Source of the DNA: Minisyncoccia bacterium
GTDB taxonomy: Bacteria > Patescibacteriota > Minisyncoccia > Phycocordibacterales > CAIZLB01
Length of the DNA: 64,000 nt
NCBI GenBank assembly: GCA_041752275.1
Contig: JBGSHK010000015.1
Coordinates: 64,641-128,640 of the forward strand
Direction of reading: 5' to 3'
Each line of letters begins with the position of its first letter. Positions within the stretch are counted from its first letter, which is position 1. Position numbers and translations under genes: made by a program. The notes beneath the pieces were generated by a model that had not been told where the DNA came from, did no database searches, and saw only the letters and a list, made by a program, of their open reading frames with translations. This document shows, one piece after another, positions 1 to 64,000 of this stretch.

Positions 1-249
1 TATAATCATATTTTCAGCACAAATAGGACCGTGATCATGTTCTATCTTATCTACAATATCCCTAGATAGTATTAATGGTCTTTTTTTACCATCATAAGAT
101 ACCCGATCTGGAACAGATCCTATGATTTCTAAGTAACTTTCTTTATCTAAAAGCTTTTTTAATCTTTTATAGTATTTCTTTTCTTTATTATTTAAACTTT
201 TAAGTTGTTTTGATATAAATAAGGATTTTTTTATTTTTATGATTTTCAT
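1..249 (-). CDS. hypothetical protein, N-terminal part (start codon at 249; C-terminus lies beyond window start)
   Basis: Minus-strand ORF runs from ATG at 247-249 to the window edge without a stop; it is lysine-rich with no recognisable motif. Confidence 0.3.
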   Translation of the reverse strand, partial: MKIIKIKKSLFISKQLKSLNNKEKKYYKRLKKLLDKESYLEIIGSVPDRVSYDGKKRPLILSRDIVDKIEHDHGPICAENMII

Positions 250-517
250 AACAATATTTTATATAAAACAGGATAAAATTTTGATAAAGAAAAAATAAAG
301 AAATGGTAAATATTTAATAAATAAATGATTGATAAAAATAATCATATATTATATGTGTTGTTTTAAAAATATAATAAACATAGTCACAAATATAAGTGTT
401 TTACGCTGTCGTTTAAGGTATATTCAGGTATAAAAAGATTGACTTTTATACTCAAATATGGTAATATATAAACATAAGCTCGGTAATGTAACCGAACTAA
501 TCAAACAAAACCAAATC

Positions 518-769
518 ATGAAAACGATCAAAATTCTAAGTCTCGGTCTTCTTGCCATTTTAACCTTAAATTCCTGTGGGACCATTGATATACCGGTTTA
601 TCACAGCGTTGGCGTTGAATATAACCGTCCATATTATCAACAAAATCGATATAATCAAAATAACGGAAACTATTGTGGTGGTCAGTACGACCACAGAGAA
701 GTTGTCCAGATCGGCGACCCTCGAAGGAGAGCCTATGGAAACGGACTGCAAACTTATGCCGGGTGGTGA
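518..769 (+). CDS. small lipoprotein (signal peptide + lipobox)
   Basis: Internal Met of ORF 458-769 gives MKTIKILSLGLLAILTLNSCG, a signal peptide with an LNSC lipobox; the mature part is Tyr/Asn/Gln-rich; local GC is above the window average. Confidence 0.4.
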   Translation: MKTIKILSLGLLAILTLNSCGTIDIPVYHSVGVEYNRPYYQQNRYNQNNGNYCGGQYDHREVVQIGDPRRRAYGNGLQTYAGW

Positions 770-869
770 TAACCAAGGATTTATTACAATCCTTAATTTA
801 CCCGCTCAAAAGACCGATCCCGCACACAGCAGGACCGGTCTCTTTTTTTTACTTCTAAAGTGAAAACAA

Positions 870-905
870 AAATAAGTCCTTATTTCTTGAAGGACTTATT
901 TTTGT
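870..905. terminator. bidirectional rho-independent terminator between convergent genes
   Basis: Hairpin aagtcct-tatttcttga-aggactt with an A-run before and a T-run after, sitting between the lipoprotein (+) and ftsX (-). Confidence 0.5.
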
Positions 906-997
906 TTGAGCTTTATATTTTTTATGCTTTTTTAGCTTCTCAATCTGAGTAAAATAAAATTCATCCTTTCTTTGGATGATATTTTATTTTACGAAGA

Positions 998-1924
998 TTA
1001 CACCTTCAAATATTTCTTAATAGCCAAGAATGATGATATAGAGCCTAAGACAGAACCTAAAACAATAAGCATAAGTGTTATACTAAAAATATTTTGAGTA
1101 AAGAAACTAAACAAGTTTACACCTGTACCTAACTTTTCTGTCCAGTTACCTGCATAATGCGTTATTGGTAGCAATATAAGAGCGGTAACAATTGCACCTA
1201 CCAAACCATACAATATACCCACAGTGACAAAAGGTGCACGTATATATGTCTCACTAGCTCCAACTAAACGCATAACAGAAACTTCTTCACGGAATATATA
1301 GATAGCAAGTCTAACCGTATTGAAAGTTATAAGTATAGAAACTATAGCGAAGAATATTACAATAAGTAGACCTAATCTGTTTGAAGCATTAATAATTCTG
1401 TTTAAAGAGGCTATAGCTTGTTGATTTTTTTCGGTATAGTTTATTTTATCTATAATATTGTTTTCACCCAAAGCACTTTCTTTATCTTTTAAAAATGTAA
1501 CTATGGTGTCGTACTTGTTTGGATCTGCAGCCTTTACATTTATACTTGCAGGCAATGGGTTATCACCTATCTCAGTTAAAGCTTGTATTGTAGCTTCGTT
1601 ATCTTTATGTCTCTCTTTAAAGTTTTGATATGCTTGATCTTGAGATATGTATTTTACATCTGCTATATCGGGGTTTTTCTTAACATCGTTTGCAAAAGCG
1701 AGTATTGCATCCTCTGTAGCTCCTTTTGTAAAATATATATCTACATCTACTTTGTTTTTTATAGTTTCAAGTGTTGATGATAAAACTACACCTGAAAACA
1801 AAACCATAGTTATAACCGTCAAAGTAACTGTAAGTATAAGTACCGATGCAAGAGAAACTGAACCGTTTCTATAAAAACTTATAACTCCTGATTTTATTGT
1901 TCTTTTTAATTTTGTAAGTATCAT
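998..1924 (-). CDS. ftsX: cell division permease FtsX
   Basis: 308 aa with one N-terminal TM, a large extracytoplasmic loop and 3 C-terminal TMs (FtsX topology); lies immediately downstream of ftsE. Confidence 0.8.
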   Translation of the reverse strand: MILTKLKRTIKSGVISFYRNGSVSLASVLILTVTLTVITMVLFSGVVLSSTLETIKNKVDVDIYFTKGATEDAILAFANDVKKNPDIADVKYISQDQAYQNFKERHKDNEATIQALTEIGDNPLPASINVKAADPNKYDTIVTFLKDKESALGENNIIDKINYTEKNQQAIASLNRIINASNRLGLLIVIFFAIVSILITFNTVRLAIYIFREEVSVMRLVGASETYIRAPFVTVGILYGLVGAIVTALILLPITHYAGNWTEKLGTGVNLFSFFTQNIFSITLMLIVLGSVLGSISSFLAIKKYLKV

Positions 1925-1963
1925 TATTTTTTTTATTTTATTTTTCTTATGTTTCTATGTAAA

Positions 1964-2644
1964 TTAGAGAATATATTTTCCCTCATGACTATCTAATGCA
2001 ACTTCCCCATCTTTTATAGTTATCACACGGCGACCCAAGTTATCTATAACTCCAACGTTGTGTGTAGTTAAAAGTATTGTAGTTCCGAGATCATTTACCT
2101 TTTTTAGAAGTTGTATGATCTCATATGTGTTTACAGGATCCAAGTTACCTGTTGGCTCGTCAGCTATAATCATGTCTGGCTGGTTAACTATAGCCCGTGC
2201 TATAGCTACACGTTGCTTCTCTCCACCAGAAAGTTCATCCGGAAAACTGTGCATCTTATGTTTTAAACCAACAAGATCAAGAGCGTGCGGTACATCGTTC
2301 TCTATCTCTTCATCTGCACGACCTGCAGCCTCCATAGCAAAAGCTACGTTTTCATAAGCTGTTTTATCTGGCAAAAGCCTAAAGTCTTGAAACACAGTTC
2401 CAACACGGCGACGATACTGATTTATATAACTTTTCTTTAACTCATGTATGTTAATATCTTCAAAAGTAACAGTACCTTCTGTTGGACCCTCCTCTGCCAA
2501 TATGAGCTTTAACAAAGTTGTTTTACCCGCACCGGAATGTCCGACAATAGATACAAATTCTTTTGGTTTTATATGTATGTTAATATTTTTTACAGCAACA
2601 TCTCCTGTATGATAAAGTTTTGTTACATCATTAAATTTAAGCAT
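1964..2644 (-). CDS. ftsE: cell division ATP-binding protein FtsE (ABC ATPase)
   Basis: Walker [16 protein letters not shown] signature [14 protein letters not shown], Walker B IIADEP and H-loop; 226 aa; forms an operon with ftsX. Confidence 0.85.
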
Positions 2645-2707
2645 GTATTATATTATACAGTAATATTAAAAATTTATCTTGTTATTATTTAATTAAAATA
2701 ATAATTT

Positions 2708-2971
2708 TTATCTTCTAATATTATTTAAATCAAGACCTGATTCACTGATAAGTTTACCCAAATGATCCTTATGACTTTTCATAACATGCATAGTTGCCTC
2801 CATCTGCCCCTTACCTTTTTTAACTTCAGATTGTATCTCATCTCCTATACGTTTAAAAAACTCAGGATCTCTGTTTATAAGAGTCATGATTTTTTCTTGC
2901 TCTGCAGGAGATACTCCTTTAAGTTGTTTTTTTAATAATTGTTTTGTTAGAAATTCTTTAAAAAATGCCAT
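2708..2971 (-). CDS. hypothetical small charged protein
   Basis: 87-aa ORF with no recognisable motif, 4 nt downstream of the putative anti-sigma gene. Confidence 0.35.
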   Translation of the reverse strand: MAFFKEFLTKQLLKKQLKGVSPAEQEKIMTLINRDPEFFKRIGDEIQSEVKKGKGQMEATMHVMKSHKDHLGKLISESGLDLNNIRR

Positions 2972-2975
2972 ACCT

Positions 2976-3857
2976 TTATGGTAACAAAATAACCCTCAAG
3001 TCTGCAACTATACGGTCATATGATTGTAATGATATAACTGCGTTTTCAATATCACCTGCTTTTAAATGATCTTCTGACACAACTATACTCTTTTCAGCCT
3101 CTACTATAATATCTGTAGTTGATGCATTTTTCTCAAAATCTAATATGTCTTTTTTAGCAGCGATTATTCTATCCTCCACCTCTTTCTCTGTGCTAGTTGA
3201 TATGTTGTTTTTTTCTTTTCTTTCTATATCTACCCTCAAATCTATAGCACTAAAAACTTCTGACTCTACACTTGTTGAAACTTTATATAACTCATCAGCC
3301 TTAAGTGCAGACTCTAGATCAAGTGCTATCTTTTTAGCTTCTGTTATCTTGTCTTCACTTATAAGTGCCGCTACCTGATTTCTGATTTCACGTGAACGAG
3401 ATGATAGTTGGCTAGCCAGTATTTGAGTTTTAACATCTTTTTCAGCAACGTCCTCTGATGCCAAGTTTAGTTTTATCTCTTTTATATCAGCTTGATTTTT
3501 AGATAGATTTGATTTTATCTCATTGCTTCTCTTAAGTTGTTCAAGGTTAGACTTAACTTCGTTTATATCAGACAAAGCTATGCGAGATCTATCAGTGAAC
3601 ACACCTGCGGCTTGTGTACCTATAAATACTATAAGTAGAACTGGTATAGAGTATCTTAAGTATTGTGTGAAATATGTTTTATAAGTATAAAATGGAGACT
3701 TAACAGCTTCAACAACAACTTCTTTTGAAACATCTACTCTATCAAAAACAGATTTTAACATGTCTTTTTTTTCAGACACAGACAAAGACATAGATTCATT
3801 TGGTTTAAATGAACTCAATATGTTTTCTATTCTTTTGTCGTTAATAATGTTTTTCAT
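2976..3857 (-). CDS. membrane-anchored coiled-coil protein, putative anti-sigma factor
   Basis: 293 aa with a single TM (YSIPVLLIVFIGTQAAGVF); overlaps the upstream sigma-factor gene by 17 nt, an arrangement typical of ECF sigma/anti-sigma pairs. Confidence 0.3.
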   Translation of the reverse strand: MKNIINDKRIENILSSFKPNESMSLSVSEKKDMLKSVFDRVDVSKEVVVEAVKSPFYTYKTYFTQYLRYSIPVLLIVFIGTQAAGVFTDRSRIALSDINEVKSNLEQLKRSNEIKSNLSKNQADIKEIKLNLASEDVAEKDVKTQILASQLSSRSREIRNQVAALISEDKITEAKKIALDLESALKADELYKVSTSVESEVFSAIDLRVDIERKEKNNISTSTEKEVEDRIIAAKKDILDFEKNASTTDIIVEAEKSIVVSEDHLKAGDIENAVISLQSYDRIVADLRVILLP

Positions 3858-4413
3858 ATCTTTGTTTTAATTTTTCTAATATGCGGTGTATTTTCACTGC
3901 TATTGTGTTTTCTTTCTGCCCTGTTATCTCAGATATGTCTGTTAAACTCAAACCTTCAATAAATCTCATATATACAAGTTCTTGAGCGTCAAGATCTAAA
4001 CTTTTCAAAGACTTCAATACTTCTTTATAGTCTATATCAATACTGGTGTTGTGTGATACATCTTCATCAGATGAATACTCATATCCAGCATCAACAAGTT
4101 CGTCCAAAGACTGACTCTGCTTTTTTCTGTAATGATCGATAATAGTGTTTCTGATTGTTTTAAATAAGAAGGCTTTATGATTGAAATCAATCTCACCTTC
4201 ATTTTCAAGACTGTCAGTTAGATACTTGAAGTATTTGAAGTATACATCTTGTACTATGTCTATCGCTTTATCTTTATCACTTACCCTAAAGTATGTGAAT
4301 CGATATAGTTGATCTATATGCTCGTTGTATATATTTTCAAAGTGACTGTTAAACTCGCTTTTTGAAAGAGATTTTAAGGCTGTATTTGTGTTGAACATAA
4401 TATCTTCTTTCAT
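3841..4413 (-). CDS. RNA polymerase sigma factor, sigma-70/ECF family
   Basis: 190 aa; region-2-like segment (DIVQDVYFKYFKY) and a C-terminal region-4 HTH (LSLTDISEITGQKENTIAVKIHRILEKLKQ). Confidence 0.7.
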   Translation of the reverse strand: MKEDIMFNTNTALKSLSKSEFNSHFENIYNEHIDQLYRFTYFRVSDKDKAIDIVQDVYFKYFKYLTDSLENEGEIDFNHKAFLFKTIRNTIIDHYRKKQSQSLDELVDAGYEYSSDEDVSHNTSIDIDYKEVLKSLKSLDLDAQELVYMRFIEGLSLTDISEITGQKENTIAVKIHRILEKLKQRYEKHY

Positions 4414-4574
4414 AGTATTAAACGTATAGGATAGGCTTATATTACAAGATTATAATAATAATTAACGAGATAAATAAGTTATCAAGGACAAAGAAACTAT
4501 GAGTATAGTTATAAAGACAGTTATAAGTTTTATCGATTCTTTATCTAACATATTGTTTATACCATTATAACACA

Positions 4575-4598
4575 AAAACCACCCGTTGGGGTGGTTTT
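4575..4598. terminator. rho-independent terminator (perfect palindrome aaaaccaccc-gttg-gggtggtttt)
   Basis: GC-rich hairpin flanked by A- and T-runs, 45 nt downstream of the 599-aa minus-strand gene. Confidence 0.6.
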
Positions 4599-4643
4599 TG
4601 TTAAGCTTAGGCTCGGGCTTTATTCTAAAGTAATCGGTTAAGA

Positions 4644-6443
4644 TTATTTGTTGAATACTGCTGAGTTATCACTATCAAATGGTTCAAATCCACCAGGTAG
4701 TGTAAACCATGTAGCACCTGTGGCTGTTGCATATCTTACACTTTGTACAAACGCTTTAAGGTTTGTTGTAGAAGTGATTGAAGTTGATGCAAATGTAGCA
4801 GAAAGTGTTACAGCTTTTGTAGCTCCGTCAGCAAAGTATGTTAGACCAGATTCATTTGGTGTAACGTTTACTGAAGTTGTAGCAACTATAGCGTTTGTTG
4901 AAGCGTTTTTAAGACCAATAACCGCTGTTGTTGAGGCAGTCAATATGTCTGCTCCAGAAGCTGTTAGATTAAGTCTTATATCAGCTGTAGCTGAAACTCC
5001 AACTCCGTTTTGATTACTTGTTACTGAAACTGTAGATGATGTTTTTGTAAACATTGGAACTACAGTAGCAAAGAAGTGAGCAGGACCTGTAACTGTTGTA
5101 GATACAGTTGCTGATGCACCATCTGCTTTTTCAAATATAACTGAAGTTACACTTGTAGTAACTAGAGAACCTTGAACTGTTGTAGCTGGCATATCAGCTT
5201 TAACTGTAAATGTTACATTTTGATCTTCATTAACCATTACATTTGAGTTTTCAATGTCAAATGATACAACACCTGTTCCTGGAGTAACTGTTCTAGAATC
5301 TAGAAGAGTTGAACCTTGGTATAGGTATAGGTTTGAAGGCATAGTTCCTCCTGTTGAAGTAGCAGCTGTTACGTTAACAGTTCTGATTTTTGAAGGACCT
5401 TGTTCTGATTTGATAGCAAATGTTGATGTAAGAACTTTTTCAGCTCCGTTTGTCAAAGGATTTACTCTGTAATTCATTGAATATAAAGTTGTAGCATCTG
5501 ATTTAAGTAACAATGATGAGTTACCAGGTTTTTTGAACACGTGTGTTCTATTACCTACTGCTGTACTATTGTATGTACTTATACCTCTTCCGTCTACAAC
5601 TCTAGCTCCGTTTGTAGCAACGTCTATAGATACAGTTCTTGATGTATCAATTGAGTTTGTATTAAAGTGTACTGTAAATGTTTTTATAGTATCTTTAGCA
5701 ACTCTTGTTGATAGACCTGAGATTTGTACGTAATAGTTGTTTGTACCAGTATATCTTGAGAAAGTTGAAGTGTTAACAGGGATTGTTGCCAATACTGTTG
5801 AACCATCTTTAACAGAGATACTATTTATAAGAGTAGCTGGGTTCTCATTTGTTGAACCGTTTAATACAGCAACATCAAGAGTTAATCTCTCGAATGAGAT
5901 ATCAGCATTTTTAGCTTTAACCTCTACACCGTATACAGCAACATCGTTTGAAACTTGTACGTTTGTATTGTTAACTGGTGATGGAGAAAGTCTGTATTCA
6001 CCAAATCCTTCCATTCCGTTCAACACTGGTGTTGTAGGGTTTGTTGTTACACAAGGAGCTCCAGTTGTACTACTGAACATAGCGCCAGTTGTACATCCAG
6101 GAGTTGTAGAAGGAGTTGTAGGAGTTGTTCCACCGTTATTAACGATAGTACTGTTGTTTACTGAAGTTCTAGTCATAGGACCAAAGTATCCAACTGCTGG
6201 GGCGATGCCTTTAGCAGTTTGATAAGCCATAACTGCAGATTTAGTTACACCTCCGAAGTATCCAGTAGATCCTCCTGAGAATGTAAAGTGACCTGTAGCA
6301 GTTAGGAAATCTTGAAGTGCAGTAACATCTGCTCCTCTTGATCCCATAGTTAAGTTTTGATTAAATTGATAGCTTGATGCTGATGCACTTACAGAAACTG
6401 CAAGAGCAAGAGCAACGATAGCTGTTTTAAATATTGTTTTCAT
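4644..6443 (-). CDS. secreted Thr/Ser-rich surface protein with N-terminal peptidoglycan-binding (PG_binding_1-like) domain
   Basis: Signal peptide MKTIFKTAIVALALAVSVSASA; a PG-binding-like motif (GSRGADVTALQDFLTATGHF...GYFGGVTKSAVMAYQTAKGI) followed by ~500 aa of low-complexity T/S/N/V-rich sequence. Confidence 0.55.
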   Translation of the reverse strand: MKTIFKTAIVALALAVSVSASASSYQFNQNLTMGSRGADVTALQDFLTATGHFTFSGGSTGYFGGVTKSAVMAYQTAKGIAPAVGYFGPMTRTSVNNSTIVNNGGTTPTTPSTTPGCTTGAMFSSTTGAPCVTTNPTTPVLNGMEGFGEYRLSPSPVNNTNVQVSNDVAVYGVEVKAKNADISFERLTLDVAVLNGSTNENPATLINSISVKDGSTVLATIPVNTSTFSRYTGTNNYYVQISGLSTRVAKDTIKTFTVHFNTNSIDTSRTVSIDVATNGARVVDGRGISTYNSTAVGNRTHVFKKPGNSSLLLKSDATTLYSMNYRVNPLTNGAEKVLTSTFAIKSEQGPSKIRTVNVTAATSTGGTMPSNLYLYQGSTLLDSRTVTPGTGVVSFDIENSNVMVNEDQNVTFTVKADMPATTVQGSLVTTSVTSVIFEKADGASATVSTTVTGPAHFFATVVPMFTKTSSTVSVTSNQNGVGVSATADIRLNLTASGADILTASTTAVIGLKNASTNAIVATTSVNVTPNESGLTYFADGATKAVTLSATFASTSITSTTNLKAFVQSVRYATATGATWFTLPGGFEPFDSDNSAVFNK

Positions 6444-6689
6444 AATAAATTTGATTTAAAAGAAATATGCTTTAAGTGTCTGTTATTAATAATAAATGAT
6501 AATTGTCAGACGCATATTCCTCGGGCTAAATCTTTGTGAACCCGTCTTGACTATCTATATAAGATATCCAAAACGGACTACAAAAACCAACCTGTACCTA
6601 TACAAACGTATAGACCCTTTAAATATTACAATTTTAAGCGTAATGGGTCAAAACCTTTATATGTCTCATACAATAGCACATAAAGGACA

Positions 6690-7388
6690 TTATTTCAATG
6701 AGTATTTGCTCCATCGTCTTTCCCCTGTCTTTTTGAGTGTTCCTGATAGAACAAGAGATGTTAACTCTCTTTGTATAGTCTTTGAACTTATACCTTTTAT
6801 AGACTCTATAAACTCATTTATAGTTACCGCCCCGCGAGCCCTTACTATCTCCAATATCTTCTTTCTTCTCGATCCTATGTCCATAGATATGTTGTTTATT
6901 GTCTTTATGTTCTGAGTATTGTTGTTTATAGTTATATTGGACACCTTTTTCTCAACCTTATCTTCAACAATGAACTCTGCAATTTCTTTATTTTCTATAA
7001 CCATAGGCTTATGGACCTCTCCTGCTGTGTTATTTTCTATATTTAAAACCTTATCTATATATACCTCCTTTCTGTCTTCTGTTTTAGTTAGCTCATGCAA
7101 CTGATTATTGATAGCATTTATTAATAGCTCTGCATTCATCTGTGTTATCAAGTCTATATCACGAGAAAGCTTTATAAGTGAATTTAGTTTCAAAAAACTG
7201 TCTTTTTTATCTGTCTTTTCAACACAAATCACAGCAATTCTTCTTAGAGACATCTTTAAAGGTTCATCCGGCGCAAACAAATCCGTAACTAAATAAATCG
7301 CCTTCGAAATAGCTTCGACTTGAACCTGTCTTTTAATAACCAACTCTGTGTGACCGCTTGATTGATTGTTGTTATTTATACTGTCCAT
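6690..7388 (-). CDS. putative transcriptional regulator with C-terminal winged-helix (DeoR-type) HTH
   Basis: The C-terminus RRKKILEIVRARGAVTINEFIESIKGISSKTIQRELTSLVLSGTLKKTGERRW resembles a DeoR-type HTH; the gene is divergent from ftsK. Start chosen at MDSINNNN. Confidence 0.4.
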   Translation of the reverse strand: MDSINNNNQSSGHTELVIKRQVQVEAISKAIYLVTDLFAPDEPLKMSLRRIAVICVEKTDKKDSFLKLNSLIKLSRDIDLITQMNAELLINAINNQLHELTKTEDRKEVYIDKVLNIENNTAGEVHKPMVIENKEIAEFIVEDKVEKKVSNITINNNTQNIKTINNISMDIGSRRKKILEIVRARGAVTINEFIESIKGISSKTIQRELTSLVLSGTLKKTGERRWSKYSLK

Positions 7389-7457
7389 TAAGTTGCAGTA
7401 TATATAAGACAAGTAAAAATGCAAGTGTAAAATCGAAGTCATGATAAAATAGACAAT

Positions 7458-9821
7458 ATGTCTAAAAAGAACACAAGAAAATACACAAAAAGAAATATTA
7501 AAGATAATGTCCCAGAAGAGGCTAAAGGCTTTATCGGTAAAGGTTTTTTAAGTGGTATAAGACAAACGTTTATACCCAACGATTCATATGTAAAGAACAC
7601 AGTACTCTCACTTGTCTTTTTTGTATTATTTTTATTTTTTAGTTTATCAGCTATTGGTTTAGGTGGATCATTTGGCAGATTTACATATAAAAGTTTCTCA
7701 TATTTATTTGGTTATGGATATTATCTACTTCCTTTACTTTTTCTAATACAATCATACTTTTATGCAATACATAAAGAAAGCAACTCTTTTGCCAAAACTA
7801 AAATAATATTTTCTATACTATTAATAATATCTGTACTGGGAATACTAGAATTATCTGTATTAAATGCAGGTGGTGCTTTAGGGGGTATAATATCAATTCC
7901 AATACTAAACCTTTTTGACACTGTCTTAAGTTATATATTTTTAACAGCAGTGGCTTTTGTATCTTTAATTATATTATTTGAATATTCATTTAATATTAAA
8001 AAAACAAATAATGAGAATGATATCGAGGGGGCGGAAGATGTTGACAGTGATAAAGCTGAAGATAAATCTGTAAAAGACAGAAAGATGAAAATAATAGGTG
8101 CCGATATGGATAATGAAAATGTAAAAGACATAAAAAAAGATGTCTTAAAAGACAATAAAAAACCTAGTGAAATAAAGCTAGAAAAAGAAATGTCTGATAT
8201 AAACAACAGTCTTATAAAATCAAACACTATGACTTTAACAGGTAAAGAATACACTCCTCCTCCTTTATCTTTACTTGAAAGAGATAAAGGTAAACCAGAA
8301 GTTGGTGATATAAAAGCCAACGCAAACATTATAAAAAGAACACTTCAAAACTTTGGTGTACAAGTAGAAATGGACGAAATATCTGTCGGACCTTCTATAA
8401 CTAGATATGCCCTTAAGCCAGCTGAAGGAGTGAAGCTTTCAAAAATACTCGGGCTTCAAAACAACTTATCTCTCGCCCTAGCAGCGCACCCTATACGTAT
8501 AGAAGCCCCTATTCCCGGTAAGTCTCTTGTTGGTATAGAAGTACCAAACTCAACAAAAACTATGGTTGGTTTAGGTTCATTACTTTCACAACCTGAGTAT
8601 CAAAACTCACCAGACCCTCTACTCATAGCACTCGGTAAAGGTGTGTCAGGAAAAATGTATTATGAAAACCTTGCAAAGATGCCTCATGCTCTTATTGCTG
8701 GTACAACAGGTTCAGGAAAGTCAGTTATGATACACAATGTTGTTACTTCTTTATTATACAAGAACTCACCTGAAAACTTGAGATTTATTTTCATAGATCC
8801 TAAGCGAGTTGAGTTAACACTATATAACAAAATCCCCCACCTTTTAACACCAGTTATAACTGATCCAAAGAAGGCTATACTTGCACTAAAATGGGCAGGA
8901 AAAGAAATGAGTCGTAGATATGACATATTGGAAAAACACTCAGTTCAAAACATAGATTCATATCATAAAAACATATTAGCACCAGCTGTTGAAGAATTTA
9001 AAAAGTCCGGAAAAACTGATGACAGTAAAAATGATCTTCCTGATGCTATGCCATATATAGTTATCATTATCGATGAGTTGGCAGACATCATGCAAGCATA
9101 TCCTCGTGAACTTGAGTCAGGTATAGTACGCCTTGCGCAAATGTCTCGTGCCGTTGGTATACATCTTATACTTTCAACACAAAGACCGTCAGTGAACGTG
9201 ATAACCGGTCTAATCAAAGCCAACATTCCGACCCGTATAGCTCTTCAAGTTGCCTCTCAAATAGACTCTAGAACCATCTTGGATGCCCGTGGAGCAGAAG
9301 AATTACTAGGATCTGGAGATATGTTGTTCTTAACAGGAAGAATGTCTAGTGCTCAACGTGTTCAATCCCCTAACATCACAGAGGCTGAGACTAAAAAAAT
9401 AGTTAAATATCTAGTAGATAACATGGATTATATACCCGATACTATACAGCTTGGACCCCAAGAACAACAAGAAAACTCTGGCACAAACGCCATTTTTGCA
9501 TCTGCTTTTAACACAGGAGGTATGGAAGATGATGATATGGATGACGATGATGACTTGTATGAAGATGCAAAAGCCGCTGTTATAGAAGCAAAAAAAGCCT
9601 CAACTTCATATCTTCAAAGAAAACTGAGGGTTGGATACTCACGTGCAGCTCGTCTTATGGATATACTTGAAAAAAGAGGTGTTGTTGGACCTGCTGATGG
9701 CGCAAAACCAAGAGAAATACTTTTAGCCGACACAAATACTCAAAATGATCAATCTATAGAAACTGACACCGAAACAGAAAATACTTTAGAAAACCCTAAA
9801 AAAACTGACGGTCAAAGCTAA
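7458..9821 (+). CDS. ftsK: DNA translocase FtsK/SpoIIIE
   Basis: N-terminal TM segments, a long charged linker, a motor domain with Walker A GTTGSGKSV and Walker B IIIDELAD, and a C-terminal gamma winged-helix (YLQRKLRVGYSRAARLMDILEKRGVVGP). Confidence 0.85.
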   Translation: MSKKNTRKYTKRNIKDNVPEEAKGFIGKGFLSGIRQTFIPNDSYVKNTVLSLVFFVLFLFFSLSAIGLGGSFGRFTYKSFSYLFGYGYYLLPLLFLIQSYFYAIHKESNSFAKTKIIFSILLIISVLGILELSVLNAGGALGGIISIPILNLFDTVLSYIFLTAVAFVSLIILFEYSFNIKKTNNENDIEGAEDVDSDKAEDKSVKDRKMKIIGADMDNENVKDIKKDVLKDNKKPSEIKLEKEMSDINNSLIKSNTMTLTGKEYTPPPLSLLERDKGKPEVGDIKANANIIKRTLQNFGVQVEMDEISVGPSITRYALKPAEGVKLSKILGLQNNLSLALAAHPIRIEAPIPGKSLVGIEVPNSTKTMVGLGSLLSQPEYQNSPDPLLIALGKGVSGKMYYENLAKMPHALIAGTTGSGKSVMIHNVVTSLLYKNSPENLRFIFIDPKRVELTLYNKIPHLLTPVITDPKKAILALKWAGKEMSRRYDILEKHSVQNIDSYHKNILAPAVEEFKKSGKTDDSKNDLPDAMPYIVIIIDELADIMQAYPRELESGIVRLAQMSRAVGIHLILSTQRPSVNVITGLIKANIPTRIALQVASQIDSRTILDARGAEELLGSGDMLFLTGRMSSAQRVQSPNITEAETKKIVKYLVDNMDYIPDTIQLGPQEQQENSGTNAIFASAFNTGGMEDDDMDDDDDLYEDAKAAVIEAKKASTSYLQRKLRVGYSRAARLMDILEKRGVVGPADGAKPREILLADTNTQNDQSIETDTETENTLENPKKTDGQS

Positions 9822-9879
9822 AAAGTGGTATAATTAATTTATAAAATCTTTAAAATAATTTTAAATAAAATAATATAAT

Positions 9880-10281
9880 ATGACACTTGGATATACAGAC
9901 GGCAAAACCAAAATAAAAGTATTTTTATTAATATTTGGATTGATAAGTATATCCACACTCACAGTTTTTGAGTTAAGAAAAGTTATAGCGGGACCTAAAC
10001 TTATATTGAACTGTTCTGAAAGTATAGACAAAAAAAATGATTGCGGTTATATACAAAGTGATGAAAACATATACAAAATATCAGGAAAAACTAAAAATGT
10101 ATCTAATATAATTATAGGTGATAGGAAAATATATATAGATACAGAAGGAAATTTTCAGGAAGATATAGTACTCTACCCTGGTACAAATCTATTAACAATA
10201 AAATCAACTGACAGATTTGGTAAAGAAGTCAAGAAAGATATTAGTATATACTATAGTGGTAAGCTAAGTATCTCAAAATAA
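9880..10281 (+). CDS. hypothetical membrane-anchored protein
   Basis: 133 aa with an N-terminal TM (VFLLIFGLISISTLTVF); no recognisable motif. Confidence 0.35.
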   Translation: MTLGYTDGKTKIKVFLLIFGLISISTLTVFELRKVIAGPKLILNCSESIDKKNDCGYIQSDENIYKISGKTKNVSNIIIGDRKIYIDTEGNFQEDIVLYPGTNLLTIKSTDRFGKEVKKDISIYYSGKLSISK

Positions 10282-10315
10282 TTATAAAAGTTAATAAATA
10301 ATACAAAAATACAAT

Positions 10316-11428
10316 ATGGCAAAAATGGTAAAAAAACAAAAATCTGAACCTGAAGAAGATGAAGATTTATTAGAGGGTGAAGAAGATGATACAGTAGACT
10401 CTGACACAGGAGTAAAATCCAAGAAAGGTAAAAAAGGGTCTAAAGATACTGATTCTTCTATACTTGATACTATAGCTGAGATTAAAAGTCGTTTCGGTGA
10501 AGAGTCCATCATGAAGCTTGGTGAAAAACCTCGGTTAAATGTAGATGTTGTTTCAACTGGTTCTATAGGTTTAGACGCTGCGCTCGGTGTAGGTGGTTTA
10601 CCAAAGGGGCGTATTATAGAAATATTTGGACCCGAGTCTTCAGGTAAAACAACACTTGCACTTCATGTGATAGCAGAGTCTCAGAAAAAAGGTGGTGTAT
10701 GTGCATACATAGACGCAGAACATGCTATGGATCCTGACTATGCAGGAAAGCTTGGTGTAAATATAAACAACCTGCTTATATCGCAACCTGATGCTGGAGA
10801 GCAGGCTCTTGAGATAACAGAGAGTCTTGTTCGAAGTGGTAAGATAGATGTTATAGTTATAGACTCTGTGGCAGCTCTAACACCCAAAGACGAGATCGAG
10901 GGAGATATGGGTGCACATCATGTTGGTAAACAAGCAAGACTAATGTCACAGGCACTTAGAAAACTTACAGCTATCACAGCTAAAAGCGGAACTATAGTTA
11001 TCTTTATAAATCAAATACGTATGCAGATAGGTGTTATGTTTGGTAACCCGGAAACTACACCAGGTGGAAAAGCTTTAAAGTTTTATACTTCTGTTAGACT
11101 TGATATCAGACGTATAGCTCAGATCAAAAAAGGAGAAGATATAATGGGAGGACGTGTTCGAGTTAAGGTTGTAAAAAACAAAGTCGCTGCCCCGTTTAAA
11201 CAAACTGAGTTTGACCTAATGTATAACGAAGGTATATCACTTGAAGGTGAAATGATAGCTCTAGGTGAGAAGATGAAACTGATCACAAAAAGTGGATCAT
11301 CATATGCATATGGTGATATAAAACTAGGCCGAGGGTATGATGCAACGAGACAGTTTTTGAAAGAAAAAGAAAACAAGGCAGTTAAGGATAAGATACTTAA
11401 GGAGATAAGGGATCAGTTGAAAGAATAA
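10316..11428 (+). CDS. recA: recombinase RecA (with acidic N-terminal extension)
   Basis: Walker [14 protein letters not shown]1/L2 loop regions and an overall RecA core; about 60 extra acidic N-terminal residues. Confidence 0.9.
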
Positions 11429-11487
11429 AGCTCAAACAAAAAATATGCATTCTCTAAAGAAGAAATGCATATTTTTTGTTTTCATTT
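11428..11487. repeat. conserved ~60-nt bidirectional terminator element, copy 1 (second copy at 59170-59227)
   Basis: aagctcaaacaaaaaatatgcattctctaaagaagaaatgcatattttttgttttca; copy 2 differs by two compensatory base-pair changes in the stem with the loop conserved; it sits between convergent recA and rpsR. Confidence 0.6.
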
Positions 11488-11565
11488 TAAAGGACCCACT
11501 CTAGAGTGCGGTGATTTATCCAGGTTGAGTTAACAACACCCTAGAGCTCGGGCCCCTAAACCTGA

Positions 11566-11606
11566 ATAAAAAAATAAAGCCTCATTTCTTGGAGGCTTTA
11601 TTTTTT
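11566..11606. terminator. bidirectional terminator downstream of rpsR
   Basis: Hairpin aaagcctc-atttctt-ggaggcttt flanked by A- and T-runs. Confidence 0.5.
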
Positions 11607-11615
11607 AAGAAGGTT

Positions 11616-11822
11616 TTATCCCAAGTTGATATACGGCGTTAAAGCCATAAATCTTGATCTTTTGATAGCTAAGCTCAGCTTTCTTTGGTTTTGAGCAGTA
11701 ACACCCGATCTCTTTCTTCCTATAATTCTACCGTATTTATTAACAAATTTGTTTAATAAATCAGTATCTTTATAATCAATATGCTTGATATTGTGATCAG
11801 TAAAATAACATTTTTTTGACAT
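11616..11822 (-). CDS. rpsR: 30S ribosomal protein S18
   Basis: 68 aa with the S18 signature (GRKRSGVTAQNQRKLSLAIKRSRFMALTPY). Confidence 0.85.
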   Translation of the reverse strand: MSKKCYFTDHNIKHIDYKDTDLLNKFVNKYGRIIGRKRSGVTAQNQRKLSLAIKRSRFMALTPYINLG

Positions 11823-11866
11823 GATTTTTGTATATTTTGATTATGATTAATGATAAGTATTAAGTC

Positions 11867-12337
11867 TTAAAAAGGTATATCTTCTGGGTTTATATCTTCA
11901 TCTGGGTATTGAACTTCTCCAGCATCGGGTACTGACTGATCAGCACCATCATTTGTTGAAGTTGTACTGTTACCTGTAAATGGAGCATTCGATGTACCTG
12001 CACCACTCTTTGAACTTGGTCCGAACTGAAAGCTTTCTAAAACAATCTCTGTTCTATAGTTTTTCTTTCCATCTTGCCCATCCCAACTTCTAGTCTGTAT
12101 TCTACCTTCAACATATAGAGGGTTTCCCTTCTTAACGTATTGATGTATCACTTCAGCTTGTTTGCCGAAGGCTACAATGTTGTGATACTCAGGAACATCT
12201 TTTTTAGCACCAGAAGCATCTTTTATAGATCTGTTTGTTGCCAAAGAAAAAGAGTTTACATGTATACCCGATGGTAAAGACTTTAGTTCAGGATCTTTTG
12301 TTAAATTTCCATATAATACTACCTTGTTTATGTACAT
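11867..12337 (-). CDS. ssb: single-stranded DNA-binding protein
   Basis: OB-fold N-terminus MYINKVVLYGNLTKDPELK, a Gly/Asn-rich linker and the C-terminal acidic tail ending DIPF; lies between rpsF and rpsR in the canonical operon order. Start taken at the internal Met. Confidence 0.85.
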   Translation of the reverse strand: MYINKVVLYGNLTKDPELKSLPSGIHVNSFSLATNRSIKDASGAKKDVPEYHNIVAFGKQAEVIHQYVKKGNPLYVEGRIQTRSWDGQDGKKNYRTEIVLESFQFGPSSKSGAGTSNAPFTGNSTTSTNDGADQSVPDAGEVQYPDEDINPEDIPF

Positions 12338-12432
12338 AATTTTTATTTTTTTATTTAGTTTATAATTGTATGTTTTGAAGCTTCGAGTTAACGATGGGCT
12401 GCACATTCATACCAAATAAAGCTATAAGAGAA

Positions 12433-12918
12433 TTATTTCTCTTCAGTTTCTGAACTAGTTTCTGGGACAACGTCGTCAACAACTTCTTCAGTTGCAACTG
12501 CTGCGTCTACCTCCTTTGAGAGAACTTCATCATCGTAGTCAGGTAAAATATCTTTAGCTACAAGTGTGTTTTCTCTTACTGTTTTCACAATAAGATATCT
12601 AAGCGTGTCATCAAGTTCTTTTACAAACTTTTCAAATGTTGCTAGCTTACTTGCTTCTAATTCAAACTTTACCCAGCCAAAAAATGCAGTTTCATACCAT
12701 TTCTTTTGAGCTTTGATGGTCTTTGGAATCTCATAAGCAAGATTAAACATGCGAGGAATTGATTCAGAGATGATTTCTCCTTCTAATTTCTCTATATTTG
12801 ACTTGATTTTTGAAAATTCTATTTGAACATCAGCCTCAGAAAGGGTTGGAAGGAGATGAATTCCTAATTCATATACCTTGAAGCCTTCTTTTGTGCTTTC
12901 TATATTAATTTCAGTCAT
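12433..12918 (-). CDS. rpsF: 30S ribosomal protein S6 (with acidic C-terminal extension)
   Basis: S6-like N-terminal domain (YELGIHLLP...RMFNLAYEI); position upstream of ssb-rpsR; acidic tail. Confidence 0.65.
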   Translation of the reverse strand: MTEINIESTKEGFKVYELGIHLLPTLSEADVQIEFSKIKSNIEKLEGEIISESIPRMFNLAYEIPKTIKAQKKWYETAFFGWVKFELEASKLATFEKFVKELDDTLRYLIVKTVRENTLVAKDILPDYDDEVLSKEVDAAVATEEVVDDVVPETSSETEEK

Positions 12919-12942
12919 AAAGAACACTTTATCATACAATGC

Positions 12943-13818
12943 TTATTTAAGCCAGTATTTCTTAGCATTGTTATAAAAGACATCTATAACCTCGTTTATA
13001 TCTATATCTTTGACCTCAGCTATCTTTTTATATATCTCTCGAACATGGTTTGGGTTGTTTTTTTGACCACGAAAAGACTTAGGTGACACATATGGACTAT
13101 CTGTTTCGGCAAACATGCGCTCTATAGGTACAAATCTTATCAAGTCCTCATACGACTCAACAAAGGTCACAACACCAGTAAAAGATATACTGAAACCCAA
13201 GTCAAGAAACTCTTTAGCTTCATCTATGGTTCCTGCAAAAAAATGTACATTACCTTTATATTCTTTCATAACACCTATAAAATTTTCTTTAAGAATTTCT
13301 AAAGTTTTACTGTAGGAATCCCGAACATGTAACATCAAAGGAAGGTCATATTTTATAGACATTTTTATCTGATTTATAAATATTTCTTTTTGAAAATCTT
13401 TGATTTTTTCCAAATCCGGCTCATTAATGTTATCAGCTGTAATTCTAAAATAATCTAAACCACACTCCCCTATACCACATATATCTTTGTTTACGACATG
13501 TTTTGATTTATCAAAACAGAAGTGCCCTTGTGGTGAACTTTCATCTTTTAACAAATCTTCTATGTCATATATACCTTCTGGATAAAGAGGATGCAGTCCA
13601 GCGGTGGACCACAAAAGTTCTGGATATTTTTGACTCAACTCAATACCATCCCTTGAACTTTTTTCATCAACTCCTACATTTATTCCTATAACATTATTTT
13701 TTTGCATTTCTGCCAAAATCTCAGTTCGATCTTCATCAAAATCAGCAAATTGTAAATGACAATGTAAATCTACAAATGGATTTTTAGTTGTTATTTCTTG
13801 GTTTTCAGAATTTGCCAT
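12943..13818 (-). CDS. tatD: TatD-family metal-dependent hydrolase (DNase)
   Basis: HCH metal-binding motif near the N-terminus (DLHCHLQF), internal His/Glu ligands and a C-terminal ETDSPY motif. Confidence 0.8.
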   Translation of the reverse strand: MANSENQEITTKNPFVDLHCHLQFADFDEDRTEILAEMQKNNVIGINVGVDEKSSRDGIELSQKYPELLWSTAGLHPLYPEGIYDIEDLLKDESSPQGHFCFDKSKHVVNKDICGIGECGLDYFRITADNINEPDLEKIKDFQKEIFINQIKMSIKYDLPLMLHVRDSYSKTLEILKENFIGVMKEYKGNVHFFAGTIDEAKEFLDLGFSISFTGVVTFVESYEDLIRFVPIERMFAETDSPYVSPKSFRGQKNNPNHVREIYKKIAEVKDIDINEVIDVFYNNAKKYWLK

Positions 13819-13838
13819 GGTGATAATGTCTAATTTAA

Positions 13839-15347
13839 TTATTTACTTTCTATCTCTACTTTTGGAAATAAAGGTTTTTCTGGCATTTCTCTGTTTTGTA
13901 TATGTTGAATAATCTTAGAAACTGTTTTAGGTAATATAGGTTGAATGAAATGCACTATAGTGTAGAAATCAATTAACATGTCACCTACTATTTTTCTTGC
14001 CTCATCTGGATTTGTTTTGAAAAGTTTAAATGGTTCTTTTGTTTGTATATCTGCATCAATTTGAGACAATTCTTTCCATAGAGTATTTGAATAATTATTT
14101 ATATCAAAATTTATAAGAGTTTTCTTTAGATTTTCTTGAAGTTTTATATACAAATCTGTCTTATCGATGTTATCAAAGTTTACAGTCACATCATAAGATA
14201 TCATCATTTTTATTAAACGATTTGTAAGGTTTCCAAGTCCATTTGATAAATAACTATTGTAGTTAGATATAATCAAATCTTCTGTTATTTCACCGTCATC
14301 AAAAACCGGGATATTATTTGCAAAATAAAAACGTAAGCCTTCTGCGCCAATCTTAGAAATCATCTCTATAGGACTAATAACATTTCCTATACTTTTACTC
14401 ATCTTGCGCCCTCCTGATTGCATCATACCGTGTACTATCAAGTTCTTAGGTAGTGGTACATCTGCCGCTAAAAGCATAGCTGGCCATATAAAAGCATGGA
14501 ATTTTAATATATCTTTACCTATAACATGCACTGTTTGCGACTTATCATTATTCCAAAATGTGTTATATAGACTTTCGGGATGCTCTTGACCTTCTGACCC
14601 GTAACCAAGTGCTGATATATAGTTAACTAAAGCATCGCCCCAAACATATATACCCTGAGTTTCATCTCCTGGGACTTGTATAACATTTACTTGTCCCTTG
14701 TTTGGTCTGGAAAAACTAAGATCTGCAACGTCTTTGTCTATAATATTTAATATTTCGTTTTTTCTTGACTCTGGAAATATTTTTATAGTGTCATTTGAGA
14801 TAATCTCTTTTACTTTACTTGCGTATTTTGATAGTTTAAAGAAATAATTTTTCTCTTTGATAAAATCCGGAATTACTCCATGATCAGGACACAATCCATC
14901 AACTAAATCTTTTTCTGTTTTAAAACTTTCACAGCCAATACAATAAAACCCTTCATAAAAACCTTCATATATATCCCCTTGTTCTTTAAGTTTATTCCAT
15001 AAAGCCATAACACCTGGATGATGTCTTTTTTTATCTGTTGTTCTTATATAGTCATCATAAGAAATATCTAACTCTGCAAAAAGAGCCTCAACATTTTTTA
15101 CTTGTATATCTAAATAGTCCATCACATCCATGTTTAACTGATCAGCCTTTTCTTGTATTTTTAAACTATTTTCATCAGCACCTGTTAGAAAATAAGTTTT
15201 CATACCAGCCAGTCTGGCCATACGTGCCAAAATATCACACATAGAAGATGTATAAGTGTGACCTATATGTAGATTACCGTTAGGGTAAAAAATAGGTGTT
15301 GTTATATAAAAATTTGTTTTATTTACTGTATCTGATTTATTTTCCAT
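13839..15347 (-). CDS. metG: methionyl-tRNA synthetase (short form lacking C-terminal tRNA-binding domain)
   Basis: HIGH motif (NLHIGHTYT) and KMSKS (GRKMSKSIGN); at 502 aa it has no C-terminal EMAP/Trbp111-like domain. Confidence 0.85.
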   Translation of the reverse strand: MENKSDTVNKTNFYITTPIFYPNGNLHIGHTYTSSMCDILARMARLAGMKTYFLTGADENSLKIQEKADQLNMDVMDYLDIQVKNVEALFAELDISYDDYIRTTDKKRHHPGVMALWNKLKEQGDIYEGFYEGFYCIGCESFKTEKDLVDGLCPDHGVIPDFIKEKNYFFKLSKYASKVKEIISNDTIKIFPESRKNEILNIIDKDVADLSFSRPNKGQVNVIQVPGDETQGIYVWGDALVNYISALGYGSEGQEHPESLYNTFWNNDKSQTVHVIGKDILKFHAFIWPAMLLAADVPLPKNLIVHGMMQSGGRKMSKSIGNVISPIEMISKIGAEGLRFYFANNIPVFDDGEITEDLIISNYNSYLSNGLGNLTNRLIKMMISYDVTVNFDNIDKTDLYIKLQENLKKTLINFDINNYSNTLWKELSQIDADIQTKEPFKLFKTNPDEARKIVGDMLIDFYTIVHFIQPILPKTVSKIIQHIQNREMPEKPLFPKVEIESK

Positions 15348-15368
15348 ATAGACAATATATCATAAAAA

Positions 15369-16439
15369 CTAAAGCGTTTCTTCTTGTTCAATCATACTGT
15401 CTCTGCGTTTTTTATCATCTAAAAATTCAACTATAAGCACAGATATAGGAACTGATAATATAACTCCAACAAAACCTGCCAACTCTATACCGGCTATTAG
15501 AGATATAATAACAAGAAGTGAAGGAACACCTATTATTTTTTTCATAACAGATGGATATATTATATTTGCCTCTATTTGATGTATAAGAGTAAAGACAATA
15601 AGAACTATAAATGCAGTAGTTATGCCCCCACTTACAAAAGTTAATAAAAAAGCTACAGCTGTAGATACAAAAGTTCCGAGTATAGGTATAAGCTCCATGA
15701 ATCCTGCAATAAGTGCTATCAAGAATATGTTTTGTATTTGATCACCTAAAAATATTTTCAAAACTGACAAAGAAACTAATACTATTAAAAAAACTATACC
15801 CATTAATATGAGTTGACCTTGCATCCACAAACCTATCTTTCTCTGTACTCTATTCCAAAGATCTACTATATATTTTTCATATTCTTTTGGGGAAATAAGT
15901 CTTAAAAACTTGGCTATACCTTTTTCCTCCATAGAAAGATATACAGATAAAACTAAAACCAGTACAAAAGAAACTATACTGTTGAAGAATCGGTTGAATG
16001 TATCGAAAATACCTCCAGCAAAGTTTGAGAAGTATGAAGTTATAAGACTGGTTAAGTCTTCCAATGATATGGTTGGTGGTATATCAGGAAAAACACTTTT
16101 AGCAGTTTTGTATAAACTTTTTTGTATAGGATCAAGTAGGTCTGAAGTTTTAATAGTATCAGGAAGAGAGTTTAATGCACTTATAGACTGTTTTAATAGT
16201 GGCGGTACAGCAAAGAAAAAGAATGATAGGAAAACAGCTAATAATAGTAAATAAGAAAATATAGCAGCAAATCCCCTGTTCATGCCCAATTTTTTGAAAA
16301 ATAACACTAAAGGTTCCATAAAAGAAGCAACAACTACAGCTAGTAAAACCGACACAATTAGAGATTGAAGTTTCATAAGGGCTACAAATATCAATATACC
16401 TATTATTACCTTAAAAATATCTTTTGAGGTTATTTTCAT
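15369..16439 (-). CDS. AI-2E family (PerM/UPF0118) transporter
   Basis: Polytopic membrane protein (~8 TM) with an AI-2E-like hydrophobic profile; start trimmed to the internal MKITSKD to avoid overlap with glyQS. Confidence 0.6.
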   Translation of the reverse strand: MKITSKDIFKVIIGILIFVALMKLQSLIVSVLLAVVVASFMEPLVLFFKKLGMNRGFAAIFSYLLLLAVFLSFFFFAVPPLLKQSISALNSLPDTIKTSDLLDPIQKSLYKTAKSVFPDIPPTISLEDLTSLITSYFSNFAGGIFDTFNRFFNSIVSFVLVLVLSVYLSMEEKGIAKFLRLISPKEYEKYIVDLWNRVQRKIGLWMQGQLILMGIVFLIVLVSLSVLKIFLGDQIQNIFLIALIAGFMELIPILGTFVSTAVAFLLTFVSGGITTAFIVLIVFTLIHQIEANIIYPSVMKKIIGVPSLLVIISLIAGIELAGFVGVILSVPISVLIVEFLDDKKRRDSMIEQEETL

Positions 16440-16476
16440 AGTTGTATTGTATGTTTTTTTGTGGGGGGATGCAACT

Positions 16477-17856
16477 TTACCCAAACATCTCCTCCAAATC
16501 CTCAATCTTCACAATCTCCTGCTTTCCACTGTCTCTGTCACGAAGTGTTACAGTACCTTTCTCTAAGGTGTCAAAATCAACTGTTAAACATATAGGTGTT
16601 CCTATCTCATCTTGTCTTCTATATCTCTTTCCTATACTTTGTGTCTCATCATAGACTATCTTTGATTTTGCTACGCCGTTTTTTGTTGCGATATTTTTCA
16701 CCATTTCAAATATTTCTTTGGCTTTGGCAACCAAATCTTCTTTATTTTTAACCAACGGCAATATAGCAACTCTGTATGGTGCTATAGCAGGAGCGAGTTT
16801 TAAAACAATACGCTCTTCGTCAGCCATAGTGTCTGTAGTATATGCGGTAGACAAAATAGCCAATATACTTCTATCCAAACCAAATGATGGTTCAATACAA
16901 TGTGGAATAAATCTCTCTTTAGTCTCCTCATCAAAATATGATAAATCAACTTTTGAACCTTCACTATGTGCTTTCAAATCAAAGTCAGTTCTGTTGGCAA
17001 GACCAAAAAGTTCTTTTCTTCCTATTGGAAAATCATATTCAAAATCTATAGTCCTTGATGAATAGTGCGCTCTATCTTCATCTGCTATCTCTAGTTCATG
17101 TAGTTTGGCTTTATCTAAACCTATGTCTTGTATAAACTCTTTTATTTCTTTTTGAAAATGTGAGAATGCCTCGTCTGCATTTTTTGGATTTGTAAAATAT
17201 TCTATTTCCATTTGCTCAAATTCTCTTACACGAAAAACAAAATCTCTTGGTGCTATCTCATTTCTAAAAGCTTTACCGATCTGCGCCATACCAAATGGTA
17301 ACTTTGGATGAAATGTATCTTGTATGTTTTTAAAGTTTACAAACATACCCTGTGCTGTTTCAGGACGAAGATATACTACGTTGTCATCTGACTCTATAGC
17401 ACCTATATTTGTTTTAAACATCATGTTAAATTGTCTAACTTCTCCGAAATCATTTCCATCAGTTGATTTTATTTTATTTTCTTTAATCATTGTATCCATA
17501 TCACTTAAAGATTTTCCAGATACAGAAAATCCAGCAGCCTCAAGCACATGATCAGCTCTATATCTTTTTTTAGTTTTAAGATCTTCAACTAACGGATCTG
17601 CAAATCCCCCAACATGACCTGAAGCAATCCAAACCTTTGGATTCATAAGTATGGCCGCATCTACTCCATACATATCACTGCGATTATCTACAAATCTCTC
17701 CCACCATATCTTTTTCACCTGATCTTTAACCATAAGACCCAAAGGACCATAATCCCAAGTACCAGAAAGACCTCCATATATATCAGATCCCTGGTATATA
17801 AAACCACGACGTTTACACAGTGAAATAATATCTTCTAGAGTTGTTTCTTTAGCCAT
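16477..17856 (-). CDS. glyQS: glycyl-tRNA synthetase (dimeric class II, GlyQS type)
   Basis: N-terminus MAKETTLEDIISLCKRRGFIYQGSDIYGGLSGTWDYGPLG and class II motifs; 459 aa. Confidence 0.85.
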   Translation of the reverse strand: MAKETTLEDIISLCKRRGFIYQGSDIYGGLSGTWDYGPLGLMVKDQVKKIWWERFVDNRSDMYGVDAAILMNPKVWIASGHVGGFADPLVEDLKTKKRYRADHVLEAAGFSVSGKSLSDMDTMIKENKIKSTDGNDFGEVRQFNMMFKTNIGAIESDDNVVYLRPETAQGMFVNFKNIQDTFHPKLPFGMAQIGKAFRNEIAPRDFVFRVREFEQMEIEYFTNPKNADEAFSHFQKEIKEFIQDIGLDKAKLHELEIADEDRAHYSSRTIDFEYDFPIGRKELFGLANRTDFDLKAHSEGSKVDLSYFDEETKERFIPHCIEPSFGLDRSILAILSTAYTTDTMADEERIVLKLAPAIAPYRVAILPLVKNKEDLVAKAKEIFEMVKNIATKNGVAKSKIVYDETQSIGKRYRRQDEIGTPICLTVDFDTLEKGTVTLRDRDSGKQEIVKIEDLEEMFG

Positions 17857-17885
17857 ATAGTATCGATATTAACACATATTACAAC

Positions 17886-20132
17886 CTATTTCACCCTACT
17901 ATCTATCTCCGCATTTGTACCGGTTGTAATATCTGTGGTCATGGAATTATTTTTTAATAATAATTTATCCCCTGTAAAACTATCTGTTGCTGTTATGAAT
18001 GGTTCAATAATAGTTACCGGGATCTGACCTGTTTGTGTTAAGGTTGGTGTAAAACCTATATCAAAATAAAATTCTTTTATAGACTTATCTATACCAACAC
18101 CTGCCTCTATATCACCTAAACTTATGGATATTTCTCGGGTTGATTTATTATATTTTAAAGAAGATGATGGTATATTTGAACTATAAGAATTTTTCCATAT
18201 AGAATTTGGTGGTAATTTTGCAATAAATACAACATCTTTAATAGTGTTTGCTGTATTTGAAATATTTCCAGTATACCTAAAAACAGTTTCTTTATTTACC
18301 TCAGGAGAATATGCTCCTCCAAAATATGATAGATTTGAAATAAATAAGACTTCAGTTTTTAATCTTAATTGTTTTTTTGTACTTGCAACAATTGATTCAG
18401 GAACTCTATTTTCACCAAGTCTTTGAGCATTCACGTTTACAGTAAGCTCAGAAGTTGCTCTTCTTAATGTTTTTATAAAGTTTTCTTCACTTGAAATAGT
18501 TCCTATACTGAAACTCATCTCTCTGGTTTCTCCCGGTGATATAACCGCCAACCTTGAATTTGTTGATTTATCCCAAAAAATAACATCTCTATTTGAATCA
18601 TAAAATCCATTATCAGTCTTAACACTTCTCCTATCTATTAAAACTCCTCCCAACAAAACCTCAACAATAACATCTGTAACACTGTCAGGTAATGTGTTTG
18701 TTACAGATAAATCAATTCTCAAATCTTGATCATATTGAACTGATTTATTTTCAGAACTATCTCCATCTATTAACAATTTAGTAATAACAAATGGCTTACG
18801 TATAGAAACTTGATTATCTTGAGTTGATAAAACTGTAAGCATTTCTTTAGTTTTAGGATCTTCTATGCCAATAATAAATCTAAAATTTTTGTCTACATTT
18901 ATCTCTCCTAAGAATTTACCCTTAAGACTAATGGTTGTTGAAGATAGAGAATTTATACTTTCAAATGACCAAGTGTTATTATTTGATACAGGTTTTATAT
19001 TTGATTCCAATAACTTATATCCAAAAGGATACTCTATCATCAACTGTATATTTTCTAATATTTCCTCTGTATTTGAATTTATTTCAATATCAAAATTTAA
19101 CTCTTGATTGTTATTGATTTCTTTTATATTTGATATAACAATATTTATAGGACTACCAACTATAAAAACACTTACATTTTTTTCAGTTTGAAAAATTGTA
19201 GACGAATCATTTATATTAAACTCATAAGAATAATTTATATTTTTTTTAATATTTTGCTCACCAAAAAAAACAACAGAGTTTTTCTTTCTTATTGTCTCAC
19301 CTGGTTTTATTGTACCAACAGAAATTCTTTCATTTGTTAAATCTTGATTTTTATTAAATGGAGATCTTGAACCACTTGGATATTGTATTATTAAATCTGA
19401 CAATATTAATTCTGAATTATTATTATTTGTAATATCTATAATAAAATCAGAAACTTCCCCACTTTTAACAGAAACGGGTCCTGTAACTTTTATATCTATT
19501 TTATTTGTAGATATGGTATTTTTTCCATTTAATATGTTTATATATGTATAGAAAAAAGAACCTACAAAAATAATAAATACAAATATAAATATAATAAGAC
19601 TAAAGTTAAAGTTATTTTTTTTCTTTTTTGATAGTTTTATATCATCTTGCATATCTGCGGTTTCACCTATTTTTACAGTTTTTAAATTAGCATGATAATT
19701 TGGCTGAAAATTATTTTTATTTTCAACAGTTTTATTTAATTTAAGATTTGGGTATAAACTATTTATGTTTTTAGCATCAAGCTGTGCCTGTGCTATTTTT
19801 AAAGTCGCAGTTGTTTTATCTAACTTATTTTCAATATCATCAGCTCTTTTATTGCTATAAAAATCAGCATTGTTATTATTTTCAAATCTATTGTTTAAAA
19901 AATCATTTATGGATTCTTTTTCTTCTTCTGGTTTTATTTTAACACTTTTACTATCTTTATCATCTTTACTATCTTTATTTTTTATAATTTCTTTTTCCCA
20001 ATTTTTAGGTATATTTAAATCATGCTTATGTAAAGAGTTTAGTTTAGAAGTATCATCAGTTAAAGATCTTGAATATAGCTTTTGTTTTAACTTATTTATT
20101 TTATTTACATCTTCATCACTTAGATTATTCAT
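17886..20132 (-). CDS. hypothetical large membrane-anchored protein (charged N-terminal region, 1 TM, ~550-aa extracytoplasmic region)
   Basis: 748 aa with a single TM (FSLIIFIFVFIIFVGSFFYTYI); Asn/Ile/Ser-rich, no recognisable catalytic motif. Confidence 0.35.
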   Translation of the reverse strand: MNNLSDEDVNKINKLKQKLYSRSLTDDTSKLNSLHKHDLNIPKNWEKEIIKNKDSKDDKDSKSVKIKPEEEKESINDFLNNRFENNNNADFYSNKRADDIENKLDKTTATLKIAQAQLDAKNINSLYPNLKLNKTVENKNNFQPNYHANLKTVKIGETADMQDDIKLSKKKKNNFNFSLIIFIFVFIIFVGSFFYTYINILNGKNTISTNKIDIKVTGPVSVKSGEVSDFIIDITNNNNSELILSDLIIQYPSGSRSPFNKNQDLTNERISVGTIKPGETIRKKNSVVFFGEQNIKKNINYSYEFNINDSSTIFQTEKNVSVFIVGSPINIVISNIKEINNNQELNFDIEINSNTEEILENIQLMIEYPFGYKLLESNIKPVSNNNTWSFESINSLSSTTISLKGKFLGEINVDKNFRFIIGIEDPKTKEMLTVLSTQDNQVSIRKPFVITKLLIDGDSSENKSVQYDQDLRIDLSVTNTLPDSVTDVIVEVLLGGVLIDRRSVKTDNGFYDSNRDVIFWDKSTNSRLAVISPGETREMSFSIGTISSEENFIKTLRRATSELTVNVNAQRLGENRVPESIVASTKKQLRLKTEVLFISNLSYFGGAYSPEVNKETVFRYTGNISNTANTIKDVVFIAKLPPNSIWKNSYSSNIPSSSLKYNKSTREISISLGDIEAGVGIDKSIKEFYFDIGFTPTLTQTGQIPVTIIEPFITATDSFTGDKLLLKNNSMTTDITTGTNAEIDSRVK

Positions 20133-20171
20133 ATCTATATTATAAACTTATGTATTGATTGACGCAAAGAT

Positions 20172-20753
20172 TTAAAAATTTAACTTTTTATGCAAATTTT
20201 GTATAGTTAGATTTTTATTTTCAAAATATATAGACAAATTTTCAGATTCTTTATTTAATATATTTTCAATATCAACTTTTTCAACAAAACCTTGTAAACC
20301 CCTTATGTAAACAATAAAAAAAATATTAACTATTTCCAAAAAATGTTTCTTGTTTGGTTTGTCACTTTTAACTATATAGATAATAAATTTAGATAAGTGA
20401 ATAATCATATTATATATTTGAGTATTAATATCATCAAAATAATCTCTTTCGTCATTAAAAAACAAACTTTCAGCTATACGTAAAAACTTAACAAGACTCT
20501 TTGAGTTGGCAAATAAAAACTTATGGTTAACATCAGTTAATCTAAAAAATTCTTTTCCGCGAACTATGGCTATTTTGTTAACTGAAAAAGCCTTAATATT
20601 TCCTTTTAGTTTGGATGATTCTTTTCTGAAACTAGTAGCTATGATATTTATAACACCAAATTTATCAGAAAAAGCCTTTATCAAACAGTCATTTTCTTGA
20701 ATGTTTTTTATATCGAATATGATACAGTCTGTTTCATATATGGTGTAGACCAT
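20172..20753 (-). CDS. recO: putative DNA repair protein RecO (short)
   Basis: N-terminal OB-fold pattern resembling RecO (DCIIFDIKNIQENDCLIKAFSDKFGVINIIATSFRKESSKLKGNIKAFSVNKIAIVRGKEFFRL); 193 aa. Confidence 0.4.
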   Translation of the reverse strand: MVYTIYETDCIIFDIKNIQENDCLIKAFSDKFGVINIIATSFRKESSKLKGNIKAFSVNKIAIVRGKEFFRLTDVNHKFLFANSKSLVKFLRIAESLFFNDERDYFDDINTQIYNMIIHLSKFIIYIVKSDKPNKKHFLEIVNIFFIVYIRGLQGFVEKVDIENILNKESENLSIYFENKNLTIQNLHKKLNF

Positions 20754-20758
20754 AAAAT

Positions 20759-23700
20759 TTAAGCTTTATTTACTATAATTTCAAAATCATCTGATTGTGT
20801 TATTTGTATATCATTAGAATTTACAGATTGTTTTATCATATCTATATATACTGAAATATCTTCTTTTATTTTTATTGTTAAATTTATTTTGTCTAAAGGA
20901 ACAAGATTTAATTCTTTTCTCTTTGACTGTATTTCTCTAATTATATCCCTAACTAGACCCTCCACTCTCAGGTCTTCGGTTATGTTTGTATCTAATGCAA
21001 CTTCATCGCCTTCTGTTATGTTTTTGACATTTAATTCATCTTTTATAATATCCGTATAAATATTTTCAATAATTTCTTTTGATACAGATACGGACTCTAA
21101 AGGCTGTCTTACTTTTATACCCGCTTTATTTCGCAAAGCTAAACCTTGCTCTATTATTTGGCGAGTTTTTGACATTTTCTCAAGTACTGAAACATCTTGT
21201 ATATCTTTAAAATCTGGCCAGTTTTCTAGGTGAACAGATTCTTTTATATCTTTTACTTTGGCAAAATCTTTTATAAAAAGATATATCTCCTCAGCCATAA
21301 AGGGTGTAAACGGAGCTATAACTTTAGATAAATTTAATAAAATAATCAAAAGATTTTTAGTAACTATCGAAGCGTCTCCTTCTTCGTCTTTAAAACGATC
21401 ACGACAACGGCGAAGATACCAAGTCGAAAGCTCTTCAACAAAATCCAATATAGGTTTTGCAGCTCTGTCTGTTTGATAAATATCCAAGTTCTCTGTCGCG
21501 TCTTTTATAAGAGTATTGAGTTTTATATCTATCCACGCATCCAACTCATTTTTATTTGAAAAATCGTTTTCAAGATTTATATCAAGATTTTTAACGCCAT
21601 ACATTTCTAAAAATGAAATAGTATTTGAAATCTTATTGAAAAACTTATTATTTATCTCGTTCAACATCTTTTGTGAAAATGCATATTCCTCGGCTCGAGT
21701 CACGGGAGATGAGAGTAAGAAATATCGAAGTGAGTCGGCCCCAAACTCCTCTACTACAGGCACAAGCTCGGCATAGTTACCTAAACTCTTAGACATCTTT
21801 TTACCGTCCTCAGCCAAAACCATACCACTTACTATTACATTTTTAAACGGAGCCTTATCAAATAAAGCCGCTGACATAAATAACATATAGTAAAACCAGC
21901 CACGAGTTTGATCCAAACTCTCAGCTACAAAGTCTACTGTAAGGTTTTGCTTAAAATCTTTTTGCTCTGACTCGTTAAAATCAAATGGATAATGAACAGA
22001 TGAAAAAGGCATTGACCCAGCATCATACCAAACATCAAGTACTTCAGATAATCTTGTATATGTTTCCCCATTTTCCACAAAAACAACTTCATCTATATGT
22101 GGTCTGTGAAAATCAAGCTCGTACTCAGTGTTGTGTGGTATGAATGCAAAATCTATCTTTGCATACTCAGAAGGTTTTGTTTTTTTATAAACTTTTTTTT
22201 CTTTTATTATATCTTCAAGATTATTACCGTCGGCAATATGATGAGTATTGTATACACAACCTTCATGGGTAACTATTAATATATTTTTATCTTTATTTTC
22301 TTTATCTGTTTCATATAAGAACTCGGCAACTCGTTTTTTTACATCGAGAAGACTTTCACCTTTTGGAAATGATTTACTAAACTTTTCTGATATATTTATT
22401 GCATATGTGTTATATATATCATCACCTTGACCATCCAAATCACCATATTGTTGTTCTATGAGCCTCGCATCTATTTTTATCTCTATATCTTTTCCTAATT
22501 TATCTTTTACAACTTGTTTTACTATAGCTGCAGTTTCTCTTGTTCGAACTATTGGAGAAGAATAAATCACATCTGGTATATTATTTTCTGCTATCATTTT
22601 CTCTACTGAAATACGAACATCTTCTTTTCCTTTATCGGTAAGATGATGTCGACTTGAAAACTCTAGTCCTGAACTCATAACAGATTCTATAAGATGAGTT
22701 GCCTCACCGTGTCTCATCGCTGTGTATGTATTTCTTCTTGTTTTACTTTTTATTTCATCAACTGAACCAAGACAGATATATTTATTTACAGACTCTTCAT
22801 TTGAAGACTTCCAAACTGGAAGTGGTGTTCCCCAATAGCGACTACGTGACACTGCCCAGTCACGGTTATTTTCCAACCATGAATGAAGTCTCTTATGTCC
22901 AATCTCATCTGGATACCAGTTTATACTGTTGTTTATTTCTATCATTCTATCCTTAACGGCTGTGGTTTTTATAAACCAAGATGATGTAGCATAGTTTAAC
23001 AAAGGTGTTTTACATCTCCAACAATGAGGATAACTATGAGTGTACTTTTCTTTTGCAAATAAGTACCCGTTGTGAGCAAGATATTTTATAACTTCAATAT
23101 CAGCTTTAGAGTGATCGTCTGACGGTTTTACTTGGCCAGAAAAATCTTTAACTTCAACCGCAAAGTCACCGTGAGTTGTTACATGTTTTATAACCGGCAA
23201 ACCCTCTCTTTGAGCCAGCTTCATATCATCGTCACCAAAGGCTGGAGCTATGTGTACTACACCCGTTCCGTCTGTATCAGTTACAAAATCACCGCTGTAT
23301 ATTTTCCAAGTTTTATCTGTTTTTAAATCTTGGTAATAATCAAATACAGGTTGATATGATAAACCAAGAAGCTCTTCACCTTTTATTTCTTTTATAACAG
23401 AAAATTGTTCACCTTCTTTTTTTAACGTGTCGATTTTTTCAAGAGATGATTTTAAAATAATTATTTTCTTTGAACCTGTGTCTACTTGTAAGTAACTAAA
23501 ATCTTTGTTTATTGCTAATGCCACATTTCCAGGTAGTGTCCAAGGTGTAGTTGTCCAAGCTATGATTGATGAATCTTTATATTCTCCATCAAGAATGTTG
23601 AAATATACATATTCTGAAAGATCGGCAATATCTTTATACCCCTCTGTCACCTCATAGTTTGATAACACTGTCTCACAATGCGGACACCATGGCATAATTT

Positions 23701-24208
23701 TATAGCCCTCATACACCAAACCTTTTTTGTGCAATTCTTTGAAAGCCCACAGATTTGATTCCATGAAAGATGCATCTAGTGTTCTGTAATCATTTTCCAT
23801 ATCTACCCAACGACCCAACTTTGGAATAATCTTTTTCCAGTCATCGCGAAATTTGAAAACTGAAGCTCTGGCTGTTTCGTTGAATTTTCCAACACCAAAT
23901 TCTTCAATATCTTTTTTATCTTTAAAACCTAGAGTTTTTTCTGCCAAACTTTCTATCGGTAGACCATGAGTATCCCAACCCCAAGAACGAGGTACGTTAT
24001 AGCCTCTCATGGTTTTGTAACGAGGATACATATCTTTTATGGCCGAAGGTAAGGCATTTCCAAAGTGAGGAAGACCTGTAGCATATGGAGGTCCGTCATA
24101 ATAACGAAAAACTGCTTGATCCTTATTTTTATCAAGACTTTTTTGAAAAATGTTGTTATCCTGCCAAAATTTTAGTATTGCTGATTCACGCTCATTTGGG
24201 GTTTTCAT
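20759..24208 (-). CDS. ileS: isoleucyl-tRNA synthetase with an inserted histidine-phosphatase (PGAM-family) domain
   Basis: IleRS signature GPPYATGLPHFGNAL (a HIGH-motif variant, HFGN), WGWDTHGLPIE, a CP1 editing region, DVWYDAGSMP and KMSKS (GKKMSKSLGN). Residues ~490-665 form a complete histidine phosphatase fold (RHGEATH ... SSPIVRTRETA ... IVTHEG) inserted between the WGTPLP and DVWYDAG core motifs. Confidence 0.8.
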   Translation of the reverse strand: MKTPNERESAILKFWQDNNIFQKSLDKNKDQAVFRYYDGPPYATGLPHFGNALPSAIKDMYPRYKTMRGYNVPRSWGWDTHGLPIESLAEKTLGFKDKKDIEEFGVGKFNETARASVFKFRDDWKKIIPKLGRWVDMENDYRTLDASFMESNLWAFKELHKKGLVYEGYKIMPWCPHCETVLSNYEVTEGYKDIADLSEYVYFNILDGEYKDSSIIAWTTTPWTLPGNVALAINKDFSYLQVDTGSKKIIILKSSLEKIDTLKKEGEQFSVIKEIKGEELLGLSYQPVFDYYQDLKTDKTWKIYSGDFVTDTDGTGVVHIAPAFGDDDMKLAQREGLPVIKHVTTHGDFAVEVKDFSGQVKPSDDHSKADIEVIKYLAHNGYLFAKEKYTHSYPHCWRCKTPLLNYATSSWFIKTTAVKDRMIEINNSINWYPDEIGHKRLHSWLENNRDWAVSRSRYWGTPLPVWKSSNEESVNKYICLGSVDEIKSKTRRNTYTAMRHGEATHLIESVMSSGLEFSSRHHLTDKGKEDVRISVEKMIAENNIPDVIYSSPIVRTRETAAIVKQVVKDKLGKDIEIKIDARLIEQQYGDLDGQGDDIYNTYAINISEKFSKSFPKGESLLDVKKRVAEFLYETDKENKDKNILIVTHEGCVYNTHHIADGNNLEDIIKEKKVYKKTKPSEYAKIDFAFIPHNTEYELDFHRPHIDEVVFVENGETYTRLSEVLDVWYDAGSMPFSSVHYPFDFNESEQKDFKQNLTVDFVAESLDQTRGWFYYMLFMSAALFDKAPFKNVIVSGMVLAEDGKKMSKSLGNYAELVPVVEEFGADSLRYFLLSSPVTRAEEYAFSQKMLNEINNKFFNKISNTISFLEMYGVKNLDINLENDFSNKNELDAWIDIKLNTLIKDATENLDIYQTDRAAKPILDFVEELSTWYLRRCRDRFKDEEGDASIVTKNLLIILLNLSKVIAPFTPFMAEEIYLFIKDFAKVKDIKESVHLENWPDFKDIQDVSVLEKMSKTRQIIEQGLALRNKAGIKVRQPLESVSVSKEIIENIYTDIIKDELNVKNITEGDEVALDTNITEDLRVEGLVRDIIREIQSKRKELNLVPLDKINLTIKIKEDISVYIDMIKQSVNSNDIQITQSDDFEIIVNKA

Positions 24209-24318
24209 GTATTGGATTATACATTATTTTGGGGATTTTGGGAGGGTTTATATGGTTATATAAAATACAAAATCCCAGCTTTTTATGGCTGAGATTTTTA
24301 TAAGATTTTGAAAATATA

Positions 24319-25065
24319 TTACTCTTGTTGACCTTTTTTCATATAACCTGTAAATGCTTGCATAACCTCAAGTGGTATAGCATATACAACAGTATTTGAA
24401 GCATCTGAAGACATGTCGTTTATAGACTGCAAAGTTCTTAAGTGAAGTGCCCCTGGTACAGCAGATAATGTTCTTGCAGCCTGAGCCATGTTTTCTGATG
24501 CTGCAACCTCTCCTTCTGAGGTTATAATCACGGCTCTTTTCTCTCTTTCTGCTTCAGCTTGTTTAGCAATAGTTCTTTCCATATTCTCAGGTAGTTTTAC
24601 ATCCTTAAGCTCTACAGAAGAAACCTTTAGTCCCCATGAAGCTGATACAGCTTCAACAAGCACCTCTATACGATCTGCTATTTGATCACGACTTGATAAA
24701 AGTTCATCAAGTGTTGCACCACCTACAACATTTCTCATACTTGTTTGAGCATATTGCATCATTGCATATCTAAAGTTCTCTATCTCTAAAATAGCTTTTT
24801 CTGCATCTACTACTTTATAGTAGATCACTGCGTTTACGTTCACTGGTACATTATCTTTTGTGATAGCGTTTTGATCAGGAACATCCACAGCTTTAGTTCT
24901 AAGATCAACTTTTTGATAAGATTGGATGATAGGAAAAACTATTCTCCATCCAGGATTCATTGTTTTATGAAATTTTCCGAACATGAATTTTAATCCTTTT
25001 TCGTATTGGTTAACTTGACGAATTGAGATTAAAAGTAAAATTATTATTGGTATGATTATTTGCAT
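24319..25065 (-). CDS. SPFH/band-7 (stomatin/prohibitin-like) membrane protein
   Basis: N-terminal TM followed by an SPFH domain pattern and a coiled-coil C-terminus (ERTIAKQAEAEREKRAVI). Confidence 0.75.
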   Translation of the reverse strand: MQIIIPIIILLLISIRQVNQYEKGLKFMFGKFHKTMNPGWRIVFPIIQSYQKVDLRTKAVDVPDQNAITKDNVPVNVNAVIYYKVVDAEKAILEIENFRYAMMQYAQTSMRNVVGGATLDELLSSRDQIADRIEVLVEAVSASWGLKVSSVELKDVKLPENMERTIAKQAEAEREKRAVIITSEGEVAASENMAQAARTLSAVPGALHLRTLQSINDMSSDASNTVVYAIPLEVMQAFTGYMKKGQQE

Positions 25066-25082
25066 ATAGGTATTATATCACT

Positions 25083-26549
25083 TTAATTCTTCTTTCTCAT
25101 CAAAGGAAATGCCTGACATTCTCTCAAAGTCTTACCTTCCAAGAAACTAAATAATCTCTCAGACGTTCCGAAACCAAAAGCTGGTGGCATACCATACTCC
25201 ATAGCTTCAACAAAATCCATATCAGCCATCTGTGCCTCATCATCACCTGCATCCCTTAAAGCTTGCTGTGACATAAATCTTTCTCTTTGATCTATAGGGT
25301 CGTTAAGTTCTGAAAATCCTTTTCCTACCTCACTTCCTGCCAATATAACTTGGAATCTTTCCACAACCCTATTATCTTCAACTGACTTCTTTGCTAAAGG
25401 TTCAAGATAAACCGGTATACCAACAAGAAATCCTGGACCAGCTAAAGTCTTTCTTACTTTCTTCCATAACAAATCTATTCCCCTCTCAACTGACAAAGTT
25501 TTTTTATCATATTCAACCTCATTATTTTTTAATTCATTTTCAACTTCATCAACATTTGTATTGTGAACATCTATATTATATTTTTCTTGTATAATCTTTG
25601 AGAAATCATATATCTCCCAGTTATCCTTCAGGTCAAAAGTTAGCCCTTTGTTTTCAAAAGTTGTTTTTCCATATACCTCCTCTGCAATCTTTATGTATAA
25701 TTCTTTAGTCATTTCCATACCTTTTGTAAAGTCAGAGTATGCCTCATAAAACTCTACTTGAGTATAGTCCTGTGCATGCTCTGGAGACATTCCCTCATTG
25801 CGAAATATTCGTCCTATTTCAAAAGTTTTTGGAAGTCCTGCTATCAATAATCTCTTTTGCCATAGTTCACCTGCTGATATTCTCAAGAAGACCTCCATAT
25901 CCAATGCATTATGATGAGTTACAAAAGGTCGAGCATCTGCACCACCTGTAGTATTCTCTAATACAGGGGTTTCTACTTCTATATAATCCTGCTTCAATAA
26001 AAAAGTTCGAATAGTATTCCAAAAAATACTTCTTCTCTTCATCATGTCGCGGTTATCTTTATTTAAAATAAAATCCAAATATCGCTTTCTATATCTCTCA
26101 TCTTCATCTTCTATACCATAAAATGAATCTGGTATAGGTCTTAAACTTTTTGTTAAAAGTCTCCATGTTTTTACAGACAAAGCATTTGTCTCTCTTTTTG
26201 TAACATAAGCTTTTCCTGTAAACTCTATAAAGTCGCCTGTGTCTATAAGTTCAAAAAAACTGTTAATTGTTTCCTCACCCATATTTTCAAGAGATAAAAA
26301 ACATTGTACTTTTTCAGATGTACCATCGATAATATCTACAAAACCAAGTTTACCTTGTCCACGTACTGAGATAATACGACCACCTACTATTATTTCTTTT
26401 TGAGAATCTAAAAGGTCTTTGAAAGAGTCAGTAAACTCTGCATTTGTAGTGTCTATATTTGATTTAACAGGAAAAGCTTCTATTCCCTTGTCTTTTAATA
26501 GTTTTACTTTTTCAGCGCGTGCATCGCGGATGTCGTCTATTGATGTCAT
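25083..26549 (-). CDS. lysS: lysyl-tRNA synthetase (class II)
   Basis: N-terminal OB anticodon-binding domain plus class II motifs 2 (FRNEGMSPEHAQDYTQVEFYEAY) and 3; 488 aa. Confidence 0.85.
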   Translation of the reverse strand: MTSIDDIRDARAEKVKLLKDKGIEAFPVKSNIDTTNAEFTDSFKDLLDSQKEIIVGGRIISVRGQGKLGFVDIIDGTSEKVQCFLSLENMGEETINSFFELIDTGDFIEFTGKAYVTKRETNALSVKTWRLLTKSLRPIPDSFYGIEDEDERYRKRYLDFILNKDNRDMMKRRSIFWNTIRTFLLKQDYIEVETPVLENTTGGADARPFVTHHNALDMEVFLRISAGELWQKRLLIAGLPKTFEIGRIFRNEGMSPEHAQDYTQVEFYEAYSDFTKGMEMTKELYIKIAEEVYGKTTFENKGLTFDLKDNWEIYDFSKIIQEKYNIDVHNTNVDEVENELKNNEVEYDKKTLSVERGIDLLWKKVRKTLAGPGFLVGIPVYLEPLAKKSVEDNRVVERFQVILAGSEVGKGFSELNDPIDQRERFMSQQALRDAGDDEAQMADMDFVEAMEYGMPPAFGFGTSERLFSFLEGKTLRECQAFPLMRKKN

Positions 26550-26591
26550 AGGTGCAGTTTAGCATGTTTTAGGAAATGAAAAAACTCTATT

Positions 26592-28340
26592 CTACATCTT
26601 CTCAACCACCCGTATCCCCAGCACCATCAAACCATGAGTCAATACATCCCTAGTCTTAACACACAAATCCAACAACTCACCATGAACTTTATCATCCTCA
26701 ATGATTTTATTTTTATTATAAAAACTATTAAACCTTGATGCGAGGTCAATCAAATACTGAGCAATATATTGTGGCGCCATTTCATCAATAGCTTTGTAAC
26801 ATATATGATTGTATCTCCAAAGAGTTCTATTAAGATTTTGTGCCTCATTGGACATTTCTTTTTTCACATTAGAAAATTCTAAGCCTTCAGTTTTTTTAAC
26901 TATAGAATTTATACGAACAACAGCATATTGTATATATGGACCAGAATCCCCTTCAAGCGATAAAGATTTCTCTTTATCGAAAACTATATCTTTTCTAAAG
27001 TTTTGTTTAAGTATAGAAAATTTAATACCAGCCACAGCAACATCACGAGATATATTTTTCTTTTCATCTTCTGTTAAGTCACGGTCTTTCATTTTCTCAT
27101 ATGAAGCAGCCATCATATCTTCAACAAGCTCATCTCCAGCAATAATCTTTCCTGTTCTAGAACTCATCTTTTCACCGACCAACTTCATCATTCCATGACT
27201 TACATGTTCCATCAAAGATCCTATCTCTGGCATCAGCATAGTTATAACTTTCTTAGTCACTTTAAAAATATCATTTTGCTCGTTTGCAGTAACAATAATA
27301 CTCTCATCAAAATTCCACAAATCATATTTCATTTTAGCTAAACCTATTTCTTTCGCCTCATATGTCGGTATACCTTTAGCGTTTACAAAGACACGTGTAT
27401 GTAAACCATAATCTTCACCTTTAAATATGATTGCATCATTTTCACCCTTTGCAAATATATTTGATTCTGAATTTAAATTATTTATGACTATATCTTTTCC
27501 CAAAGGAGCCGTAATACTTTCAAAGAAATAATAATCAAATTTTGTCCCTAATATTTCATATAATTCTTCAAATTTCTGTAACGACCATTCTCGTCCTTGA
27601 TCATATAAAAGATTTACCTCTTCATCAGATCTGTCATAAATCTTCTGATTCATAATTTCTATCTCTGATATAACTTTTTTATATTCTTCACTTTCCTCCC
27701 CGTTTTCTTTTGCTTCAGCTAACTTTTTATTGCCCAACACATAGGCCTGTCCTAGAAACTTTACTTTATCTGTTATAGATATAGTCTCACTATCTGGCCA
27801 AGGTGTTTCCATAAAACGAAGTCCCCACATAGTTACAGCAAGATGACGCCCTGTATCTCCTTGATATGAATATCTTTTTACTTCAGCACCAGCAAGCTCA
27901 CCTATACGAGAAACCGCCTCGCCTATAGTGTTAGCCATAAGATGGCCAATATGAAACTCTTTCATTGGATTTGGATCAGTATATTCGTATGCGATCTTTT
28001 TTCCTGTAAAATCTTTATGATAAATATTTTTATTTTTATCAACCTTAAAGTCATCTGTTAAATAAAAGTTTACATATGCGTCAGCTGCTTCAACTTTTTT
28101 GAAAATAGTTTTATCAAGTTGTTGATGTAAATATTCAGTAAGATTTATAGCTACAATTATTGGATTTTGATTAAATACTTTTGATGTGACTAAAGCAAAG
28201 TTAGTATATAGATCCCCCCTATCGATATCTTTGTTTATATCAACCACAAATTTAATTTTTTCCATATCTTCGTCTGAAATATTGTTTATTTTCAAGAAAG
28301 AAATACAGGTGTTTTTTATGAGTTCTGCGATTTGTAACAT
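26592..28340 (-). CDS. argS: arginyl-tRNA synthetase
   Basis: HIGH motif (PMKEFHIGHLMAN), a C-terminal DALR anticodon-binding domain and the typical ArgRS C-terminal ending (GLMVLGIRVVEKM). Confidence 0.85.
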   Translation of the reverse strand: MLQIAELIKNTCISFLKINNISDEDMEKIKFVVDINKDIDRGDLYTNFALVTSKVFNQNPIIVAINLTEYLHQQLDKTIFKKVEAADAYVNFYLTDDFKVDKNKNIYHKDFTGKKIAYEYTDPNPMKEFHIGHLMANTIGEAVSRIGELAGAEVKRYSYQGDTGRHLAVTMWGLRFMETPWPDSETISITDKVKFLGQAYVLGNKKLAEAKENGEESEEYKKVISEIEIMNQKIYDRSDEEVNLLYDQGREWSLQKFEELYEILGTKFDYYFFESITAPLGKDIVINNLNSESNIFAKGENDAIIFKGEDYGLHTRVFVNAKGIPTYEAKEIGLAKMKYDLWNFDESIIVTANEQNDIFKVTKKVITMLMPEIGSLMEHVSHGMMKLVGEKMSSRTGKIIAGDELVEDMMAASYEKMKDRDLTEDEKKNISRDVAVAGIKFSILKQNFRKDIVFDKEKSLSLEGDSGPYIQYAVVRINSIVKKTEGLEFSNVKKEMSNEAQNLNRTLWRYNHICYKAIDEMAPQYIAQYLIDLASRFNSFYNKNKIIEDDKVHGELLDLCVKTRDVLTHGLMVLGIRVVEKM

Positions 28341-28423
28341 ATAGTTTTAATATAGCAGAATATAGGCAGTAAAAAAAGCCGACCTTTAGAAGAGGTAGGC
28401 TTTGGAATGAAAGGAGGTTTTGT

Positions 28424-28945
28424 TTACACTTGACTTTGCATCAACTCGATAATCTGCTTCGAAATTGCATCAACATCGGGAGTCTCGAAAGTAAACCATT
28501 GTTCGTTGGAGTTTGCCTTAACAGTTTGTTGCAAAAGTGACAATGCCATTCTTCTTCCATTGTTTCCTGGCATAAATCGGATATGTATATGAACAATATT
28601 GACTGAACTTAATGCTATGTTCTTGATGTAACTATATGCATCTGTTGCCATATTATCCTCTCTGGTCTGATCGAGAGACTCAATTAAGATAAAGAATTCA
28701 GACAATAACCCGTTACTAATGTTAATAGGGTTGGTGGAAACCTTAATCCAATTTACAGCTTCTAAAAAAGCAAAGTGACCTTGGCCGTAATGTAAAAAAT
28801 GATTCGACTGAAGCTTTTGATAGGCAAAAGAAACAGGATTCGCCTGTAAAACATCCAAGTCTATAAGTTCACGATAAACCTTATCCCTCAAAACAGGATC
28901 CGGACACGAAATATCAAACAGTGTATTTTTTGTTGTAGTACTCAC
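28424..28945 (-). CDS. hypothetical protein with a degenerate Fic/Doc-like motif
   Basis: 173 aa; contains HIRFMPGNNGRRMALSLL, loosely resembling the Fic HxFx(D/E)GNGRxxR motif; local GC is higher than in neighbouring genes. Confidence 0.3.
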   Translation of the reverse strand: MSTTTKNTLFDISCPDPVLRDKVYRELIDLDVLQANPVSFAYQKLQSNHFLHYGQGHFAFLEAVNWIKVSTNPINISNGLLSEFFILIESLDQTREDNMATDAYSYIKNIALSSVNIVHIHIRFMPGNNGRRMALSLLQQTVKANSNEQWFTFETPDVDAISKQIIELMQSQV

Positions 28946-28980
28946 ACAAACAAAATACCACGTATATAAAATAAATCAAC

Positions 28981-29655
28981 CTACTCATTCACCTCCTTCC
29001 ACACCATCTCATGTATAGCATCAATACTCAAAAGTTCACCTTCTGGTGCACAGTCAATAACTATCCAATTATATTTCTTAGCTACATAAAGAAAAGCATT
29101 CGATGCTTTCATCAAGTGTTCCATATCAGCTTCATGAATATCTTTTTTCTTACCTTTTAGATAATCTTTATCCACACGTTCTGCCATAAGTTTTTGGCTG
29201 ATCTCAGGATGCACATAAAGAAAAACTATTTTATCAGGTCTTGGAATATTTAAAATCTTAAACTCGAGATTATCTAGCCATTCTAGATAAGTATCTCTTT
29301 CTACTAAATCATCAATCTTTCCAGCCTGATGTCCCATATTTGAAGAAGTAAATCTGTCACAAATAACATTCATTCCTTGATTAAAACATTTTCTAATATC
29401 AAAAGATCCATCATATCTATCTGTTGCATAAAAAACTGATCCCGCATACGGGCCAGCTTCTTCAGCGGTTCCATATTCGCCATGTAAATATTTTTCAACC
29501 ATTGCACAAGCAGGATTTCCATACCTAGGGAAAGAAAACATTTCAGTCGGTTGACCTTCAGCTATAAACCTTTCTTTTAAAAGTTTTGTTTGTGTCGCCT
29601 TACCTGAACAATCAGTTCCTTCTATTGCTATAAATATTGGTTTTCTTTGTGTCAT
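28981..29655 (-). CDS. tmk: thymidylate kinase family protein
   Basis: P-loop IAIEGTDCSGKATQ, DRF/DRY-like motif (ICDRFTSSNMGHQAG) and a lid region; 224 aa. Confidence 0.6.
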   Translation of the reverse strand: MTQRKPIFIAIEGTDCSGKATQTKLLKERFIAEGQPTEMFSFPRYGNPACAMVEKYLHGEYGTAEEAGPYAGSVFYATDRYDGSFDIRKCFNQGMNVICDRFTSSNMGHQAGKIDDLVERDTYLEWLDNLEFKILNIPRPDKIVFLYVHPEISQKLMAERVDKDYLKGKKKDIHEADMEHLMKASNAFLYVAKKYNWIVIDCAPEGELLSIDAIHEMVWKEVNE

Positions 29656-29675
29656 ATGTTTTTTATTTTTATTTA

Positions 29676-30101
29676 TTACTTACTACCACTACTACCAAAA
29701 GCCCCCTCCCCTCGTGCTGAATCCGACAACTCATCACATTCAACAACTTCAGCATGCAATACCGGCATGATAAGTATCTGTATTATTTTATCTCCCGACT
29801 TAAATTCATAATCTTTGTCAGACAAATTCATCATACCAACATGTATCTCACCTCTGTATCCAGCATCTATGATCCCTCCATAACTTTTAAGCCCATGCTT
29901 ATGTGACAATCCACTTTTATCAAAAAGTATACCTACATAACCGTCAGGTATTTCTATAGCTATACCTATTGGTATCGATTTTCTTTCTCCTTGTTTAAAA
30001 ATCAAATCTTCTGGAATATACAAATCCAAACCTGCATCCCCTGCATAGGCATAACTTGGTATTTTTGCATTGGGATGAAGTTTTTTAAATTTTAATTGCA
30101 T
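29676..30101 (-). CDS. dut: dUTP diphosphatase (dUTPase)
   Basis: dUTPase motifs AGDAGLDLY and GIIDAGYRGEI; 141 aa. Confidence 0.8.
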   Translation of the reverse strand: MQLKFKKLHPNAKIPSYAYAGDAGLDLYIPEDLIFKQGERKSIPIGIAIEIPDGYVGILFDKSGLSHKHGLKSYGGIIDAGYRGEIHVGMMNLSDKDYEFKSGDKIIQILIMPVLHAEVVECDELSDSARGEGAFGSSGSK

Positions 30102-30112
30102 ATATTTATGTA

Positions 30113-30628
30113 TTAATATTTTGTAATATTTTTATCAAGTATTTCAAGTTTTACTTTTGTTTCTTTAAAAATTCTTTTACTTTGAGCTGATGCTTGATAA
30201 TCTTGTTTTGCAACAACTCGTATAATACCAGCGTTAATAATAAGTTTTGCACATGTATAACATGGTGTCATCGTACAGTACAAAGTTGCACCTTGAAGTG
30301 ACACGCCAACACGTGATGCTTGTATCAACGCATTTTGCTCTGCGTGTATAGTTCTTATGCAGTGCATAGTTTCAGTTCCATCGTCATGGGTTACTTTATG
30401 CATCTCATGTCCAACCTCATCACAATGTTTTGCACCCTGAGGCGAACCTACATAACCTGTAGTTAGTATACGTTTGTCTTTTGTTATGACACATCCTGAT
30501 CTACCTCTGTTGCAAGTTGCTCTATGCCCTATAGTTTCAACCAGCTCCATAAAATATTGGTCCCAGGATGGTCTAGTTTTTTGTTCTGGTTTTTTACCTG
30601 TTTTTACGGTTGCGGTTTTTTTATCCAT
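30113..30628 (-). CDS. dCMP deaminase (cytidine/deoxycytidylate deaminase family)
   Basis: Zinc-binding HAEQNA and PCYTCA motifs; 171 aa. Confidence 0.8.
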   Translation of the reverse strand: MDKKTATVKTGKKPEQKTRPSWDQYFMELVETIGHRATCNRGRSGCVITKDKRILTTGYVGSPQGAKHCDEVGHEMHKVTHDDGTETMHCIRTIHAEQNALIQASRVGVSLQGATLYCTMTPCYTCAKLIINAGIIRVVAKQDYQASAQSKRIFKETKVKLEILDKNITKY

Positions 30629-30736
30629 TAGATAAATTATAGCATTTTGACTTTTTTGAGGTATGCTTGACTTTTGTATACAAATTATGTTATAATATAT
30701 AAGCTAAAGTAAGCAAACTACCGATACTACCGAACC

Positions 30737-31312
30737 ATGAAAAACATTATTACATTCGTTTCTTTCCTCTTTTTCACCATTACCGGTGTGAAGGCATCGG
30801 CTACTTTGACCTTCATTGGAGAAGGATGGTTTACTCAAAACCAAAGAAACTTTATTTCAACTGAAAACGGATATCAGTACTCTGCGACTGATTGGTACTC
30901 CCAAAACACACCAAGGAATACAGCGGTTATTGAATTCAACATCAACAACTATCAAAATTTCTGGAACGTTCAATTTGGTGCACCGACAGGACAAGTTTTA
31001 ACACTTGGAACCTATTATAATGCTACAAAATATACTCCCGGCCATACTCAACCATTCATGAATCTTTATGGCGGAGGTAGAGCATGGTCAGAAATAAATG
31101 GATGGTTTAACATCCTGGAAATTGAATGGGGTACTAATAATGTTGTTACCAAACTCGCAGTCGATTTTGGAATATTTCAAAACCCCATCTCTTGGGCCGA
31201 AGGATCAGTTCGTATGAACTCCAATATACCGATCCCATCCATCCCAGAACCCGGAGCTCCAATCATGTCAGCCATCAGCCTAACTCTCCTCTCATGGAGA
31301 CGTGGCCGTTAA
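30737..31312 (+). CDS. secreted protein with PEP-CTERM-like C-terminal sorting signal
   Basis: Signal peptide (MKNIITFVSFLFFTITGVKASA); the C-terminus ...IPSIPEPGAPIMSAISLTLLSWRRGR is a PEP motif plus a hydrophobic helix plus a basic tail; GC (~42%) is higher than the surroundings. Confidence 0.5.
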   Translation: MKNIITFVSFLFFTITGVKASATLTFIGEGWFTQNQRNFISTENGYQYSATDWYSQNTPRNTAVIEFNINNYQNFWNVQFGAPTGQVLTLGTYYNATKYTPGHTQPFMNLYGGGRAWSEINGWFNILEIEWGTNNVVTKLAVDFGIFQNPISWAEGSVRMNSNIPIPSIPEPGAPIMSAISLTLLSWRRGR

Positions 31313-31376
31313 CAAACAACAATTCTCTCGTACATACCCCCGTGGTGTGTACGAGAATTTTTTTATTTATATATTT

Positions 31377-32153
31377 TTAATACAAAATAACAAGTATCAA
31401 AATAGCCAACACTATCCTATACCAACCAAAAAAACTCAAAGATATGCGTGTTAAATATTTTCTCAAAATAAACAAAGTTATAAATCCAGAAATAAAAGCT
31501 AAAACAAAACCAAGTATCAACTCATTATAATTATAAAGTGTCTGAAAAATATCCCTAGACTTATATGCATCATATAAAACAGCTGCACCTAAAGTCGGCA
31601 ATGCTAATATAAATGTATACTCAATAATGACTGACTTTTTAATACCCCTAAAAACACCAGCTATGATAGTAGCCCCTGAACGAGATACACCTGGAATAAT
31701 AGCTACTGCCTGTGCAAGACCTACAATAAAAGCATCTTTCATACTTAGTGTATCTTTTTGTTTCTGTATATTTACTTCTTTCTTTAAAAATACTTTTTCT
31801 ATATAGATAAATATAACGCCACCTAGTATAAGCATAGAAGCCATCAAAAGAATATTGCCTTCTAAAAGTTGTTTAAACATTTTATAAAAAATAAAACCAA
31901 CAACCGCTGAGGGAATAAAACTAACAACTATGTTTGTAAAAAGTTTTTTATCTGTAAATATTTTTTTAGCGAAAAGTGATGCTCCGGCAAGTAAAGCACC
32001 GAGCTGTATAAATAGTAAATAAAACTTTACATAAGAATCAGTCAAATCAATAGAGCTAAGTTTTGAAAAAATAATGAGATGGGCAGTGGACGATATGGGT
32101 AGAAACTCTGTGAGTCCTTCTAGTATAGATATGAGTAGTAGATTTGTATTCAT
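31377..32153 (-). CDS. uppP: undecaprenyl-diphosphatase (UppP/BacA)
   Basis: EGLTEFLPISSTAHL motif and a polytopic membrane profile; start trimmed to the internal MNTNLLLIS. Confidence 0.8.
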   Translation of the reverse strand: MNTNLLLISILEGLTEFLPISSTAHLIIFSKLSSIDLTDSYVKFYLLFIQLGALLAGASLFAKKIFTDKKLFTNIVVSFIPSAVVGFIFYKMFKQLLEGNILLMASMLILGGVIFIYIEKVFLKKEVNIQKQKDTLSMKDAFIVGLAQAVAIIPGVSRSGATIIAGVFRGIKKSVIIEYTFILALPTLGAAVLYDAYKSRDIFQTLYNYNELILGFVLAFISGFITLFILRKYLTRISLSFFGWYRIVLAILILVILY

Positions 32154-32223
32154 AAAATATATGATATCACAAAAACAAAAAACACCACTTTCATGATGTC
32201 TTTTATTTTCCAACTCTCTTAAC

Positions 32224-32649
32224 TTAGTCTATAACCTCAACCCCAAGTGATGCACATGTTCCTTCGATCATCTTTATAGCTCCGGCAAGGTCGAATGCAT
32301 TCATATCAACCATCTTTCTTTCTGCAATCTCTTTAACTTGAGCTTTTGTGATCTTACCTGCCTTCTTTGAGTTTGGTGTACCTGAACCTTTTTCTAGACC
32401 GATAGCCTTTTTAACCATCTCAGCTGCTGGAGGTGTTTTCATGATAAAGTCAAAACTTCTATCATCATATACACTTATAACAACAGGAATAGTGTTTCCT
32501 GCCATAGCTTGTGTTGCATCGTTAAATCTCTTTACGAAATCTCCGATGTTAACACCAGCAGGTCCAAGAGCTGTACCAATAGGTGGTGCAGGTGTTGCTT
32601 TTGCTGCTGCAATCTGTAGTTTTATTATTTTTGTTACTTTTTTTGCCAT
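32224..32649 (-). CDS. rplK: 50S ribosomal protein L11
   Basis: [35 protein letters not shown] matches L11; 141 aa. Confidence 0.9.
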
Positions 32650-32696
32650 ATTTTTTAGTTTATTTTTGCGAATCTATTTGTACGATTGATAATAGC

Positions 32697-33239
32697 TTAT
32701 TTTTTCTTTACTTGCAAGAAGTCTAGTTCTACCGGTATTTCTCTGTCAAACATAGAAACAAGTACTATAAGCTTACCTTTTTCTTGATCTATCTTAGATA
32801 CCTTGCCATCTGAGTCTTTAAAAGGACCATCAACTATAGAAACATATTCATCCAAACGAACATCTAGATTGTGTATAAGGTTATCTCCTTTCATGTTTGT
32901 AAATATAGCCGCCAACTCAGTATCTGTTACAGGAACCGGGATGTTGCCTGAACCAACAAAACCTGTAACACGTGGTGTGTTACGAACGTTAAACCATGTT
33001 TCGTCATTAACAATCATTTCAACCAAAACATAACCGGGATAAATCTTTTCATCTTCCTCTATTCTTTTACCTGACTTGATTTTTATAACTTTTTTTGTTG
33101 GTATAAGTACATTAAATATTTTATCTTCAAGCCCTAAAGACTCTATACGCTGCTTAAGATTTCTTACAACAGCATTTTCATAACCAGAATATGTTTGTAT
33201 TGCATACCAATTTCTTTCTTTTTCTATTTGTTTTGCCAT
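32697..33239 (-). CDS. nusG: transcription termination/antitermination factor NusG
   Basis: NGN domain (NWYAIQTYSGYENAV) and a C-terminal KOW motif (GPFKDSDGKVSKIDQEKGKLIVLVSMF). Confidence 0.85.
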   Translation of the reverse strand: MAKQIEKERNWYAIQTYSGYENAVVRNLKQRIESLGLEDKIFNVLIPTKKVIKIKSGKRIEEDEKIYPGYVLVEMIVNDETWFNVRNTPRVTGFVGSGNIPVPVTDTELAAIFTNMKGDNLIHNLDVRLDEYVSIVDGPFKDSDGKVSKIDQEKGKLIVLVSMFDREIPVELDFLQVKKK

Positions 33240-33264
33240 ATATTTTAATTAAATTTTAAAATTA

Positions 33265-33441
33265 TTAAAGAATTATTGATAATAATCTGGCAAAAAATGC
33301 ATCTAATGCTCCTAAATATATAGCTAGTAAAAAAGAAAGTGTAGTTACTACAACTGTGTAGCCTATAACTTGTTTTTTTGTTGGCCATTTTATTTTTTTT
33401 GTTTCAAAACTTACTTCTTTTATATAAGATATGATGGACAT
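33265..33441 (-). CDS. secE: preprotein translocase subunit SecE
   Basis: 58-aa ORF below the ORF-track cutoff (MSIISYIKEVSFETKKIKWPTKKQVIGYTVVVTTLSFLLAIYLGALDAFFARLLSIIL); KWPT motif plus a single TM; lies immediately upstream of nusG in the conserved order. Confidence 0.7.
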   Translation of the reverse strand: MSIISYIKEVSFETKKIKWPTKKQVIGYTVVVTTLSFLLAIYLGALDAFFARLLSIIL

Positions 33442-33535
33442 GTTTTTATTATATTATTTATTTATTATTTATCAAACTATTTTTCAATTTTAAAACGCTC
33501 TTTGGGAGCGCTTTAAAGATAAATATTATATTAGA

Positions 33536-34432
33536 CTATTTGATTGAATATGTCAATGTAACATTTGACACAATCTTCTCCTGACCTGGAGTTAACTCAG
33601 GTGCCCGAGGTGCAGACTCTGCTTTAACACTTCTTGTATTCATAGTGTCATAACCGGCACCGCTATACATAGGATATATAGATGAAGCATTATCTGAGAA
33701 ACTAGCTAACTCATCTAAACCAACACCTAAATCTTTAGCTAACTTCTTTGCATCCTCTTTAGCATTTTTTATAGCTTGCTCTCTTATGTTTTTTTGAACA
33801 GACTCTATATCATATACTGTAAAATTAAATCCATCGGCTTTTATATTTTGTGCAGATAATTCACTTATAATCTTTGTTCTTTGATCATTATTTGCATTTT
33901 TTTCTATATCACGAACTTTTACTGACATTGTTTGAGTTAATATTTGCCCTACTATTTTAGAGTTAGAAACTTCACATGGTGCTATTGTTTTTTGAATACC
34001 ACCCTCCATCATTGCGGGATACGCACAAGGTTGTGATACGTTTTCATATTTATCACTTACATAATAACTTTCTAGTTTTATATTTTCTTTCTCTATGCCG
34101 TTAGCAACAAGTGTTGCTATAGCTTTTTCTGCTTTAGCCTTAGCAAGAGATGTTACAGTAGATATATCTTTACCTTCCTCCATAATAGTTATGTTAAAAG
34201 TTAAAGTATCCGGTATAACATACTCCTCTGCTTTTCCGTTTACGCTTATATAGTTTATGTTGTTAGTATTTTCAAAAGAAACAGCTTGTTTATATGTTAA
34301 TACTGTTTTTGCTATAAGAAACAATGCAATAAAGACCAAGATCAATGTTGCAAGATTTTTTCTTAAATTATTTGATTGTACAAATTCTATTATGTTATTT
34401 TGATCTATTATATTATTTTGTGTATTCTTCAT
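33536..34432 (-). CDS. SIMPL/DUF541-like secreted protein
   Basis: N-terminal TM or signal; the central region resembles the SIMPL domain (GKAEEYVIPDTLTFNITIMEEGKDIS...KAKAEKAIATLVANGIEKENIKLESYYV). Confidence 0.35.
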   Translation of the reverse strand: MKNTQNNIIDQNNIIEFVQSNNLRKNLATLILVFIALFLIAKTVLTYKQAVSFENTNNINYISVNGKAEEYVIPDTLTFNITIMEEGKDISTVTSLAKAKAEKAIATLVANGIEKENIKLESYYVSDKYENVSQPCAYPAMMEGGIQKTIAPCEVSNSKIVGQILTQTMSVKVRDIEKNANNDQRTKIISELSAQNIKADGFNFTVYDIESVQKNIREQAIKNAKEDAKKLAKDLGVGLDELASFSDNASSIYPMYSGAGYDTMNTRSVKAESAPRAPELTPGQEKIVSNVTLTYSIK

Positions 34433-34496
34433 GATTTTATTATATCACCGATTCTAGTAAGTTTTCAATCAAACCAAACACGGCGGATTTTATTAA

Positions 34497-35063
34497 TTAT
34501 TTAAAAAATTTAAAATCGACGTATTTAGTTATTCTATAATATATTTTAACTGATAAAAAAGCAGAAAAGGCACCTAACAATATGCCGAAAAATATATCTT
34601 TATATGTATGGACTTGTAACACCAATCTTGTAAAACTAACCAGTAATGCTATAGATACAAACAATGTAGAATGTAGATAATTTAAAAACCAGTGATTGTG
34701 ATCTTTAAAATATTTGAATAATATAAAGATAACCGAAAAACAAAACGCAAAAATCATAGCAGTATGTCCTGAAGGAAAACTATATCCCGTTTCCCAAACA
34801 AGCATGTTTTCTGGTCTAAGTATCCTAAATATTGATTTTGAGACTGCGGATAAAATACCTCCCAGAAGTACAGCTGATGACATTATCACAACCCCTTTAA
34901 TATTGTTTGGGCAGTTAACGCTTAATATTTCTCTGTACTTAATGCCTTTTATATTTAAATATAGAAATGAAACTGCAAGCATGAATACACAAAACATCAC
35001 TAAAACTTCAGGAGAAAATGTGTTCGTAATATATATTGATAATTTTATGAGATAGTCTGGCAT
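34497..35063 (-). CDS. PAP2-family (type 2 phosphatidic acid phosphatase-like) membrane phosphatase
   Basis: PAP2 motifs KxxxxxxRP (KSIFRILRPEN), PSGH (SFPSGHTA) and SRxxxxxHxxxD (TRLVLQVHTYKD). Confidence 0.7.
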   Translation of the reverse strand: MPDYLIKLSIYITNTFSPEVLVMFCVFMLAVSFLYLNIKGIKYREILSVNCPNNIKGVVIMSSAVLLGGILSAVSKSIFRILRPENMLVWETGYSFPSGHTAMIFAFCFSVIFILFKYFKDHNHWFLNYLHSTLFVSIALLVSFTRLVLQVHTYKDIFFGILLGAFSAFLSVKIYYRITKYVDFKFFK

Positions 35064-35067
35064 GATT

Positions 35068-35649
35068 TTATTCAGTCATTTCTTTTTCGTTTTTAATAAT
35101 ATTTCCACTATGGCTTATAACTCCTTGCTTGATCAAAAAATCTGAAAGTTTGTTTGCCAAGTTTTTATCTATAAGAGGAATAAGATTTGTTTTTTCATCT
35201 TCAAAATTATCAAGTCTTGATGTTGTTATATCAAGTTTAGATAAACCAAATAATCTATAGTGATAAGGTCTATCTATATCTACGTTTTGTATATGTCTAT
35301 ATGGTATAACTTTTTCTTTTACCATAAATATTCCTCTTCTTATATGAAAAGAATGTTCCCCTAATAAAAACTTATGTTGTATATGCATTTCAAAAGCTGA
35401 GACAAAAATAAGAATAATAATACTCAAAAGAAGTGAAATAAACCAAAGGTTTAACATACCTACAGTAACAATGGTATTGAAACCGGACCACCATGTGTAG
35501 AAACTATCTGTGTTTATAAGATATATAATAGAAGAAAACAAAATAATCCATAAAAAGGGTTTAAGTCCATTTTTTAACATTAAAAAAAAGAAAACCTGTT
35601 TACCAAAAGTATACTTTTTATTTAAAACTAATTCTTCTTGTTTTTTCAT
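35068..35649 (-). CDS. membrane protein with bacterial PH (bPH_2/DUF304, YdbS-like) domain
   Basis: Two TMs followed by a bPH_2-like segment (HIRRGIFMVKEKVIPYRHIQNVDIDRPYHYRLFGLSKLDITTS); the first 16 codons of the tracked ORF are a read-through of the adjacent tRNA and were trimmed. Confidence 0.5.
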   Translation of the reverse strand: MKKQEELVLNKKYTFGKQVFFFLMLKNGLKPFLWIILFSSIIYLINTDSFYTWWSGFNTIVTVGMLNLWFISLLLSIIILIFVSAFEMHIQHKFLLGEHSFHIRRGIFMVKEKVIPYRHIQNVDIDRPYHYRLFGLSKLDITTSRLDNFEDEKTNLIPLIDKNLANKLSDFLIKQGVISHSGNIIKNEKEMTE

Positions 35650-35650
35650 T

Positions 35651-35733
35651 TGCGCTGGGGGAGATTTGAACTCCCACACCCTTGCGGGCGCTACCACTAA
35701 AAGGTAGTAAGTCTACCTTTTCATTACCTGCGC
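35651..35733 (-). tRNA. type-II (long variable arm) Leu-like tRNA with anticodon UUA (would read UAA/UAG); possible suppressor or pseudo-tRNA
   Basis: Minus strand: acceptor GCGCAGG/CCAGCGC (one A-A mismatch), discriminator A73, Leu-like D-loop AAAAGGTAGA, anticodon stem CTACC/GGTAG with loop TTTTAGT (U33, anticodon 34-36 = TTA), long variable arm CGCCC-GCAA-GGGTG, canonical T-arm GGGAG-TTCAAAT-CTCCC. Confidence 0.45.
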
Positions 35734-35800
35734 ATAGTATAAGGTTACTATAGTTGTATTTGTATATCAAATAGGAATATGATATATTATTTTTACATAA

Positions 35801-35873
35801 GCGCGATTAGCTCAGTTGGTAGAGCAACTCATTTACACTGAGAAGGTCGGGGGTTCAAGTCCCTCATCGCGCA
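35801..35873 (+). tRNA. tRNA-Val (anticodon UAC)
   Basis: Acceptor GCGCGAT/ATCGCGC, D-arm GCTC-AGTTGGTA-GAGC, anticodon loop TTTACAC, T-arm GGGGG-TTCAAGT-CCCTC, discriminator A. Confidence 0.8.
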
Positions 35874-35880
35874 CAAACAG

Positions 35881-35909
35881 AAAAAAGCCCACTAGGGCTT
35901 TTTTATTTT
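35881..35909 (+). terminator. rho-independent terminator after tRNA-Val (a second hairpin at 35918-35942)
   Basis: aaaaaagccc-acta-gggctttttt, followed by gcgcc-cgac-ggcgc-tttt. Confidence 0.55.
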
Positions 35910-35944
35910 GAAGCGATAAAAAGCGCCCGACGGCGCTTTTGTGT

Positions 35945-36030
35945 GGGACTTGAAAAGCTTTCCCTTATTTTTGAGAATCTTGATTCGAAAAAATGGGAAA
36001 GGTATACTGACCGTGTAACGGTCAAGTCCC
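35945..36030 (+). repeat. structured repeat element, copy A (T-arm-mimicking closing helix specific for tRNA-Val)
   Basis: gggacttga...tcaagtccc closing helix; the 3' strand equals the T-loop/T-stem of tRNA-Val 75 nt upstream. Conserved core CGAAAAGC-stem-TTTTGAG-...-CGAAAAA-stem-GGTATACTGA-hairpin(TGTAA loop). Confidence 0.6.
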
Positions 36031-36099
36031 CAATAAAGTACAAAAAAACAGAGCTCCTGAGAGCTCCATTTTTCTAAGTTAAAATATTTTCTCTAATAT

Positions 36100-36780
36100 C
36101 TATTGCAAACGTACACATTTTGCACGAGCAGCATAATCTATAGCATCTTTACCTGTGGCTTGTATTACATAATCTAAATCTGTGCCAGCATTTTTTAAAA
36201 AAGTATATACATTTGCAGGATCATCATAGGCAACTGTACTGGACCAATATGTAGCTGTACCATCAGTAAAATTAAAACCTAAAGTATTTCCAGGGTTACC
36301 TGAAATATATCCACTTAACAATTCTGATATAGTTGGAAGTCTCCAATCTGTATCACCACCTTCAGATAGACCATTACAAAAAGTTGTAGCTTCAAACCAA
36401 TCAACTACTTCATCTACATGTTGCCCTGACGCCCATTCCAAACTTGTTGTTGTTGATAAAGTTCCATTAACTCCAAATATACTTGTTCCTGTAGCAATGT
36501 TTGTCGATATAATATCAGGATTTTCAGCACTTAATAAATTGTATATTTCAGTGAGTGTTCTAAATGAAGCTACGGCAGATCCTGGTGTTGTAAAAGGTGA
36601 AGAAGTTGCATTTGGTGTAGCTGAAAAATTTACTAACTTATTATAAATATCATTTAATGAATATTGAGTATCGTCACCAATGGTTCCTGATGGTGTAAGT
36701 GATCCAATAGCATTTGCAATTTGTGATCCAATAGATACTGTTAGTACTAGTATTAAGATTGTGATTAAAGTTTTTTTCAT
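36100..36780 (-). CDS. secreted protein with C-terminal DUF1566 (Lcl C-terminal-like) domain
   Basis: Signal peptide; the C-terminal region contains a DWRLPTISELLSGY-type motif characteristic of DUF1566. Confidence 0.45.
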   Translation of the reverse strand: MKKTLITILILVLTVSIGSQIANAIGSLTPSGTIGDDTQYSLNDIYNKLVNFSATPNATSSPFTTPGSAVASFRTLTEIYNLLSAENPDIISTNIATGTSIFGVNGTLSTTTSLEWASGQHVDEVVDWFEATTFCNGLSEGGDTDWRLPTISELLSGYISGNPGNTLGFNFTDGTATYWSSTVAYDDPANVYTFLKNAGTDLDYVIQATGKDAIDYAARAKCVRLQ

Positions 36781-36797
36781 TTTTTATTTTTTAAGTA

Positions 36798-37571
36798 TTA
36801 ATTTTTAAGTAATAATTTTTCAACAAAACCTTTGGTAATTGGTCCATACATACCAACGGAAGGTTTTATGTTATTTTCAATCTGAAATTTTATTAAAGCT
36901 TTTTTTGTTAAAGATCCAAATTTATTAGTTTCAAAACCAGGTGATCCTGGACCGGTTTTTGATAATATAAAACCTTGTGAATTTAGAAACTGTTGTAACC
37001 ATTTAACATCTTCACCTTTCATATTTAAACATAAAGTTCTTTTAATGTTTGGTATTTTTATTTTACTAGATTTTAAATGAATATCTAAAGTTGTTGAACT
37101 ACTTCTTAAAAGTACATCTGGTATAACTGTAGGAGTAGACCCTCCTGACCAACTTGATCCAGCGGGTAAAATAGGGGGTGCGGGAGGTGGTGGTGTAGTT
37201 GATGGCCAAGTTGTTGTTACATTTGTACCATTTTCAAATGATAACCATCCAGTGTTGTCATTGTAGGCATAACCTTTAAAAGAAAAACTTTGTATTGAAA
37301 CATTTGAAAAATCAAACCAGCCCACTGATTCACTCCAGGCATAACCCCCTAATACACCATTTGTATTTGTAACGCCATCTAAAACTAACCATCCGGTGTT
37401 GTCGTTGTAGGCATAACCTGTAACCGCAGTGTCTGCTACAGTGACATTTGAAAAATCAAACCATCCTACTGATTCACTCCATGCATAACCTGTAGTGTTA
37501 GCAGCGAAAACTGGAGCTGTTATTAACATAAATAAAATAAGAAAACACTTCTTCATAATTTGATTATACAT
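36798..37571 (-). CDS. secreted cell-wall-associated protein: two tandem ~45-aa repeats, Pro-rich linker, C-terminal peptidoglycan-binding domain
   Basis: Signal peptide; a duplicated GYAWSESVGWFDFSNV...GYAYNDNTGWL unit; TTPPPPAPPILP linker; C-terminal PG_binding_1-like segment (GEDVKWLQQFLNSQGF...LIKFQIENNIKPSVGMYGPIT). Confidence 0.5.
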   Translation of the reverse strand: MYNQIMKKCFLILFMLITAPVFAANTTGYAWSESVGWFDFSNVTVADTAVTGYAYNDNTGWLVLDGVTNTNGVLGGYAWSESVGWFDFSNVSIQSFSFKGYAYNDNTGWLSFENGTNVTTTWPSTTPPPPAPPILPAGSSWSGGSTPTVIPDVLLRSSSTTLDIHLKSSKIKIPNIKRTLCLNMKGEDVKWLQQFLNSQGFILSKTGPGSPGFETNKFGSLTKKALIKFQIENNIKPSVGMYGPITKGFVEKLLLKN

Positions 37572-37632
37572 TATATAAAAAATAAAATATAGTTAAAAGA
37601 CTCAAGTAATGATCTAAAACATGAATTTATAC

Positions 37633-38628
37633 TTATTTTAATAGTATTTCGATCCACTCTCCTGAATATTTTTTTAAAAGGTCATATATTTTTACTTTAT
37701 CAGTCTCATTTAACACACTCACCTTAGAACCAACATTTGCAAAAGGAATAATCTTATAATCCACCTTATCTTTATAAACCTCAGCTGAAACCCCTATGCC
37801 ATGCGTCGTGTTAAAAGAAAAATATTGATCAAAAATAAAATTTCCTAAAGAATAAAATATATATTTATCTTTATAAACCTCAGCTGATTGTATAACATGT
37901 GGATGATGACCTATAACAACATCAACTCCTGCATCTATCCAGGCATGAGCTAACTTAACCTGTTTTTTGTTTGGTGTTAGAGCATACTCTGTTCCCCAGT
38001 GTGGGTATATAACAAGATAGTCTACATTGGGTCTCATTTCTTTTATTTTATCTGCTATAAGTTCATCATTTGCATATCCGAACTCATGCCAACCTATAAT
38101 ACCTACACATATACCATTTACACATGTAGATGTTGCCGTGTATGCTGGATTGTTTTTTGGACTTCCGAAATACATCACATCATTTTCTGATAAAATATTT
38201 CTTGTTTGATTTAAACCAGCCTGACCAAAGTTGTCCGTGTGATTATTTGCCAGAGAAACTATATCTATACCAACATTTTTAAGAGCAGGTGCAACTTTCT
38301 GATCAAAAGTAAACTGGAATCCTGATATAGCTTTTCCGGAAGGTAAAACTAGTTTAGATTTGAACGAAGTTATAGGACCTTCTAGGTTAGCGATAGTTAA
38401 ATCATGATTTTGTATAGTTGTAGTGGCTGTGCCAAAAATATTTTCATAACCAATACCATCACCTTTAACTCTTACACCTCTGTCAAACATCATGTCACCT
38501 AGAAACAATACAGAAACTGATTCTTCTTTTTGTATCAAGTTTACAGGAACACCTTTTTCTATATTTGCATCAGAAAAGCCTAAGAATGAAAAGATGGATA
38601 ATATACTTAAAAACATTTGATTCAACAT
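37633..38628 (-). CDS. CapA/PgsA-family metallophosphoesterase (poly-gamma-glutamate capsule synthesis protein-like)
   Basis: Signal peptide; PGA_cap-like motifs (LFLGDMMFDRG, ANNHTDNFG, GHHPHVIQ, GNFIFDQ). Confidence 0.7.
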   Translation of the reverse strand: MLNQMFLSILSIFSFLGFSDANIEKGVPVNLIQKEESVSVLFLGDMMFDRGVRVKGDGIGYENIFGTATTTIQNHDLTIANLEGPITSFKSKLVLPSGKAISGFQFTFDQKVAPALKNVGIDIVSLANNHTDNFGQAGLNQTRNILSENDVMYFGSPKNNPAYTATSTCVNGICVGIIGWHEFGYANDELIADKIKEMRPNVDYLVIYPHWGTEYALTPNKKQVKLAHAWIDAGVDVVIGHHPHVIQSAEVYKDKYIFYSLGNFIFDQYFSFNTTHGIGVSAEVYKDKVDYKIIPFANVGSKVSVLNETDKVKIYDLLKKYSGEWIEILLK

Positions 38629-38651
38629 ATCTTAAGTATAGACTTATCGAG

Positions 38652-39383
38652 CTATTTAACAACCACAGCCTGATCTGTGACACCTGGAACTTTGTTTATG
38701 TTTTCCATAAGTTTTTGTGTTGTCCAATACTCTGCATATTTACCTTTTTGAGAATCATTAAGATAAAATCCTTGTGGATTTTCTATACCGCCCTTAAAAC
38801 CAATAATCAAACGAACATGCTCACCTCTAAAAGCTTTAACATCTACACCCTCTTTTGTTTTCCATGTGTATGGAATTTCTGTATAAGAACTGTATCCCCA
38901 AACAATAACAGGGTTTCCGTTGTCTATTGATTTTGCCAAGAAACTAGGTGTTATGGCTGTACTTGTAGCATACTCGACATCTCGTCCATAACTTTTTATA
39001 GCATTTACAACAGGCATTCCATACACTCCATAACCGCCATTGGGTTTTCCTGCAACATCTACATAACCAACAAATTGTTTTTGAGGATCATCCCATATAT
39101 TGTTGATCCAATCTTTATATGTCGGATTATAGCCAAATCTGCCAAGTAATTGAACATCATTTGTTAAATTAATACCCTTAAAGGCTAAAGCCATACGAAG
39201 TGTAGAGGCTTCACAGCTATTAACATATTGTTGTTTATAGGCAGGAACTTTTAGTTTTATGTCTTTGTAAATTTTTGTATTCACAGTATCTGCAAAAACA
39301 CTTGTTATTCCAGTTATAGAAATAAGTAATAATAAGAATAGTAAGACTTTACTTTTATATAACATATTAGAATATTGTAACAT
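38652..39383 (-). CDS. secreted papain-like C39-like peptidase domain protein
   Basis: Signal peptide; a putative catalytic Cys in VNSCEASTLRMALAFKG and downstream His/Asp candidates, resembling the C39_2/YvpB-like family. Confidence 0.45.
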   Translation of the reverse strand: MLQYSNMLYKSKVLLFLLLLISITGITSVFADTVNTKIYKDIKLKVPAYKQQYVNSCEASTLRMALAFKGINLTNDVQLLGRFGYNPTYKDWINNIWDDPQKQFVGYVDVAGKPNGGYGVYGMPVVNAIKSYGRDVEYATSTAITPSFLAKSIDNGNPVIVWGYSSYTEIPYTWKTKEGVDVKAFRGEHVRLIIGFKGGIENPQGFYLNDSQKGKYAEYWTTQKLMENINKVPGVTDQAVVVK

Positions 39384-39404
39384 TTTTATTTAAAAGTTAA
39401 AAAA

Positions 39405-39746
39405 TTATCTTATTCTTTCTTCAATTTTATCAACTCGCAAAACTAGATTTTGAAACTCATATGGGTTTATCATGTTTTTATCTATGATATCAAACTTTTT
39501 ATCGACTTTGTCAAAACGACTTTCTATTTGTTGAAATCTTTTATCTACTGTATCAAAACGCTTACTTACATCTTTTTCAAGAACATCGGTTCTTTTGGTA
39601 ATACGATTAAAACCATCAACCATATCAGATCTTAACTCATTTATCTGACTCTGCATATTTGTAAAACCATTATTAACCATAATAGCTAGTTCACATATGG
39701 TCATGTCTTCATCTATTCTTTTTTCTTTGTTAATTTTTTTATTCAT
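39405..39746 (-). CDS. hypothetical coiled-coil protein
   Basis: 113-aa highly charged ORF with repeated KRFDxV/DKxF segments; no recognisable motif. Confidence 0.3.
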   Translation of the reverse strand: MNKKINKEKRIDEDMTICELAIMVNNGFTNMQSQINELRSDMVDGFNRITKRTDVLEKDVSKRFDTVDKRFQQIESRFDKVDKKFDIIDKNMINPYEFQNLVLRVDKIEERIR

Positions 39747-40110
39747 TGTATGTAATTATATTCTCGAAAAATATAAAATCAAATTTCTTTAGAACTGTGA
39801 TATAGGTTTAAACTAAGTCAATGAAATTCGGAATTATGATTATAATTTACAATAAAAAATATGTTTTAAGAGGATAAAATTTGTAACTTAAAAACAGAGC
39901 TTTTCTTTATCTCACTCAAGTTTTAGTTCAGAAAATATGAATGAAGTAGAAAAAGGCTTGACGGAAGACCTTTAAGTCTGAGTCAGAAGAAAATCCCCAG
40001 CTCCTAGAGATGGGGATTATTCTGACCTTTTTCGTATGAATGAATATTTTTGTGCGACTTATATTCCTTATGAGCGTTAGCGAATTAGGAATATAGAAGT
40101 GCCCTTGTGG

Positions 40111-40182
40111 TGCTCTCGGTTGGAATCGAACCAACATTAACGGCTTAGAAGTCCGCAGTTCTATCCATTGAACTACAAGAGC
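40111..40182 (-). tRNA. tRNA-Arg (anticodon UCU)
   Basis: Minus strand: acceptor GCTCTTG/CGAGAGC, D-arm GTTC-AATGGATA-GAAC, anticodon loop containing CTTCTAA (anticodon TCT), T-arm GTTGG-TTCGATT-CCAAC, discriminator A. Confidence 0.75.
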
Positions 40183-40200
40183 AATGGTTAATTTATAACA

Positions 40201-40584
40201 TTACTCGGTCGAAGTTGCAACTGTGGTAGATGCAGTAGTTGTAGCTATTAAAGGCGTCGGTGTTGTCGATTTTATCAGTCTATTATACTCCACCTCCCTA
40301 GTCTCAAAAATTGATATTTTTTTATTTAAATTATTTATATTATTTAAAAAACTCTTATTATTAATTGTATTTCCTAATTCATTTGTAGAGACAGAATTTT
40401 CAACTGAGTCTCTTATTTCTTTTTCTATTGTTGATATTTCTCTCTTAATATATAAAAAACTATAAAAACCATAGGCAAAAACAAAAATCATAAACAAAAA
40501 AAATGTAAACAAAAAGTAATTCCAATCCCTCAATGAATTTATTGTTGTTTTATTTTTAAATTTTGTTTTTAATTTTAATTTCAT
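40201..40584 (-). CDS. hypothetical single-TM protein (possible pilus assembly component downstream of the PilMNO-like genes)
   Basis: 127 aa; an N-terminal TM, then coiled-coil and a Thr/Ala-rich tail; translationally coupled to the upstream gene (4-nt overlap). Confidence 0.3.
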   Translation of the reverse strand: MKLKLKTKFKNKTTINSLRDWNYFLFTFFLFMIFVFAYGFYSFLYIKREISTIEKEIRDSVENSVSTNELGNTINNKSFLNNINNLNKKISIFETREVEYNRLIKSTTPTPLIATTTASTTVATSTE

Positions 40585-41150
40585 CTTTTTTGATATATTA
40601 TCAATGTTATATTAGCATTATTTGCTATATTTGAGTCTGAATATTTAATATCTATTTTTTCTATATACGAGATTAAAGGTAAATTATTTAATATATTTAT
40701 AAAGTTATTTATATCTTTTTCTGATCCTGAAATATTTATATTTATAACTAAATCTATAGCATTGTATTTTAACAGCTCTGTATTTTCTCTAGAAATAACA
40801 GAAACGATAGCTGATTCACCTGTTTTTGATAAACCTGTTTTTTCTGCATATTCTTCAAGTTTATTTATAAGTCCTAAAACCTCTTTTCTGTCACTAGATA
40901 AAATATATTTATTTATAACAGATAATTCTGTTGAATCTTTTGATATAATTTTATCATATTTTTGATAAATTTTTTCTTCATTTTCAAGCTGAGATAATTT
41001 TTTGTAGTCCTCTATGACACTATTTTTATACTTTCTTATTTTATCATTTAAATAATATATTAAAAATATGAAGAATATAAGAATTAATATCAAAAATATT
41101 AAATTTACCATCTTATTATTTATATTTAATTTTAGATTTATCTTATTCAT
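40581..41150 (-). CDS. PilO-like type IV pilus assembly protein
   Basis: 189 aa with an N-terminal TM plus coiled-coil and a C-terminal PilO-like domain; overlapping gene junctions with its neighbours. Confidence 0.35.
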   Translation of the reverse strand: MNKINLKLNINNKMVNLIFLILILIFFIFLIYYLNDKIRKYKNSVIEDYKKLSQLENEEKIYQKYDKIISKDSTELSVINKYILSSDRKEVLGLINKLEEYAEKTGLSKTGESAIVSVISRENTELLKYNAIDLVININISGSEKDINNFINILNNLPLISYIEKIDIKYSDSNIANNANITLIIYQKR

Positions 41151-41667
41151 AATTTAATGTTTGTGAAAAAGTAAAATTTTTATTTTGATTAAAAACAGAA
41201 TAAGGTAAATCAGCACCTTTGTACTTACTTGTATTTAAAGTATCTACTAAAATACTTGCTGTGTTTTTATTATTAACATCAGCAACAACTGTAACTTTTT
41301 TATCTAGAGAGTTTACATTTATACTTATAATTTTAACGTTTGGAACACTTCTATATATATTTTTTATTTCTTGAAATATTTCTATGGTATTTTTTTTAAC
41401 ATCTATATTAAAAATTGAAATATTATTTATACTAGAAACGTCAACTTCATCAACCTTGGTTCTATATTGATTTATAGTATTTTCTATTGGGATTATTTTA
41501 TCTGTAACTATTTTTTTATCCATGTGCATAATTAAATAAGCTGGAAAAAGAGAAATTGATAATATAATTGATAAAATTATAAAACCAATAGAAAACACTA
41601 TAAATAAATTATTATAATATTCATCAAGTATTTTTTCTTTTTGTTTTTTATTTATTAAAAAAAGCAT
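41143..41667 (-). CDS. PilN-like type IV pilus assembly protein
   Basis: 174 aa with a single N-terminal TM (LFIVFSIGFIILSIILSISLF) followed by a periplasmic domain; lies immediately downstream of the PilM-like gene. Confidence 0.4.
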   Translation of the reverse strand: MLFLINKKQKEKILDEYYNNLFIVFSIGFIILSIILSISLFPAYLIMHMDKKIVTDKIIPIENTINQYRTKVDEVDVSSINNISIFNIDVKKNTIEIFQEIKNIYRSVPNVKIISINVNSLDKKVTVVADVNNKNTASILVDTLNTSKYKGADLPYSVFNQNKNFTFSQTLNYE

Positions 41668-41671
41668 ATTT

Positions 41672-42682
41672 TTATTTTAATCTAGGTAATGCAAGTCCTA
41701 TAGACGTTGCATATTGATAAGAATCTGTTTTATTAATAAGTGGAATTTCCTCATTTAAATCAAGTACATTAACCCATACATTTGGTTTTTCTATTGGCAT
41801 AGCCAACTTGTTTGTCATCATATTTATAAATTCTGAATCTATTATATTTGAGTGTGTAGAATTTATTATTAAAGATTTTATATTATTAAATTTATATGAG
41901 TTATTTTTTTCTATATATGAAAACCAAAAAAATATTATTTTATATATGTCTTTTATAACTTCTTCTAATATCTCAATTCTTTCAAGGTTTAAATCTTGGT
42001 CAAAAATAGTCTTATTGATTGTTGATGTGTATAAAACTATGCCAAAAGAAACTATGGAAACTGAAATGTTTTTTCTTTCAATAGAAACGATACAGTAGGA
42101 ATTTTTATCATCTTTATGTATTAATGATTTACTCAGAGCTTGGTTTTGTATTAAAATAGATACTATTTTTAAATTTGCTTTCTGAAAAGTTTCTATGTAA
42201 TCATCTATAATTTTTTTAGAAACAACTGTAATAGAGATAAGTTTTTTTTTATTTTCTAAATTTAAAATTTCGACAAAATCAAATATTATTTCATCAACTT
42301 TAAATGGAACATTTTCTTCTATTTTAAATTCTATTTGACTATTTATAGCAGAAATATCACCATCATCGACTTCCTGAGTATATATATAAGCTAATTCTTC
42401 AGGTAAAGAAACTTCAACATATTTATATTTATATTCTTTTTTGATTTTTTTTAAAATTTCTAAAATTTCTAAAATTTCTAAATTTGTTGATAATAAATCT
42501 TCTTTACTTCTTATGTTTTTTATTTCTTCTACTCCATATGTATCTAAAATAAGTTTATTATTTATTTTTTTAAAATTTATATGTCTAATATGAGCTGAAC
42601 ATACATCAATACCTGCGTGATCAAATCTGATCATTTTTGGTACAGGTATATGTTTTTTTATTTTTTCTAAAAAAATATTCAT
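41672..42682 (-). CDS. PilM-like (actin-like ATPase fold) type IV pilus assembly protein
   Basis: 336 aa, with length and N-terminal pattern (RFDHAGIDVCSAHIRHI) consistent with PilM/FtsA-like proteins; heads a four-gene overlapping cluster. Confidence 0.4.
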   Translation of the reverse strand: MNIFLEKIKKHIPVPKMIRFDHAGIDVCSAHIRHINFKKINNKLILDTYGVEEIKNIRSKEDLLSTNLEILEILEILKKIKKEYKYKYVEVSLPEELAYIYTQEVDDGDISAINSQIEFKIEENVPFKVDEIIFDFVEILNLENKKKLISITVVSKKIIDDYIETFQKANLKIVSILIQNQALSKSLIHKDDKNSYCIVSIERKNISVSIVSFGIVLYTSTINKTIFDQDLNLERIEILEEVIKDIYKIIFFWFSYIEKNNSYKFNNIKSLIINSTHSNIIDSEFINMMTNKLAMPIEKPNVWVNVLDLNEEIPLINKTDSYQYATSIGLALPRLK

Positions 42683-42693
42683 GATTTATTATA

Positions 42694-43017
42694 TTATGAT
42701 AATAAAGTTCCAACAGGTAAATCTCTGTTTGGTTGTATAAGTGCCAGTCCCTGCCCATCCTTACCTGCCAATATCATAGCCTGACTTTCAATACCTAAAA
42801 TGGCACGCGGTTCAAGATTTGTAACAAAAACTTTTTGACTACCTATAAAAGTTTCAAGGTCAACGTGCCCCGCTATACCAGAAACAACTGTTCTGATTTT
42901 ATCTTCAGCAAAATCAACTTCCAACTTCAATAATTTATCAGACCCTTCAACAGGTATTGCTGAAATAATTTTACCTATCTTCATTTCAACTTTTTTGAAT
43001 TCGTCAAATGTAATCAT
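42694..43017 (-). CDS. stand-alone tRNA-binding protein (Trbp111/CsaA, EMAP-like OB fold)
   Basis: 107 aa (KVEMKIGKIISAIPVEGSDKLLKLEVDFAEDKIRTVVSGIAGHV...VFVTNLEPRAILG...MIL) matching the MetRS C-terminal/Trbp111 domain. Confidence 0.75.
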   Translation of the reverse strand: MITFDEFKKVEMKIGKIISAIPVEGSDKLLKLEVDFAEDKIRTVVSGIAGHVDLETFIGSQKVFVTNLEPRAILGIESQAMILAGKDGQGLALIQPNRDLPVGTLLS

Positions 43018-43030
43018 GCTTATGATTATA

Positions 43031-43480
43031 CTATACTTTAGACTTTGAATCGAGAAAATTTTGTAAAATCACAGCTGCAACTTTAGAGTCATCGTTTTTT
43101 GAGGATTCTCGAACAGATTTTGCATTTTTAGAAAAACTTTTTGATGTTTGTTTTTTTTGAAAATGATGACGGGTTTCTGAACTTATGAGTGATGTTGTCA
43201 TACGCTCATCTATGCGATGTATGTTGTATTTTTTATCTTTATTTAAAATCTTAATAAATGCAGTTATATGCTTTTCAACAGTATTATCTTTTTTATCATA
43301 ATCAAATGATTTTCCAACAACAATATCCTTAATCTCTTCTTGATCACATAAGCGCTGTATGTACTCTATGTGCTTTTCATCGTTTATAACGATATCACGC
43401 GGAAATGCCATAGATGCCCTATCATCACTGATAGCTATACCTATCTTTTTTTGACCATAGTCTACCCCTAGATATTTCAT
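43031..43480 (-). CDS. ruvX: Holliday junction resolvase-like protein RuvX/YqgF (pre-16S rRNA nuclease)
   Basis: N-terminal MKYLGVDYGQKKIGIAISD (RNase H-like YqgF motif); has a C-terminal extension. Confidence 0.7.
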   Translation of the reverse strand: MKYLGVDYGQKKIGIAISDDRASMAFPRDIVINDEKHIEYIQRLCDQEEIKDIVVGKSFDYDKKDNTVEKHITAFIKILNKDKKYNIHRIDERMTTSLISSETRHHFQKKQTSKSFSKNAKSVRESSKNDDSKVAAVILQNFLDSKSKV

Positions 43481-43526
43481 ATATAATCTGATAATATCAT
43501 AAAGGTATATCGACGTATACACTTAT

Positions 43527-43613
43527 GGAGGAGTGGCAGAGAGGTCGATTGCACCTGTCTTGAAAACAGGAGGGCTCTAACGGGTCCCGTGAGTTCGAAT
43601 CTCACCTCCTCCG
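43527..43613 (+). tRNA. tRNA-Ser (anticodon UGA)
   Basis: Acceptor GGAGGAG/CTCCTCC, anticodon stem CCTGT/ACAGG with loop CTTGAAA, long variable arm, T-arm GTGAG-TTCGAAT-CTCAC, discriminator G. Confidence 0.8.
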
Positions 43614-45071
43614 CACGGTAAGACTATCAGCTTGATTTAACATCAAATTGAATGGAGAACGCAAGGTAAAACCTAGCGTTTTTTCATTTAATACACAGTT
43701 CTGAAGTAAGAAACCAAGAAATTGGCGCTTTTCTTCAACTTCGGAACTAATAAATATCTCTTTTGCTCGTTTTGCTATATTTAATGTTGTATTTGCTGTG
43801 ATATAGAAGTGTTCGTCCGCATCAGAGTGGTCCTTCATTTGGTCCAACACATCAGCTTGTTTCTCTTTGTACTCTTTCAAAAAGCTGTCATACATTTCAT
43901 CCGTAATACGACCGTCGAGCTTATCTTCATACATCTTCTTTATCCTTGCTTCATATTTATCGTGTTCAGTCTTGAGTGAGTTTATGCTTTGTCGGTAAAA
44001 TCTATTTTCATTTTCACCAATCTCCTTCAACGCTTCGGTAATTTCACCAATCTTTTTATCTGAAAGCTTGAAATCGAGCGCTTTGTAAACCTGCTCCAAA
44101 AGCATATCTTCAGTTACAGAGACCCTTTTACAGTCTTTGTACCCTGAACAACTGTAGTAGGTATATTTTTCTTTTTTAAGTTGCCCACCAATTACACCTC
44201 CACATTTAGCACATACAATAAGACCCCTAAAGATAAAAGGTTTTGAAGCATACTTTGTGGGAACTTTATTATGTCTTTCCATTACCTCTTGGCATTTATC
44301 AAACAGTTCCTTTGAAATAATTGGTTTATAAGCATGTCTGTACCGTAAATCATGAGTTCTTGAGTAGGCATAACCATAGTAAAAACTATCATTCAATATC
44401 TTGAATATCATAGCTTGATTTACCCTTTCATTGACCCTGCTTCTAAAACCTATTTTATACATTCTATCAGCGAGGGTTTTTACAGACACATCACCTTTCG
44501 CATATTCCTCAAAGATACGAACTATGAAATGAGCCTTGTCATCAGGCACCACATCAATCCTACGCATCCTTAATGGATTATCATTATACAAACTCTTGTA
44601 GCCAATGGCTGGCATTCCCGTAATTTCACCATCCTCTCTCATTTTGTCGTGTTTTCGTTTAAGGTTATCACTCAATTGCAACACATAACTTTTAGCAAAC
44701 ATAACGCCCATATCCCAACGCAATATATCAGCACTGTTTGACTTCTTATTTATAACAAGATTTTCTCTATAAAAATGCAACTCAACTTTATCTTCCCTTC
44801 GTAACTCGTCAAAGATAACACTCTCGCGAAAACTTCTTTGTAATCGGTCTACAGTATCCACAACAACAGCTATGGTTTCTTTTGACTTTTTTATTATTTC
44901 AATAATTTCTTGAAACTTTATTCTATACCCTTTCGTTGAACTTTCTTTCAGTTTAAATGTTTTCCACTCTTCCAAACCCTTACCTTTAACATAATCAAGG
45001 ATACGGGACAGCTGTGCATCATTACTATCTTGGTTTTTGTCACTTTCTCTGGCTAAAATAATTGCTTTCAT
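43602..45071 (-). CDS. large serine recombinase (phage-integrase-type resolvase/recombinase with zinc ribbon)
   Basis: N-terminal resolvase domain with a catalytic Ser (AIILARESDKNQDS), a central recombinase domain and a C-terminal Cys-rich zinc ribbon (CAKCGGVIGG...YYSCSGYKDC); the stop codon overlaps the tRNA-Ser 3' end by 12 nt. Confidence 0.85.
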   Translation of the reverse strand: MKAIILARESDKNQDSNDAQLSRILDYVKGKGLEEWKTFKLKESSTKGYRIKFQEIIEIIKKSKETIAVVVDTVDRLQRSFRESVIFDELRREDKVELHFYRENLVINKKSNSADILRWDMGVMFAKSYVLQLSDNLKRKHDKMREDGEITGMPAIGYKSLYNDNPLRMRRIDVVPDDKAHFIVRIFEEYAKGDVSVKTLADRMYKIGFRSRVNERVNQAMIFKILNDSFYYGYAYSRTHDLRYRHAYKPIISKELFDKCQEVMERHNKVPTKYASKPFIFRGLIVCAKCGGVIGGQLKKEKYTYYSCSGYKDCKRVSVTEDMLLEQVYKALDFKLSDKKIGEITEALKEIGENENRFYRQSINSLKTEHDKYEARIKKMYEDKLDGRITDEMYDSFLKEYKEKQADVLDQMKDHSDADEHFYITANTTLNIAKRAKEIFISSEVEEKRQFLGFLLQNCVLNEKTLGFTLRSPFNLMLNQADSLTVRRR

Positions 45072-45535
45072 TTGAATAGTGATATTATTGAAATAATAAT
45101 TGCAATTAAAGATAAAATCAGCGTTACAGGATTTTCTGTTGCTTTGTTTTTAAAATACTCCCAACCACTTTTTCCTTTAGTTGTTAATACAATACTTTCG
45201 GTTAACTCTTCAGTTACATCATAACTAAAGCTTGAGCCATTTTTTGTTTCTATTACTGGAAATGTTTTTTGAGTGCCAATAACTATTAAACCATCTAATT
45301 CCATTCTTTTTAATTCAAACATTATTTCATTTTTCCAACTCAACTCAAAAATACCATCAGGAGAATATACGGGGTATTTATCATCATATTTTTTTATGAT
45401 AAACCCATAATCAGGAAAAACTAAAGGGTCTTCAGATATAGATTGGTATTCTTCAGGGATTTCAAAGAGATATTCACTCCTAGATATTTTACTACCTTCT
45501 AACTCTTTTAATAATTTTATAAGTCTATTCCTCAT
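45068..45535 (-). CDS. hypothetical protein with C-terminal TM, translationally coupled to the recombinase
   Basis: 155 aa; 4-nt overlap with the recombinase start; C-terminal hydrophobic helix. Confidence 0.35.
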   Translation of the reverse strand: MRNRLIKLLKELEGSKISRSEYLFEIPEEYQSISEDPLVFPDYGFIIKKYDDKYPVYSPDGIFELSWKNEIMFELKRMELDGLIVIGTQKTFPVIETKNGSSFSYDVTEELTESIVLTTKGKSGWEYFKNKATENPVTLILSLIAIIISIISLFK

Positions 45536-45543
45536 ATAGCAGT

Positions 45544-45723
45544 TTATTTTGTAGTACTTAATTTATTCAAAAAGGCTTCAAAGTCCGTCTTCTCTATACG
45601 AAACTCTTTGCCTATTTTATATGCTTTTAATTTCTTTGCATCAATGTAACGATAAATAGTCATTATATTGAAGCCTAGCTTTTCTGCTAAATCTTTAGCT
45701 GTGTAGAAGTCTTTTTCTTTCAT
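45544..45723 (-). CDS. excisionase-family/MerR-like HTH DNA-binding protein (putative Xis)
   Basis: 59-aa ORF below the ORF-track cutoff (MKEKDFYTAKDLAEKLGFNIMTIYRYIDAKKLKAYKIGKEFRIEKTDFEAFLNKLSTTK); matches the excisionase-type HTH pattern. Confidence 0.5.
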   Translation of the reverse strand: MKEKDFYTAKDLAEKLGFNIMTIYRYIDAKKLKAYKIGKEFRIEKTDFEAFLNKLSTTK

Positions 45724-45750
45724 AATTTATTTTTATATTATTGTTATTAA

Positions 45751-46905
45751 TTATACTTTACTATTCTTTACATTGCAATCTTCAATGTCGGACAACCTGA
45801 AAGGTTTAAAATCATCAATAGCATCCTTTATTTGTCTTACCCAGTCGTGGTATGTTTTACCAGAAATCTCGTCTAGGAGCTTCAAATCATCAGCTATACG
45901 ATACCAAGTCCTAGATGTTGCGTATCTCTCAACCACAGCCCTAATATCCCTTATTCCCTCCTTACTTAAGACCCTTAGTCCTACTAGATACAGTGCATCT
46001 TTAGGTTTTGTATCAGGTCTGTTTTTAAAGATTGCTTCTAGTGTCTTTTTGGGATTACTTTCAACATCAAATAAGAATAGATTTTTCCCTGTTATTAACT
46101 CATCCCAATAATTTATCAATATCTTCTGACAAACATCCTTCTTGAATATATCAGCAAAAGTTGGATTTTCTTTCAACCCTAAACCCTTAAGAATTGCATT
46201 CATTTTTACCTTTTTTGTAAGTCTAGCTTCAATACGCAACACTTCTTTTTTATCTTTTTTTGTCAAAGTTTCAAAGAGTGATAGTTGAAGTGGATTTTGA
46301 TCCTTATCAATAGCTCGCTTATTACCTTTCTTTAGATCCTGAACTTTATCATACACAACAAGAGAATGAGAGTTTGTATAGAACTGAAGTGAGTGACCGT
46401 TATTCCTAAAACTATCTTTATTAAGATCCATTTTCTGACTTACATCAATCTTATGTAATTCGTTAATAACAAAACCAGAAGTATATCCTTTTGTAAACTC
46501 TATGTTCTTTGAGGGGTGAAAGACCGACACTTTTGCATTTCTTAAATCTTCTAATTTAACGTATACAAACATTTCAGTCATTGCTTCTTGTAGATTTACA
46601 ATTACCCTTTCAAAATCTTTTTCTTGGACCTCGTCAACATTGTTTCCATAAGCCATTTTTGCTACAGAAAACTCTATTTTGAGCGGTATTTCATTACCGT
46701 TTTTTGTCGGTCTTTTCATCAGTGTAATTCTTGGTTTGTAAAAACCTTCTTTCTTATCTGTGGCGGTAGGATTATTTACACATTTAATGAGATAATTTCC
46801 TGACATTTTAAGAATATTCGCATTAGGAGTAAAAGCTTCGGGTCGAAGTCTATAGTAGCCTCTCGGTATCGTTAATATTACTGTGTCTAGCATATACATT
46901 TTCAT
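45751..46905 (-). CDS. putative replication initiation protein (Rep_trans-like)
   Basis: 384 aa; the segment HSLQFYTNSHSLVVYDKVQDL resembles the Rep_trans active-site RxYDK region; the mobile-element context fits. Confidence 0.35.
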   Translation of the reverse strand: MKMYMLDTVILTIPRGYYRLRPEAFTPNANILKMSGNYLIKCVNNPTATDKKEGFYKPRITLMKRPTKNGNEIPLKIEFSVAKMAYGNNVDEVQEKDFERVIVNLQEAMTEMFVYVKLEDLRNAKVSVFHPSKNIEFTKGYTSGFVINELHKIDVSQKMDLNKDSFRNNGHSLQFYTNSHSLVVYDKVQDLKKGNKRAIDKDQNPLQLSLFETLTKKDKKEVLRIEARLTKKVKMNAILKGLGLKENPTFADIFKKDVCQKILINYWDELITGKNLFLFDVESNPKKTLEAIFKNRPDTKPKDALYLVGLRVLSKEGIRDIRAVVERYATSRTWYRIADDLKLLDEISGKTYHDWVRQIKDAIDDFKPFRLSDIEDCNVKNSKV

Positions 46906-47182
46906 TACTTATTTTATTTTTATAAATCAAAACCTCTTCTGCTTTTGTTATAATTGCCTGTTCAATATCCAAAGCAATCTTTCTGTTTATCGGATGAAAA
47001 ACATTGAAGTTTTTACCGTTCAGGTTTTTGGTCGGATAAGTTACTCGATATCCACTTCCATCTAATTTTGTATGAATACCGATTGAGCCAAGATACAGAC
47101 TATTCTCAATAACTAAACTTGCTATAGCTACAAGTCCATTATTTGGCTTTATTGGTATTATTTGTATTTCTGTTATTTTCAT
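46850..47182 (-). CDS. SpoVG-family protein
   Basis: MKITEIQIIPIKPNNGLVAIASLVIENSLYLGSIGIH...FHPINRKIALDIEQAII aligns with SpoVG (AIAS...HPIN) conserved blocks. Confidence 0.55.
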   Translation of the reverse strand: MKITEIQIIPIKPNNGLVAIASLVIENSLYLGSIGIHTKLDGSGYRVTYPTKNLNGKNFNVFHPINRKIALDIEQAIITKAEEVLIYKNKISNENVYARHSNINDTERLL

Positions 47183-47384
47183 ATAGATGTGGATTTACTC
47201 TTTTATCAACCTTCAACAACAATGCGAAAAAACCAAGTAGGTTGTTTCGGTCTATTTCGTTGAGTTCTTTCAACGACCAGTCCTTCTTTATTTCTTTTTT
47301 GTTATTGTTTTCGGACATAAAAAAACCTGTAAGGGTGTCTTACAGATTAATTTAATTGATGTTTACAAAAGTTTGTAAACTTTT

Positions 47385-48959
47385 CTAGGGTTTCAAATAC
47401 TTCTTATTTATGGATATTGATTTAGTAGTAATATCCAGAAAATCCTTGATTTTTGTATCTTGAGCTATGATACTGTTAACCTTTTTACCTGCCTGATAAA
47501 CCTTATTTTCAGAGACCTTTTCGCCAAACTTATAACCCCAATCATCAATTACCTCGTCATTTGCCCATATCTTATTTTCATCCTTGAACAAGGTCCTCAT
47601 CAGCTTATGAGGGTCGCTTTCTTCCTTTTTTGATATAAGTATTTCTTCATTGTTAAATGAAAGTTTACGTGTATTTTCATCAAACGAAAGCGATGACGGG
47701 TTCTTGATTTCTTTTTTTTCCTTACCTTGTTTCAGTCTAATCGTAAACAGAAAACCTCTATCGTATAAATCAAACATCTGTTTTGGACCGTATGAAAAAT
47801 CTTCGATTTCAAGATAGCCATCTTTTTCGAGAGATAACATTGTATGGACAAATAAAAACAAATTAATAGTGTCGTTTTTATTATTTCTGCTTATTTTAAA
47901 AGTATCATTTGTATCATTTCCAATGTATTCTGGTTCAAAATATGGATGACCTATTTCCAAATCATCTCTTTGATACTCTTCATATTTTTCTTGAATATGC
48001 TTTATCAAAATATCCCTTTGTTTTTTAAAACCAAAAAATTGAGTGTGCAATTGCAAAGATAAACCTTCAGAAAAGAAAGTTCCTGTTAAGCCCTTTTTAC
48101 TTAAACCGTGCAAATTATCATTAATGAAAGCTGTAAGATACTCATCTAGATACTTTTCTATTTTATCTGTTTTCTTTATAAATAAACCAAAATTAGTATA
48201 TTCAAAAATCAGTCTTGATAATTTTTGTTGACTATCTTCATGAAGAAAGTTTTCTGCTGTAAAACCACCTTTCTTTAGCTTTTCTCTATTATGTTTATAA
48301 AACATTAATAAAAACTTTTCTATATCTTCTGTATTCCATTTACCGCCGTCATATTCAGGTACTAATTTGTGGACCAACTCAATAAAATCTTCATCAGCTT
48401 GTTTGTCTAGTATTGCATCTCTATATTCTTTTACTGGCTGATGCTCAAGTTCAGAAAACTTACTATTATCAAAATCATCATCTTTTAACATGTTTTCAAG
48501 AAAAGCTCTTTGCTCATTACTCAAGCTACCGTATTTTTCAACATCGTTTCTATTCTCTTCGGTATCTTCAAGATATTCCTTCATTAATCTCCCTGAATAT
48601 TCAGATAAAAAACCTCCCTCAAGCAGACTGTAGTCAGCATCGCCATACACCAAGAAACTTTCTTCGTCGAGTTCTTTTCCTGTATTTAATAGGTAGTTAA
48701 GAATTGTAGGAGACCCTGTTTTGTCATGTATCCTTTGAGTCGATTGCTTAATGGCTTTATTTATATCATCTTCAATTGTTGCAATATCACTAGGATTTTT
48801 TGGTTCAGAGACAAAAACATGCTTACCATCAAGAGTAAAAACATTACTCCATAGTGTTGAAATATGCTTCTTTTTTAGTATCCAATAAAGAATGAAAAGT
48901 TCCTTTTCATTTAGGTAGTTTTTATCTTTGTTTTCTAAATCGATTGTCCAACTGTTCAT
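47385..48959 (-). CDS. hypothetical 524-aa cargo protein of the integrated element
   Basis: Long soluble, acidic protein with no recognisable catalytic motif; the largest gene inside the island. Confidence 0.35.
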   Translation of the reverse strand: MNSWTIDLENKDKNYLNEKELFILYWILKKKHISTLWSNVFTLDGKHVFVSEPKNPSDIATIEDDINKAIKQSTQRIHDKTGSPTILNYLLNTGKELDEESFLVYGDADYSLLEGGFLSEYSGRLMKEYLEDTEENRNDVEKYGSLSNEQRAFLENMLKDDDFDNSKFSELEHQPVKEYRDAILDKQADEDFIELVHKLVPEYDGGKWNTEDIEKFLLMFYKHNREKLKKGGFTAENFLHEDSQQKLSRLIFEYTNFGLFIKKTDKIEKYLDEYLTAFINDNLHGLSKKGLTGTFFSEGLSLQLHTQFFGFKKQRDILIKHIQEKYEEYQRDDLEIGHPYFEPEYIGNDTNDTFKISRNNKNDTINLFLFVHTMLSLEKDGYLEIEDFSYGPKQMFDLYDRGFLFTIRLKQGKEKKEIKNPSSLSFDENTRKLSFNNEEILISKKEESDPHKLMRTLFKDENKIWANDEVIDDWGYKFGEKVSENKVYQAGKKVNSIIAQDTKIKDFLDITTKSISINKKYLKP

Positions 48960-49030
48960 ACGCTTTACTTTACTTTACATTCCAATATAATTCAACGATA
49001 TATAGAAAAAGTTTTAGATTGTTCAATCAA

Positions 49031-49390
49031 TTATTTAACAGTTTTCTTTTTGAAGATTTGGCGTGTCATCAACCCTAATATAACAATACTGAAAAAAACA
49101 CTAATCTGAACATAGTAATTGGTCAGAGTCGCATAACTAGATAAATAAAACACTGCGACAAAAATACAATAATGCCACCATTTTGGCTTAATACTGTTTG
49201 GATTATTCTTACCTTTAGAGTAAAGCAACGCCATTCCCAACATAAGTATGACCATTACAACAATGACACCTAATCCTAATATCTTTTGCGTAGTGACATC
49301 CAACGAGTTACCTTCTAACATTGTTGCCAACGTCGCAATCCATCTGTAGTTTAGAACTATTAATAATATTAGGTAATTTCCCAATGGCAT
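49031..49390 (-). CDS. hypothetical membrane protein (3-4 TM)
   Basis: Hydrophobic profile only. Confidence 0.3.
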   Translation of the reverse strand: MPLGNYLILLIVLNYRWIATLATMLEGNSLDVTTQKILGLGVIVVMVILMLGMALLYSKGKNNPNSIKPKWWHYCIFVAVFYLSSYATLTNYYVQISVFFSIVILGLMTRQIFKKKTVK

Positions 49391-49506
49391 ATCTGTATAA
49401 TATCACCATATTTAATGATTTGCATCAAAATGCACTTTGGTTTACTTTTACTTTGGTATGTATTAAGTTATAATACCATTATTACTTTTAATCATAAAAA
49501 AATATT

Positions 49507-49965
49507 ATGGACACAATCCAAACGCCTAATCAGGCAACACCAATCATTAAAAAAAAATCTATATGGTCAACATTGATATGGATTGGTTACTTTATATCCA
49601 TGCTAGCGACACTTTCTAATTTTTTCCTTTTTCTAACATTAAGAATAACGGATGGTAAGGACATTATAACCTCATCAGATGGTACAAGTATTAGCTTGAA
49701 TGCGTCATTAATAGCCACTGCCATTACTTTAATAATTTATTCAATTTTAACTGTATATTGTATAAAAAGAAAAAAGTCTACCTTAAAACTGTTGCCTGTG
49801 CTTGAGGTTATTTTATATTTTGTAGGTATTGCAAGTGCCATAATAATTTTTCAACTAAATGACTTATCAATGGCATATCTTCTTGGACCGATAATAAGTG
49901 GTTTAATAAGACCAGCAATAGCGATATTTGTTATGTATAAAAACAAAGCTGATTACATTTCGTAA
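49507..49965 (+). CDS. hypothetical membrane protein (4 TM)
   Basis: Hydrophobic profile only. Confidence 0.3.
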   Translation: MDTIQTPNQATPIIKKKSIWSTLIWIGYFISMLATLSNFFLFLTLRITDGKDIITSSDGTSISLNASLIATAITLIIYSILTVYCIKRKKSTLKLLPVLEVILYFVGIASAIIIFQLNDLSMAYLLGPIISGLIRPAIAIFVMYKNKADYIS

Positions 49966-50159
49966 AACTGGCATTATTTTTAAAGCCTATAACAGTATTA
50001 GAACTGTATACGTACCTAAACAGTCGCATATAGTTTTTTTATTCCCAGAAATCCCAATTCTTGCTTAACGGCCGTCCAATTCACAGTTCTGAACGCATCT
50101 ACCCACTCCCGCTATGAGAAAATGAATACATACTTGTTATGTATTCATTTTTGATTATA

Positions 50160-50203
50160 GGAGGAGAGGAGGCCGACAGTTTTGCTTCCGTGTGAGATTC
50201 GAA
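50160..50203 (+). pseudogene. degenerate tRNA-Ser fragment (acceptor/D-region fused to the T-arm 5' half) at the right end of the island
   Basis: ggaggagaggaggccgacag...ccgtgtgagattcgaa versus tRNA-Ser GGAGGAGTGGCAGAGAGGTCGA...CCCGTGAGTTCGAA; the anticodon arm is missing. Confidence 0.45.
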
Positions 50204-50277
50204 AAGCTTTTCTATGTTTTGAGCGCTGTGGTGCGAAAAACGAGAAAAGGTATACTGAAGCTGTAAGCTTCGAATCT
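50195..50277 (+). repeat. structured repeat element, copy B (closing helix agattcgaa/ttcgaatct mimicking the tRNA-Ser T-loop)
   Basis: Same conserved core as copy A (cgaaaagcttttc...ttttgag...cgaaaaa...gagaaaaggtatactga-gaagc-tgtaa-gcttc); inserted in the T-loop position of the degenerate tRNA-Ser fragment. Confidence 0.6.
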
Positions 50278-50296
50278 ATCGTGCTATAATAACCCC

Positions 50297-50713
50297 ATGA
50301 ACTGGACCATATACGCCCTACTCTCTGCTGTATTTGCTGCACTTGTAGCAATATTTGGAAAGCTAGGTTTAAAAAATATTGATTCAACTTTAGCTACAAC
50401 TATACGTTCGATAGTTATGGCAATCTTTCTAATAATCACAGCATTCTCTTTAGGTAAGTTTAATTTTTTAAATACTATAGACAATAAAGCTTTGATATTT
50501 ATCATACTCTCAGGTGTGTCAGGTGCAATATCTTGGTTGTTTTATTTTTTAGCTATCAAACTCGGTCCTGTTAGTGCGGTAGCAGCCATAGATAGAACAA
50601 GTATAGTTTTTGTTTTTGTACTATCTGTGTTGTTTTTGAGTGAATCATTAACAGTATTAAAAAGTATAGGCGCACTTGCCATAGTAATCGGTGCTATATT
50701 AATGGCATTATAA
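50297..50713 (+). CDS. small EamA-like (DMT superfamily) membrane transporter
   Basis: 138 aa with 4 TMs and an EamA-like pattern (ALLSAVFAALVAIFGKLGL ... ISWLFYFLAIKLGP). Confidence 0.5.
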   Translation: MNWTIYALLSAVFAALVAIFGKLGLKNIDSTLATTIRSIVMAIFLIITAFSLGKFNFLNTIDNKALIFIILSGVSGAISWLFYFLAIKLGPVSAVAAIDRTSIVFVFVLSVLFLSESLTVLKSIGALAIVIGAILMAL

Positions 50714-50768
50714 TCTTTGTCTATAAAAAATAACCGTAAAAATCCTCAATCGTGATATACTCATAATC

Positions 50769-52097
50769 ATGAATGAAACTCAAAAAGTAAGAAAACAAAT
50801 AATATCTATAGCATTGCCTGTGTCTATAGGTTTTTTATTTAACACATTATTCAACGTTGTTGATACATATTGGGCAGGAAAAATATCATCTGAAGCCTTA
50901 GCTTCTTTATCTATAACATTTCCTGTTTTTTTTATAATCCTTGCCTTTGGTAATGGTTTGTCTATTGCAACCACAGCACTCATGAGTAACGCCTATGGAG
51001 AAAAAGACGATAAAAAAGCTTTATCATATTATTTTCATTCTATATTCATAGGAGCCATAATAGGTTTTTTTATTAGTTTTTTTGCAGAAAATATAGCTAA
51101 AACTATTTTTAGTTTATCAAAAATACCAGCCGAATTACAATCTATAGCTTTGCTATATATTATGCCAATACTTTCCTTTTCAATATTTTTTATATATCCT
51201 TTTTTACTTAATAGTATTTTAAATGCACAAGGTAACACAAAACCTCTTAGAAATTCTCTTGTGTTTGGTTTTTTTATAAACTGTATTTTAAATCCATGGT
51301 TTATGTATGGGGGATTTGGTTTACCGTCTATGGGTATTGTAGGTATAGCTTATGCAACTATAGTTGTGCAAATACTATCAAGTATTTATATATTTTATGA
51401 AATAAATAAAAGAAATTTATTTAATAATTTTTTTAAAATAAAATCATATTTTTCTATACAAAAATTAAGTGAAATTATAATACAATCCATACCTTCTGTT
51501 TTAAATTTTTCTTTAATAATAGTTGGCTCAATTGTATTATTTTATTTTATATCTTCTTTTGATTCATCAGTTTTTAGTGGATATTCTATAGCCTTACGTT
51601 TAGAACAAATAGCTCTTTTACCGGCTATAGGGTTAAACATTGCGGTGCTTTCTCTTATAGGTAAATACAATGGTGCAAAAGATCATAAATCAATGAGGCT
51701 GGTTATAAACGAATCTTTAAAAATAGGTTTATATATAATGTCTTTTGGTACTGTGTGTATATTAATTTTTGGAGGTTATATTAGTGGTTTATTTTCAACA
51801 GATCAAAAAGTCATAGATGAGGCTGTAAAATATTTAACACCTGCAGCTATAGGTCTTTTTGCATATGCTGTTATTTTTATAACAAATTCTTTTTTTCAAG
51901 GTATAAAAAAACCAAACATAACACTTATTGTAAGTGTTGTAAGACAAATAGTTTTACCATTTATAATATTCTATATTTTAGAAAAATATACAGAATTAAA
52001 TGTATATATGATATGGTATACGATTTTATTTATTACAGTTTTTTCAGCGATAATTTCTTATATTTATATGATGAGATTTATAAAAATGAGAGAATAA
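50769..52097 (+). CDS. MATE-family efflux transporter
   Basis: 442 aa with 12 predicted TMs and an N-terminal MATE pattern (ALPVSIGFLFNTLFNVVDTYWAGKIS). Confidence 0.75.
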   Translation: MNETQKVRKQIISIALPVSIGFLFNTLFNVVDTYWAGKISSEALASLSITFPVFFIILAFGNGLSIATTALMSNAYGEKDDKKALSYYFHSIFIGAIIGFFISFFAENIAKTIFSLSKIPAELQSIALLYIMPILSFSIFFIYPFLLNSILNAQGNTKPLRNSLVFGFFINCILNPWFMYGGFGLPSMGIVGIAYATIVVQILSSIYIFYEINKRNLFNNFFKIKSYFSIQKLSEIIIQSIPSVLNFSLIIVGSIVLFYFISSFDSSVFSGYSIALRLEQIALLPAIGLNIAVLSLIGKYNGAKDHKSMRLVINESLKIGLYIMSFGTVCILIFGGYISGLFSTDQKVIDEAVKYLTPAAIGLFAYAVIFITNSFFQGIKKPNITLIVSVVRQIVLPFIIFYILEKYTELNVYMIWYTILFITVFSAIISYIYMMRFIKMRE

Positions 52098-52133
52098 AAG
52101 TTTTAATTTATTTATAATAATACTAGAACTTTA

Positions 52134-53378
52134 TTATCCTCTACCTGCCAAATAACCTGTCGTCCAGCATATCTGTAAACTATAACCACCGGACGGTCTA
52201 TCTATATTCAAAAGATCTCCAACAATATAAAGATTCTTCACTATCTTTGATTGCATATTTTTAAAATCAATTTCTTTCAAATCAACACCTCCGTCAGAGA
52301 CTATTGCATCATTTTCATCAAGTAAGCCATTTATATTTATTTTCAAACCTTTTATATTTTCTATAAGACTTATTCTCATATCTTTGGTGACTTGAGTACC
52401 TGTTATATTTCCATCTATCTTAAGATTATCCAAAACTATATTAACAAGATTTTTATTCAAAATATCAGATAGAATATTTACAACTTTCTTTTTTGCATTG
52501 TTTTGAAATAGATCAGTAAGGTATTTATTCAAGGCTCCATGATCATATTTATTTAATAAATCAATACTTATATAGACTTTTTGTTTTTGAACAAGATAAT
52601 CACTTATCTCTTTACTCATATTTAAAATAGTTGGACCAGATACACCAAAATGAGTGAAAAGTATTTTACCTTTTTTTGAACTCATTTTTTTATCATCAGC
52701 AAAAAGATTTATCTTAACACTTTGTAAAGCAAGGCCTTGTACTTGTTTTATCCACTTATCATGTGAACGAAGCGGTACAAGAGAAGGTTTAGGTGTGTGT
52801 ACAGTATGACCCATATTCTTAAGCCATACATATGCATCACCTGTAGACCCTGTTTCAGGGTGTGAGGTTCCACCTGTTGCCAATATATATTTTTTGGCGA
52901 CGTATACGACTTTTTCAGTTTGCACTCCTGTTATTTTTCCATTAGAAAATACAATATTTTTAACTGGGGCATTGCTCAGTATTTCTAGGTTTTTATTTTT
53001 TTTTATATCATTGAGTAAAACATTATATACACTGCGAGCAGAGTCAGATACAGGAAATACGCGACCATACTCTTCAACCTTTGTCGGCATATCTCGAGTA
53101 TTAAAATATTTTAAAGAATCTTCAACTCCATATTGTGTAAATGCGGAGTATAGAAACTGTTCAGCTTTTTTATAGTTTTTTAAAAGCACTCTCAAGTCAA
53201 ATTCTGCATTTGTGACATTGCACCTTCCTCCACCTGTAATCAAAAGTTTTTTACCAAGGTTGTTATTTTTCTCTATAAGTAAAACTCTTTTACTACGATC
53301 TATAGAGGCAGCGGCCATCATACCTGAGGCACCTCCACCAATTATTATTATGTCGTATGTTTTCTCTATATTATTCAT
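52134..53378 (-). CDS. HI0933-like (BaiN/aminoacetone-oxidase family) FAD-dependent oxidoreductase
   Basis: N-terminal Rossmann GxGxxG (YDIIIIGGGASGMMAA) and the HI0933-family hallmark GGGRCNVTN. Confidence 0.75.
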   Translation of the reverse strand: MNNIEKTYDIIIIGGGASGMMAAASIDRSKRVLLIEKNNNLGKKLLITGGGRCNVTNAEFDLRVLLKNYKKAEQFLYSAFTQYGVEDSLKYFNTRDMPTKVEEYGRVFPVSDSARSVYNVLLNDIKKNKNLEILSNAPVKNIVFSNGKITGVQTEKVVYVAKKYILATGGTSHPETGSTGDAYVWLKNMGHTVHTPKPSLVPLRSHDKWIKQVQGLALQSVKINLFADDKKMSSKKGKILFTHFGVSGPTILNMSKEISDYLVQKQKVYISIDLLNKYDHGALNKYLTDLFQNNAKKKVVNILSDILNKNLVNIVLDNLKIDGNITGTQVTKDMRISLIENIKGLKININGLLDENDAIVSDGGVDLKEIDFKNMQSKIVKNLYIVGDLLNIDRPSGGYSLQICWTTGYLAGRG

Positions 53379-54927
53379 GATGTGTATTCTTCATCCAGAA
53401 GAATCCAAATATACCTATTATTAAGATAAAAATCAATAACCCTATATTTAATAAGACTTTATTTTTTTCACCAAAAGGTATTATTTGTTTTTGAGGAATA
53501 TATTCAGGATTTTTTAAAAGATTATTATATTGAATTATCTTTGGTGTCACAGCTTCAAAATAGTTTATTGTATTTCTTATATCGTATATAGGAGCAGATT
53601 CTGTATTATTTCCTACTACTATTTTCAAATCATCAGCAACTCCATCATCATACTTAAAAAGTAACCCAGTATTTTGTATTTTTACTTTGGCTGTTTTAGT
53701 TATATCTAAGGGTTTATTATTATTATTTTGTAAAATAACTTTAAACTTTTTATATGTAGATGGAGATATTTTTATTTTAAGACTTTCACCTTTATACACC
53801 GGAGAATCTATTCTATAAATATTTCCACTTGAAAGAGTTACCCAGTTGGAATCATCCTGTGCTCCTTGTATAACAATATTTCTATTAAAATTTTTTTCAT
53901 CACTATCGACATTTAAAGCCAATTCTTCTACATCTATATCTCCTTTATACACTAATTCTGTTCTGCCATCTAATTCAATTCTATCTAAAAGATTTACATC
54001 TTTATATATTGATAAGTTATCAAAAGCAAAGTTGCCAGATAAATAATCTTTTACTTTATAGCCAATATTTTTATTTTCACTTTGTAAGTATTTTATCTCA
54101 GCAGCTATTACACTAAGTTGATTATTAACTTTTATATTTTTGTCAAAATCAGTATCATTTATAAGTTCTATTTTTATATAACGAGACGAGACACCAGTAA
54201 GGTTTATATTCATATTTTCAATCATAAAACTGGTTTCATCAGTGTAGTTGTATAAAACGTTTTTTTGCTCAAACTCTCTCCAAGACGTGCTGTTTGATGT
54301 TAAAAAACTATCTGATATATATACTTTTACTTTTTTTCTAAAATTTTTGGAATTTGAATCTTTTGATAAAAAAAGGTTGTTATATAAAAGCCCTTCTTTA
54401 TTTGTGTCTATAACTAGTATTCTTTTTCCATCTCGAGTTATACTATTTTCCAAAATCTTAACTGCTGAACTTGTGTCATTTATTTGTTGATTTTGTTGAT
54501 TTGATTTAATAAGTATATAAGGAATTTCATTTTTATCTTTATCCATCAAACGTATATCAGATAAATCATATTTTTTAGACATGGTTATAACATCATTATT
54601 TATAGGTAAAACATATAAATTTTGATAATCTTGACCGTTTCCACCAACATCAATCTGAGACATAGTTATATCCCCTATAGTAGTCCAGTTTTTTAGCTCG
54701 ATATTTTTTGCATCTATTGTATAGGAAAATGAAGTTAATGCTAAAAATAATATTATAGTTTTTGTTATGTCTATTTTTTTATTTTTAGAAATATCTAAAT
54801 GAGATTGATTTATCGGTGTTGCTAAGGGAATATTATTTGATAATTTATTTTCTAAATTGCTAATGCGTGAGTTTAAGTTTGCTAAATATAAAACAATACC
54901 TATTACTACAATTATTATTGTAAACAT
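53371..54927 (-). CDS. hypothetical protein, N- and C-terminal hydrophobic anchors with a large Asn/Ile-rich extracytoplasmic region
   Basis: 518 aa; a TM/signal at the N-terminus and a C-terminal TM (LLIFILIIGIFGFFW); no recognisable motif. Confidence 0.3.
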   Translation of the reverse strand: MFTIIIVVIGIVLYLANLNSRISNLENKLSNNIPLATPINQSHLDISKNKKIDITKTIILFLALTSFSYTIDAKNIELKNWTTIGDITMSQIDVGGNGQDYQNLYVLPINNDVITMSKKYDLSDIRLMDKDKNEIPYILIKSNQQNQQINDTSSAVKILENSITRDGKRILVIDTNKEGLLYNNLFLSKDSNSKNFRKKVKVYISDSFLTSNSTSWREFEQKNVLYNYTDETSFMIENMNINLTGVSSRYIKIELINDTDFDKNIKVNNQLSVIAAEIKYLQSENKNIGYKVKDYLSGNFAFDNLSIYKDVNLLDRIELDGRTELVYKGDIDVEELALNVDSDEKNFNRNIVIQGAQDDSNWVTLSSGNIYRIDSPVYKGESLKIKISPSTYKKFKVILQNNNNKPLDITKTAKVKIQNTGLLFKYDDGVADDLKIVVGNNTESAPIYDIRNTINYFEAVTPKIIQYNNLLKNPEYIPQKQIIPFGEKNKVLLNIGLLIFILIIGIFGFFWMKNTHHE

Positions 54928-54941
54928 AGTATAATAGTATC

Positions 54942-55424
54942 ATGAGTAAACTACCAATGGTATGGGAAGAATACAGTCACTTATATGTTCCAAAAGATAA
55001 AGATTGGAAATGGTCAGTGGCTATTATTTCTATAACAATAGCTCTTATATCTTTTATGTTTTCTAATATAACTTTTGGTTTTTTGATAATTATATCAACA
55101 ATAGTTTTGATGCTGAACTCATTTCATGAACCTGGACTTGTTCGATTTGAAATAAATACTAAAGGAATAAGAGTAAATCAGGAATTTTGGTCATTTACAG
55201 ATATAAAATCTTTTTGGATAGAAGATAACAGAGAACACCATATACATTCCAGAATACTTTTTTCACATGATGGTCTTTTTAATTCTTTATTAATACTTTA
55301 TCTACCAATAGAGATCACAAATAATCAAATGCATGATATTCATCAAGAATTGGTGAAAATATTGCCGGAGCAAAGACTTCGTGAATCTTTTTTTCAAACA
55401 ACTCTAGAGTATCTTGGTTTTTAA
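54942..55424 (+). CDS. hypothetical membrane protein
   Basis: 160 aa with two central TMs; no recognisable motif. Confidence 0.3.
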   Translation: MSKLPMVWEEYSHLYVPKDKDWKWSVAIISITIALISFMFSNITFGFLIIISTIVLMLNSFHEPGLVRFEINTKGIRVNQEFWSFTDIKSFWIEDNREHHIHSRILFSHDGLFNSLLILYLPIEITNNQMHDIHQELVKILPEQRLRESFFQTTLEYLGF

Positions 55425-55450
55425 GGTGTTTTGAGGTATATTGTGTAAAT

Positions 55451-55522
55451 GCTCCCGTCGTTTAATGGATAGGACATGACTTTGCGGAAGTCAAGATCTA
55501 GGTTCGATTCCTAGCAGGAGCA
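55451..55522 (+). tRNA. tRNA-Arg (anticodon GCG, unusual G34), with 3-bp D-stem
   Basis: Acceptor GCTCCCG/CAGGAGC (one mismatch), anticodon stem TGACT/AGTCA with loop TTGCGGA, T-arm CTAGG-TTCGATT-CCTAG, discriminator A. Confidence 0.55.
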
Positions 55523-55566
55523 CAAATTATTACTACATGTGTAAGTTAAAAAATCCGGAGGATTTT

Positions 55567-55667
55567 TAGGAATCGAAAGGGTTATCCTATATTTTCGAGC
55601 AGCTTTGCTGTAAGAAAATAGGAAACCCGTACTGAACTCGTAGAGTTCGATTCCTAGCAGGAACACA
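55567..55667 (+). repeat. structured repeat element, copy C, fused to a partial tRNA-Arg 3'-end copy
   Basis: Closing helix taggaatcgaa/ttcgattccta, then cctagcaggaacaca (T-stem 3' + acceptor 3' + ACA of tRNA-Arg, 1 mismatch); conserved core with covarying stems (gggtta-cct/aggaaaccc, gaactc-gta-gagttc). Confidence 0.6.
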
Positions 55668-55671
55668 AGAG

Positions 55672-55697
55672 AAAAATCACCCTTTGTGGTGATTTTT
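55672..55697 (+). terminator. rho-independent terminator (aaaaatcacc-ctttg-tggtgattttt)
   Basis: Perfect hairpin with a T-run, sitting between repeat copies C and D. Confidence 0.55.
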
Positions 55698-55737
55698 CGA
55701 TTTGTGGTTCTGAGCAAGCAAACTGCTTTGCTTGCGT

Positions 55738-55840
55738 CTAGGAATCGAAAAGTTTTGTGATGTTTTTGAGAATTTGCAAAATTCGAAAAAACCACAAAGG
55801 TGTACTGGTCCTGTAAGGACCGATTCCTAGCAGGAGCACA
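55738..55840 (+). repeat. structured repeat element, copy D, fused to a partial tRNA-Arg 3'-end copy
   Basis: Closing helix ctaggaatcg/cgattcctag, then caggagcaca identical to the tRNA-Arg 3' end; core cgaaaagttttgtg...tttttgag...cgaaaaaa-cacaaaggtgtactgg-tcc-tgtaa-gga. Confidence 0.6.
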
Positions 55841-55845
55841 GTAAG

Positions 55846-55869
55846 AAAAACACCCGAAAGGGTGATTTT
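55846..55869 (+). terminator. rho-independent terminator (aaaaacaccc-gaaa-gggtgatttt)
   Basis: Perfect hairpin with a T-run directly after copy D, upstream of pyrD. Confidence 0.55.
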
Positions 55870-55904
55870 CTGTGCGAGTGGAGTGAGCCGAGTATCTCAA
55901 AATA

Positions 55905-57044
55905 TTGTATAATCAAAATATGTACGAAATATTCACCAGAACCCGAAATAAAACAATCTCGATAATATATAAATATCTATTAAAACCCATCTTCTTTCGC
56001 TTCGACCCTGAAGATGTGCACGATCACATGATTAAAACAGGTGAATTTTTCGGTAGATTTTCATTAACAAGAAAACTATTATCTCTTACTTTCAACTATA
56101 AAAATCCTATACTAAGTCAAAACATATTAGGCTTAAACTTCGTAAACCCCATCGGCCTCTCAGCTGGTTTTGATAAAAACGCAGAGCTAACACAACTTTT
56201 ACCATCTATTGGTTTTGGCTTCATTGAAGTTGGATCTATCACAGGTGAACCATGTCCCGGTAACCCAAAGCCAAGATTATGGAGACTCCCCCTTTCAAAA
56301 AGTCTTATAGTGTACTATGGACTTAAAAATGATGGTGCTGAAATTATTTCCAAAAGACTTAAAAATAAAAAAACATCTATACCTCTTGGTATAAATATAG
56401 CAATGACAAATTGCCAAAAAAACATAGACATAAATAACGCAATACAAGATTATAAAAAAGCTTTCGAGTTGATGGAAGAATCAGCTAACTACATAACTAT
56501 AAACATATCTTGCCCCAACACTCTTAGTGATCAGCCTTTTACAGACAATAAAAACCTAGATAATCTTTTAACGGTATTAGATAAAGTTGAAACAACAAAA
56601 CCAATTTTTGTAAAACTATCACCTGATCTAAAACATGAAGAGATAGACAATATATTAGAAACACTTAAAAATCACAGAGTGCATGGTATCATTTGCAGTA
56701 ATCTAACCAAAAATAGAAATAACAATAAAATAATAGAAAAAAACATATCCCTCAAAGGAGGCTTGAGTGGCAAAGTTGTTCAGGATTTGTCAGATAACCT
56801 ACTGTCTTACATTTATAAAAAAGAAGGAAAAAGGTTTTTACTTATAGGTACAGGAGGAATATTTACAGCAGAAGATGTATATAAAAAGATAAAAAATGGG
56901 GCATCTCTTGTGCAACTTATAACAGGAATGATATATCAAGGACCACAACTTATAAGTACATTAAATCAGGAGTTAGCTGTATTATTACAAAACGATGGTT
57001 ATAAAAATATAAGTGAAGCAATCGGCACAAATGTGCTAAAATAA
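55905..57044 (+). CDS. pyrD: dihydroorotate dehydrogenase (quinone), class 2
   Basis: N-terminal membrane-association region and class-2 motifs (GLNFVNPIGLSAGFDKN, IEVGSITGEPCPGNPKPRLWRL). Confidence 0.85.
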   Translation: MYNQNMYEIFTRTRNKTISIIYKYLLKPIFFRFDPEDVHDHMIKTGEFFGRFSLTRKLLSLTFNYKNPILSQNILGLNFVNPIGLSAGFDKNAELTQLLPSIGFGFIEVGSITGEPCPGNPKPRLWRLPLSKSLIVYYGLKNDGAEIISKRLKNKKTSIPLGINIAMTNCQKNIDINNAIQDYKKAFELMEESANYITINISCPNTLSDQPFTDNKNLDNLLTVLDKVETTKPIFVKLSPDLKHEEIDNILETLKNHRVHGIICSNLTKNRNNNKIIEKNISLKGGLSGKVVQDLSDNLLSYIYKKEGKRFLLIGTGGIFTAEDVYKKIKNGASLVQLITGMIYQGPQLISTLNQELAVLLQNDGYKNISEAIGTNVLK

Positions 57045-57049
57045 AAAAC

Positions 57050-57679
57050 ATGCAAGGAAAACTCATACTCATAAGACATCAGGAATCAGAATGGAATAAG
57101 CTAGGTCGCTGGACCGGACACAGAGATATACACCTTACACCACTTGGTTTTGAAAGGTCGAACAAATTTGGATTATATATAAAAGATTTAGATTTAAAAA
57201 TAAACAAAGCCTTTGCATCTATGCAAGTTAGAAGTATTGAAACTTTATCATGCATACTGAACACCTGTGAACTATATGATATACCAACAAAACATGCTGC
57301 CGAACTAGACGAAAGAGATTATGGGGATTATACAGGTAACAACAAATGGGAAATGGAAAAACAACTTGGTGAAGAAGATTTTTTAAAAATACGAAGATCA
57401 TGGGAATACACTCCGCCAAATGGCGAGTCTTTAAAAAAGGTATATGAGAGAGTTGTGCCCTATTTTACAGCAGAGATTTTACCCTTACTAAACAAAGGTG
57501 AAAATGTTTTAATAGTAGGTCACGGAAACTCACTTAGATCTCTTATAAAACACATTGAAGATATCTCAGATGAGGAAATAACAAATATAGAGTTTGATTT
57601 TAGTGAAGTTATTATCTTTGACTTAGATCAAACAGGTAAATGTGTAAACAAAAAAATTGAAGAAGTTTCTTTTGTTTAA
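57050..57679 (+). CDS. phosphoglycerate mutase-family histidine phosphatase (RHG motif reads RHQ)
   Basis: LILIRHQESEWNKLGRWTGHRDIHLTPLG and VGHGNSLRSL match the dPGM family; the conserved Gly of RHG is Gln here. Confidence 0.6.
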   Translation: MQGKLILIRHQESEWNKLGRWTGHRDIHLTPLGFERSNKFGLYIKDLDLKINKAFASMQVRSIETLSCILNTCELYDIPTKHAAELDERDYGDYTGNNKWEMEKQLGEEDFLKIRRSWEYTPPNGESLKKVYERVVPYFTAEILPLLNKGENVLIVGHGNSLRSLIKHIEDISDEEITNIEFDFSEVIIFDLDQTGKCVNKKIEEVSFV

Positions 57680-57700
57680 TTAATGAAATCAGTTAATAAT

Positions 57701-58207
57701 TTACAAGTTTCTGATAAAATTATTTTTTTGAGCAGAATATTTGATTGAATAGTATAAAGCAATTATACCTATTACAATTCCTGATATATATATCAGATCA
57801 GCAATATAGGGAGTATATTTTAATAGTTTTAAAGTAGATAATAAATAATTCCAGTCATGTATTACACTTTCACCTCCTAAAAGAGGTAATTGCATAAGCA
57901 TCGCATCTCTAGCGTAAACAGATATATTTATCATATTTTGCCCAACCCAAAATAATAAAATTGATGCCGAATGATATTCTTCTTGTTGCAGAAAATATAA
58001 ACAACATATAACAGGAATCAGAATCTGAAACAATGAGCCTCCAGTAATACTTATAAATTGTCCAAATAAGAAAGTAATAGTGTGGCCAGCTTCATGAAAA
58101 ATAAGGTTTATATTATCAATAAAATGCCATTTATTTGAAGTAAATGCATAATAAAAAAAATAACTTGCAACCATAGCAGTTAAAAAATAAGATGTATTGA
58201 ATTTCAT
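57701..58207 (-). CDS. hypothetical polytopic membrane protein with HEXXH motif
   Basis: 168 aa with ~5 TMs; HEAGH within IFHEAGHTITFLF suggests an intramembrane metalloprotease-like site. Confidence 0.3.
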   Translation of the reverse strand: MKFNTSYFLTAMVASYFFYYAFTSNKWHFIDNINLIFHEAGHTITFLFGQFISITGGSLFQILIPVICCLYFLQQEEYHSASILLFWVGQNMINISVYARDAMLMQLPLLGGESVIHDWNYLLSTLKLLKYTPYIADLIYISGIVIGIIALYYSIKYSAQKNNFIRNL

Positions 58208-58501
58208 ATATAATATAGTATACAGTATTTAAAATATCTTAATCAACAATGAAACATATTTCAAATTATTTTTTGTATACAATATGATATAATCAAAATA
58301 TGCTTACATTATTTAACTCTATAGCAATATTGACACTAATATTTTTATTAGGATACTGGATTGGAATATTCCTACTTTCCTATCACCTTATACGTTTTGG
58401 TATAGGAACATACCCTCGACGTATTGCTTTTATTATGATATTAGGGTCAGTTTTTTTGACAATATTAAGTATAATACTACTTGTAGCAATAAGATAAAAA
58501 T

Positions 58502-59098
58502 ATGAATACAATAAAAGAAACAGTTGATATGGCAAATATAGAAATAAAAACACAAAGTAGAAATCTGTTTGATTTTTTATCCCATTCTCATATGGGTTTT
58601 GAAGGTCAAAAACATGGTGAAGAAATACTTGTATTTACAAGACGTCATTGGTTTGTGCTTTTAAGTACAGGATTTATTGGTTTTGTTGCAAGTATTTTAC
58701 CTCTTGTTTTTGTAGTTTTAGGTGCAAAAATACTTATACAATACAATTTATCTACTATATTTACTTTAACATGGGTTATATATCTTATGCTTATATGGTT
58801 TTGGGTATTTTATAAACTAACAATGTATGCATTAGACAGTTGGATAGTCACAGACGAAAGAGTTCTCGACATATCTCAAATAGCACTTTTTCGAAGAAAA
58901 GTTTCAGAACTACATCTTACATCGATCGAGGATACTTCAGTACATACTGATGGTTTCATACAATCATATTTAAACTTTGGGGATGTAGAAATACAGACAG
59001 CAGGTGCTACTCAAAGATTCTTATTTGATGATGTTCCAAAACCTTTGGAGATCAAAGACACTATCATGACCGCTGCGGGTAAGTTTGTTGATAAATAA
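58502..59098 (+). CDS. membrane protein with bacterial PH (bPH_2/DUF304) domain
   Basis: Two TMs plus a C-terminal bPH-like segment; a paralogous architecture to the gene at 35068-35649. Confidence 0.45.
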   Translation: MNTIKETVDMANIEIKTQSRNLFDFLSHSHMGFEGQKHGEEILVFTRRHWFVLLSTGFIGFVASILPLVFVVLGAKILIQYNLSTIFTLTWVIYLMLIWFWVFYKLTMYALDSWIVTDERVLDISQIALFRRKVSELHLTSIEDTSVHTDGFIQSYLNFGDVEIQTAGATQRFLFDDVPKPLEIKDTIMTAAGKFVDK

Positions 59099-59169
59099 AA
59101 ACCCTCTCAAAAAAATACGCATCCTCTGAAGACAAAGCTCAATAAAAAAATAAGTCCTCCAGGAAATGG

Positions 59170-59227
59170 AAAGCTCAAACAAAAAACATACATTCTCTAA
59201 AGAAGAAATGTATGTTTTTTGTTTTCA
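59170..59227. repeat. conserved ~60-nt bidirectional terminator element, copy 2 (copy 1 at 11428-11487)
   Basis: aaagctcaaacaaaaaacatacattctctaaagaagaaatgtatgttttttgttttca; sits between a convergent gene pair (bPH_2 gene + / rpsT -). Confidence 0.6.
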
Positions 59228-59240
59228 CTTTAAGAAAAGA

Positions 59241-59510
59241 CTATTTCAAAGTTGCTTTCTTCACCATAGCGTTCAATCTTGATTTCTTTCTTGATGCTGT
59301 GTTTGCTTTGATAGTATTACCTTTTGCTGCTTTATCAAGTGCTGAAAAAGCTTTAGGTAAAAGAGCGTTCGCCTCAAGAGTTTTACCTTCTTTTACAAGT
59401 TTTTTAACAGACTTAACTGCATCTTCAACTTTTTTCTTACGTCTCAAGTTAAAAACTTTCTTTTTTTCACTACCTCTTAGGGCTTTTTTGGCTGATTGTG
59501 TTATTGGCAT
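59241..59510 (-). CDS. rpsT: 30S ribosomal protein S20
   Basis: MPITQSAKKALRGSEKKKVFNLRRKKKVEDAVK... matches the S20 pattern; 89 aa. Confidence 0.85.
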   Translation of the reverse strand: MPITQSAKKALRGSEKKKVFNLRRKKKVEDAVKSVKKLVKEGKTLEANALLPKAFSALDKAAKGNTIKANTASRKKSRLNAMVKKATLK

Positions 59511-59532
59511 ATTATTTTGTATAGTATATTAA

Positions 59533-61674
59533 TTATTTTCTCGCGTCAACTATTAGTTTTTCTACGTTTGGTGGCACAGCTTCGTATTTAGCGAATTCCA
59601 TAGTGTTTGATCCACGTCCTTCTGTCATAGATCTTAGCTGTGTAGTGTAACCAAACATCTCTGAAAGTGGTACAAGAGCTTTGATAGCTTTGTTCAAACC
59701 ACGGTCTTCCATACCTTCGATCTGACCTCTCTTTGAAGAAAGTGATCCTGTAACGTCACCCATGAACTTTTCAGGAACAACAACTTCTACACGCATGATA
59801 GGTTCCATGATAACTGGACGAGCTCTCTTTGCACCTTCTTGGAACGCTTGTGACGCAGCAATCTTGTAGGCGATCTCGGATGAGTCAACATCATGAGATG
59901 ATCCGAAAGTAAGTTCACATGACACACCTGTAAGTGGGAATCCTGCAACAATACCACGGTCCATAGCTTCTTTTACACCCTTTTGTACAGCAGGGATAAA
60001 TTCGTTTGGAATAATACCTCCTTTGATAGAATCGATAAATTCGTACCCTGGTTCACGGTGAACATTCTTAGGAACTTTAGCTCCAGCTTCCGCTTCAACA
60101 AGTGGTTTAAGAGTGATACGTACGTGACCGAATTGTCCTTTACCTCCTGATTGTTTAGCGTATTTGTATTCTGCCTCTGCTTCACCTGTAATAGTTTCTC
60201 TGTAAGCTACTTGAGGTTGACCTACGTTTGCCTCAACGTTGAACTCTCTTTTCATACGATCAATCATAATCTCAAGATGTAGCTCACCCATACCTGCAAT
60301 AAGAGTTTGCCCTGTCTCTGGGTTTGAAGTAACACGGAAAGTTGGATCTTCATTTCCAAGTTTACGAAGTGCAATACCCATCTTCTCTTGATCTGCTTTT
60401 GTTTTTGGCTCGATAGAAAGTGAAACAACAGGCTCAGCAAATACGATCGGTTCTAGAATAATAGGCTTATCAATATCACAGAATGTATGTGAAGTAAGAG
60501 CTTCTTTCAAACCTACGGCCGCAGCAATCTCACCAGCATATACTTTTGTAATCTCTTCTCTTTTATTTGCTTGAAGTCTAACAATACGTCCAAGTCTTTC
60601 TTTGTTTCCAGTTGTTGAGTTATATATGTATGATCCAGCTTCAATAGTACCTGAATACACACGGAAGAAAGTAAGTTGTCCTACGAATGGGTCAGTTTGC
60701 AACTTGAAAGCTAGAGCTGAGAAAGGGGCTTCGTCTGACGCCTCTCTTTCCATCTCCTCACCTGTCTCTGGGTCTGTTCCTTTTACTGGTGGAATATCGA
60801 GTGGTGAAGGTAAAAACTCTACAACGGCATCAAGGATAAGTTGTACACCTTTGTTTTTCAAAGCAGTACCTGTAAATACTGGGAATAGTTTGTTTGCTAA
60901 TGTTCCTTTTCTGATAGCAAATTTTAATTGTTCGATTGTAAACTCACCACCTTCTAGATATGTGTTCATCATGTCATCATCTTGTGATGCAGCTGCCTCA
61001 ACTAGAGTTGCACGATGTTTTGTAGCTTCTTCTAGATACTCTGCAGGAATCTCAGACTCAATAACCTTACTACCCATCTCACCTTCGAATGTGTAAGCTT
61101 TCATTTTCAAAAGATCAATAACACCTTTCATATTCTCTTCTTCTCCCATTGGGATTTGCATACGAACAGCAAATTTTGTAAGTCTATCTGTGATTGATTT
61201 GAATGATCTTTCAAATGATCCACCAGTTCTATCTAGTTTGTTAATAAAACAAATACGAGGCACGTTGTATTTATCAGCCTGTCTCCAAACAGTTTCTGAT
61301 TGTGGCTCTACTCCGGCTACACCGTCAAACACAGTAACGGCACCATCAAGAACTTTTAGAGATCTTTCCACTTCCACAGTAAAGTCTACGTGACCTGGTG
61401 TGTCGATAATATTAAATCTATGCATTTGTGATTTATCAGTTCCCATGTAAGTAGGATTCCAAAAACAAGTGATAGCAGCGGCAGTAATAGTAATACCTCT
61501 TTCTTTCTCTTGCTCCATCCAGTCAGTTACAGCTTCACCTTCGTGAACCTCACCGATCTTGTGTGACATACCTGTGTAATATAAGATACGTTCTGATGTT
61601 GTTGTTTTACCTGCATCGATGTGAGCGATGATACCGAAGTTTCTTGTTTTTTCTAATGAATAATCACGTGCCAT
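59533..61674 (-). CDS. fusA: elongation factor G
   Basis: G-domain motifs [17 protein letters not shown] and NKLD; 713 aa; EF-G domains II-V. Confidence 0.9.
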
Positions 61675-62066
61675 AAATTTTATGTGTTGTTTATATTTGT
61701 TTAATTTTTATATGTCCAGGCATAACGCCTGGGAAAAAGGTTGAGAATCGCGAGTTTGTTATGTTTACGCGAAAATCAAAACTTGTCCATGAACTATAGC
61801 ATGGATTGATGGGGATTTCTAGGGGGTTTTGGTGTCTTTTAGGTATGAAAAAGAACGCCTAGAATCATTGTGGTGTAAATTTCATATGATTTTAATAATG
61901 TGATATAGTTTAATTGTTCAACCGTAATTGTGCCTTTTAAGGGCTTATTTACCTTTTCACCGTCATTGTAGGTAGAAACGGGTAGCTAAGTTCTGTAATG
62001 GAGGTGTTTAGGCACACTGTTACGGTTGAACCCTTAGCTACCCTTTTTTAATTTAAATACAAATAT

Positions 62067-62972
62067 ATGAAAAAAATAATAATTCTAGGTCTCGTATTAA
62101 CATTTATAGCTCCTCAAATTGTTTTGGCGGCTTGGTGGAATCCGTTTACATGGAATATATTTAATAGAAAGAACCAGAAAACTTTAATGTTAGAAAACCA
62201 AGTTAAAGAACTTGAAAACGGACTGAATAATTTAGATAAACCTCAACAGGATTTTTCCACCACAACAAATGAATCTTCTACAAAAACAGAACCCTCAAGA
62301 CCACCCGTGGTTACAAAAATCACAAATAAAACTCCATCAAATCAAATAGTAAATAAAAATACATCTGTTGTGGCACCTGTACAACAATCTATATCCACAG
62401 ACGACCTTTTTAATGCAATCAATATTAAAATTAACAAACTCTTTGATATTAGAGATGGTGTAAAGTTATTAGGAGAAATGAAAGACATTAACAAATCAGA
62501 CATAAACTTAGTTTATAGTAAACAAACAGAAATAACAGGTACCATCTCAAATGGTTCACAAGACAGAGATAATTACAAGAAAGTCATATCTCAATCTTCA
62601 CAATCTGACCATAATAGAAATATAAACCTTTTAAATACACTGATATCTGACCTTGATAAAAAGATAGTGCAGTATACATCTGATTCAGCAAACCTAAAGA
62701 CTAATATACTAAGAAACATTGAAGCAGACAAAATTTCAGCAGTATCGGCTGAAATTGAACTATCTAAGGACAAGCTAGCAAGATTAAAGACTATAAATCT
62801 TGAGATAGCTAATTTAAACGCAAAAAGAGTTAAAGATATAGCATCAATTTCTGGAGTAGCTGGTCAAACAGAATCTCAATATAACATTAGTCTGAATACA
62901 ATAGAAAGACAATATACAAATGAATATAACAGACTTATGGCAGAATTTCAGCAAATTAAATATAGTAATTAA
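62067..62972 (+). CDS. hypothetical secreted coiled-coil protein
   Basis: Signal peptide MKKIIILGLVLTFIAPQIVLA; Asn/Gln/Ser-rich; no recognisable motif. Confidence 0.35.
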   Translation: MKKIIILGLVLTFIAPQIVLAAWWNPFTWNIFNRKNQKTLMLENQVKELENGLNNLDKPQQDFSTTTNESSTKTEPSRPPVVTKITNKTPSNQIVNKNTSVVAPVQQSISTDDLFNAINIKINKLFDIRDGVKLLGEMKDINKSDINLVYSKQTEITGTISNGSQDRDNYKKVISQSSQSDHNRNINLLNTLISDLDKKIVQYTSDSANLKTNILRNIEADKISAVSAEIELSKDKLARLKTINLEIANLNAKRVKDIASISGVAGQTESQYNISLNTIERQYTNEYNRLMAEFQQIKYSN

Positions 62973-62995
62973 AAATATTAACAAACAGATAAAAT

Positions 62996-63370
62996 ATGAA
63001 TTGTAAAAAATGCCAAAAAGAATTACAAGAGGATGATAAGTTTTGTAGTAATTGTGGTTACAAAATAGATAAAGATGATGACATTACTCTCGATTTAGAA
63101 GGAGACGAAGAAGAAAACACAGATGAAATAATTCTAGATTTAGATGATTGTATCGACATCGATCTTAGTGAACTTGATGAAGATAATTATAAAGGAAACA
63201 ATGATGTAACTGATACAGTAGAGCAAAAGAAGAGTTCAGCAAAATCAGAATTTATGAAGTTTATTTTAGGATTATTAGTTTTCATTGGAATAATATGGCT
63301 TATAATAGCATTAGGTCCTTTATGGATTATTGCTATAATATTATTATTAATATTATTAGTAAAAAGATAA
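62996..63370 (+). CDS. hypothetical protein with N-terminal zinc ribbon, acidic linker and C-terminal TM
   Basis: CKKCQKEL...CSNCGYKI gives four Cys; an acidic D/E-rich middle; C-terminal hydrophobic helices. Confidence 0.4.
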   Translation: MNCKKCQKELQEDDKFCSNCGYKIDKDDDITLDLEGDEEENTDEIILDLDDCIDIDLSELDEDNYKGNNDVTDTVEQKKSSAKSEFMKFILGLLVFIGIIWLIIALGPLWIIAIILLLILLVKR

Positions 63371-63487
63371 ACTTAATTTAAAAGGTATATTAAATGAAAT
63401 AATTTCCACTAAACTTTATACACAAAACCAACATTCCCTAAACTTTATAAAGTTTGGAATATTTAAACCCTAAATATAAAGTTATGA

Positions 63488-64000
63488 TTACTCACTAAGA
63501 TTCTTTCTACCCTTAAAATTCCTCTTCGACACCAGCAACTTCCCCGTCTTCTCCTCAATATCTTTTCGTGTCCGTCCAGCAACCTCCCCACCTATTTTAG
63601 CATCATGTTTAAGTGCCACAATACCTTGAGAATCTTTAGTTGTCGAAAGCTCAGTCGTTGTAGCTTCACCAAGCATAGTTAAAATAAGCTCGATGTCACC
63701 CATATGATCACGGAGATTGTCCCCTGCTTTTTTATCAAGGCTTTTATGATCCATATATTCTTTAGAAGTTTTATCAAATGTTGCTTTATATATCTCGTCG
63801 GTCAGTATTGCATAATCAGAACCTTTTGCTCCGCGGTTTTTCCATTCATCAGTTAACGTGTTTCTAACTGCTATACCTCGCATACGTTTATCTATCCAAG
63901 ACTTGTCATAACCTTTCTTCTCATACAACTCTTTAGCTCGAGTCACAGCAAGTTCAGGGTTTGCTATTTCTTCCAATCTTTCTTTACCTATACGAGCTAA
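63488..64000 (-). CDS. RhuM/DinD-family (virulence protein RhuM / DNA-damage-inducible protein D-like) protein, C-terminal part; N-terminus lies beyond window end
   Basis: VTRAKELYEKKGYDKSWIDKRMRGIAVRNTLTDEWKNRGAKGSDYAILTDEIYKATF matches the RhuM/DinD conserved region; the reading frame stays open to the window edge (the tracked start is a TTG). Confidence 0.45.
   Translation of the reverse strand, partial: LARIGKERLEEIANPELAVTRAKELYEKKGYDKSWIDKRMRGIAVRNTLTDEWKNRGAKGSDYAILTDEIYKATFDKTSKEYMDHKSLDKKAGDNLRDHMGDIELILTMLGEATTTELSTTKDSQGIVALKHDAKIGGEVAGRTRKDIEEKTGKLLVSKRNFKGRKNLSE

Follow-up and report, generated by a model that had tools for sequence, protein, structure and literature searches.

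In the window (the whole 64-kb stretch of Minisyncoccia DNA that was analysed), tRNA-Ser(UGA) and EamA are separated by 6.5 kb (43615-50112) holding the genes and sites of Table 1. A related genome (L015) has RuvX, tRNA-Ser(UGA) and EamA (92% amino acid identity) with no element between: an empty site. As this allele exists in a related genome, the insertion is confirmed and both of its ends are fixed; the 6.5-kb mobile element is real. The first-pass annotation placed an integrative element at this tRNA gene and listed among its products a serine recombinase, a Rep_trans-like protein and an HTH protein of excisionase type; that description is supported. The contrary case, with syntenic orthologues here in all relatives, is contradicted by six loci (L013, L015, L017, L019, L021 and L022). 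The segment is probably an integrative, plasmid-like mobile element of the Parcubacteria (candidate phyla radiation, CPR), which entered the very 3' end of the tRNA gene through the action of a large serine recombinase that it encodes.

Table 1. Features of the element and its target, in window coordinates
Feature	Position	Strand	Basis
tRNA-Ser(UGA), host integration target	43527..43614	+	ARAGORN
Large serine recombinase, 489-aa ORF (integrated state)	43602..45071	-	Pfam, PHROGs, sequence reading
155-aa tail-anchored membrane protein, right-hand cargo slot	45068..45535	-	ORF reading
HTH_17/excisionase-family protein, 59 aa	45544..45723	-	PF12728, TIGR01764
Rep (380 aa), predicted initiator of rolling-circle replication or relaxase, a divergent relative of G2P (Phage_CRI)/Rep_trans	45751..46893	-	homologue profiles, Foldseek
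SpoVG-like protein, 110 aa	46850..47182	-	PF04026
~55-aa backbone protein, motif LxGFFxLLLKVDKRxNPxLY	47139..47318	-	BLASTP
Regulatory intergenic region	47324..47384	-	terminator scan
First-gene slot, 524-aa protein	47385..48959	-	AF2, Foldseek
Promoter-like box TTGAAT-N17-TAAAGT with GTAAAG repeats	48960..48995	-	directly upstream of first gene
119-aa membrane protein, left-hand cargo slot	49031..49390	-	within insertion
152-aa membrane protein, left-hand cargo slot	49507..49965	+	within insertion
Detached 3' end of integrase ORF, tail REWVDAFRTVNWTAVKQELGFLGIKKLYATV and stop	50016..50111	-	joined-end ORF
attR element-side arm (P arm)	50045..50112	+	blastn + alignment

The recombinase gene and the attachment site

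Homology to the empty site of L015 spans the entire tRNA and ends after ...CTCCTCCGC; from the sequence, the attL crossover probably lies at or near CCGC (43611-43614). At the opposite end the P arm is conserved in six other elements (blastn; L102, 95% over 39 nt, and L084, L086, L098, L142 and L144), and conservation breaks off at ...CACTCCCGC (50112), the junction. The arm bears an imperfect likeness to the 3' end of tRNA-Ser, and the two junctions have about 4 nt (~CCGC) in common. L003 and L006 lie between exact direct repeats (24 and 18 nt) of the 3' end of the tRNA; among relatives, repeats measure 13-24 nt or are absent. No clean direct repeat was found at the window element; therefore the exact crossover is inferred from the end of conservation.

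A different far end had been drawn initially, marked by a degenerate tRNA-Ser (50160-50285). This candidate is rejected: it is a conserved host RNA-like motif, present at empty sites too. The Rfam tRNA model has no match at 49000-50500, even at E<=10; far-end alignment scores against tRNA are at chance level; and 50148-50296 is conserved host sequence, adjoining tRNA-Ser in genomes that lack the element. It is host sequence and not an att scar. The real end is 50112, and the terminal segment 50045-50112 is coding.

That coding segment belongs to the integrase. As read in the integrated state, the 489-aa large serine recombinase originally described has three domains: Resolvase (PF00239, residues 3-148, 41.2 bits against a cutoff of 23.3), Recombinase (PF07508, 52.1 bits) and Zn_ribbon_recom (PF13408, 36.8 bits), the latter two also above cutoff. 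It matches the integrase family phrog_95 (E 4e-53), and the serine-nucleophile motif ARES10 is visible in its sequence. The overlap with tRNA-Ser(UGA) noted at the outset is likewise as described: the 3'-most 13 nt of the ORF lie inside the 3' end of the tRNA, the acceptor stem supplies the final four codons (RRR and stop), and the 489-aa form ends in RRR. When the element ends are joined (50112|43615), the ORF grows from 489 to 517 aa by addition of a conserved tail, DAFRTVNW; because of this lengthening, attP is placed inside the integrase ORF. The tail is in frame with the recombinase solely in the joined form. In the integrated state the conserved last 31 codons of the integrase lie 6.5 kb away, at the opposite end of the element. 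The gene crosses its own attachment site, and therefore integration exchanges the tail of the enzyme. The tail motif is found at the left end of 13 elements, and in L001 it is part of one contiguous recombinase ORF of 564 aa. Variation in the tail region is highest at third positions (pN/pS 0.40); its conservation could partly reflect constraint on a recombinase-binding site.

An integrated-state enzyme lacking its conserved C-terminal tail might belong to an immobilised remnant: a domesticated island, its recombinase truncated by integration (compare the 'suicidal' integrases of archaea), that cannot excise and whose backbone persists just for cargo maintenance. The window does lack a clean direct repeat, and no circular or excised form was found: terminal overlaps were seen in none of 82 additional loci from viral and metagenome sources (L076-L157), the attP pattern was not found in IMG/VR, and the protein collection holds no copy of the exact 517-aa protein. 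A remnant is nevertheless unlikely. Purifying selection acts on the backbone ORFs and on the detached tail, all of which are intact; several relatives have an empty site; and closely related elements (~72-82% nucleotide identity in the recombinase gene) sit at different tRNAs and in different genomes, which implies recent mobility.

Backbone genes and cargo

Members of the family share a gene order: a protein with a C-terminal winged helix, a ~55-aa protein, an optional SpoVG, a G2P/Rep_trans-like Rep, HTH_17, cargo, and a large serine recombinase. The conserved backbone also includes the promoter box and the palindrome/hairpin on either side of the first gene, and the recombinase ORF of relatives runs into a convergent tRNA gene (Ser, Asn, His or Gln) and stops there. 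Where a locus in a survey of 95 had several kb of sequence after Rep, a same-strand recombinase almost always followed (37 loci in all); HTH_17 was present in nearly all loci, and a convergent tRNA overlapped the recombinase end in 21 among the loci listed. No published description of this large family was found.

The small backbone proteins include the two that the first-pass annotation named, an excisionase-type HTH protein of 59 aa and a member of the SpoVG family. The former matches PF12728 (HTH_17, E 2.9e-13) and TIGR01764 ('excise', 45 bits against a cutoff of 28.8), and is a candidate directionality factor or regulator. The latter matches PF04026 over residues 1-80 (37.2 bits against 29.6); it falls below the cutoff of the NCBIfam SpoVG equivalog (31 against 108), and thus belongs to the family without being orthologous to the septation regulator of the chromosome. 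It overlaps the start of Rep by 44 nt. The ~55-aa protein is conserved among its equivalents in five relatives by BLASTP (L001, L003, L009, L011 and L073).

The 524-aa protein was said to have no recognisable domain, and this holds for profile searches: Pfam, NCBIfam and PADLOC give no match. Its AF2 model (pLDDT 84), searched with Foldseek, has a predicted C-terminal winged helix of the OmpR/PhoB/ToxR type (aa 419-524, nt 47388-47705). The top 27 PDB matches are DNA-binding domains of ToxR, CovR, OmpR, PhoB, GlnR and the like, with a probability of 0.85-1.0 for nearly all and of ~1.0 for ToxR, CovR, OmpR and PhoB; target TM scores are 0.5-0.7 for isolated domains, with E values of just 0.04-1. 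None of 54 family members matches Pfam Trans_reg_C, and the N-terminal ~415 aa have no counterpart among solved structures. The winged helix is common to proteins of ~390 aa at 78% identity, with a different N-terminal region; these probably occupy the same slot, since they lie on contigs equal in size to those of the closest Rep homologues. Many of 583 representative proteins matched, including most of the best 150, likewise combine a C-terminal winged helix with varied N-terminal regions.

One way to understand this gene, together with the SpoVG-like one, was as accessory cargo for defence or anti-defence, the function first proposed for the pair. That reading is rejected, as both genes form part of the backbone of a family found across the Parcubacteria: in all contexts examined, relatives of the 524-aa gene keep synteny with Rep, HTH_17 and the recombinase, and SpoVG, an optional backbone component, adjoins Rep in 46 of 95 related loci. 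In PADLOC 2.0, no element protein matches a defence-system model; the weak matches are a generic resemblance of HTH_17 to mad1, KwaA (E 1.2e-3, the single match of the 119-aa protein) and DpdD (E 0.03). Judged by fold and position, the 524-aa protein is most likely the DNA-binding regulator of the element, a sensor domain joined to an OmpR-type winged helix, and not cargo.

The DNA around the first gene is conserved as well. The promoter-like box is kept in six relatives (L006, L011, L102, L114, L142 and L144); in at least two of these (L102 and L114) it precedes a first gene without detectable similarity to the 524-aa protein. On the other side a palindrome, AAAAGTTTACAAACTTTTGTAAAC (47361-47384), is conserved in L006, L009 and L011, and a hairpin with a T-run (47324-47348) abuts the ATG of the small ORF; the hairpin is present in eight related elements with different stem sequences.

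Two cargo slots are variable: one separates HTH_17 from the recombinase, and the other extends from the element end to the promoter of the first gene. In relatives these hold mostly restriction-modification genes (genes of this type are cargo in L001, L003, L009 and L011). In the window element three accessory genes fill them, each for a small membrane protein (155, 119 and 152 aa), as the initial reading of one coupled small TM protein and two further membrane proteins had it. The stop of the 155-aa ORF overlaps the recombinase start, and its hydrophobic segment is C-terminal; it has just 14 homologues, one of which (L073) stands in the same place, in the order HTH_17, 157 aa, recombinase. 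The other two ORFs are also hydrophobic; the 119-aa gene lies within the inserted segment and is not at the empty site. Neither the 155-aa nor the 152-aa protein has a significant match in Pfam, PADLOC or NCBIfam.

Rep and the proposed cycle

The Rep ORF is 384 aa long, or 380 aa counted from the Met of a database copy that is 100% identical. It had been called Rep_trans-like from an RxYDK segment, a claim that stands in part: the protein itself has no Pfam match above the gathering threshold and reaches no NCBIfam threshold, but Y181-D182-K183 is invariant in 42 sequences, and of 42 homologues 8 match Phage_CRI (best E 1.2e-5) and 4 Rep_trans (best E 0.018). This Y-D-K is presumably equivalent to the active site of RepD and G2P, with a placement like that of the catalytic R-x-Y-[DN]-K of Rep_trans. 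In BFVD, Foldseek gives the AF2 model five matches, all to predicted viral structures and with TM scores of 0.38-0.48: one is an Inoviridae G2P (E 1.9e-6), and the other four, viral proteins without a name, have E values of 2e-8 to 1.5e-5. There is a match to the replication protein phrog_702 (E 1e-3), and no significant match to PDB by Foldseek or by sequence-profile search.

A plausible cycle can be built from these parts. The recombinase, probably aided by the HTH_17 protein as directionality factor, would excise a circle, and excision would restore the 517-aa integrase gene; Rep would nick an origin, either for rolling-circle replication of the circle or to ready single-stranded DNA for transfer; the full-length integrase would then insert the circle at the tRNA of a new cell.

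Given the G2P resemblance, the segment could instead be a cryptic prophage, either filamentous (inovirus-like) or of another ssDNA type, replicated by Rep and with the small hydrophobic proteins as coat or assembly components. The size of 6.5 kb falls in the inovirus range, and hydrophobic segments occur in the small proteins (59, 119, 152 and 155 aa). Such a prophage is very improbable: there is no pI/Zot-type morphogenesis ATPase and no P-loop protein, and Pfam and PHROGs assign none of the nine element proteins to an ATPase family; the membrane proteins lack conservation across the family, and occupy slots that elsewhere hold restriction-modification genes; and metagenomes contain at least 493 relatives but IMG/VR only 2, with no tblastn match in 50,697 GenBank phage records.

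Another alternative, possible though clearly less probable than the plasmid-like reading, is an integrative mobilizable element (IME), in which Rep is mainly a MOBT-type relaxase that nicks oriT, and the strand is exported by a conjugation-type (monoderm MPF_FATA-like) T4SS encoded elsewhere in Patescibacteria genomes. It overlaps the preferred explanation, the sole difference being the transfer route. A recombinase module is present, Rep is a candidate relaxase, no oriT was identified, and the element carries no T4SS genes. Streptococcal IMEs pair serine or tyrosine recombinases with Rel_PF02486/MobT relaxases akin to rolling-circle initiators (PMC5357655), and the Rep family, with more than 600 homologues, escapes Pfam. 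Against this, the element has no transfer machinery, be it a coupling protein (TcpA/VirD4) or a T4SS gene, and a check of the ten largest ORFs in the rest of the window found none either; moreover, the stronger similarity of Rep is to filamentous-phage G2P, not to Rep_trans/MobT.

Comparison with known systems

The streptococcal IMEs with Rel_PF02486/MobT relaxases are small and integrated site-specifically (PMC5357655, PMC5704250). They resemble the plasmid-like element described here in combining a serine or tyrosine recombinase module, a single protein related to the Rep_trans superfamily, and variable cargo. The differences are several: the host here is of the CPR/Parcubacteria; there is no TcpA-type coupling protein; Rep falls below all Pfam and NCBIfam thresholds and is nearer to phage G2P; the backbone further contains a ~55-aa protein, the first-gene protein with its winged helix and, in many cases, SpoVG; and the recombinase ORF spans attP.

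With G2P (Phage_CRI) and plasmid RepC/RepD (Rep_trans), Rep probably shares the invariant Y-D-K, and its predicted fold yields matches to viral proteins that include a G2P; it differs in having no match to a solved structure or at a curated threshold, and in an integrative setting rather than a phage or plasmid one.

Phage and ICE large serine integrases (phiC31, Bxb1, A118, SPbeta SprA, CcrAB) have the same three-domain architecture. As with these, the apparent junctions share little sequence (~4 nt here, longer tRNA 3'-end repeats in some relatives), the arms are imperfectly similar, and a small separate directionality factor is expected. Here, in contrast, a tRNA 3' end is the target and supplies the integrated-state stop codon; the large serine integrases studied are not known to have attP inside the integrase ORF.

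A parallel for that arrangement is archaeal. The SSV-type (type I, 'suicidal') integrases that archaeal viruses and plasmids encode are tyrosine recombinases split into two inactive halves (PMC7253208, PMC8371274), and attP within the integrase ORF was, according to a 2020 paper, known to date from archaea alone. The likenesses are attP inside the ORF, a tRNA target, ORF parts at opposite element ends after integration, and a contiguous gene restored by a tandem pair of elements (here L001). The enzyme here is bacterial and a serine recombinase, without the tyrosine catalytic domain; it loses no more than its final ~31 residues to the other end, leaving the catalytic, recombinase and zinc-ribbon domains intact. 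A more speculative joint reading, less likely than not, makes this family the first bacterial serine-recombinase counterpart of those systems, with the conserved ~31-residue C-terminal tail, which the excised circle alone would encode in frame, serving as a built-in switch of state, and with the Pfam-invisible Rep as a 'missing' relaxase for the T4SS of Patescibacteria. If there is such a switch, the tail might serve integration, and the tRNA-terminated 489-aa form might be excision-competent or inert; if Rep is such a relaxase, the widespread type IV secretion systems of Patescibacteria could move DNA.

An insertion at tRNA-Ser(UGA)

In the ORF reading of the window, tRNA-Ser(UGA) is followed by seven minus-strand ORFs, from a large serine recombinase to a 524-aa protein, with genes for two membrane proteins beyond them (see table). 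The recombinase matches the phrog_95 integrase (E 4e-53), and the final 13 nt of its ORF (RRR and stop) are a reverse-strand reading of the tRNA acceptor stem. ORFs and domain matches uphold what the first-pass annotation had said of this gene set: a recombinase stop within the tRNA, a hydrophobic anchor on the 155-aa protein, an HTH protein and a SpoVG-family protein.

The integrative element proposed there is borne out by empty sites. Species-representative genomes were scanned with the flanking tRNA-binding protein, yielding close relatives named Candidatus Parcubacteria or Nomurabacteria. In one of the related loci fetched, L015 (CALRFG010000001.1), RuvX and the EamA gene (92% aa identity) are 376 nt apart, separated by tRNA-Ser alone; homology to the window spans the entire tRNA, to ...CTCCTCCGC, and restarts at ~50148. 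In five more (L013, L017, L019, L021 and L022), a short terminator hairpin directly follows tRNA-Ser. Because the tRNA stands in all six without an intervening element, the window carries an insertion relative to them; the genes for the 119- and 152-aa proteins fall within it.

The far end was located by comparison with other elements: a blastn search of all fetched loci found 50045-50112 kept at the far end of six (L102, L084, L086, L098, L142 and L144; 95% over 39 nt in L102). In the aligned ends, conservation halts at ...CATCTA(A/C)CCACTCCCGC, beyond which host sequences diverge. The element is 43615-50112, about 6.5 kb. Its attL reads ...CTCCTCCGC/ACGGTAAG and its attR ...CCCACTCCCGC/TATGAG, with a common core of ~CCGC, the final bases of the tRNA gene; the crossover would fall at this attachment site. 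The element-side arm reproduces the tRNA T-arm and acceptor only imperfectly and, since its imperfect form is itself conserved, it is not a decayed duplicate. Repeat searches in the window for the tRNA-Ser 3' end (exact, ungapped, gapped and edit-distance) gave a single weak hit, 50093-50110 (edit distance 5; ~0.02 expected by chance there), understood only after the comparison had shown it to be the conserved attP arm.

A 'degenerate tRNA-Ser' had also been read at the far end. This has to be given up: the stretch, 50160-50285, is present at empty sites as well, and is host sequence rather than an integration scar; the Rfam tRNA model does not match it even at E<=10, and its likeness to tRNA is confined to GGAGGAG and the GAGATTCGAA segment. 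It resembles a structured RNA: across six species, RNAalifold predicts 37 pairs, of which 16 show compensatory changes. The motif follows tRNA-Ser and its terminator and, in the window, L015 and L022, precedes EamA; it has no Rfam match, and could represent a cis-regulatory or small RNA, so far undescribed, of this Parcubacteria clade.

Three further loci (L016, L018 and L023) carry another shared sequence (..TTATCGGCRT.A.CC..) after the tRNA-Ser(UGA) 3' end, at ~9480-9490 in L016/L018 locus coordinates; in L018, a serine recombinase only 27% identical lies ~1.8 kb away. This 3' end seems to be a hotspot for at least one other island family. Elsewhere in the window, ARAGORN reports a tRNA with anticodon UUA, reading the UAA stop; with its loop (TT-TTA-GT), U33, purine at 37 and long variable arm, it is on paper an ochre-suppressor-type class II tRNA. 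Despite it, the long housekeeping ORFs of the window read normally under standard stop codons. A class I aminoacyl-tRNA synthetase has a histidine-phosphatase domain (His_Phos_1) inserted at residues 498-653, and a 748-aa ORF lies in the window's lowest-GC region save 41-42 kb (19001-21000, GC 0.22-0.23).

Features of the element and of the rest of the window (window coordinates unless a locus is named)
Feature	Position	Strand	Remarks
tRNA-Ser(UGA)	43527-43614	+	
Large serine recombinase, 489 aa	43602-45071	-	Resolvase, Recombinase, Zn_ribbon_recom domains
155-aa protein		-	Hydrophobic anchor at C-terminus
HTH_17/'excise' protein, 59 aa		-	
Rep-like protein, 380/384 aa		-	
SpoVG-family protein, 110 aa		-	PF04026, above cutoff
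Second 59-aa protein		-	Between SpoVG-family and 524-aa proteins in ORF list
Hairpin with T-run	47324-47348		Covarying
Palindrome	47361-47384		Conserved
524-aa protein		-	Last of the seven ORFs
Promoter-like box	48960-48995		GTAAAG repeats; conserved
Membrane protein, 119 aa		-	Beyond the seven ORFs
Membrane protein, 152 aa		+	Beyond the seven ORFs
Structured-RNA-like motif, ~125 nt	50160-50285	+	Also L015:9170-9299(-), L021:9226-9355(-), L022:6092-6221(-), L019, L017
748-aa ORF	17886-20132	-	No Pfam match at E<=1e-5
Aminoacyl-tRNA synthetase, 1149 aa	20759-24208	-	tRNA-synt_1, Anticodon_1
tRNA, anticodon UUA	35650-35734	-	

An integrase frame across the attachment site

When 50112 is joined to 43615, as excision would do, the 489-aa ORF (...SLTVRRR, stop) becomes one of 517 aa (...SLTVREWVDAFRTVNWTAVKQELGFLGIKKLYATV, stop). 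Thirteen elements, some of them tRNA-Asn-targeting, encode the peptide so added, DA[FL]RT[VLI][ND]W then xx[IV][KR]x[ED][LI], at their far end, invariably on the operon strand and with stop codons a few codons before it. Its substitutions look like those of protein-coding DNA: Val in 'RTV' is written GTG, GTT, GTA or GTC; in 66 pairs compared over 16 codons, pS is 0.65 and pN 0.26 (ratio 0.40); extra states at codon positions 1, 2 and 3 number 18, 11 and 27.

In one locus, L001, the tail motif is the C-terminus of a single contiguous 564-aa serine recombinase, whose gene belongs to an element tandem to, and directly upstream of, a family member. Such a contiguous tail would be expected where tandem elements meet at an attP-type junction. 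From these reading frames we conclude that attP sits within the integrase ORF, some 31 codons ahead of the stop, and that integration swaps the tail for tRNA-encoded RRR and stop. The upstream element of L001 (2042-8760) is itself an unrelated island, in tandem with a family member at tRNA-His, with an AAA_15/AAA_21 ATPase, several unknown genes and the 564-aa recombinase at its end; the tandem junction supplies the contiguous DAFRTLDW tail.

In L003 and L006, the integrase stop falls within an 18-24-nt direct repeat; therefore, the ORF is the same integrated or excised. A C-terminus that differs by state raises a testable question: does the tail govern directionality? As to the excised or circular form, terminal overlaps were found in 0 of 82 contigs, the attP pattern was not found in IMG/VR, and no record was found of the exact 517-aa protein.

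Backbone and cargo

The family is large: the 524-aa protein has 78 homologues, exclusively in CPR bacteria, the Rep-like protein more than 600, and Rep relatives turn up in at least 493 metagenome stretches. Gene order is constant in all contexts examined: first-gene protein (the 524-aa slot), ~55-aa protein, optional SpoVG, Rep, HTH_17, variable genes, serine recombinase. Of 95 loci surveyed, 46 have SpoVG; a same-strand recombinase lies downstream in nearly all loci with several kb past Rep (37 loci in all), with 180 nt to 7.7 kb between Rep and recombinase. In 21 among the loci listed, the end of the recombinase gene runs into a convergent tRNA, which may be Ser-UGA, a second Ser, Asn, His or Gln.

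The 524-aa and SpoVG-like genes, first taken for mobile-element cargo, thus belong to the backbone. The variable genes of relatives are for the most part restriction-modification systems: a PLD-helicase with an Eco57I-type methyltransferase (L001), a type IIG-like enzyme (L003), Dcm with HpaII (L009), an HsdR_N-methyltransferase fusion with HsdS (L011). Relatives also have a left slot, between element end and first-gene promoter, for M78 peptidase, SocA/Panacea or DUF3800 genes. The window's cargo is the 155-aa protein in the right slot, with a homologue in the equivalent position of L073, and the 119- and 152-aa proteins in the left; PADLOC defence models match none of these proteins, so that the suggested defence function found no support. 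Three independent assemblies (L007, L009 and L010) begin in the first-gene slot, a little ahead of the ~55-aa gene, which suggests population heterogeneity or repeats there. L007 and another contig from the same sequencing run (SRR28170465), L008, are identical to the window.

The 524-aa protein had been described as lacking any recognisable domain. This holds for its N-terminal ~415 residues, which have no match in Pfam (54 members), PDB sequences or PDB structures by Foldseek, but not for residues 419-524: in the AF2 model (pLDDT 84), Foldseek identifies an OmpR/PhoB/ToxR-type winged helix. This domain shares 78% identity with the C-terminus of ~390-aa proteins whose N-terminal regions are unrelated and which lie on contigs size-matched to those of the closest Rep homologues. 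An exhaustive profile search returned 583 representatives varying in length and N-terminal region, many with the winged helix as C-terminal domain (most of the best 150) and only ~28 full-length; an exact-protein look-up found no contig. The promoter-like box abuts the first gene's ATG; the palindrome and hairpin lie, in all elements checked, between this gene and the Rep operon. Position, fold and modularity point to the element's DNA-binding regulator. One distant protein found with the family profile, P0287 (563 aa), has the same C-terminal winged helix and, in residues 268-431, the abortive-infection domain AbiTii; therefore, some first-gene-type proteins may serve as sensors or effectors and not simply as regulators, for which P0287 is a lead, not evidence.

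Replication, transfer and known systems

The Rep_trans-like character first noted for Rep is seen in an invariant Y181-D-K and in weak yet recurrent Phage_CRI and Rep_trans matches among homologues, but solved structures gave no match, either by sequence profile or by Foldseek against PDB. Against a viral structure library, the AF2 model (pLDDT 87) has five significant matches, Inoviridae G2P (E 1.9e-6) and four unnamed proteins (E 2e-8 to 1.5e-5); tblastn found none in GenBank phages or PLSDB plasmids. Rep is predicted, with moderate confidence, to be a rolling-circle-type nuclease.

The element has inserted site-specifically at the tRNA 3' end, with a recombinase module and a split ORF. Excision would give a circle, which might undergo rolling-circle replication, single-strand transfer or both, and the full-length integrase would reintegrate it. 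Pfam and PHROGs detect no capsid, morphogenesis or mating-pore genes in the element, and family members are rarely classed as viral. In a 2025 survey, Patescibacteria T4SS clusters almost never included a recognisable relaxase (PMC12102498); MOBT relaxases of Firmicutes IMEs are of the same superfamily as Rep here (PMC5357655). For these two reasons, transfer by mobilisation is a live possibility, and Rep a concrete candidate for the relaxase missing beside those T4SS genes (PMC12102498).

The family so defined is widespread, with mapped ends, a compact replication module and a cargo slot usually occupied by restriction-modification; its tRNA-specific serine integrases have at least four tRNA targets. 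To our knowledge, CPR mobile elements are almost uncharted and CPR bacteria are without genetic tools; the parts of this family are raw material for CPR vectors and integrases. A full-text literature search found neither a description of the family nor a serine integrase with attP in its ORF, the collection being incomplete and the result an absence of evidence.

The closest known system to the element is that of streptococcal IMEs with Rep_trans/MobT relaxases. For the split gene, it is that of archaeal SSV-type 'suicidal' tyrosine integrases, an arrangement 'so far restricted to archaea' (PMC7253208); the integrase ORF crossing its own att site here extends this archaeal phenomenon to bacteria and to serine recombinases.

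Follow-up and report, generated by a model that had tools for sequence, protein, structure and literature searches.

Genomic islands that target tRNA genes insert at the 3′ part of the gene, with the crossover region in the T-loop. A surrogate 3′ end keeps the tRNA intact, the displaced 3′ end is left as a direct repeat, and accretion at one tRNA can occur in tandem. CIMEs, which are cis-mobilizable elements flanked by att sites, are non-autonomous derivatives of such islands. Folding of a single strand is central to the attP(+) hairpin of CTXphi, an IMEX that uses the host XerCD, and to integron attC sites. In both, two inverted arms surround a variable or structured centre of 60-100 nt, the stem imitates the double-stranded target, recognition is mainly structural, and the enzyme acts in trans. 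After integration, one junction carries the inverted arm, the centre, the direct arm, and then the target remainder, in this order. In R2 retrotransposons, a structured junction RNA pairs with a highly expressed, co-oriented host RNA gene, and an HDV-like ribozyme builds its P1 helix with the 28S rRNA target sequence. In the tRNA-like domain of tmRNA, in YrlA (a bacterial Y RNA), and in mascRNA, an acceptor plus T-stem minihelix could recruit tRNA-processing enzymes, and the remaining tRNA body is swapped for other structure.

Here, we analysed a stretch of 64,000 nt (the window) from contig JBGSHK010000015.1 of a Minisyncoccia bacterium. Positions 50160-50277 of the window are one partly decayed copy (copy B) of a family of small structured elements tied to tRNA 3′ ends. 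A unit of this family consists of an anti-acceptor stretch (in part of the members), the hairpin P0, an arm complementary to the T-loop and T-stem, a three-way-junction core, and a duplicated tRNA 3′ end. The elements share with islands and CIMEs the insertion site, the intact tRNA, the direct repeat, tandem accretion, and the lack of genes of their own. However, the units are only ~130-190 nt long, have a strongly covarying single-strand fold, and carry an arm that is reverse-complementary to the repeat. Moreover, more than 25 different tRNAs serve as sites, the arms match the tRNA at each of them, and no integrase is linked.

The layout also matches the right junction of integrated CTXphi (attP1, ~90 nt, attP2|dif) or an integron attC: the arms are inverted and imperfect, the centre is variable, and one strand folds. 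Unlike in CTXphi and attC, the stem of the element follows the neighbouring tRNA, rplK, or 5S sequence, and not a fixed dif or GTTRRRY core, and the folding strand may be DNA or RNA. The element has no conserved recombinase core (GTTRRRY boxes or a dif-like site), and no cognate recombinase is enriched within 3 kb of the copies. As in R2, the element pairs with a highly expressed host RNA gene in the same orientation, but it has no reverse transcriptase or ribozyme homology, resides in a bacterial host, and duplicates its target sequence with the host gene intact. It differs from the tmRNA, YrlA, and mascRNA minihelices in that the T-loop itself is replaced by the junction. In addition, its minihelix copies the neighbouring tRNA exactly, is often decayed, and has no match in Rfam.

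Copy B and the other copies in the window

The features of the window are listed in Table 1. The initial annotation had placed an intact tRNA-Ser ~6.6 kb upstream of copy B, which was confirmed. Its 3′ part comprises the T-loop TTCGAAT (43594-43600), the 3′ T-stem strand CTCAC (43601-43605), and the 3′ acceptor strand CTCCTCC (43606-43612). The 5′ arm of copy B, GTGAGATTCGAA, is an exact 12-nt inverted match of tRNA-Ser TTCGAATCTCAC (43594-43605). The 3′ arm, TTCGAATCT, repeats the T-loop region directly, as annotated. The hexamer TTCGAA is found on both sides of the core (50198-50203 and 50269-50274), again in agreement with the initial annotation, whose wording of a structured repeat in the T-loop of a tRNA-like frame describes this layout aptly. 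TTCGAATCT is the sole remnant of the duplicated tRNA-Ser 3′ end at copy B, with the acceptor part lost.

Table 1. Positions of the features in the window.
Feature	Position	Strand	Basis or remark
Copy A (P0 hairpin and three-way junction)	35919-36032	+	67 nt past tRNA-Val(tac)
Intact tRNA-Ser(tga)	43527-43614	+	ARAGORN; Rfam tRNA model, 58.5 bits; sequence
Large serine recombinase gene of the island	43602-45071	-	Last codons overlap the tRNA-Ser 3′ end
Integrated island, ~6.4 kb	43615-50062	n/a	ORF list; local alignment; absence in L070
AATACACAGTTCTGAA, left member of a 15/16 direct repeat	43690-43705	+	Local alignment
Decayed tRNA-Ser copy, variable arm to 3′ end plus trailer	50063-50117	+	Alignment with 43574-43623
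AT-rich terminator-like hairpin, then T run	50120-50152	+	Sequence; between island junction and copy B
Copy B, anti-acceptor stretch GGAGGAG	50160-50166	+	Sequence; complement of the tRNA-Ser 3′ acceptor strand
Copy B, P0 hairpin (GGAGGC...GCTTCC)	50168-50189	+	RNAfold
Copy B, 5′ arm GTGAGATTCGAA	50192-50203	+	Reverse complement of tRNA-Ser positions 54-65
Copy B, type-1 core	50204-50268	+	Fold; covariance model; covariation
Copy B, 3′ arm TTCGAATCT	50269-50277	+	9-nt direct match to 43594-43602
EamA-family membrane protein gene	50297-50713	+	Start 20 nt past copy B
MATE transporter gene	50769-52097		Next after the EamA gene
Copy C and duplicated tRNA-Arg(gcg) 3′ end (GTTCGATTCCTAGCAGGAACACAA)	55565-55669	+	41 nt past the tRNA
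Copy D (P0 hairpin and three-way junction) and second duplicated tRNA-Arg(gcg) 3′ end (CGATTCCTAGCAGGAGCACA)	55714-55840	+	

The core of copy B is built from the junction GAAAAG, the long hairpin P2 with a tandem G.A internal loop (UUUUGAG...CGAAAAA), the junction GGUAUACUGA, and the hairpin P3 with the loop UGUAA. Its single-sequence fold gave z = -4.05, and the covariance model scored copy B at 82.8-83.1 bits (E 6e-18 with R1 and 7.7e-15 with R2). The surroundings are GC-rich as annotated, with 0.41-0.43 across 50050-50350 compared to 0.25-0.35 around. The terminator-like hairpin upstream of copy B falls under the G+C threshold of the consensus scan; a terminator hairpin occupies the equivalent position in other copies of the family.

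The segment 50160-50203 had been described as a tRNA-Ser 5′ portion with the anticodon arm deleted. This description did not hold. Past the 7-mer GGAGGAG, the sole match, local alignment scored just 19, which was equalled by 61-142 of 1000 shuffles (6-14%). No tRNA was found at 50160-50277 by ARAGORN or the Rfam tRNA model (RF00005), even at E <= 10. The segment is a module of anti-acceptor stretch, P0 hairpin, and 5′ arm that is also found beside other tRNAs; P0 has homologues in copies A and D and in many further members. An origin of the left flanks from the tRNA body was rejected for the whole family, as the flanks were no closer to their own tRNA than to others.

The membership of copy B in a repeat family, also proposed initially, was confirmed by the covariance model, which found four copies in the window. 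All are on the + strand, with scores of 83-104 bits and single-sequence folds of z = -4.0 to -4.9 each. The arm of copy A, GGGACTTGAA, matches the tRNA-Val T-loop, and the acceptor part of the duplicated tRNA end is lost as in copy B. Copy D is flanked by terminator-like hairpins. The neighbourhoods of copies A, C, and D in the window contain neither an island nor a recombinase, and no reverse transcriptase was found near any of the window copies.

The integrated island ends upstream of copy B

An island adjoining tRNA-Ser, with a large serine recombinase and closed by a decayed tRNA-Ser copy, was borne out by the analysis. The recombinase gene is located at the tRNA-proximal end of the island. 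Its 489-aa product, with the Pfam domains Resolvase, Recombinase, and Zn_ribbon_recom, is identical in a second assembly. Further products are an HTH_17 excisionase-like protein, a SpoVG-like protein, and unknown proteins.

Copy B had been placed at the attR of this island, which was contradicted. In direct orientation, copy B shares only 9 nt with the tRNA, and a longer repeat of the tRNA 3′ part lies at the far end of the island instead, at 50063-50117 (score 26; shuffle mean 17.5, with 13/500 shuffles reaching 26). This decayed half is the real attR-like repeat of the island, which ends ~50-100 bases upstream of copy B. It contains the right member (50078-50093) of the 15/16 repeat pair, whose left member AATACACAGTTCTGAA is a candidate crossover core of the recombinase. 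The statistical support for this pair is moderate, as 40/500 region shuffles reach an equal score. The island ends are ambiguous: the 16-nt repeat pair could also bound the island, which would give 43706-50077.

The assembly Ca. Nomurabacteria ZE-17mar17-71 (L070) carries tRNA-Ser, 135 nt, an orthologue of copy B, and the same EamA gene, but no island. The P0 hairpin and the upstream terminator hairpin are present in this orthologue, and its duplicated tRNA-Ser 3′ end is shortened too. Copy B is independent of the island because its orthologue occurs without the island and because the decayed tRNA-Ser half closes the island before copy B is reached. With its orthologue at this site in an island-free genome, copy B is older than the island.

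No empty-site allele was found within the species; the only other assembly with these proteins (Logan SRR28170465) also carries the island. The search for relatives of the recombinase in IMG/VR gave one match of 32% identity, which was of no use for placing the island ends. Of note, the cassette in the window is no more than 100 nt away from the true island junction.

Architecture and fold of the element family

A complete unit sits between two copies (X1 and X2) of the tRNA 3′ end. The full order is the tRNA ending in X1, a short trailer with a terminator hairpin, the anti-acceptor stretch and P0, the arm, the core, and X2; the terminator usually separates the tRNA from the element. The direct repeat X is 13-50 nt long. 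It starts in the T-loop, at about position 54-57, and extends a few bases beyond the discriminator, ending 0-7 nt beyond the tRNA. The X boundary is fixed at the P3/X junction, and the distal end varies. Throughout the family, the arm is the complement of the T-loop and T-stem of its own tRNA; where rplK or 5S is the neighbour, the arm follows that sequence. In 26 of ~60 members, folding pairs the anti-acceptor stretch with the acceptor segment of X2; folding was used because the background of an ungapped test with G.U allowed was too high. In the folded + strand, a long anti-X/X2 helix duplicates the duplex of the 3′ third of the tRNA gene, with the core as a cap. In tandem units, each has its own X. 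No ORF is present inside the units.

The fold was examined in 60 copies. Paired cells amounted to 91.4%, compared to 65% in shuffles and 42-57% in slid registers, and both partners change in 31 of the 32 base pairs. Helix P1 was 88.7% paired, with 7/7 pairs covarying. In P2 and P3, G.U exceeded A.C (50 vs 21), which identifies the + strand as the folding strand. In the arms, the counts were 21 G.U vs 28 A.C, and the arm mismatches look like neutral decay. P2 and the junction are nearly invariant in sequence across species, and P3 and P0 covary.

Distribution and exchange of cores

The covariance model found ~190 copies in Patescibacteria genomes and metagenomes. The genome set gave 87 matches in 60 loci, where every label except one is a Patescibacteria lineage or unclassified bacteria, and the metagenome set gave 105 matches in 80 loci. 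The family is specific to Patescibacteria/CPR and unannotated. For the majority of copies, a same-strand tRNA is found roughly 40-80 nt upstream, and tRNA-linked copies always have the orientation of the upstream tRNA. Among the 98 tRNAs of the genome loci, 50 (23 anticodons) have a same-strand copy <=450 nt downstream; this share of about half applies to the sampled loci, which were picked for containing the element. In the metagenome set, 62/105 copies are on the same strand 3′ of a tRNA (26 anticodons, median gap 72 nt). A few copies are found after rplK or before 5S rRNA, and some are standalone with their own terminator (L054, L064, and L045). All host genes are highly expressed translation genes.

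The initial annotation had linked the structured family to integrase-mediated recombination at T-loops. The tie to the T-loop stands, with ~190 copies, and the integrase part is not supported: genes enriched around the copies reflected housekeeping synteny only, with no recombinase or reverse transcriptase, and no IntI/Xer-type gene was enriched within 3 kb.

Presence of the elements varies between close relatives. A unit after tRNA-Arg(tct) is present in L070 and absent in the window. The cores vary as well. In two sister genomes (L011 and L024), the tRNA-Cys, the anti-acceptor stretch, P0, and the arms are identical, and the cores are unrelated. Besides type 1, at least two other core types occur in the identical layout. 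The cores thus behave as exchangeable cassettes. Conversely, near-identical P2 segments (96-99%) occur at Cys, Ser, Asp, Trp, and Leu tRNAs with differing arms. Neither an excised form, nor an enzyme, nor a clean empty/filled pair within one species was found.

Comparison with known families

At gathering thresholds, Rfam 15 detected tRNAs and rRNAs only in the window and seven loci. Searches around copy B, L054, L059, and L024 at E <= 1-10 gave no credible match. Hammerhead and other known ribozyme cores were rejected, as the order of the junction strands does not fit by eye and Rfam agrees. A viral origin was also rejected: of two pattern scans of IMG/VR, one found nothing and the other a single chance match, which lies inside an ORF and lacks covariance-model support. 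No description of the element was found in the searchable full-text literature.

With ~190 copies, no coding capacity, and the flanking duplication X, the elements resemble MITEs. A MITE with fixed terminal inverted repeats was rejected, because the arms differ with the target and an autonomous partner was not found. IS110 bridge RNAs, IS1111 seekRNAs, and TIGR tigRNAs were discarded too. No DEDD recombinase or Tas gene is adjacent, the two arms of the element are complementary to each other, and arrays of 36-nt units, as described for tigRNAs (PMC12045711), are absent. The group I introns in Patescibacteria tRNAs (PMC13011429) are a near topic but were set aside as an identity.

Possible origin and function of the elements

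We estimate a probability of about one half for the explanation that the family is placed at tRNA 3′ ends as mini insertion cassettes without protein, and that the island at tRNA-Ser is later and separate. The element is most likely a cassette whose folded strand mimics its tRNA target; the mechanism is what we infer from the layout. The cassette would enter the T-loop of a tRNA gene and supply a replacement 3′ end plus terminator, with the old 3′ end displaced. The folded single strand may be the recombination or recognition substrate, because the target is mimicked by the fold, and an enzyme would act in trans. At tRNA-Ser, copy B would have been placed long ago, its X2 then decaying to TTCGAATCT. 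The ~6.4-kb serine-recombinase island would have inserted afterwards between tRNA-Ser and copy B, leaving its own decayed tRNA-Ser 3′ half. Counting against the cassette are the copies in other settings (standalone, rplK, and 5S) and the absence from IMG/VR viral contigs. A fixed attP-type site would not predict near-identical P2 segments with different arms. Matching of the arms to each new tRNA would need re-templating, gene conversion of the core, or strong constraint on an old RNA. The strong covariation of P2 and P3 is no less expected of a functional RNA than of a DNA recombination site.

The strongest competitor, which we consider possible though clearly less probable than the cassette, is a resident noncoding RNA, stable on a tRNA-like minihelix scaffold that would serve its processing and stability. 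The acceptor stem and T-stem would be formed by anti-X and X2, P0 would replace the D and anticodon arms, and the core would replace the T-loop. RNase P and the enzymes of tRNA 3′ ends would process this RNA. Its core, with the tandem G.A loop of P2, GGUGUACUGA, and a UGUAA loop that resembles a T-loop, would be the binding site of a protein or ligand. In another version, the RNA would be directed against the neighbouring tRNA, rplK mRNA, or 5S rRNA, with the anti-X arm as its guide. The covarying pairs, the G.U excess in P2 and P3, and the near-invariance of P2 and the junction beside covarying P3 and P0 all fit such an RNA. The same is true of the acceptor pairing in 26 copies, the constant orientation, the standalone variants with their own terminator, and the highly expressed hosts. 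However, copies decay: A and B lack the acceptor part of X2, and the invariant CUGA is mutated in the L070 orthologue of copy B. The seemingly neutral arm mismatches, the variable presence between close relatives, the unrelated cores in the same frame, and the terminator that usually separates tRNA and element also argue against a resident RNA.

A more speculative idea, to which we assign a low probability, is that the elements are RNA-programmed mobile cassettes without protein. A small set of interchangeable structured cores, type 1 and at least two others, would serve as ribozymes or guide scaffolds and recognise highly expressed RNA genes by base pairing with their 3′ ends. The cores would place copies of themselves at these ends and restore the end of the gene, as well as their own complementary arm, from the target.

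In a related and rather improbable version, the cores would act by catalysis or as guides and may include new ribozyme classes that cleave or ligate themselves. The helix formed with the target-derived sequence would be their substrate helix, similar to the P1 that R2 elements build with 28S sequence. An RNA intermediate would carry them to the 3′ ends of tRNA, rRNA, and r-protein genes, with arms copied from the target. Consistent with such RNA-driven spread, a closing helix of arbitrary, target-set sequence surrounds a conserved three-way junction. The fixed P3/X junction with a variable distal end, the near-identical cores with different arms, the several unrelated structured cores in one layout, and the missing associated protein fit as well. 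On the other hand, Rfam shows no likeness to known ribozyme classes, even at E < 10, and no reverse transcriptase was found in the neighbourhoods of the window copies. Patescibacteria are reported to be without group II introns (PMC13011429). Moreover, simple fold-back copying does not account for the P0 hairpin that splits the complement of X.

It is highly improbable that copy B and its TTCGAA flanks are an attR made by the island integrase in the T-loop, with the structured repeat as part of the att site. The island does begin at tRNA-Ser with a recombinase gene, and copy B does carry T-loop sequence, 9 nt direct and 12 nt inverted. Nevertheless, the orthologue of copy B in L070 and the longer repeat and 15/16 repeat pair that mark the island end upstream speak against this reading, as do the three other window copies and the ~190 elsewhere without an island. 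The type of recombinase counts against it too, as large serine recombinases need just a short common core at att sites.

A riboswitch-like 5′ leader of the EamA-MATE operon with an incidental tRNA resemblance deserves equally little credence: a three-way junction whose closing stem varies and whose junction bases are conserved does lie 20 nt before EamA and is kept in L070, copies C and D precede pyrD, and a larger terminator-bearing variant precedes a LOG-family gene, but 49/87 copies have no same-strand gene within 450 nt, the downstream genes are otherwise heterogeneous and form no coherent set, the main association is with the upstream tRNA, and copy B has no evident terminator or RBS-sequestering alternative pairing.

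Implications

If the family is what it seems, a large share of Patescibacteria tRNA genes carries a small structured passenger that no annotation pipeline reports. The family would then be a testable system for how an element without protein finds many tRNA genes and keeps each of them intact. The system may be programmable, since the sequence of the arms goes with that of the target; if the RNA-programmed reading were true, the reduced Patescibacteria genomes would harbour programmable insertion of a new kind. At least one RNA-like fold with strong covariation, and probably at least three, can be added to those known to Rfam. A duplicated tRNA 3′ end in these genomes is unsafe as an island boundary unless it is checked for cassettes.

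Copy B belongs to a family of structured repeats

The stretch at 50160-50277 (copy B) is one decayed copy from a hitherto undescribed family of structured cassettes that are linked to tRNA tails and occur across Patescibacteria. Relatives of 50190-50277 were found by relaxed blastn at three further window sites (copies A, C, and D), and a covariance model built from all four copies recovered exactly four in the window (83-104 bits, + strand in every case), with the next match at 16 bits. All four folded to a common three-way junction (the type-1 core; z-scores -4.0 to -4.9). The closing helix P1 is followed by a junction that is typically GAAA, and P2 is a long hairpin with a tandem G.A internal loop (UUUUGAG...CGAAAAA). 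The junction GGU(A/G)UACUGA leads to P3, a short hairpin (loop UGUAA) directly adjoining the P1 3' strand. The fold was strongly covarying: across 60 copies, 91.4% of the cells were paired, compared to 65% in shuffled controls and 42-57% in slid registers, and 31 of the 32 base pairs changed on both sides. The + strand is the folding strand because G.U exceeded A.C in P2 and P3 (50 vs 21, with one conserved A.C position set aside). The corresponding counts in P1 (21 G.U vs 28 A.C) look like neutral decay.

A pattern scan that covered a single genome for each species gave 77 loci, of which 60 were confirmed by models (60 copies by the first model, 87 by the second). All but one of these 60 were labeled Saccharibacteria, Nomurabacteria, Paceibacterota, Parcubacteria, similar lineages, or "uncultured bacterium"; the models did not confirm pattern matches in non-CPR genomes, such as those of Bacillus, Pedobacter, and Chlorobi. 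A metagenome scan gave 110 stretches, with 105 model-confirmed copies among the 80 loci returned. No family in Rfam 15 matched the element, IMG/VR contained no true copy, and no description was found in the published literature searched.

The arms track the neighboring tRNA gene

Among the genome loci, which were chosen for containing the element, 50 of 98 tRNAs had a same-strand copy within 450 nt downstream (23 anticodons). Likewise, 62 of the 105 metagenome copies lay within this distance downstream of a same-strand tRNA (26 anticodons; median gap 72 nt). For every such copy, the P1 5' strand was the reverse complement of the T-loop and 3' T-stem of its own tRNA, including unusual T-loops such as GTCAGCA of tRNA-Asp, and the 3' strand of P1 ran on into a direct copy of the tRNA 3' end. 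The proximal boundary of this duplication is fixed: it begins within the T-loop, immediately after P3, and ends 0-7 nt beyond the tRNA (rarely +13 or +29). Many copies carry an extra hairpin 5' of the arm (P0; 8-9 bp, GRAAG...CTTYC), preceded by 7-9 nt that are complementary to the 3' strand of the acceptor stem. In the minimum-energy fold of 26 of ~60 copies, this anti-acceptor stretch was base-paired to the acceptor portion of the duplicated end. Since both it and the arm pair with the duplicated end, the element is a tRNA-like minihelix, with P0 in place of the D and anticodon arms and a three-way junction where the T-loop would be. Comparison showed that P0 and the left flank are not derivatives of the tRNA body.

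At copy B, the arm GTGAGATTCGAA is the exact reverse complement of tRNA-Ser TTCGAATCTCAC (43594-43605). The duplicated end stops after TTCGAATCT (50269-50277), a direct repeat of the T-loop region 43594-43602. The initial annotation had read TTCGAA on both flanks (50198-50203 and 50269-50274) and GC-rich surroundings, and both were confirmed (GC 0.41-0.43 over 50050-50350 vs 0.25-0.35 nearby). The tRNA-Ser 5' portion that it proposed did not hold up, as 6-14% of shuffles aligned equally well beyond GGAGGAG and tRNA models gave no response at copy B.

Coordinates of features in the window and in external loci (L-handles) that carry element matches
Feature	Position	Strand	Remarks
Intact tRNA-Ser(tga)	43527-43614		
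Large serine recombinase ORF	43602-45071	minus	Resolvase, Recombinase, Zn_ribbon_recom domains
Terminator-like hairpin	50120-50152		AT-rich; between island end and copy B
Copy B anti-acceptor stretch	50160-50166		GGAGGAG
Copy B P0	50168-50189		
Copy B arm	50192-50203		
Copy A	35.9 kb		directly after tRNA-Val
Copies C, D	55.57, 55.74 kb		tandem pair after tRNA-Arg(gcg)
Type-2/type-3 core sites	L024:510-620, 770-900; L010:3540-3600; L021, L027, L034, L076; L041, L047		L041, L047: upstream of type-1 copies
Type-3 core	L004, L019		
P3-loop insert	L047:6316-6405 (-); L048:2215-2290 (+); L066:2013-2105 (+); L023		L023: ~114 nt after tRNA-Asn
~190-nt RNA	L054:1480-1700; L064:4990-5200 (+), 6480-6700 (-); L045:2990-3200 (-)		

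The island boundary adjoins copy B

The initial annotation recognized a structured repeat in a tRNA frame, which is real, unusual, and well described in its layout, but assigned it to the wrong event, taking copy B as attR of the ~6.4-kb island downstream of tRNA-Ser. In L070 (Ca. Nomurabacteria ZE-17mar17-71), a copy-B orthologue (core 90% identical, P0 homologous) lies 135 nt after tRNA-Ser and is followed by the same EamA gene, with no island. Copy B is therefore older than the island and remains chromosomal. The tRNA-Ser repeat of the island lies upstream, where 50063-50117 aligns with the tRNA from the variable arm to the 3' end and trailer (43574-43623; score 26, reached by 13 of 500 shuffles). 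A 15/16 repeat, AAT[A/T]CACAGTTCTGAA, is present at 43690-43705 and 50078-50093. With either pair, the island ends 45-100 nt before copy B, and its boundary is a separate adjoining feature. The tRNA-Asn site of L023 shows the same history, with a 1.6-kb insert separating the tRNA from an older unit, which retains its own decayed tRNA piece.

The recombinase ORF crosses the left junction of the island into the tRNA-Ser 3' end. The other island genes (45544-48959, minus strand) encode HTH_17 (excisionase-like), SpoVG-like, and 384-aa and 524-aa proteins without a Pfam match.

Units behave as cassettes with exchangeable cores

The units carry a terminator and encode no protein, and close relatives differ both in their presence and in their cores. 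The unit after tRNA-Arg(tct) is present in L070 and absent in the window; the shared downstream sequence restarts right after the duplicated end, with the terminator inside the insert. L011 and L024 have identical tRNA-Cys, near-identical tRNA-Leu, and, after tRNA-Cys, a common hairpin, anti-acceptor stretch, P0, arm GGCGGGAATTGAA, and 3' AATTCC. The core in this frame is type-1 in L011 and an unrelated type-2 in L024 (AGCCGGA...GAGGCGGGGTCGC...GTGACC, with a hairpin on each side of GAGGCGGGGTCGC). P2 and the junction were 96-99% identical between copies from different species that sit at Cys, Ser, Asp, Trp, and Leu tRNAs; the arms, P0, and P3 differed. Tandem units each have their own duplicated end, as in copies C and D and elsewhere; L034 has two identical type-2 units in tandem after tRNA-Asp.

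Type-2 and type-3 cores at other tRNAs use the same arm and duplicated-end frame, and neither is represented in Rfam. Some type-1 copies have the P3 loop split by a nested small element of ~85-90 nt (...TGTAAACATTCTTGAAC...CATTTGTCCAAGTAAG...), whose sequence in L023 lies directly between the tRNA and the duplicated end. At 40055-40110 (-), a 56-nt hairpin element, CCACAAGGGCACTTCTATATTCCTAATTCGCTAACGCTCATAAGGAATATAAGTCG, opens with CCA right after the tRNA-Arg(tct) discriminator; in L044, a near-identical sequence comes after a duplicated tRNA-Lys end, and in L030 a related piece comes after a unit. The element appears to be a small tRNA-tail insert of a second type.

A mini insertion cassette is the most likely reading

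Most likely, the unit acts as a mini insertion cassette whose entry point is the T-loop within a tRNA gene. Such a cassette would bring a replacement 3' end and a terminator and push the old end away. The folded strand (complementary arm, core, and duplicated end) would mimic the target duplex and serve an enzyme acting in trans as a structure-guided recombination substrate. At one junction of integrated CTXphi, an inverted arm, a centre, and a direct arm joined to the target remainder follow each other. The unit has this order, with a centre of ~70-90 nt, and also resembles integron attC; by analogy, these likenesses suggest such a substrate and enzyme.

The weak point of an insertion cassette is retargeting, as a fixed site does not account for arms and anti-acceptor stretches that match more than 25 tRNAs. 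Candidate explanations for this matching are arms copied from the target, cores homogenized by gene conversion, and an old functional RNA whose sequence is strongly constrained. A resident tRNA-like functional RNA is for this reason a serious rival, although a less probable one than the insertion cassette. An RNA-driven ribozyme or guide cassette is unlikely. The element appears to be kin to tRNA-targeting insertion elements and folded att-like sites, with a real chance that it is further from known systems.

Other settings and neighboring genes

Type-1 cores also occurred at the rplK 3' end, with the arm pairing with the final codons (L062, L046, L028, and L050), and with a fixed closing helix GGUGAGAA/UUCUCAUC (L033, L055, and L073). 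In L055 (5216-5452), the core lies inside a duplication of the first ~24 nt plus 13 nt of the 5S rRNA gene, ~40 nt upstream of the complete gene, so 5S rRNA can act as the host gene as well. A further setting was a conserved ~190-nt RNA with its own intrinsic terminator, a 12-bp hairpin (CGAAATGAGAAT...ATTCTCATTTCG), and a hairpin with the conserved loop GAAUACAUGGA. One copy precedes a LOG-family gene by 71 nt, and this RNA may act either as an independent sRNA or as a leader.

Genes downstream of the 87 genome copies were heterogeneous, and 49 copies had none within 450 nt. No recombinase, reverse transcriptase, or Nop-domain protein adjoined copies A, C, and D, and none of these was enriched near the ~190 copies.

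At 35650-35734 (-), in back-to-back orientation with tRNA-Val, ARAGORN called an 85-nt type-II tRNA whose anticodon, UUA, would read the UAA stop codon. It may be either a pseudogene or a suppressor tRNA; the call is absent from the Rfam tRNA model results at the gathering score. In L016, L029, L040, and L053, ARAGORN missed tRNA genes upstream of several copies. These seem to be tRNA-Asp/Asn genes interrupted by group I introns and have a GATATAGTCC-type core ahead of the tRNA 3' exon, in line with the introns reported in PMC13011429. A conserved 193-aa protein (MKNLAGVA.CD.DIRRELGR...) adjoins tRNA-Asn units in two unrelated contigs (L023:5459-6040 (-) and L040:725-1306 (+)), lying between the tRNA and the unit in one and after three tandem units in the other.

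Follow-up and report, generated by a model that had tools for sequence, protein, structure and literature searches.

The window examined here, by which we mean the whole stretch of 64,000 nucleotides, carries on its plus strand an intact tRNA-Arg(GCG) gene (55451-55522) that was called by both ARAGORN and Rfam (55.6 bits; 55451-55522/3) and is neighboured by genes for a 160-aa conserved protein and PyrD. The segment of this tRNA that runs from the T-loop to the 3′ end (TTCGATTCCTAGCAGGAGCA) is copied in two units lying downstream, and the 19-mer GATTCCTAGCAGGRRCACA occurs three times, in the gene itself (55506-55524), in unit 1 (55649-55667), and in unit 2 (55822-55840), compared with 0.00 expected occurrences in 100 shuffles. 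The two downstream recurrences of the tRNA 3′ segment described in the first-pass annotation were thus borne out. The first copy matches the tRNA from G53/U54 onward (GTTCGATTCC..., 96% over 24 nt), while the second matches it from C56 only (CGATTCC...). Direct repeats of the tRNA 3′ segment bound the inserts at this locus, as would be expected of attachment-site scars, and the intervals between the repeats measure 120–150 nt and hold no credible ORF. In the acceptor stem of the tRNA, our acceptor table revealed a C6·A67 mismatch, for which Rfam also flags a non-canonical pair; the mismatch is present in the tRNA-Arg of nine unit-bearing loci of the GCTCCCG type, while the stems are perfect in two unit-free relatives.

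Unit 1 is abutted by a hairpin (AAAAATCC-gga-GGATTTTT, 55549-55567, plus strand) whose sequence looks like that of a candidate terminator of tRNA-Arg and which takes the place held by a hairpin termed P0 in other units. This hairpin is also present in L009, L023, and L018, and together with its spacer it is 93% identical to L009, compared with 78% for the neighbouring gene. The unit 1 core (55564-55658, plus strand) was delimited by RNA folding and by our covariance model R1 as a three-way junction, and comprises, in order, the P1 5′ strand (TAGGAATCGAA, 55567-55577), an A-rich J12, the P2 hairpin, GUACUG, the P3 hairpin, and the P1 3′ strand. It folds at −38 kcal/mol (z = −5.7), scores 90.5 bits with R1 (E = 5e-20), and is 95.6% identical to its L009/L023 orthologues, while the adjacent gene reaches only 78%. 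Its right arm and tail (GTTCGATTCCTAGCAGGAACACA, 55645-55667, plus strand), recovered by repeat search both in the direct-repeat family and as part of an inverted pair, copy tRNA-Arg from G53 to two nucleotides beyond the discriminator with a single mismatch (A70). An inverted pair with an 11-bp stem and A/T on both flanks follows at 55671-55698 (plus strand) and resembles an intrinsic terminator.

Unit 2 is preceded by its own P0 hairpin, found as an inverted pair (GCAAGCAAA-ctgc-TTTGCTTGC, 55714-55735, plus strand) with CUGA in front, and the P0 helix covaries among relatives (GGGAGCGAA/TTCGCTCCC, GCAAGCCGA/TCGGCTTGC). The P0 3′ strand and the bases next to it (GCTTGCGTC) resemble the acceptor 5′ strand of tRNA-Arg, that is, the complement of its acceptor 3′ strand, and in relatives this acceptor-5′-like segment is exact (GCTCCCGTC). 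The likeness proposed earlier for 'gcttgcg tc tagg' (55730-55742) therefore stands; its placement just before the T-stem copy does not, since the segment sits ~80 nt upstream of that copy and consists of the P0 3′ strand and the start of the P1 5′ side. The unit 2 core (55736-55831, plus strand; RNA folding and R1) is again a three-way junction. Its P1 5′ strand is CTAGGAATCGAA (55738-55749), its P2 and P3 are unlike those of unit 1 in sequence while having the same shape, its fold reaches −39.8 kcal/mol (z = −5.0) and 97.9 bits with R1, and compensatory changes are seen in its orthologues of L019, L037, and L041. The right arm and tail (CGATTCCTAGCAGGAGCACA, 55821-55840, plus strand; repeat search) are identical to tRNA-Arg from C56 to two nucleotides beyond the discriminator. 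Terminator T2 (55846-55869, plus strand, core 55851-55864; repeat search) follows, so that each unit is succeeded by a terminator hairpin, as annotated in the first pass. The block containing T2 ('GCACA-GTAAGAAAAAC...') lies right after the tRNA in L019 and L037, and after unit 2 here.

Despite their different P2 and P3, both Arg units fold into the same three-way junction (z between −5 and −7.5 relative to shuffles), in agreement with the structured repeat first noted ahead of each copy. The interior shared by the units consists of the A-rich J12, a P2 of ~21 bp, GUACUG, and P3, which has 6 bp and a GUA loop. The helices are joined by strands of AAAAG, GUACU, and zero nucleotides, and in the predicted fold P3 abuts the P1 3′ strand without a spacer in all units. 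The closing helix P1 is a copy of the tRNA 3′ strand paired with its own reverse complement, as seen for TAGGAATCGAA, the reverse complement of the tRNA-Arg T-loop and T-stem 3′ strand. This pairing of the repeat with its own inverted copy in each unit was not predicted by the simple attL/attR accretion initially proposed. The copied segment runs from C56 of the T-loop to the end of the T-stem 3′ strand, to which 'full' units add the acceptor 3′ strand and ACA; full modules carry an additional acceptor-like stem and the side hairpin P0. The resulting arrangement, a hairpin on a closing helix with a continuous 3′ strand and a 3′ single-stranded end, is that of a tRNA-like minihelix. The left (antisense) arm is never degenerate, with 9–18 nt of perfect match, while the sense arm is sometimes decayed. 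The copying of the neighbouring tRNA by P1 and the intactness of the antisense arm are features for which an RNA model alone gives no reason.

Covariation was assessed in an alignment of 11 units, which are few and partly related to one another. Across 28–29 pairs, 92.2% of the cells were paired, compared with 74% in shuffles and 30–59% with slid partners, and compensatory (two-sided) changes were found at 20/29 pairs, with 0/500 shuffles reaching any of these measures. The tRNA-sense strand was favoured, both by R1 (76–105 bits vs ~13 bits on the opposite strand) and by the ratio of G·U to A·C cells in the same alignment (~15 to 4). One strand of the units therefore folds better, and its three-way junction fits RNA and folded DNA equally; since G·T pairs are tolerated in folded single-stranded DNA, the strand bias is compatible with a role at the DNA level as well. 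The GC content of the units is 39–46%, compared with ~30% for the genome.

An R1 search of the 64 kb identified exactly four units, two after tRNA-Arg, one after tRNA-Val, and one matching tRNA-Ser, and in each of them P1 agrees in sequence with the T-loop of the cognate tRNA. The third unit (35941-36033, plus strand; 97.3 bits, fold z = −6.9) lies downstream of tRNA-Val(TAC) (35801-35874). The T-loop/T-stem of tRNA-Val (TTCAAGTCCC) recurs as its reverse complement in the left arm (GGGACTTGAA), the right arm is CAAGTCCC, and an acceptor copy is lacking. The unit is preceded by a terminator at 35881-35905 and by a P0 hairpin at ~35919-35940, and a further terminator (~36042-36074) follows. The fourth unit (50190-50281, plus strand; 76.1 bits, E = 2e-16 to 8e-16), the one among the four that was absent from the R1 training set, was assigned to tRNA-Ser by k-mer comparison. 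In this unit the left arm (GTGAGATTCGAA, 50192-50203) reverse-complements the tRNA-Ser(TGA) T-loop/T-stem, and the right arm is CGAATCT. GGAGGAG (50160-50166), which equals the acceptor 5′ strand of tRNA-Ser(TGA), lies upstream together with a small hairpin, and an acceptor 3′ copy is lacking. The cognate tRNA-Ser(TGA) (43527-43614, plus strand; ARAGORN/Rfam) is separated from its unit by ~6.6 kb that encode a large serine recombinase (43602-45071, minus strand) and contain ORFs for which Pfam gave no match. Terminators lie 3′ of three of the four window units, and the units are co-oriented with their cognate tRNA in every examined case in which that tRNA is nearby.

Comparison of presence and absence among relatives, the check suggested with the original annotation, revealed that the units are polymorphic. 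Syntenic Arg loci carry none (L021, L024), one (L009, L018, L019, L037), or two, as in this window, and modules are shuffled between units across relatives. When genomes are compared, homology is interrupted at the units or close to them, and the block formed by the tRNA 3′ end and T2 changes place. Taken together, the variable copy number, the shuffled modules, and the C6·A67 mismatch show that recombination at the repeats is real. The unit family recurs at Arg, Val, Ser, and Leu tRNAs. In a 4.8-kb contig of a Saccharibacteria MAG (L008), the 93–96-nt architecture follows all three tRNAs (Val, Leu, and Arg), where the units lack the tandem G·A loop of P2; unit length is fixed at 93–96 nt in two Patescibacteria classes. 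The left arm of the Val unit in L008 reads GAGGG, the complement of the 3′ strand, and not GGGGG, the tRNA's own 5′ strand. In an IMG/VR contig (L061), tRNA-Ser is followed by a full module whose acceptor-like stem has 8 bp and whose left segment also complements discriminator +1. A tRNA tail 3′ of the right arm is lacking in about half of the units (those of L019, L037, L036, and L043, and the Val and Ser units of the window). No units were detected by R1 in L005, L010, and L012, and the distribution among Patescibacteria is therefore patchy.

Database searches gave the family no known identity. With Rfam 15, a scan of the window at gathering thresholds returned tRNAs only, and permissive scans of three unit regions returned chance-level matches only. 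The region had no blastn match among INPHARED phages or PLSDB plasmids, and a search for exact P3 strings in viral collections was likewise negative; a metagenome scan with a unit-specific pattern gave two chance matches only (L015, L016); and of 80 loci recovered by a degenerate core scan of viral contigs, the covariance model retained one, L061. In the Pfam scan, which covered nearly all window ORFs of at least 120 aa, the sole recombinase was the large serine recombinase at 43602-45071, and neither a transposase nor a reverse transcriptase was found. No integrase, integrase fragment, or cargo was seen between or next to the Arg repeats, nor any integrase within 10 kb of the Arg locus. The units that we inspected showed no target-site or flanking duplication and no conserved termini. 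No convincing promoter was found upstream of the units, and no description of the element was found in the literature.

Several specific identities were considered and rejected. The hammerhead ribozyme has the core consensus CUGANGA / GAAA / H, and no rotation of the unit's helices gives this core order; the junction strands, as read from the sequence, do not fit other three-way-junction ribozymes or riboswitches either. A group I intron relic was rejected on the small size of the unit, the absence of an Rfam match, and the different placement of tRNA introns, those of Patescibacteria lying at position 35/36 and being far larger than the unit (PMC13011429). A retron-like msr/msd was discarded because its hairpin order fits only the strand that folds less well and a reverse transcriptase is lacking; Box C/D, H/ACA, and k-turn motifs, because the tandem G·A loop of P2 is missing in Saccharibacteria units; and TnpB/IscB omega-RNA and IS110 bridge RNA, because the arms are self-complementary throughout and genes of these kinds do not occur nearby. 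The arms TAGGAATCGAA and TTCGATTCCTA do not match the R″/R′ boxes of integron attC sites (RYYYAAC ... GTTRRRY), as GTTCGAT in the unit arm has a C where the box requires a purine. A MITE was dismissed since the arms vary by locus and match the local tRNA rather than being constant in the family, and no target-site duplication was seen. An inversion switch, in which the tRNA 3′ end and the left arm would act as inverted sites, was ruled out, as the intervening segment was found flipped at no locus. A link to large serine recombinases was likewise rejected: two unit loci lie near islands encoding such enzymes, which are not closely related to each other, and the Arg locus has none.

In the reading that we favour, and hold with about as much confidence as doubt, the Arg repeats represent a conserved, multi-copy, tRNA-linked element of ~94 nt, a family of tRNA-minihelix-like RNAs whose arrays are remodelled by recombination. 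The element looks like a tRNA-derived RNA family without earlier description rather than integration debris. The two 'partial tRNA-Arg 3′ ends' would be built-in strands of the units and not att scars, because each is a strand of P1. Most likely, the tRNA-sense strand of the unit gives rise to an RNA; given the strong-looking terminator between each tRNA and its unit and the lack of a convincing promoter, we infer this transcription, which might proceed by read-through from the tRNA promoter and/or involve processing. P3 stacked on P1 would then correspond to the T arm stacked on the acceptor stem, and a full-module RNA would resemble a tRNA acceptor/T-stem minihelix in which the junction replaces the T-loop. 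By analogy, RNase P, RNase Z, and the CCA-adding enzyme may treat the units as tRNA-like minihelices. Since the tRNA and the units share repeats of 7–24 nt, homologous or unequal recombination and gene conversion could expand, contract, and shuffle the arrays, and the same exchange may have placed the unit-type CAGGAGC strand onto the tRNA.

An alternative that we consider unlikely is that the units are tiny, cargo-less integrative DNA cassettes that exist in circular or single-stranded form and recombine with the tRNA gene at its T-loop; that the mobile unit itself might be tiny was already raised as a possible alternative in the first-pass annotation. The module would run from the tRNA 3′-end copy through the terminator, P0, left arm, and core to the right arm; the arms would pair and rebuild the duplex T-loop region, and each event would add a unit and a 3′-end copy, with the newest beside the tRNA. 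In line with this, a tRNA 3′-end copy comes after each of the tandem units, and the last copy carries the T2 that follows the tRNA in L019 and L037, and in L008 the sequence 3′ of the last copy repeats that 3′ of the tRNA. The tRNA-proximal block of unit 1 is 93–96% identical where the flanking gene is 78%, and a contig of the same strain (L017) breaks in the T-loop. The presence of 0, 1, or 2 units in relatives, the chimeric acceptor of tRNA-Arg, the good folding of only one strand, the homology breaks near units, and the moving T2 block would be expected as well. However, the 64 kb hold no tyrosine recombinase or integron integrase, the sole recombinase being of the large serine type and 10 kb away at tRNA-Ser, and the phage, plasmid, and viral collections gave no copy except L061. 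The tail-less half of the units would not be expected from a T-loop crossover, nor does a single att specificity explain a P1 tailored to four tRNAs. Moreover, homology between the window and L009 runs through the tail and 5 nt past it instead of up to the putative crossover, and the distal copy in L018 (CAGGAGC) is a poorer fit to the tRNA 5′ strand than is the 3′ strand of the tRNA itself, contrary to what the cassette predicts.

Quite improbable, in our judgement, is the insertion of a selfish MITE- or intron-like core of ~75 nt, with a generic anti-T-loop 5′ end, into the T-loop of a duplicated tRNA gene. The disrupted copy would decay, its D and anticodon arms becoming P0 and its acceptor strands eroding, to yield 'acceptor 5′ - P0 - T-stem 5′ - core - T-loop/T-stem 3′ - acceptor 3′'. 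Full modules can indeed be read as a tRNA with nt ~9–55 replaced, as in GCTCCCG-T-CTGGG... (L037), GGAGGAG-P0-GTGAG... (50160-50203), and GCTCTCG-P0-GTAGG... (L028), and a 5′-truncated tRNA-Leu copy adjoins a unit in L008. The tandem, co-oriented arrangement, the core that is homologous everywhere between tRNA-specific arms, and the patchy distribution are also consistent with this scenario. On the other hand, the anti-T-loop exactly complements each of the different T-loops (AATCGAA, ACTTGAA, ATTCGAA, ACTCGAA), and must therefore be copied or selected locally; the GAGGG of the L008 Val unit and the complement of discriminator +1 in L061 are signs of an inverted 3′-strand copy rather than of a relic of the 5′ half. 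The strong conservation and compensatory changes indicate selection on the fold and not decay, and the expected target-site duplication, conserved termini, transposase, or reverse transcriptase were not seen.

We give still less credence to the idea that the antisense arm is a guide and the family a tRNA-templated guide element which, as RNA or folded DNA, addresses the tRNA gene or transcript, with the sense arm as an auto-inhibitory decoy. Such a guide might steer recombination and island traffic to tRNA loci, or survey or repair tRNA 3′ ends.

Finally, attL/attR scars of larger tRNA-targeting islands that integrated repeatedly and then decayed are very improbable, and as a complete explanation this model is contradicted: the polymorphic direct repeats of the tRNA 3′ end, the foreign-allele partial 3′ copies downstream of other Patescibacteria tRNAs (L012, L008 Leu, L061), the recombinase-bearing islands at tRNA-Ser in this window and in L061, and the documented formation of partial-tRNA arrays by serial integration (10.1101/2020.12.28.424599) all favour it, but the bodies between the repeats form one conserved, covarying family instead of unrelated remnants, each with an inverted copy of the repeat inside it, with a length fixed in two classes, with members at tRNA-Val and the Ser-type site that have no acceptor copy, and with no integrase fragments or cargo between the repeats. 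Of the integration footprint first proposed, the recombination hot spot, with its 0, 1, or 2 units, moving T2 block, and C6·A67 mismatch, is retained, while the ~100-nt bodies, for which an origin as remnants of deleted islands was one of the two first suggested, belong to one covarying family, a conserved structured element that is also found in another Patescibacteria class.

If the RNA reading is true, a family of small structured RNAs has gone undescribed in Patescibacteria; its members, perhaps as numerous as tRNA genes, would each be built around a paired copy of the T-loop and 3′ strand of the neighbouring tRNA. It would also provide a sequence-level reason for tRNA loci being rearrangement hot spots in these tiny genomes, with the shared repeats accounting for unit shuffling, synteny breaks, and even the rewriting of a tRNA acceptor strand. 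For annotation, the units caution that a 'partial tRNA 3′ end' need not be a scar of integration, and the covariance model R1 makes the question of the unit family testable across CPR genomes.

Among known systems, CIME/ICE accretion arrays contain tandem partial tRNA 3′ ends as att remnants. Tandem partial tRNAs also adjoin tycheposon islands (10.1101/2020.12.28.424599). The units share with both the direct repeats of the tRNA 3′ end downstream of an intact gene, their strain-variable number, and evidence of an exchanged tRNA 3′ strand. Unlike them, the 'islands' here are 120–150 nt long, without integrase or cargo, and consist of one structured element that contains an inverted copy of the repeat, and many members of the family have no acceptor copy.

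Folded single strands serve as recombination sites in integron attC x attI recombination and in the forked hairpin of CTX-phi attP(+), recombined with XerCD. The units likewise have two inverted arms around a variable structured middle of ~60–140 nt, one strand that folds better, arrays beside a fixed site, and paired arms that mimic a duplex target. They differ in lacking R″/R′ GTTRRRY boxes, a nearby IntI/Xer-type gene, and cargo ORFs, in having a three-way junction rather than a bulged hairpin as the middle, in the tRNA specificity of the arms, and in that the junction products of a crossover are often missing.

Plant mitochondrial t-elements and mascRNA are tRNA-like non-coding RNAs. The bacterial Y RNA YrlA is another (PMC4201824). 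The units resemble these in the predicted mimicry of the acceptor/T-stem coaxial stack with a continuous 3′ strand, and by analogy could be handled by tRNA-end enzymes. In contrast to them, the units have no T-loop hairpin or D-arm mimic, their T-loop bases being buried in a helix; no Ro60/Rsr context or Rfam match was seen, and the mimicry is of a specific neighbouring tRNA. REP/BIME, Correia, and RUP elements are structured intergenic repeats or MITEs. The units, too, are short, hairpin-rich intergenic elements that occur in multiple copies, are often found next to terminators, and are substrates of rearrangement. However, they have no target-site duplications, their terminal inverted repeats are copied from the adjacent tRNA, and their helices covary at fixed spacing, as in a functional RNA.

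The tRNA-Arg(GCG) gene (55451-55522; ARAGORN; Rfam 55.6 bits) carries the first of three copies of the 19-mer GATTCCTAGCAGGRRCACA at its locus, one within the tRNA at 55506-55524 and two downstream at 55649-55667 and 55822-55840, compared with none expected in shuffles. The match to tRNA-Arg starts at G53/U54 in the first downstream copy and at C56 in the second, and terminator-like hairpins lie 3' of the first (55671-55698) and of the second (55846-55869, hereafter T2), while a third hairpin (55549-55567) separates the tRNA from the first unit. The first-pass annotation had therefore described the locus accurately, as repeated tRNA 3' ends with a terminator-like hairpin after each downstream copy. 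At the same locus, a -10-like box (tatatt, within 55438-55450) ends only ~8 nt ahead of the mature 5' end of the tRNA, and a -10 box (tgtataat, within 55899-55919) lies ~7 nt before the PyrD ATG; these positions suggest that both transcripts would be near-leaderless.

Both Arg units contain (C/T)TAGGAATCGAA (55567-55577 and 55738-55749), ~70 nt 5' of the tRNA-like copy; in reverse complement, this sequence matches the tRNA-Arg T-loop and T-stem 3' strand exactly (inverted pairs I5, I6, I11, I13 and I16). Folded as RNA, the two units adopt a single shared architecture (z = -5.0 to -7.5), in which this antisense left arm pairs with the tRNA-like right arm to form the closing helix P1. Within P1 follow an A-rich linker, a long interrupted hairpin (P2), a single-stranded GUACUG, and P3, a 6-bp hairpin that has GUA in its loop and sits directly against the P1 3' strand, with no spacer; a single-stranded tail, GCAGGARCACA, and then a terminator close each unit. 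The shape of P2 and P3 is kept between the two units though their sequences differ. Among relatives, the side hairpin P0 covaries (GGGAGCGAA/TTCGCTCCC, GCAAGCAAA/TTTGCTTGC and GCAAGCCGA/TCGGCTTGC), and its 3' strand at locus L037 is exactly GCTCCCGTC, which partly vindicates an earlier remark that the 'gcttgcg tc' stretch before the second copy resembles the tRNA acceptor 5' strand, read at the time as a tRNA copy with its D and anticodon arms deleted.

From an alignment of 11 units taken from the window and related loci, RNAalifold predicted 28 pairs and showed compensatory changes in 19. In the structure of R1, the covariance model built from this alignment, both sides changed in 20 of 29 pairs, and 92.2% of cells were paired versus 74.3% in shuffles and 30-59% with partners slid; none of 500 shuffles reached any of these measures. 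R1 matched exactly four units in the 64-kb window, even with filters off: the two Arg units (90.5 and 97.9 bits), a Val unit downstream of tRNA-Val(TAC) (35941-36033; 97.3 bits) and a fourth, Ser-type unit outside the training set (50190-50281; 76.1 bits, E ~1e-16). The arms of the Val unit, GGGACTTGAA and CAAGTCCC, match the tRNA-Val(TAC) T-loop TTCAAGTCCC. The left arm of the fourth unit, GTGAGATTCGAA, complements the tRNA-Ser(TGA) T-loop/T-stem (43527-43614), and the GGAGGAG on its 5' side is that tRNA's acceptor 5' strand. The acceptor 3' copy is absent from both of these units; the 'partial tRNA 3' end' is therefore a variable extension, and the constant feature is a helix derived from the T-loop region of the neighbouring tRNA.

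Between tRNA-Ser(TGA) and its cognate unit (region 43527-50281), the last codons of a large serine recombinase gene (43602-45071, minus strand; 489 aa, with Resolvase, Recombinase and Zn_ribbon_recom domains) overlap the tRNA 3' end, and four ORFs without a Pfam match (45068-49965) follow. Since this recombinase-bearing stretch of ~6.5 kb parts the tRNA from its unit, it is probably an integrated island, with a 15/16-nt direct repeat, AAT[A/T]CACAGTTCTGAA, at 43690-43705 and 50078-50093 as a candidate att pair. Elsewhere in the window, a tRNA with a long variable arm and a UUA anticodon (35651-35733, minus strand; 'tRNA-Stop' in ARAGORN), which would read the UAA stop codon and overlaps the annotated start of ORF 35068-35697, was missed by Rfam default filters and scored 40.3 bits in a permissive scan against a gathering score of 29. 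Because TAA still ends genes in the window, it may be suppressor-like or decaying. An isoleucyl-tRNA synthetase-like protein (20759-24208, minus strand; 1149 aa) carries an inserted histidine-phosphatase domain (His_Phos_1, residues 498-653).

A scan of species genomes with the 19-mer gave two informative loci. In L009, from a close relative whose MAG is labelled Ca. Nomurabacteria, the tRNA and unit 1 are the same as in the window, unit 2 is missing and the downstream gene is different. L008, a 4.8-kb Saccharibacteria MAG contig, has units 3' of all three of its tRNAs: two after tRNA-Arg(TCT), with tails matching that tRNA's own acceptor (CAGGGACACA); one after a 5'-truncated tRNA-Leu copy (left arm GAGGACTCGAA); and one after tRNA-Val. 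In this last unit the left arm, GGCGATGAGGGATTCGAA, repeats the tRNA 3' end in inverted orientation, without a mismatch over 18 nt. A complete module follows tRNA-Ser(GCT) in L061, an IMG/VR contig; it comprises the complement of the acceptor 3' strand and discriminator, P0, left arm and core, ends with 16 nt that match the tRNA 3' strand perfectly, and folds into an 8-bp acceptor-like stem with P0, P1, P2 and P3. The standard unit measures 93-96 nt in both Patescibacteria classes. The distribution is patchy, since other Patescibacteria loci (L005, L010 and L012) have no unit. No Rfam family matches any unit, the INPHARED and PLSDB collections hold nothing similar, and our literature searches found no description of the element, which is of the tRNA-derived or tRNA-like structured kind.

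Downstream of a second tRNA-Ser in L061 (10431-10470, read on the minus strand), a 19/21-nt partial 3'-end copy is followed 17 nt later by an inverted T-loop, forming a coreless hairpin (GTTCGAATCCC...GGGATTCGAAC) in which the sense arm comes first; next are a terminator and, in convergent orientation, a large serine recombinase (LSR, 9015-10370), and the island also encodes ParB, a RelA/SpoT-like synthetase, a second LSR, a DNA methylase and a ResIII helicase. In the Falkowbacteria MAG locus L012 (286-325), a partial T-arm/acceptor copy (GGGGTTCAATTCCTACCGAGAGCACA) 12 nt after tRNA-Arg(GCG) looks like the tRNA-Arg allele found in another lineage (L028), which suggests that tRNA 3'-end exchange is common in Patescibacteria.

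Syntenic loci were fetched through the conserved upstream 160-aa protein (97 homologues), and the presence/absence variation that integration had led the first-pass annotation to look for was indeed found, at zero, one or two units. L021 (tRNA and terminator) and L024 (PyrD starting 3 nt after the tRNA) are unit-free; L009, L023 and L018 have a single unit with a tail; L019, L037, L036 and L043 have one without tail or terminator, with T2 directly 3' of the tRNA and the unit ending at CGATTCC just before the PyrD promoter; L028 retains a truncated remnant only; and the window has two. L018 is a mosaic, with the upstream hairpin and P3 of unit-1 type and the P2 of unit-2 type. In L037 and L041 the flanking protein is the same and the left half identical, and the two diverge from GUACUG onward, downstream DNA included; L036 and L043 have an extra hairpin. 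In L008 the 38 nt following tRNA-Arg are repeated after the last tail (4787-4821), and both this contig and L017, a same-strain contig that breaks in the T-loop (3558), end inside or just past the repeated tRNA 3' segment. Unit arrays evidently interrupt short-read assembly, and their true length may exceed the assembled one.

Several features are evidence of real recombination with the tRNA, among them the repeat after the last tail of L008 and the break of L017 in the T-loop. The 'GCACA + T2' block follows the tRNA in L019 and L037 and unit 2 in the window. All nine unit-bearing loci whose tRNA starts with GCTCCCG (the window, L009, L023, L019, L036, L037, L041, L042 and L043) have CAGGAGC as the 3' strand, giving a C6·A67 acceptor mismatch also flagged by Rfam. 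The acceptor is perfectly paired in unit-free L021 (GCTCCCG/CGGGAGC) and L024 (GCTCCTG/CAGGAGC), and L018 keeps CGGGAGC in the tRNA and CAGGAGC in the unit tail. In the simplest reading, the unit-borne CAGGAGC strand was copied onto tRNA-Arg; the mismatch could instead be a lineage trait.

Between the window and L009/L023, identity is 78% in the upstream gene, 80% in the promoter region, 100% in the tRNA, 93% in the spacer and hairpin and 95.6% in the unit core, and homology stops ~5 nt past the tail. GC content is 39-46% in units versus ~30% genome-wide, the opposite strand scores only ~13 bits with R1, G·U and A·C cells of the aligned units stand at ~15 to 4 when read on the tRNA-sense strand, and all examined units with a cognate tRNA nearby are co-oriented with it. 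Together, these observations point to selection for a structure on the tRNA-sense strand, with RNA as the simplest form. The antisense arm shows no degeneracy in any unit (perfect over 9-18 nt); the sense arm is sometimes decayed by wobble-compatible changes (L008 Val and Leu units, L041). A guide-like role for the antisense arm is conceivable, though improbable.

The best-supported reading is that the units are copies of a tRNA-linked structured element and that the tRNA-like segments form part of the closing helix itself. We place about even confidence in a model in which the element would be an RNA derived from the transcription unit of the tRNA and perhaps acted on by tRNA-end enzymes, with arrays remodelled by recombination among shared repeats; the main weakness of this model is that a terminator-like hairpin separates each unit from the tRNA. 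The main rival is a DNA-level mini-cassette with folded arms that would mimic the tRNA T-loop duplex, in the manner of integron attC or CTX-phi attP(+); it would account for the tails and the moving T2 block, but it seems unlikely given that many units are tail-less, the homology breakpoints are in the wrong position, L018 contradicts it and no recombinase was found at the Arg locus. Selfish insertion into the T-loop of duplicated tRNA genes would explain the tRNA-like skeleton and is quite improbable, as the left arm is an inverted 3'-strand copy (GAGGG, not GGGGG, in the L008 Val unit), the left segment in L061 includes the discriminator complement and the fold is under selection. Plain att scars, the first-pass explanation, are very improbable and are contradicted as a full account by the role of the tRNA-like segments in the closing helix of a conserved element; the pattern is genuine and of greater interest than a scar would be. 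In topology the element amounts to a tRNA acceptor/T-stem minihelix that has a continuous 3' strand and P3 stacked like a T arm, with its T-loop bases buried in a helix that a conserved junction caps.
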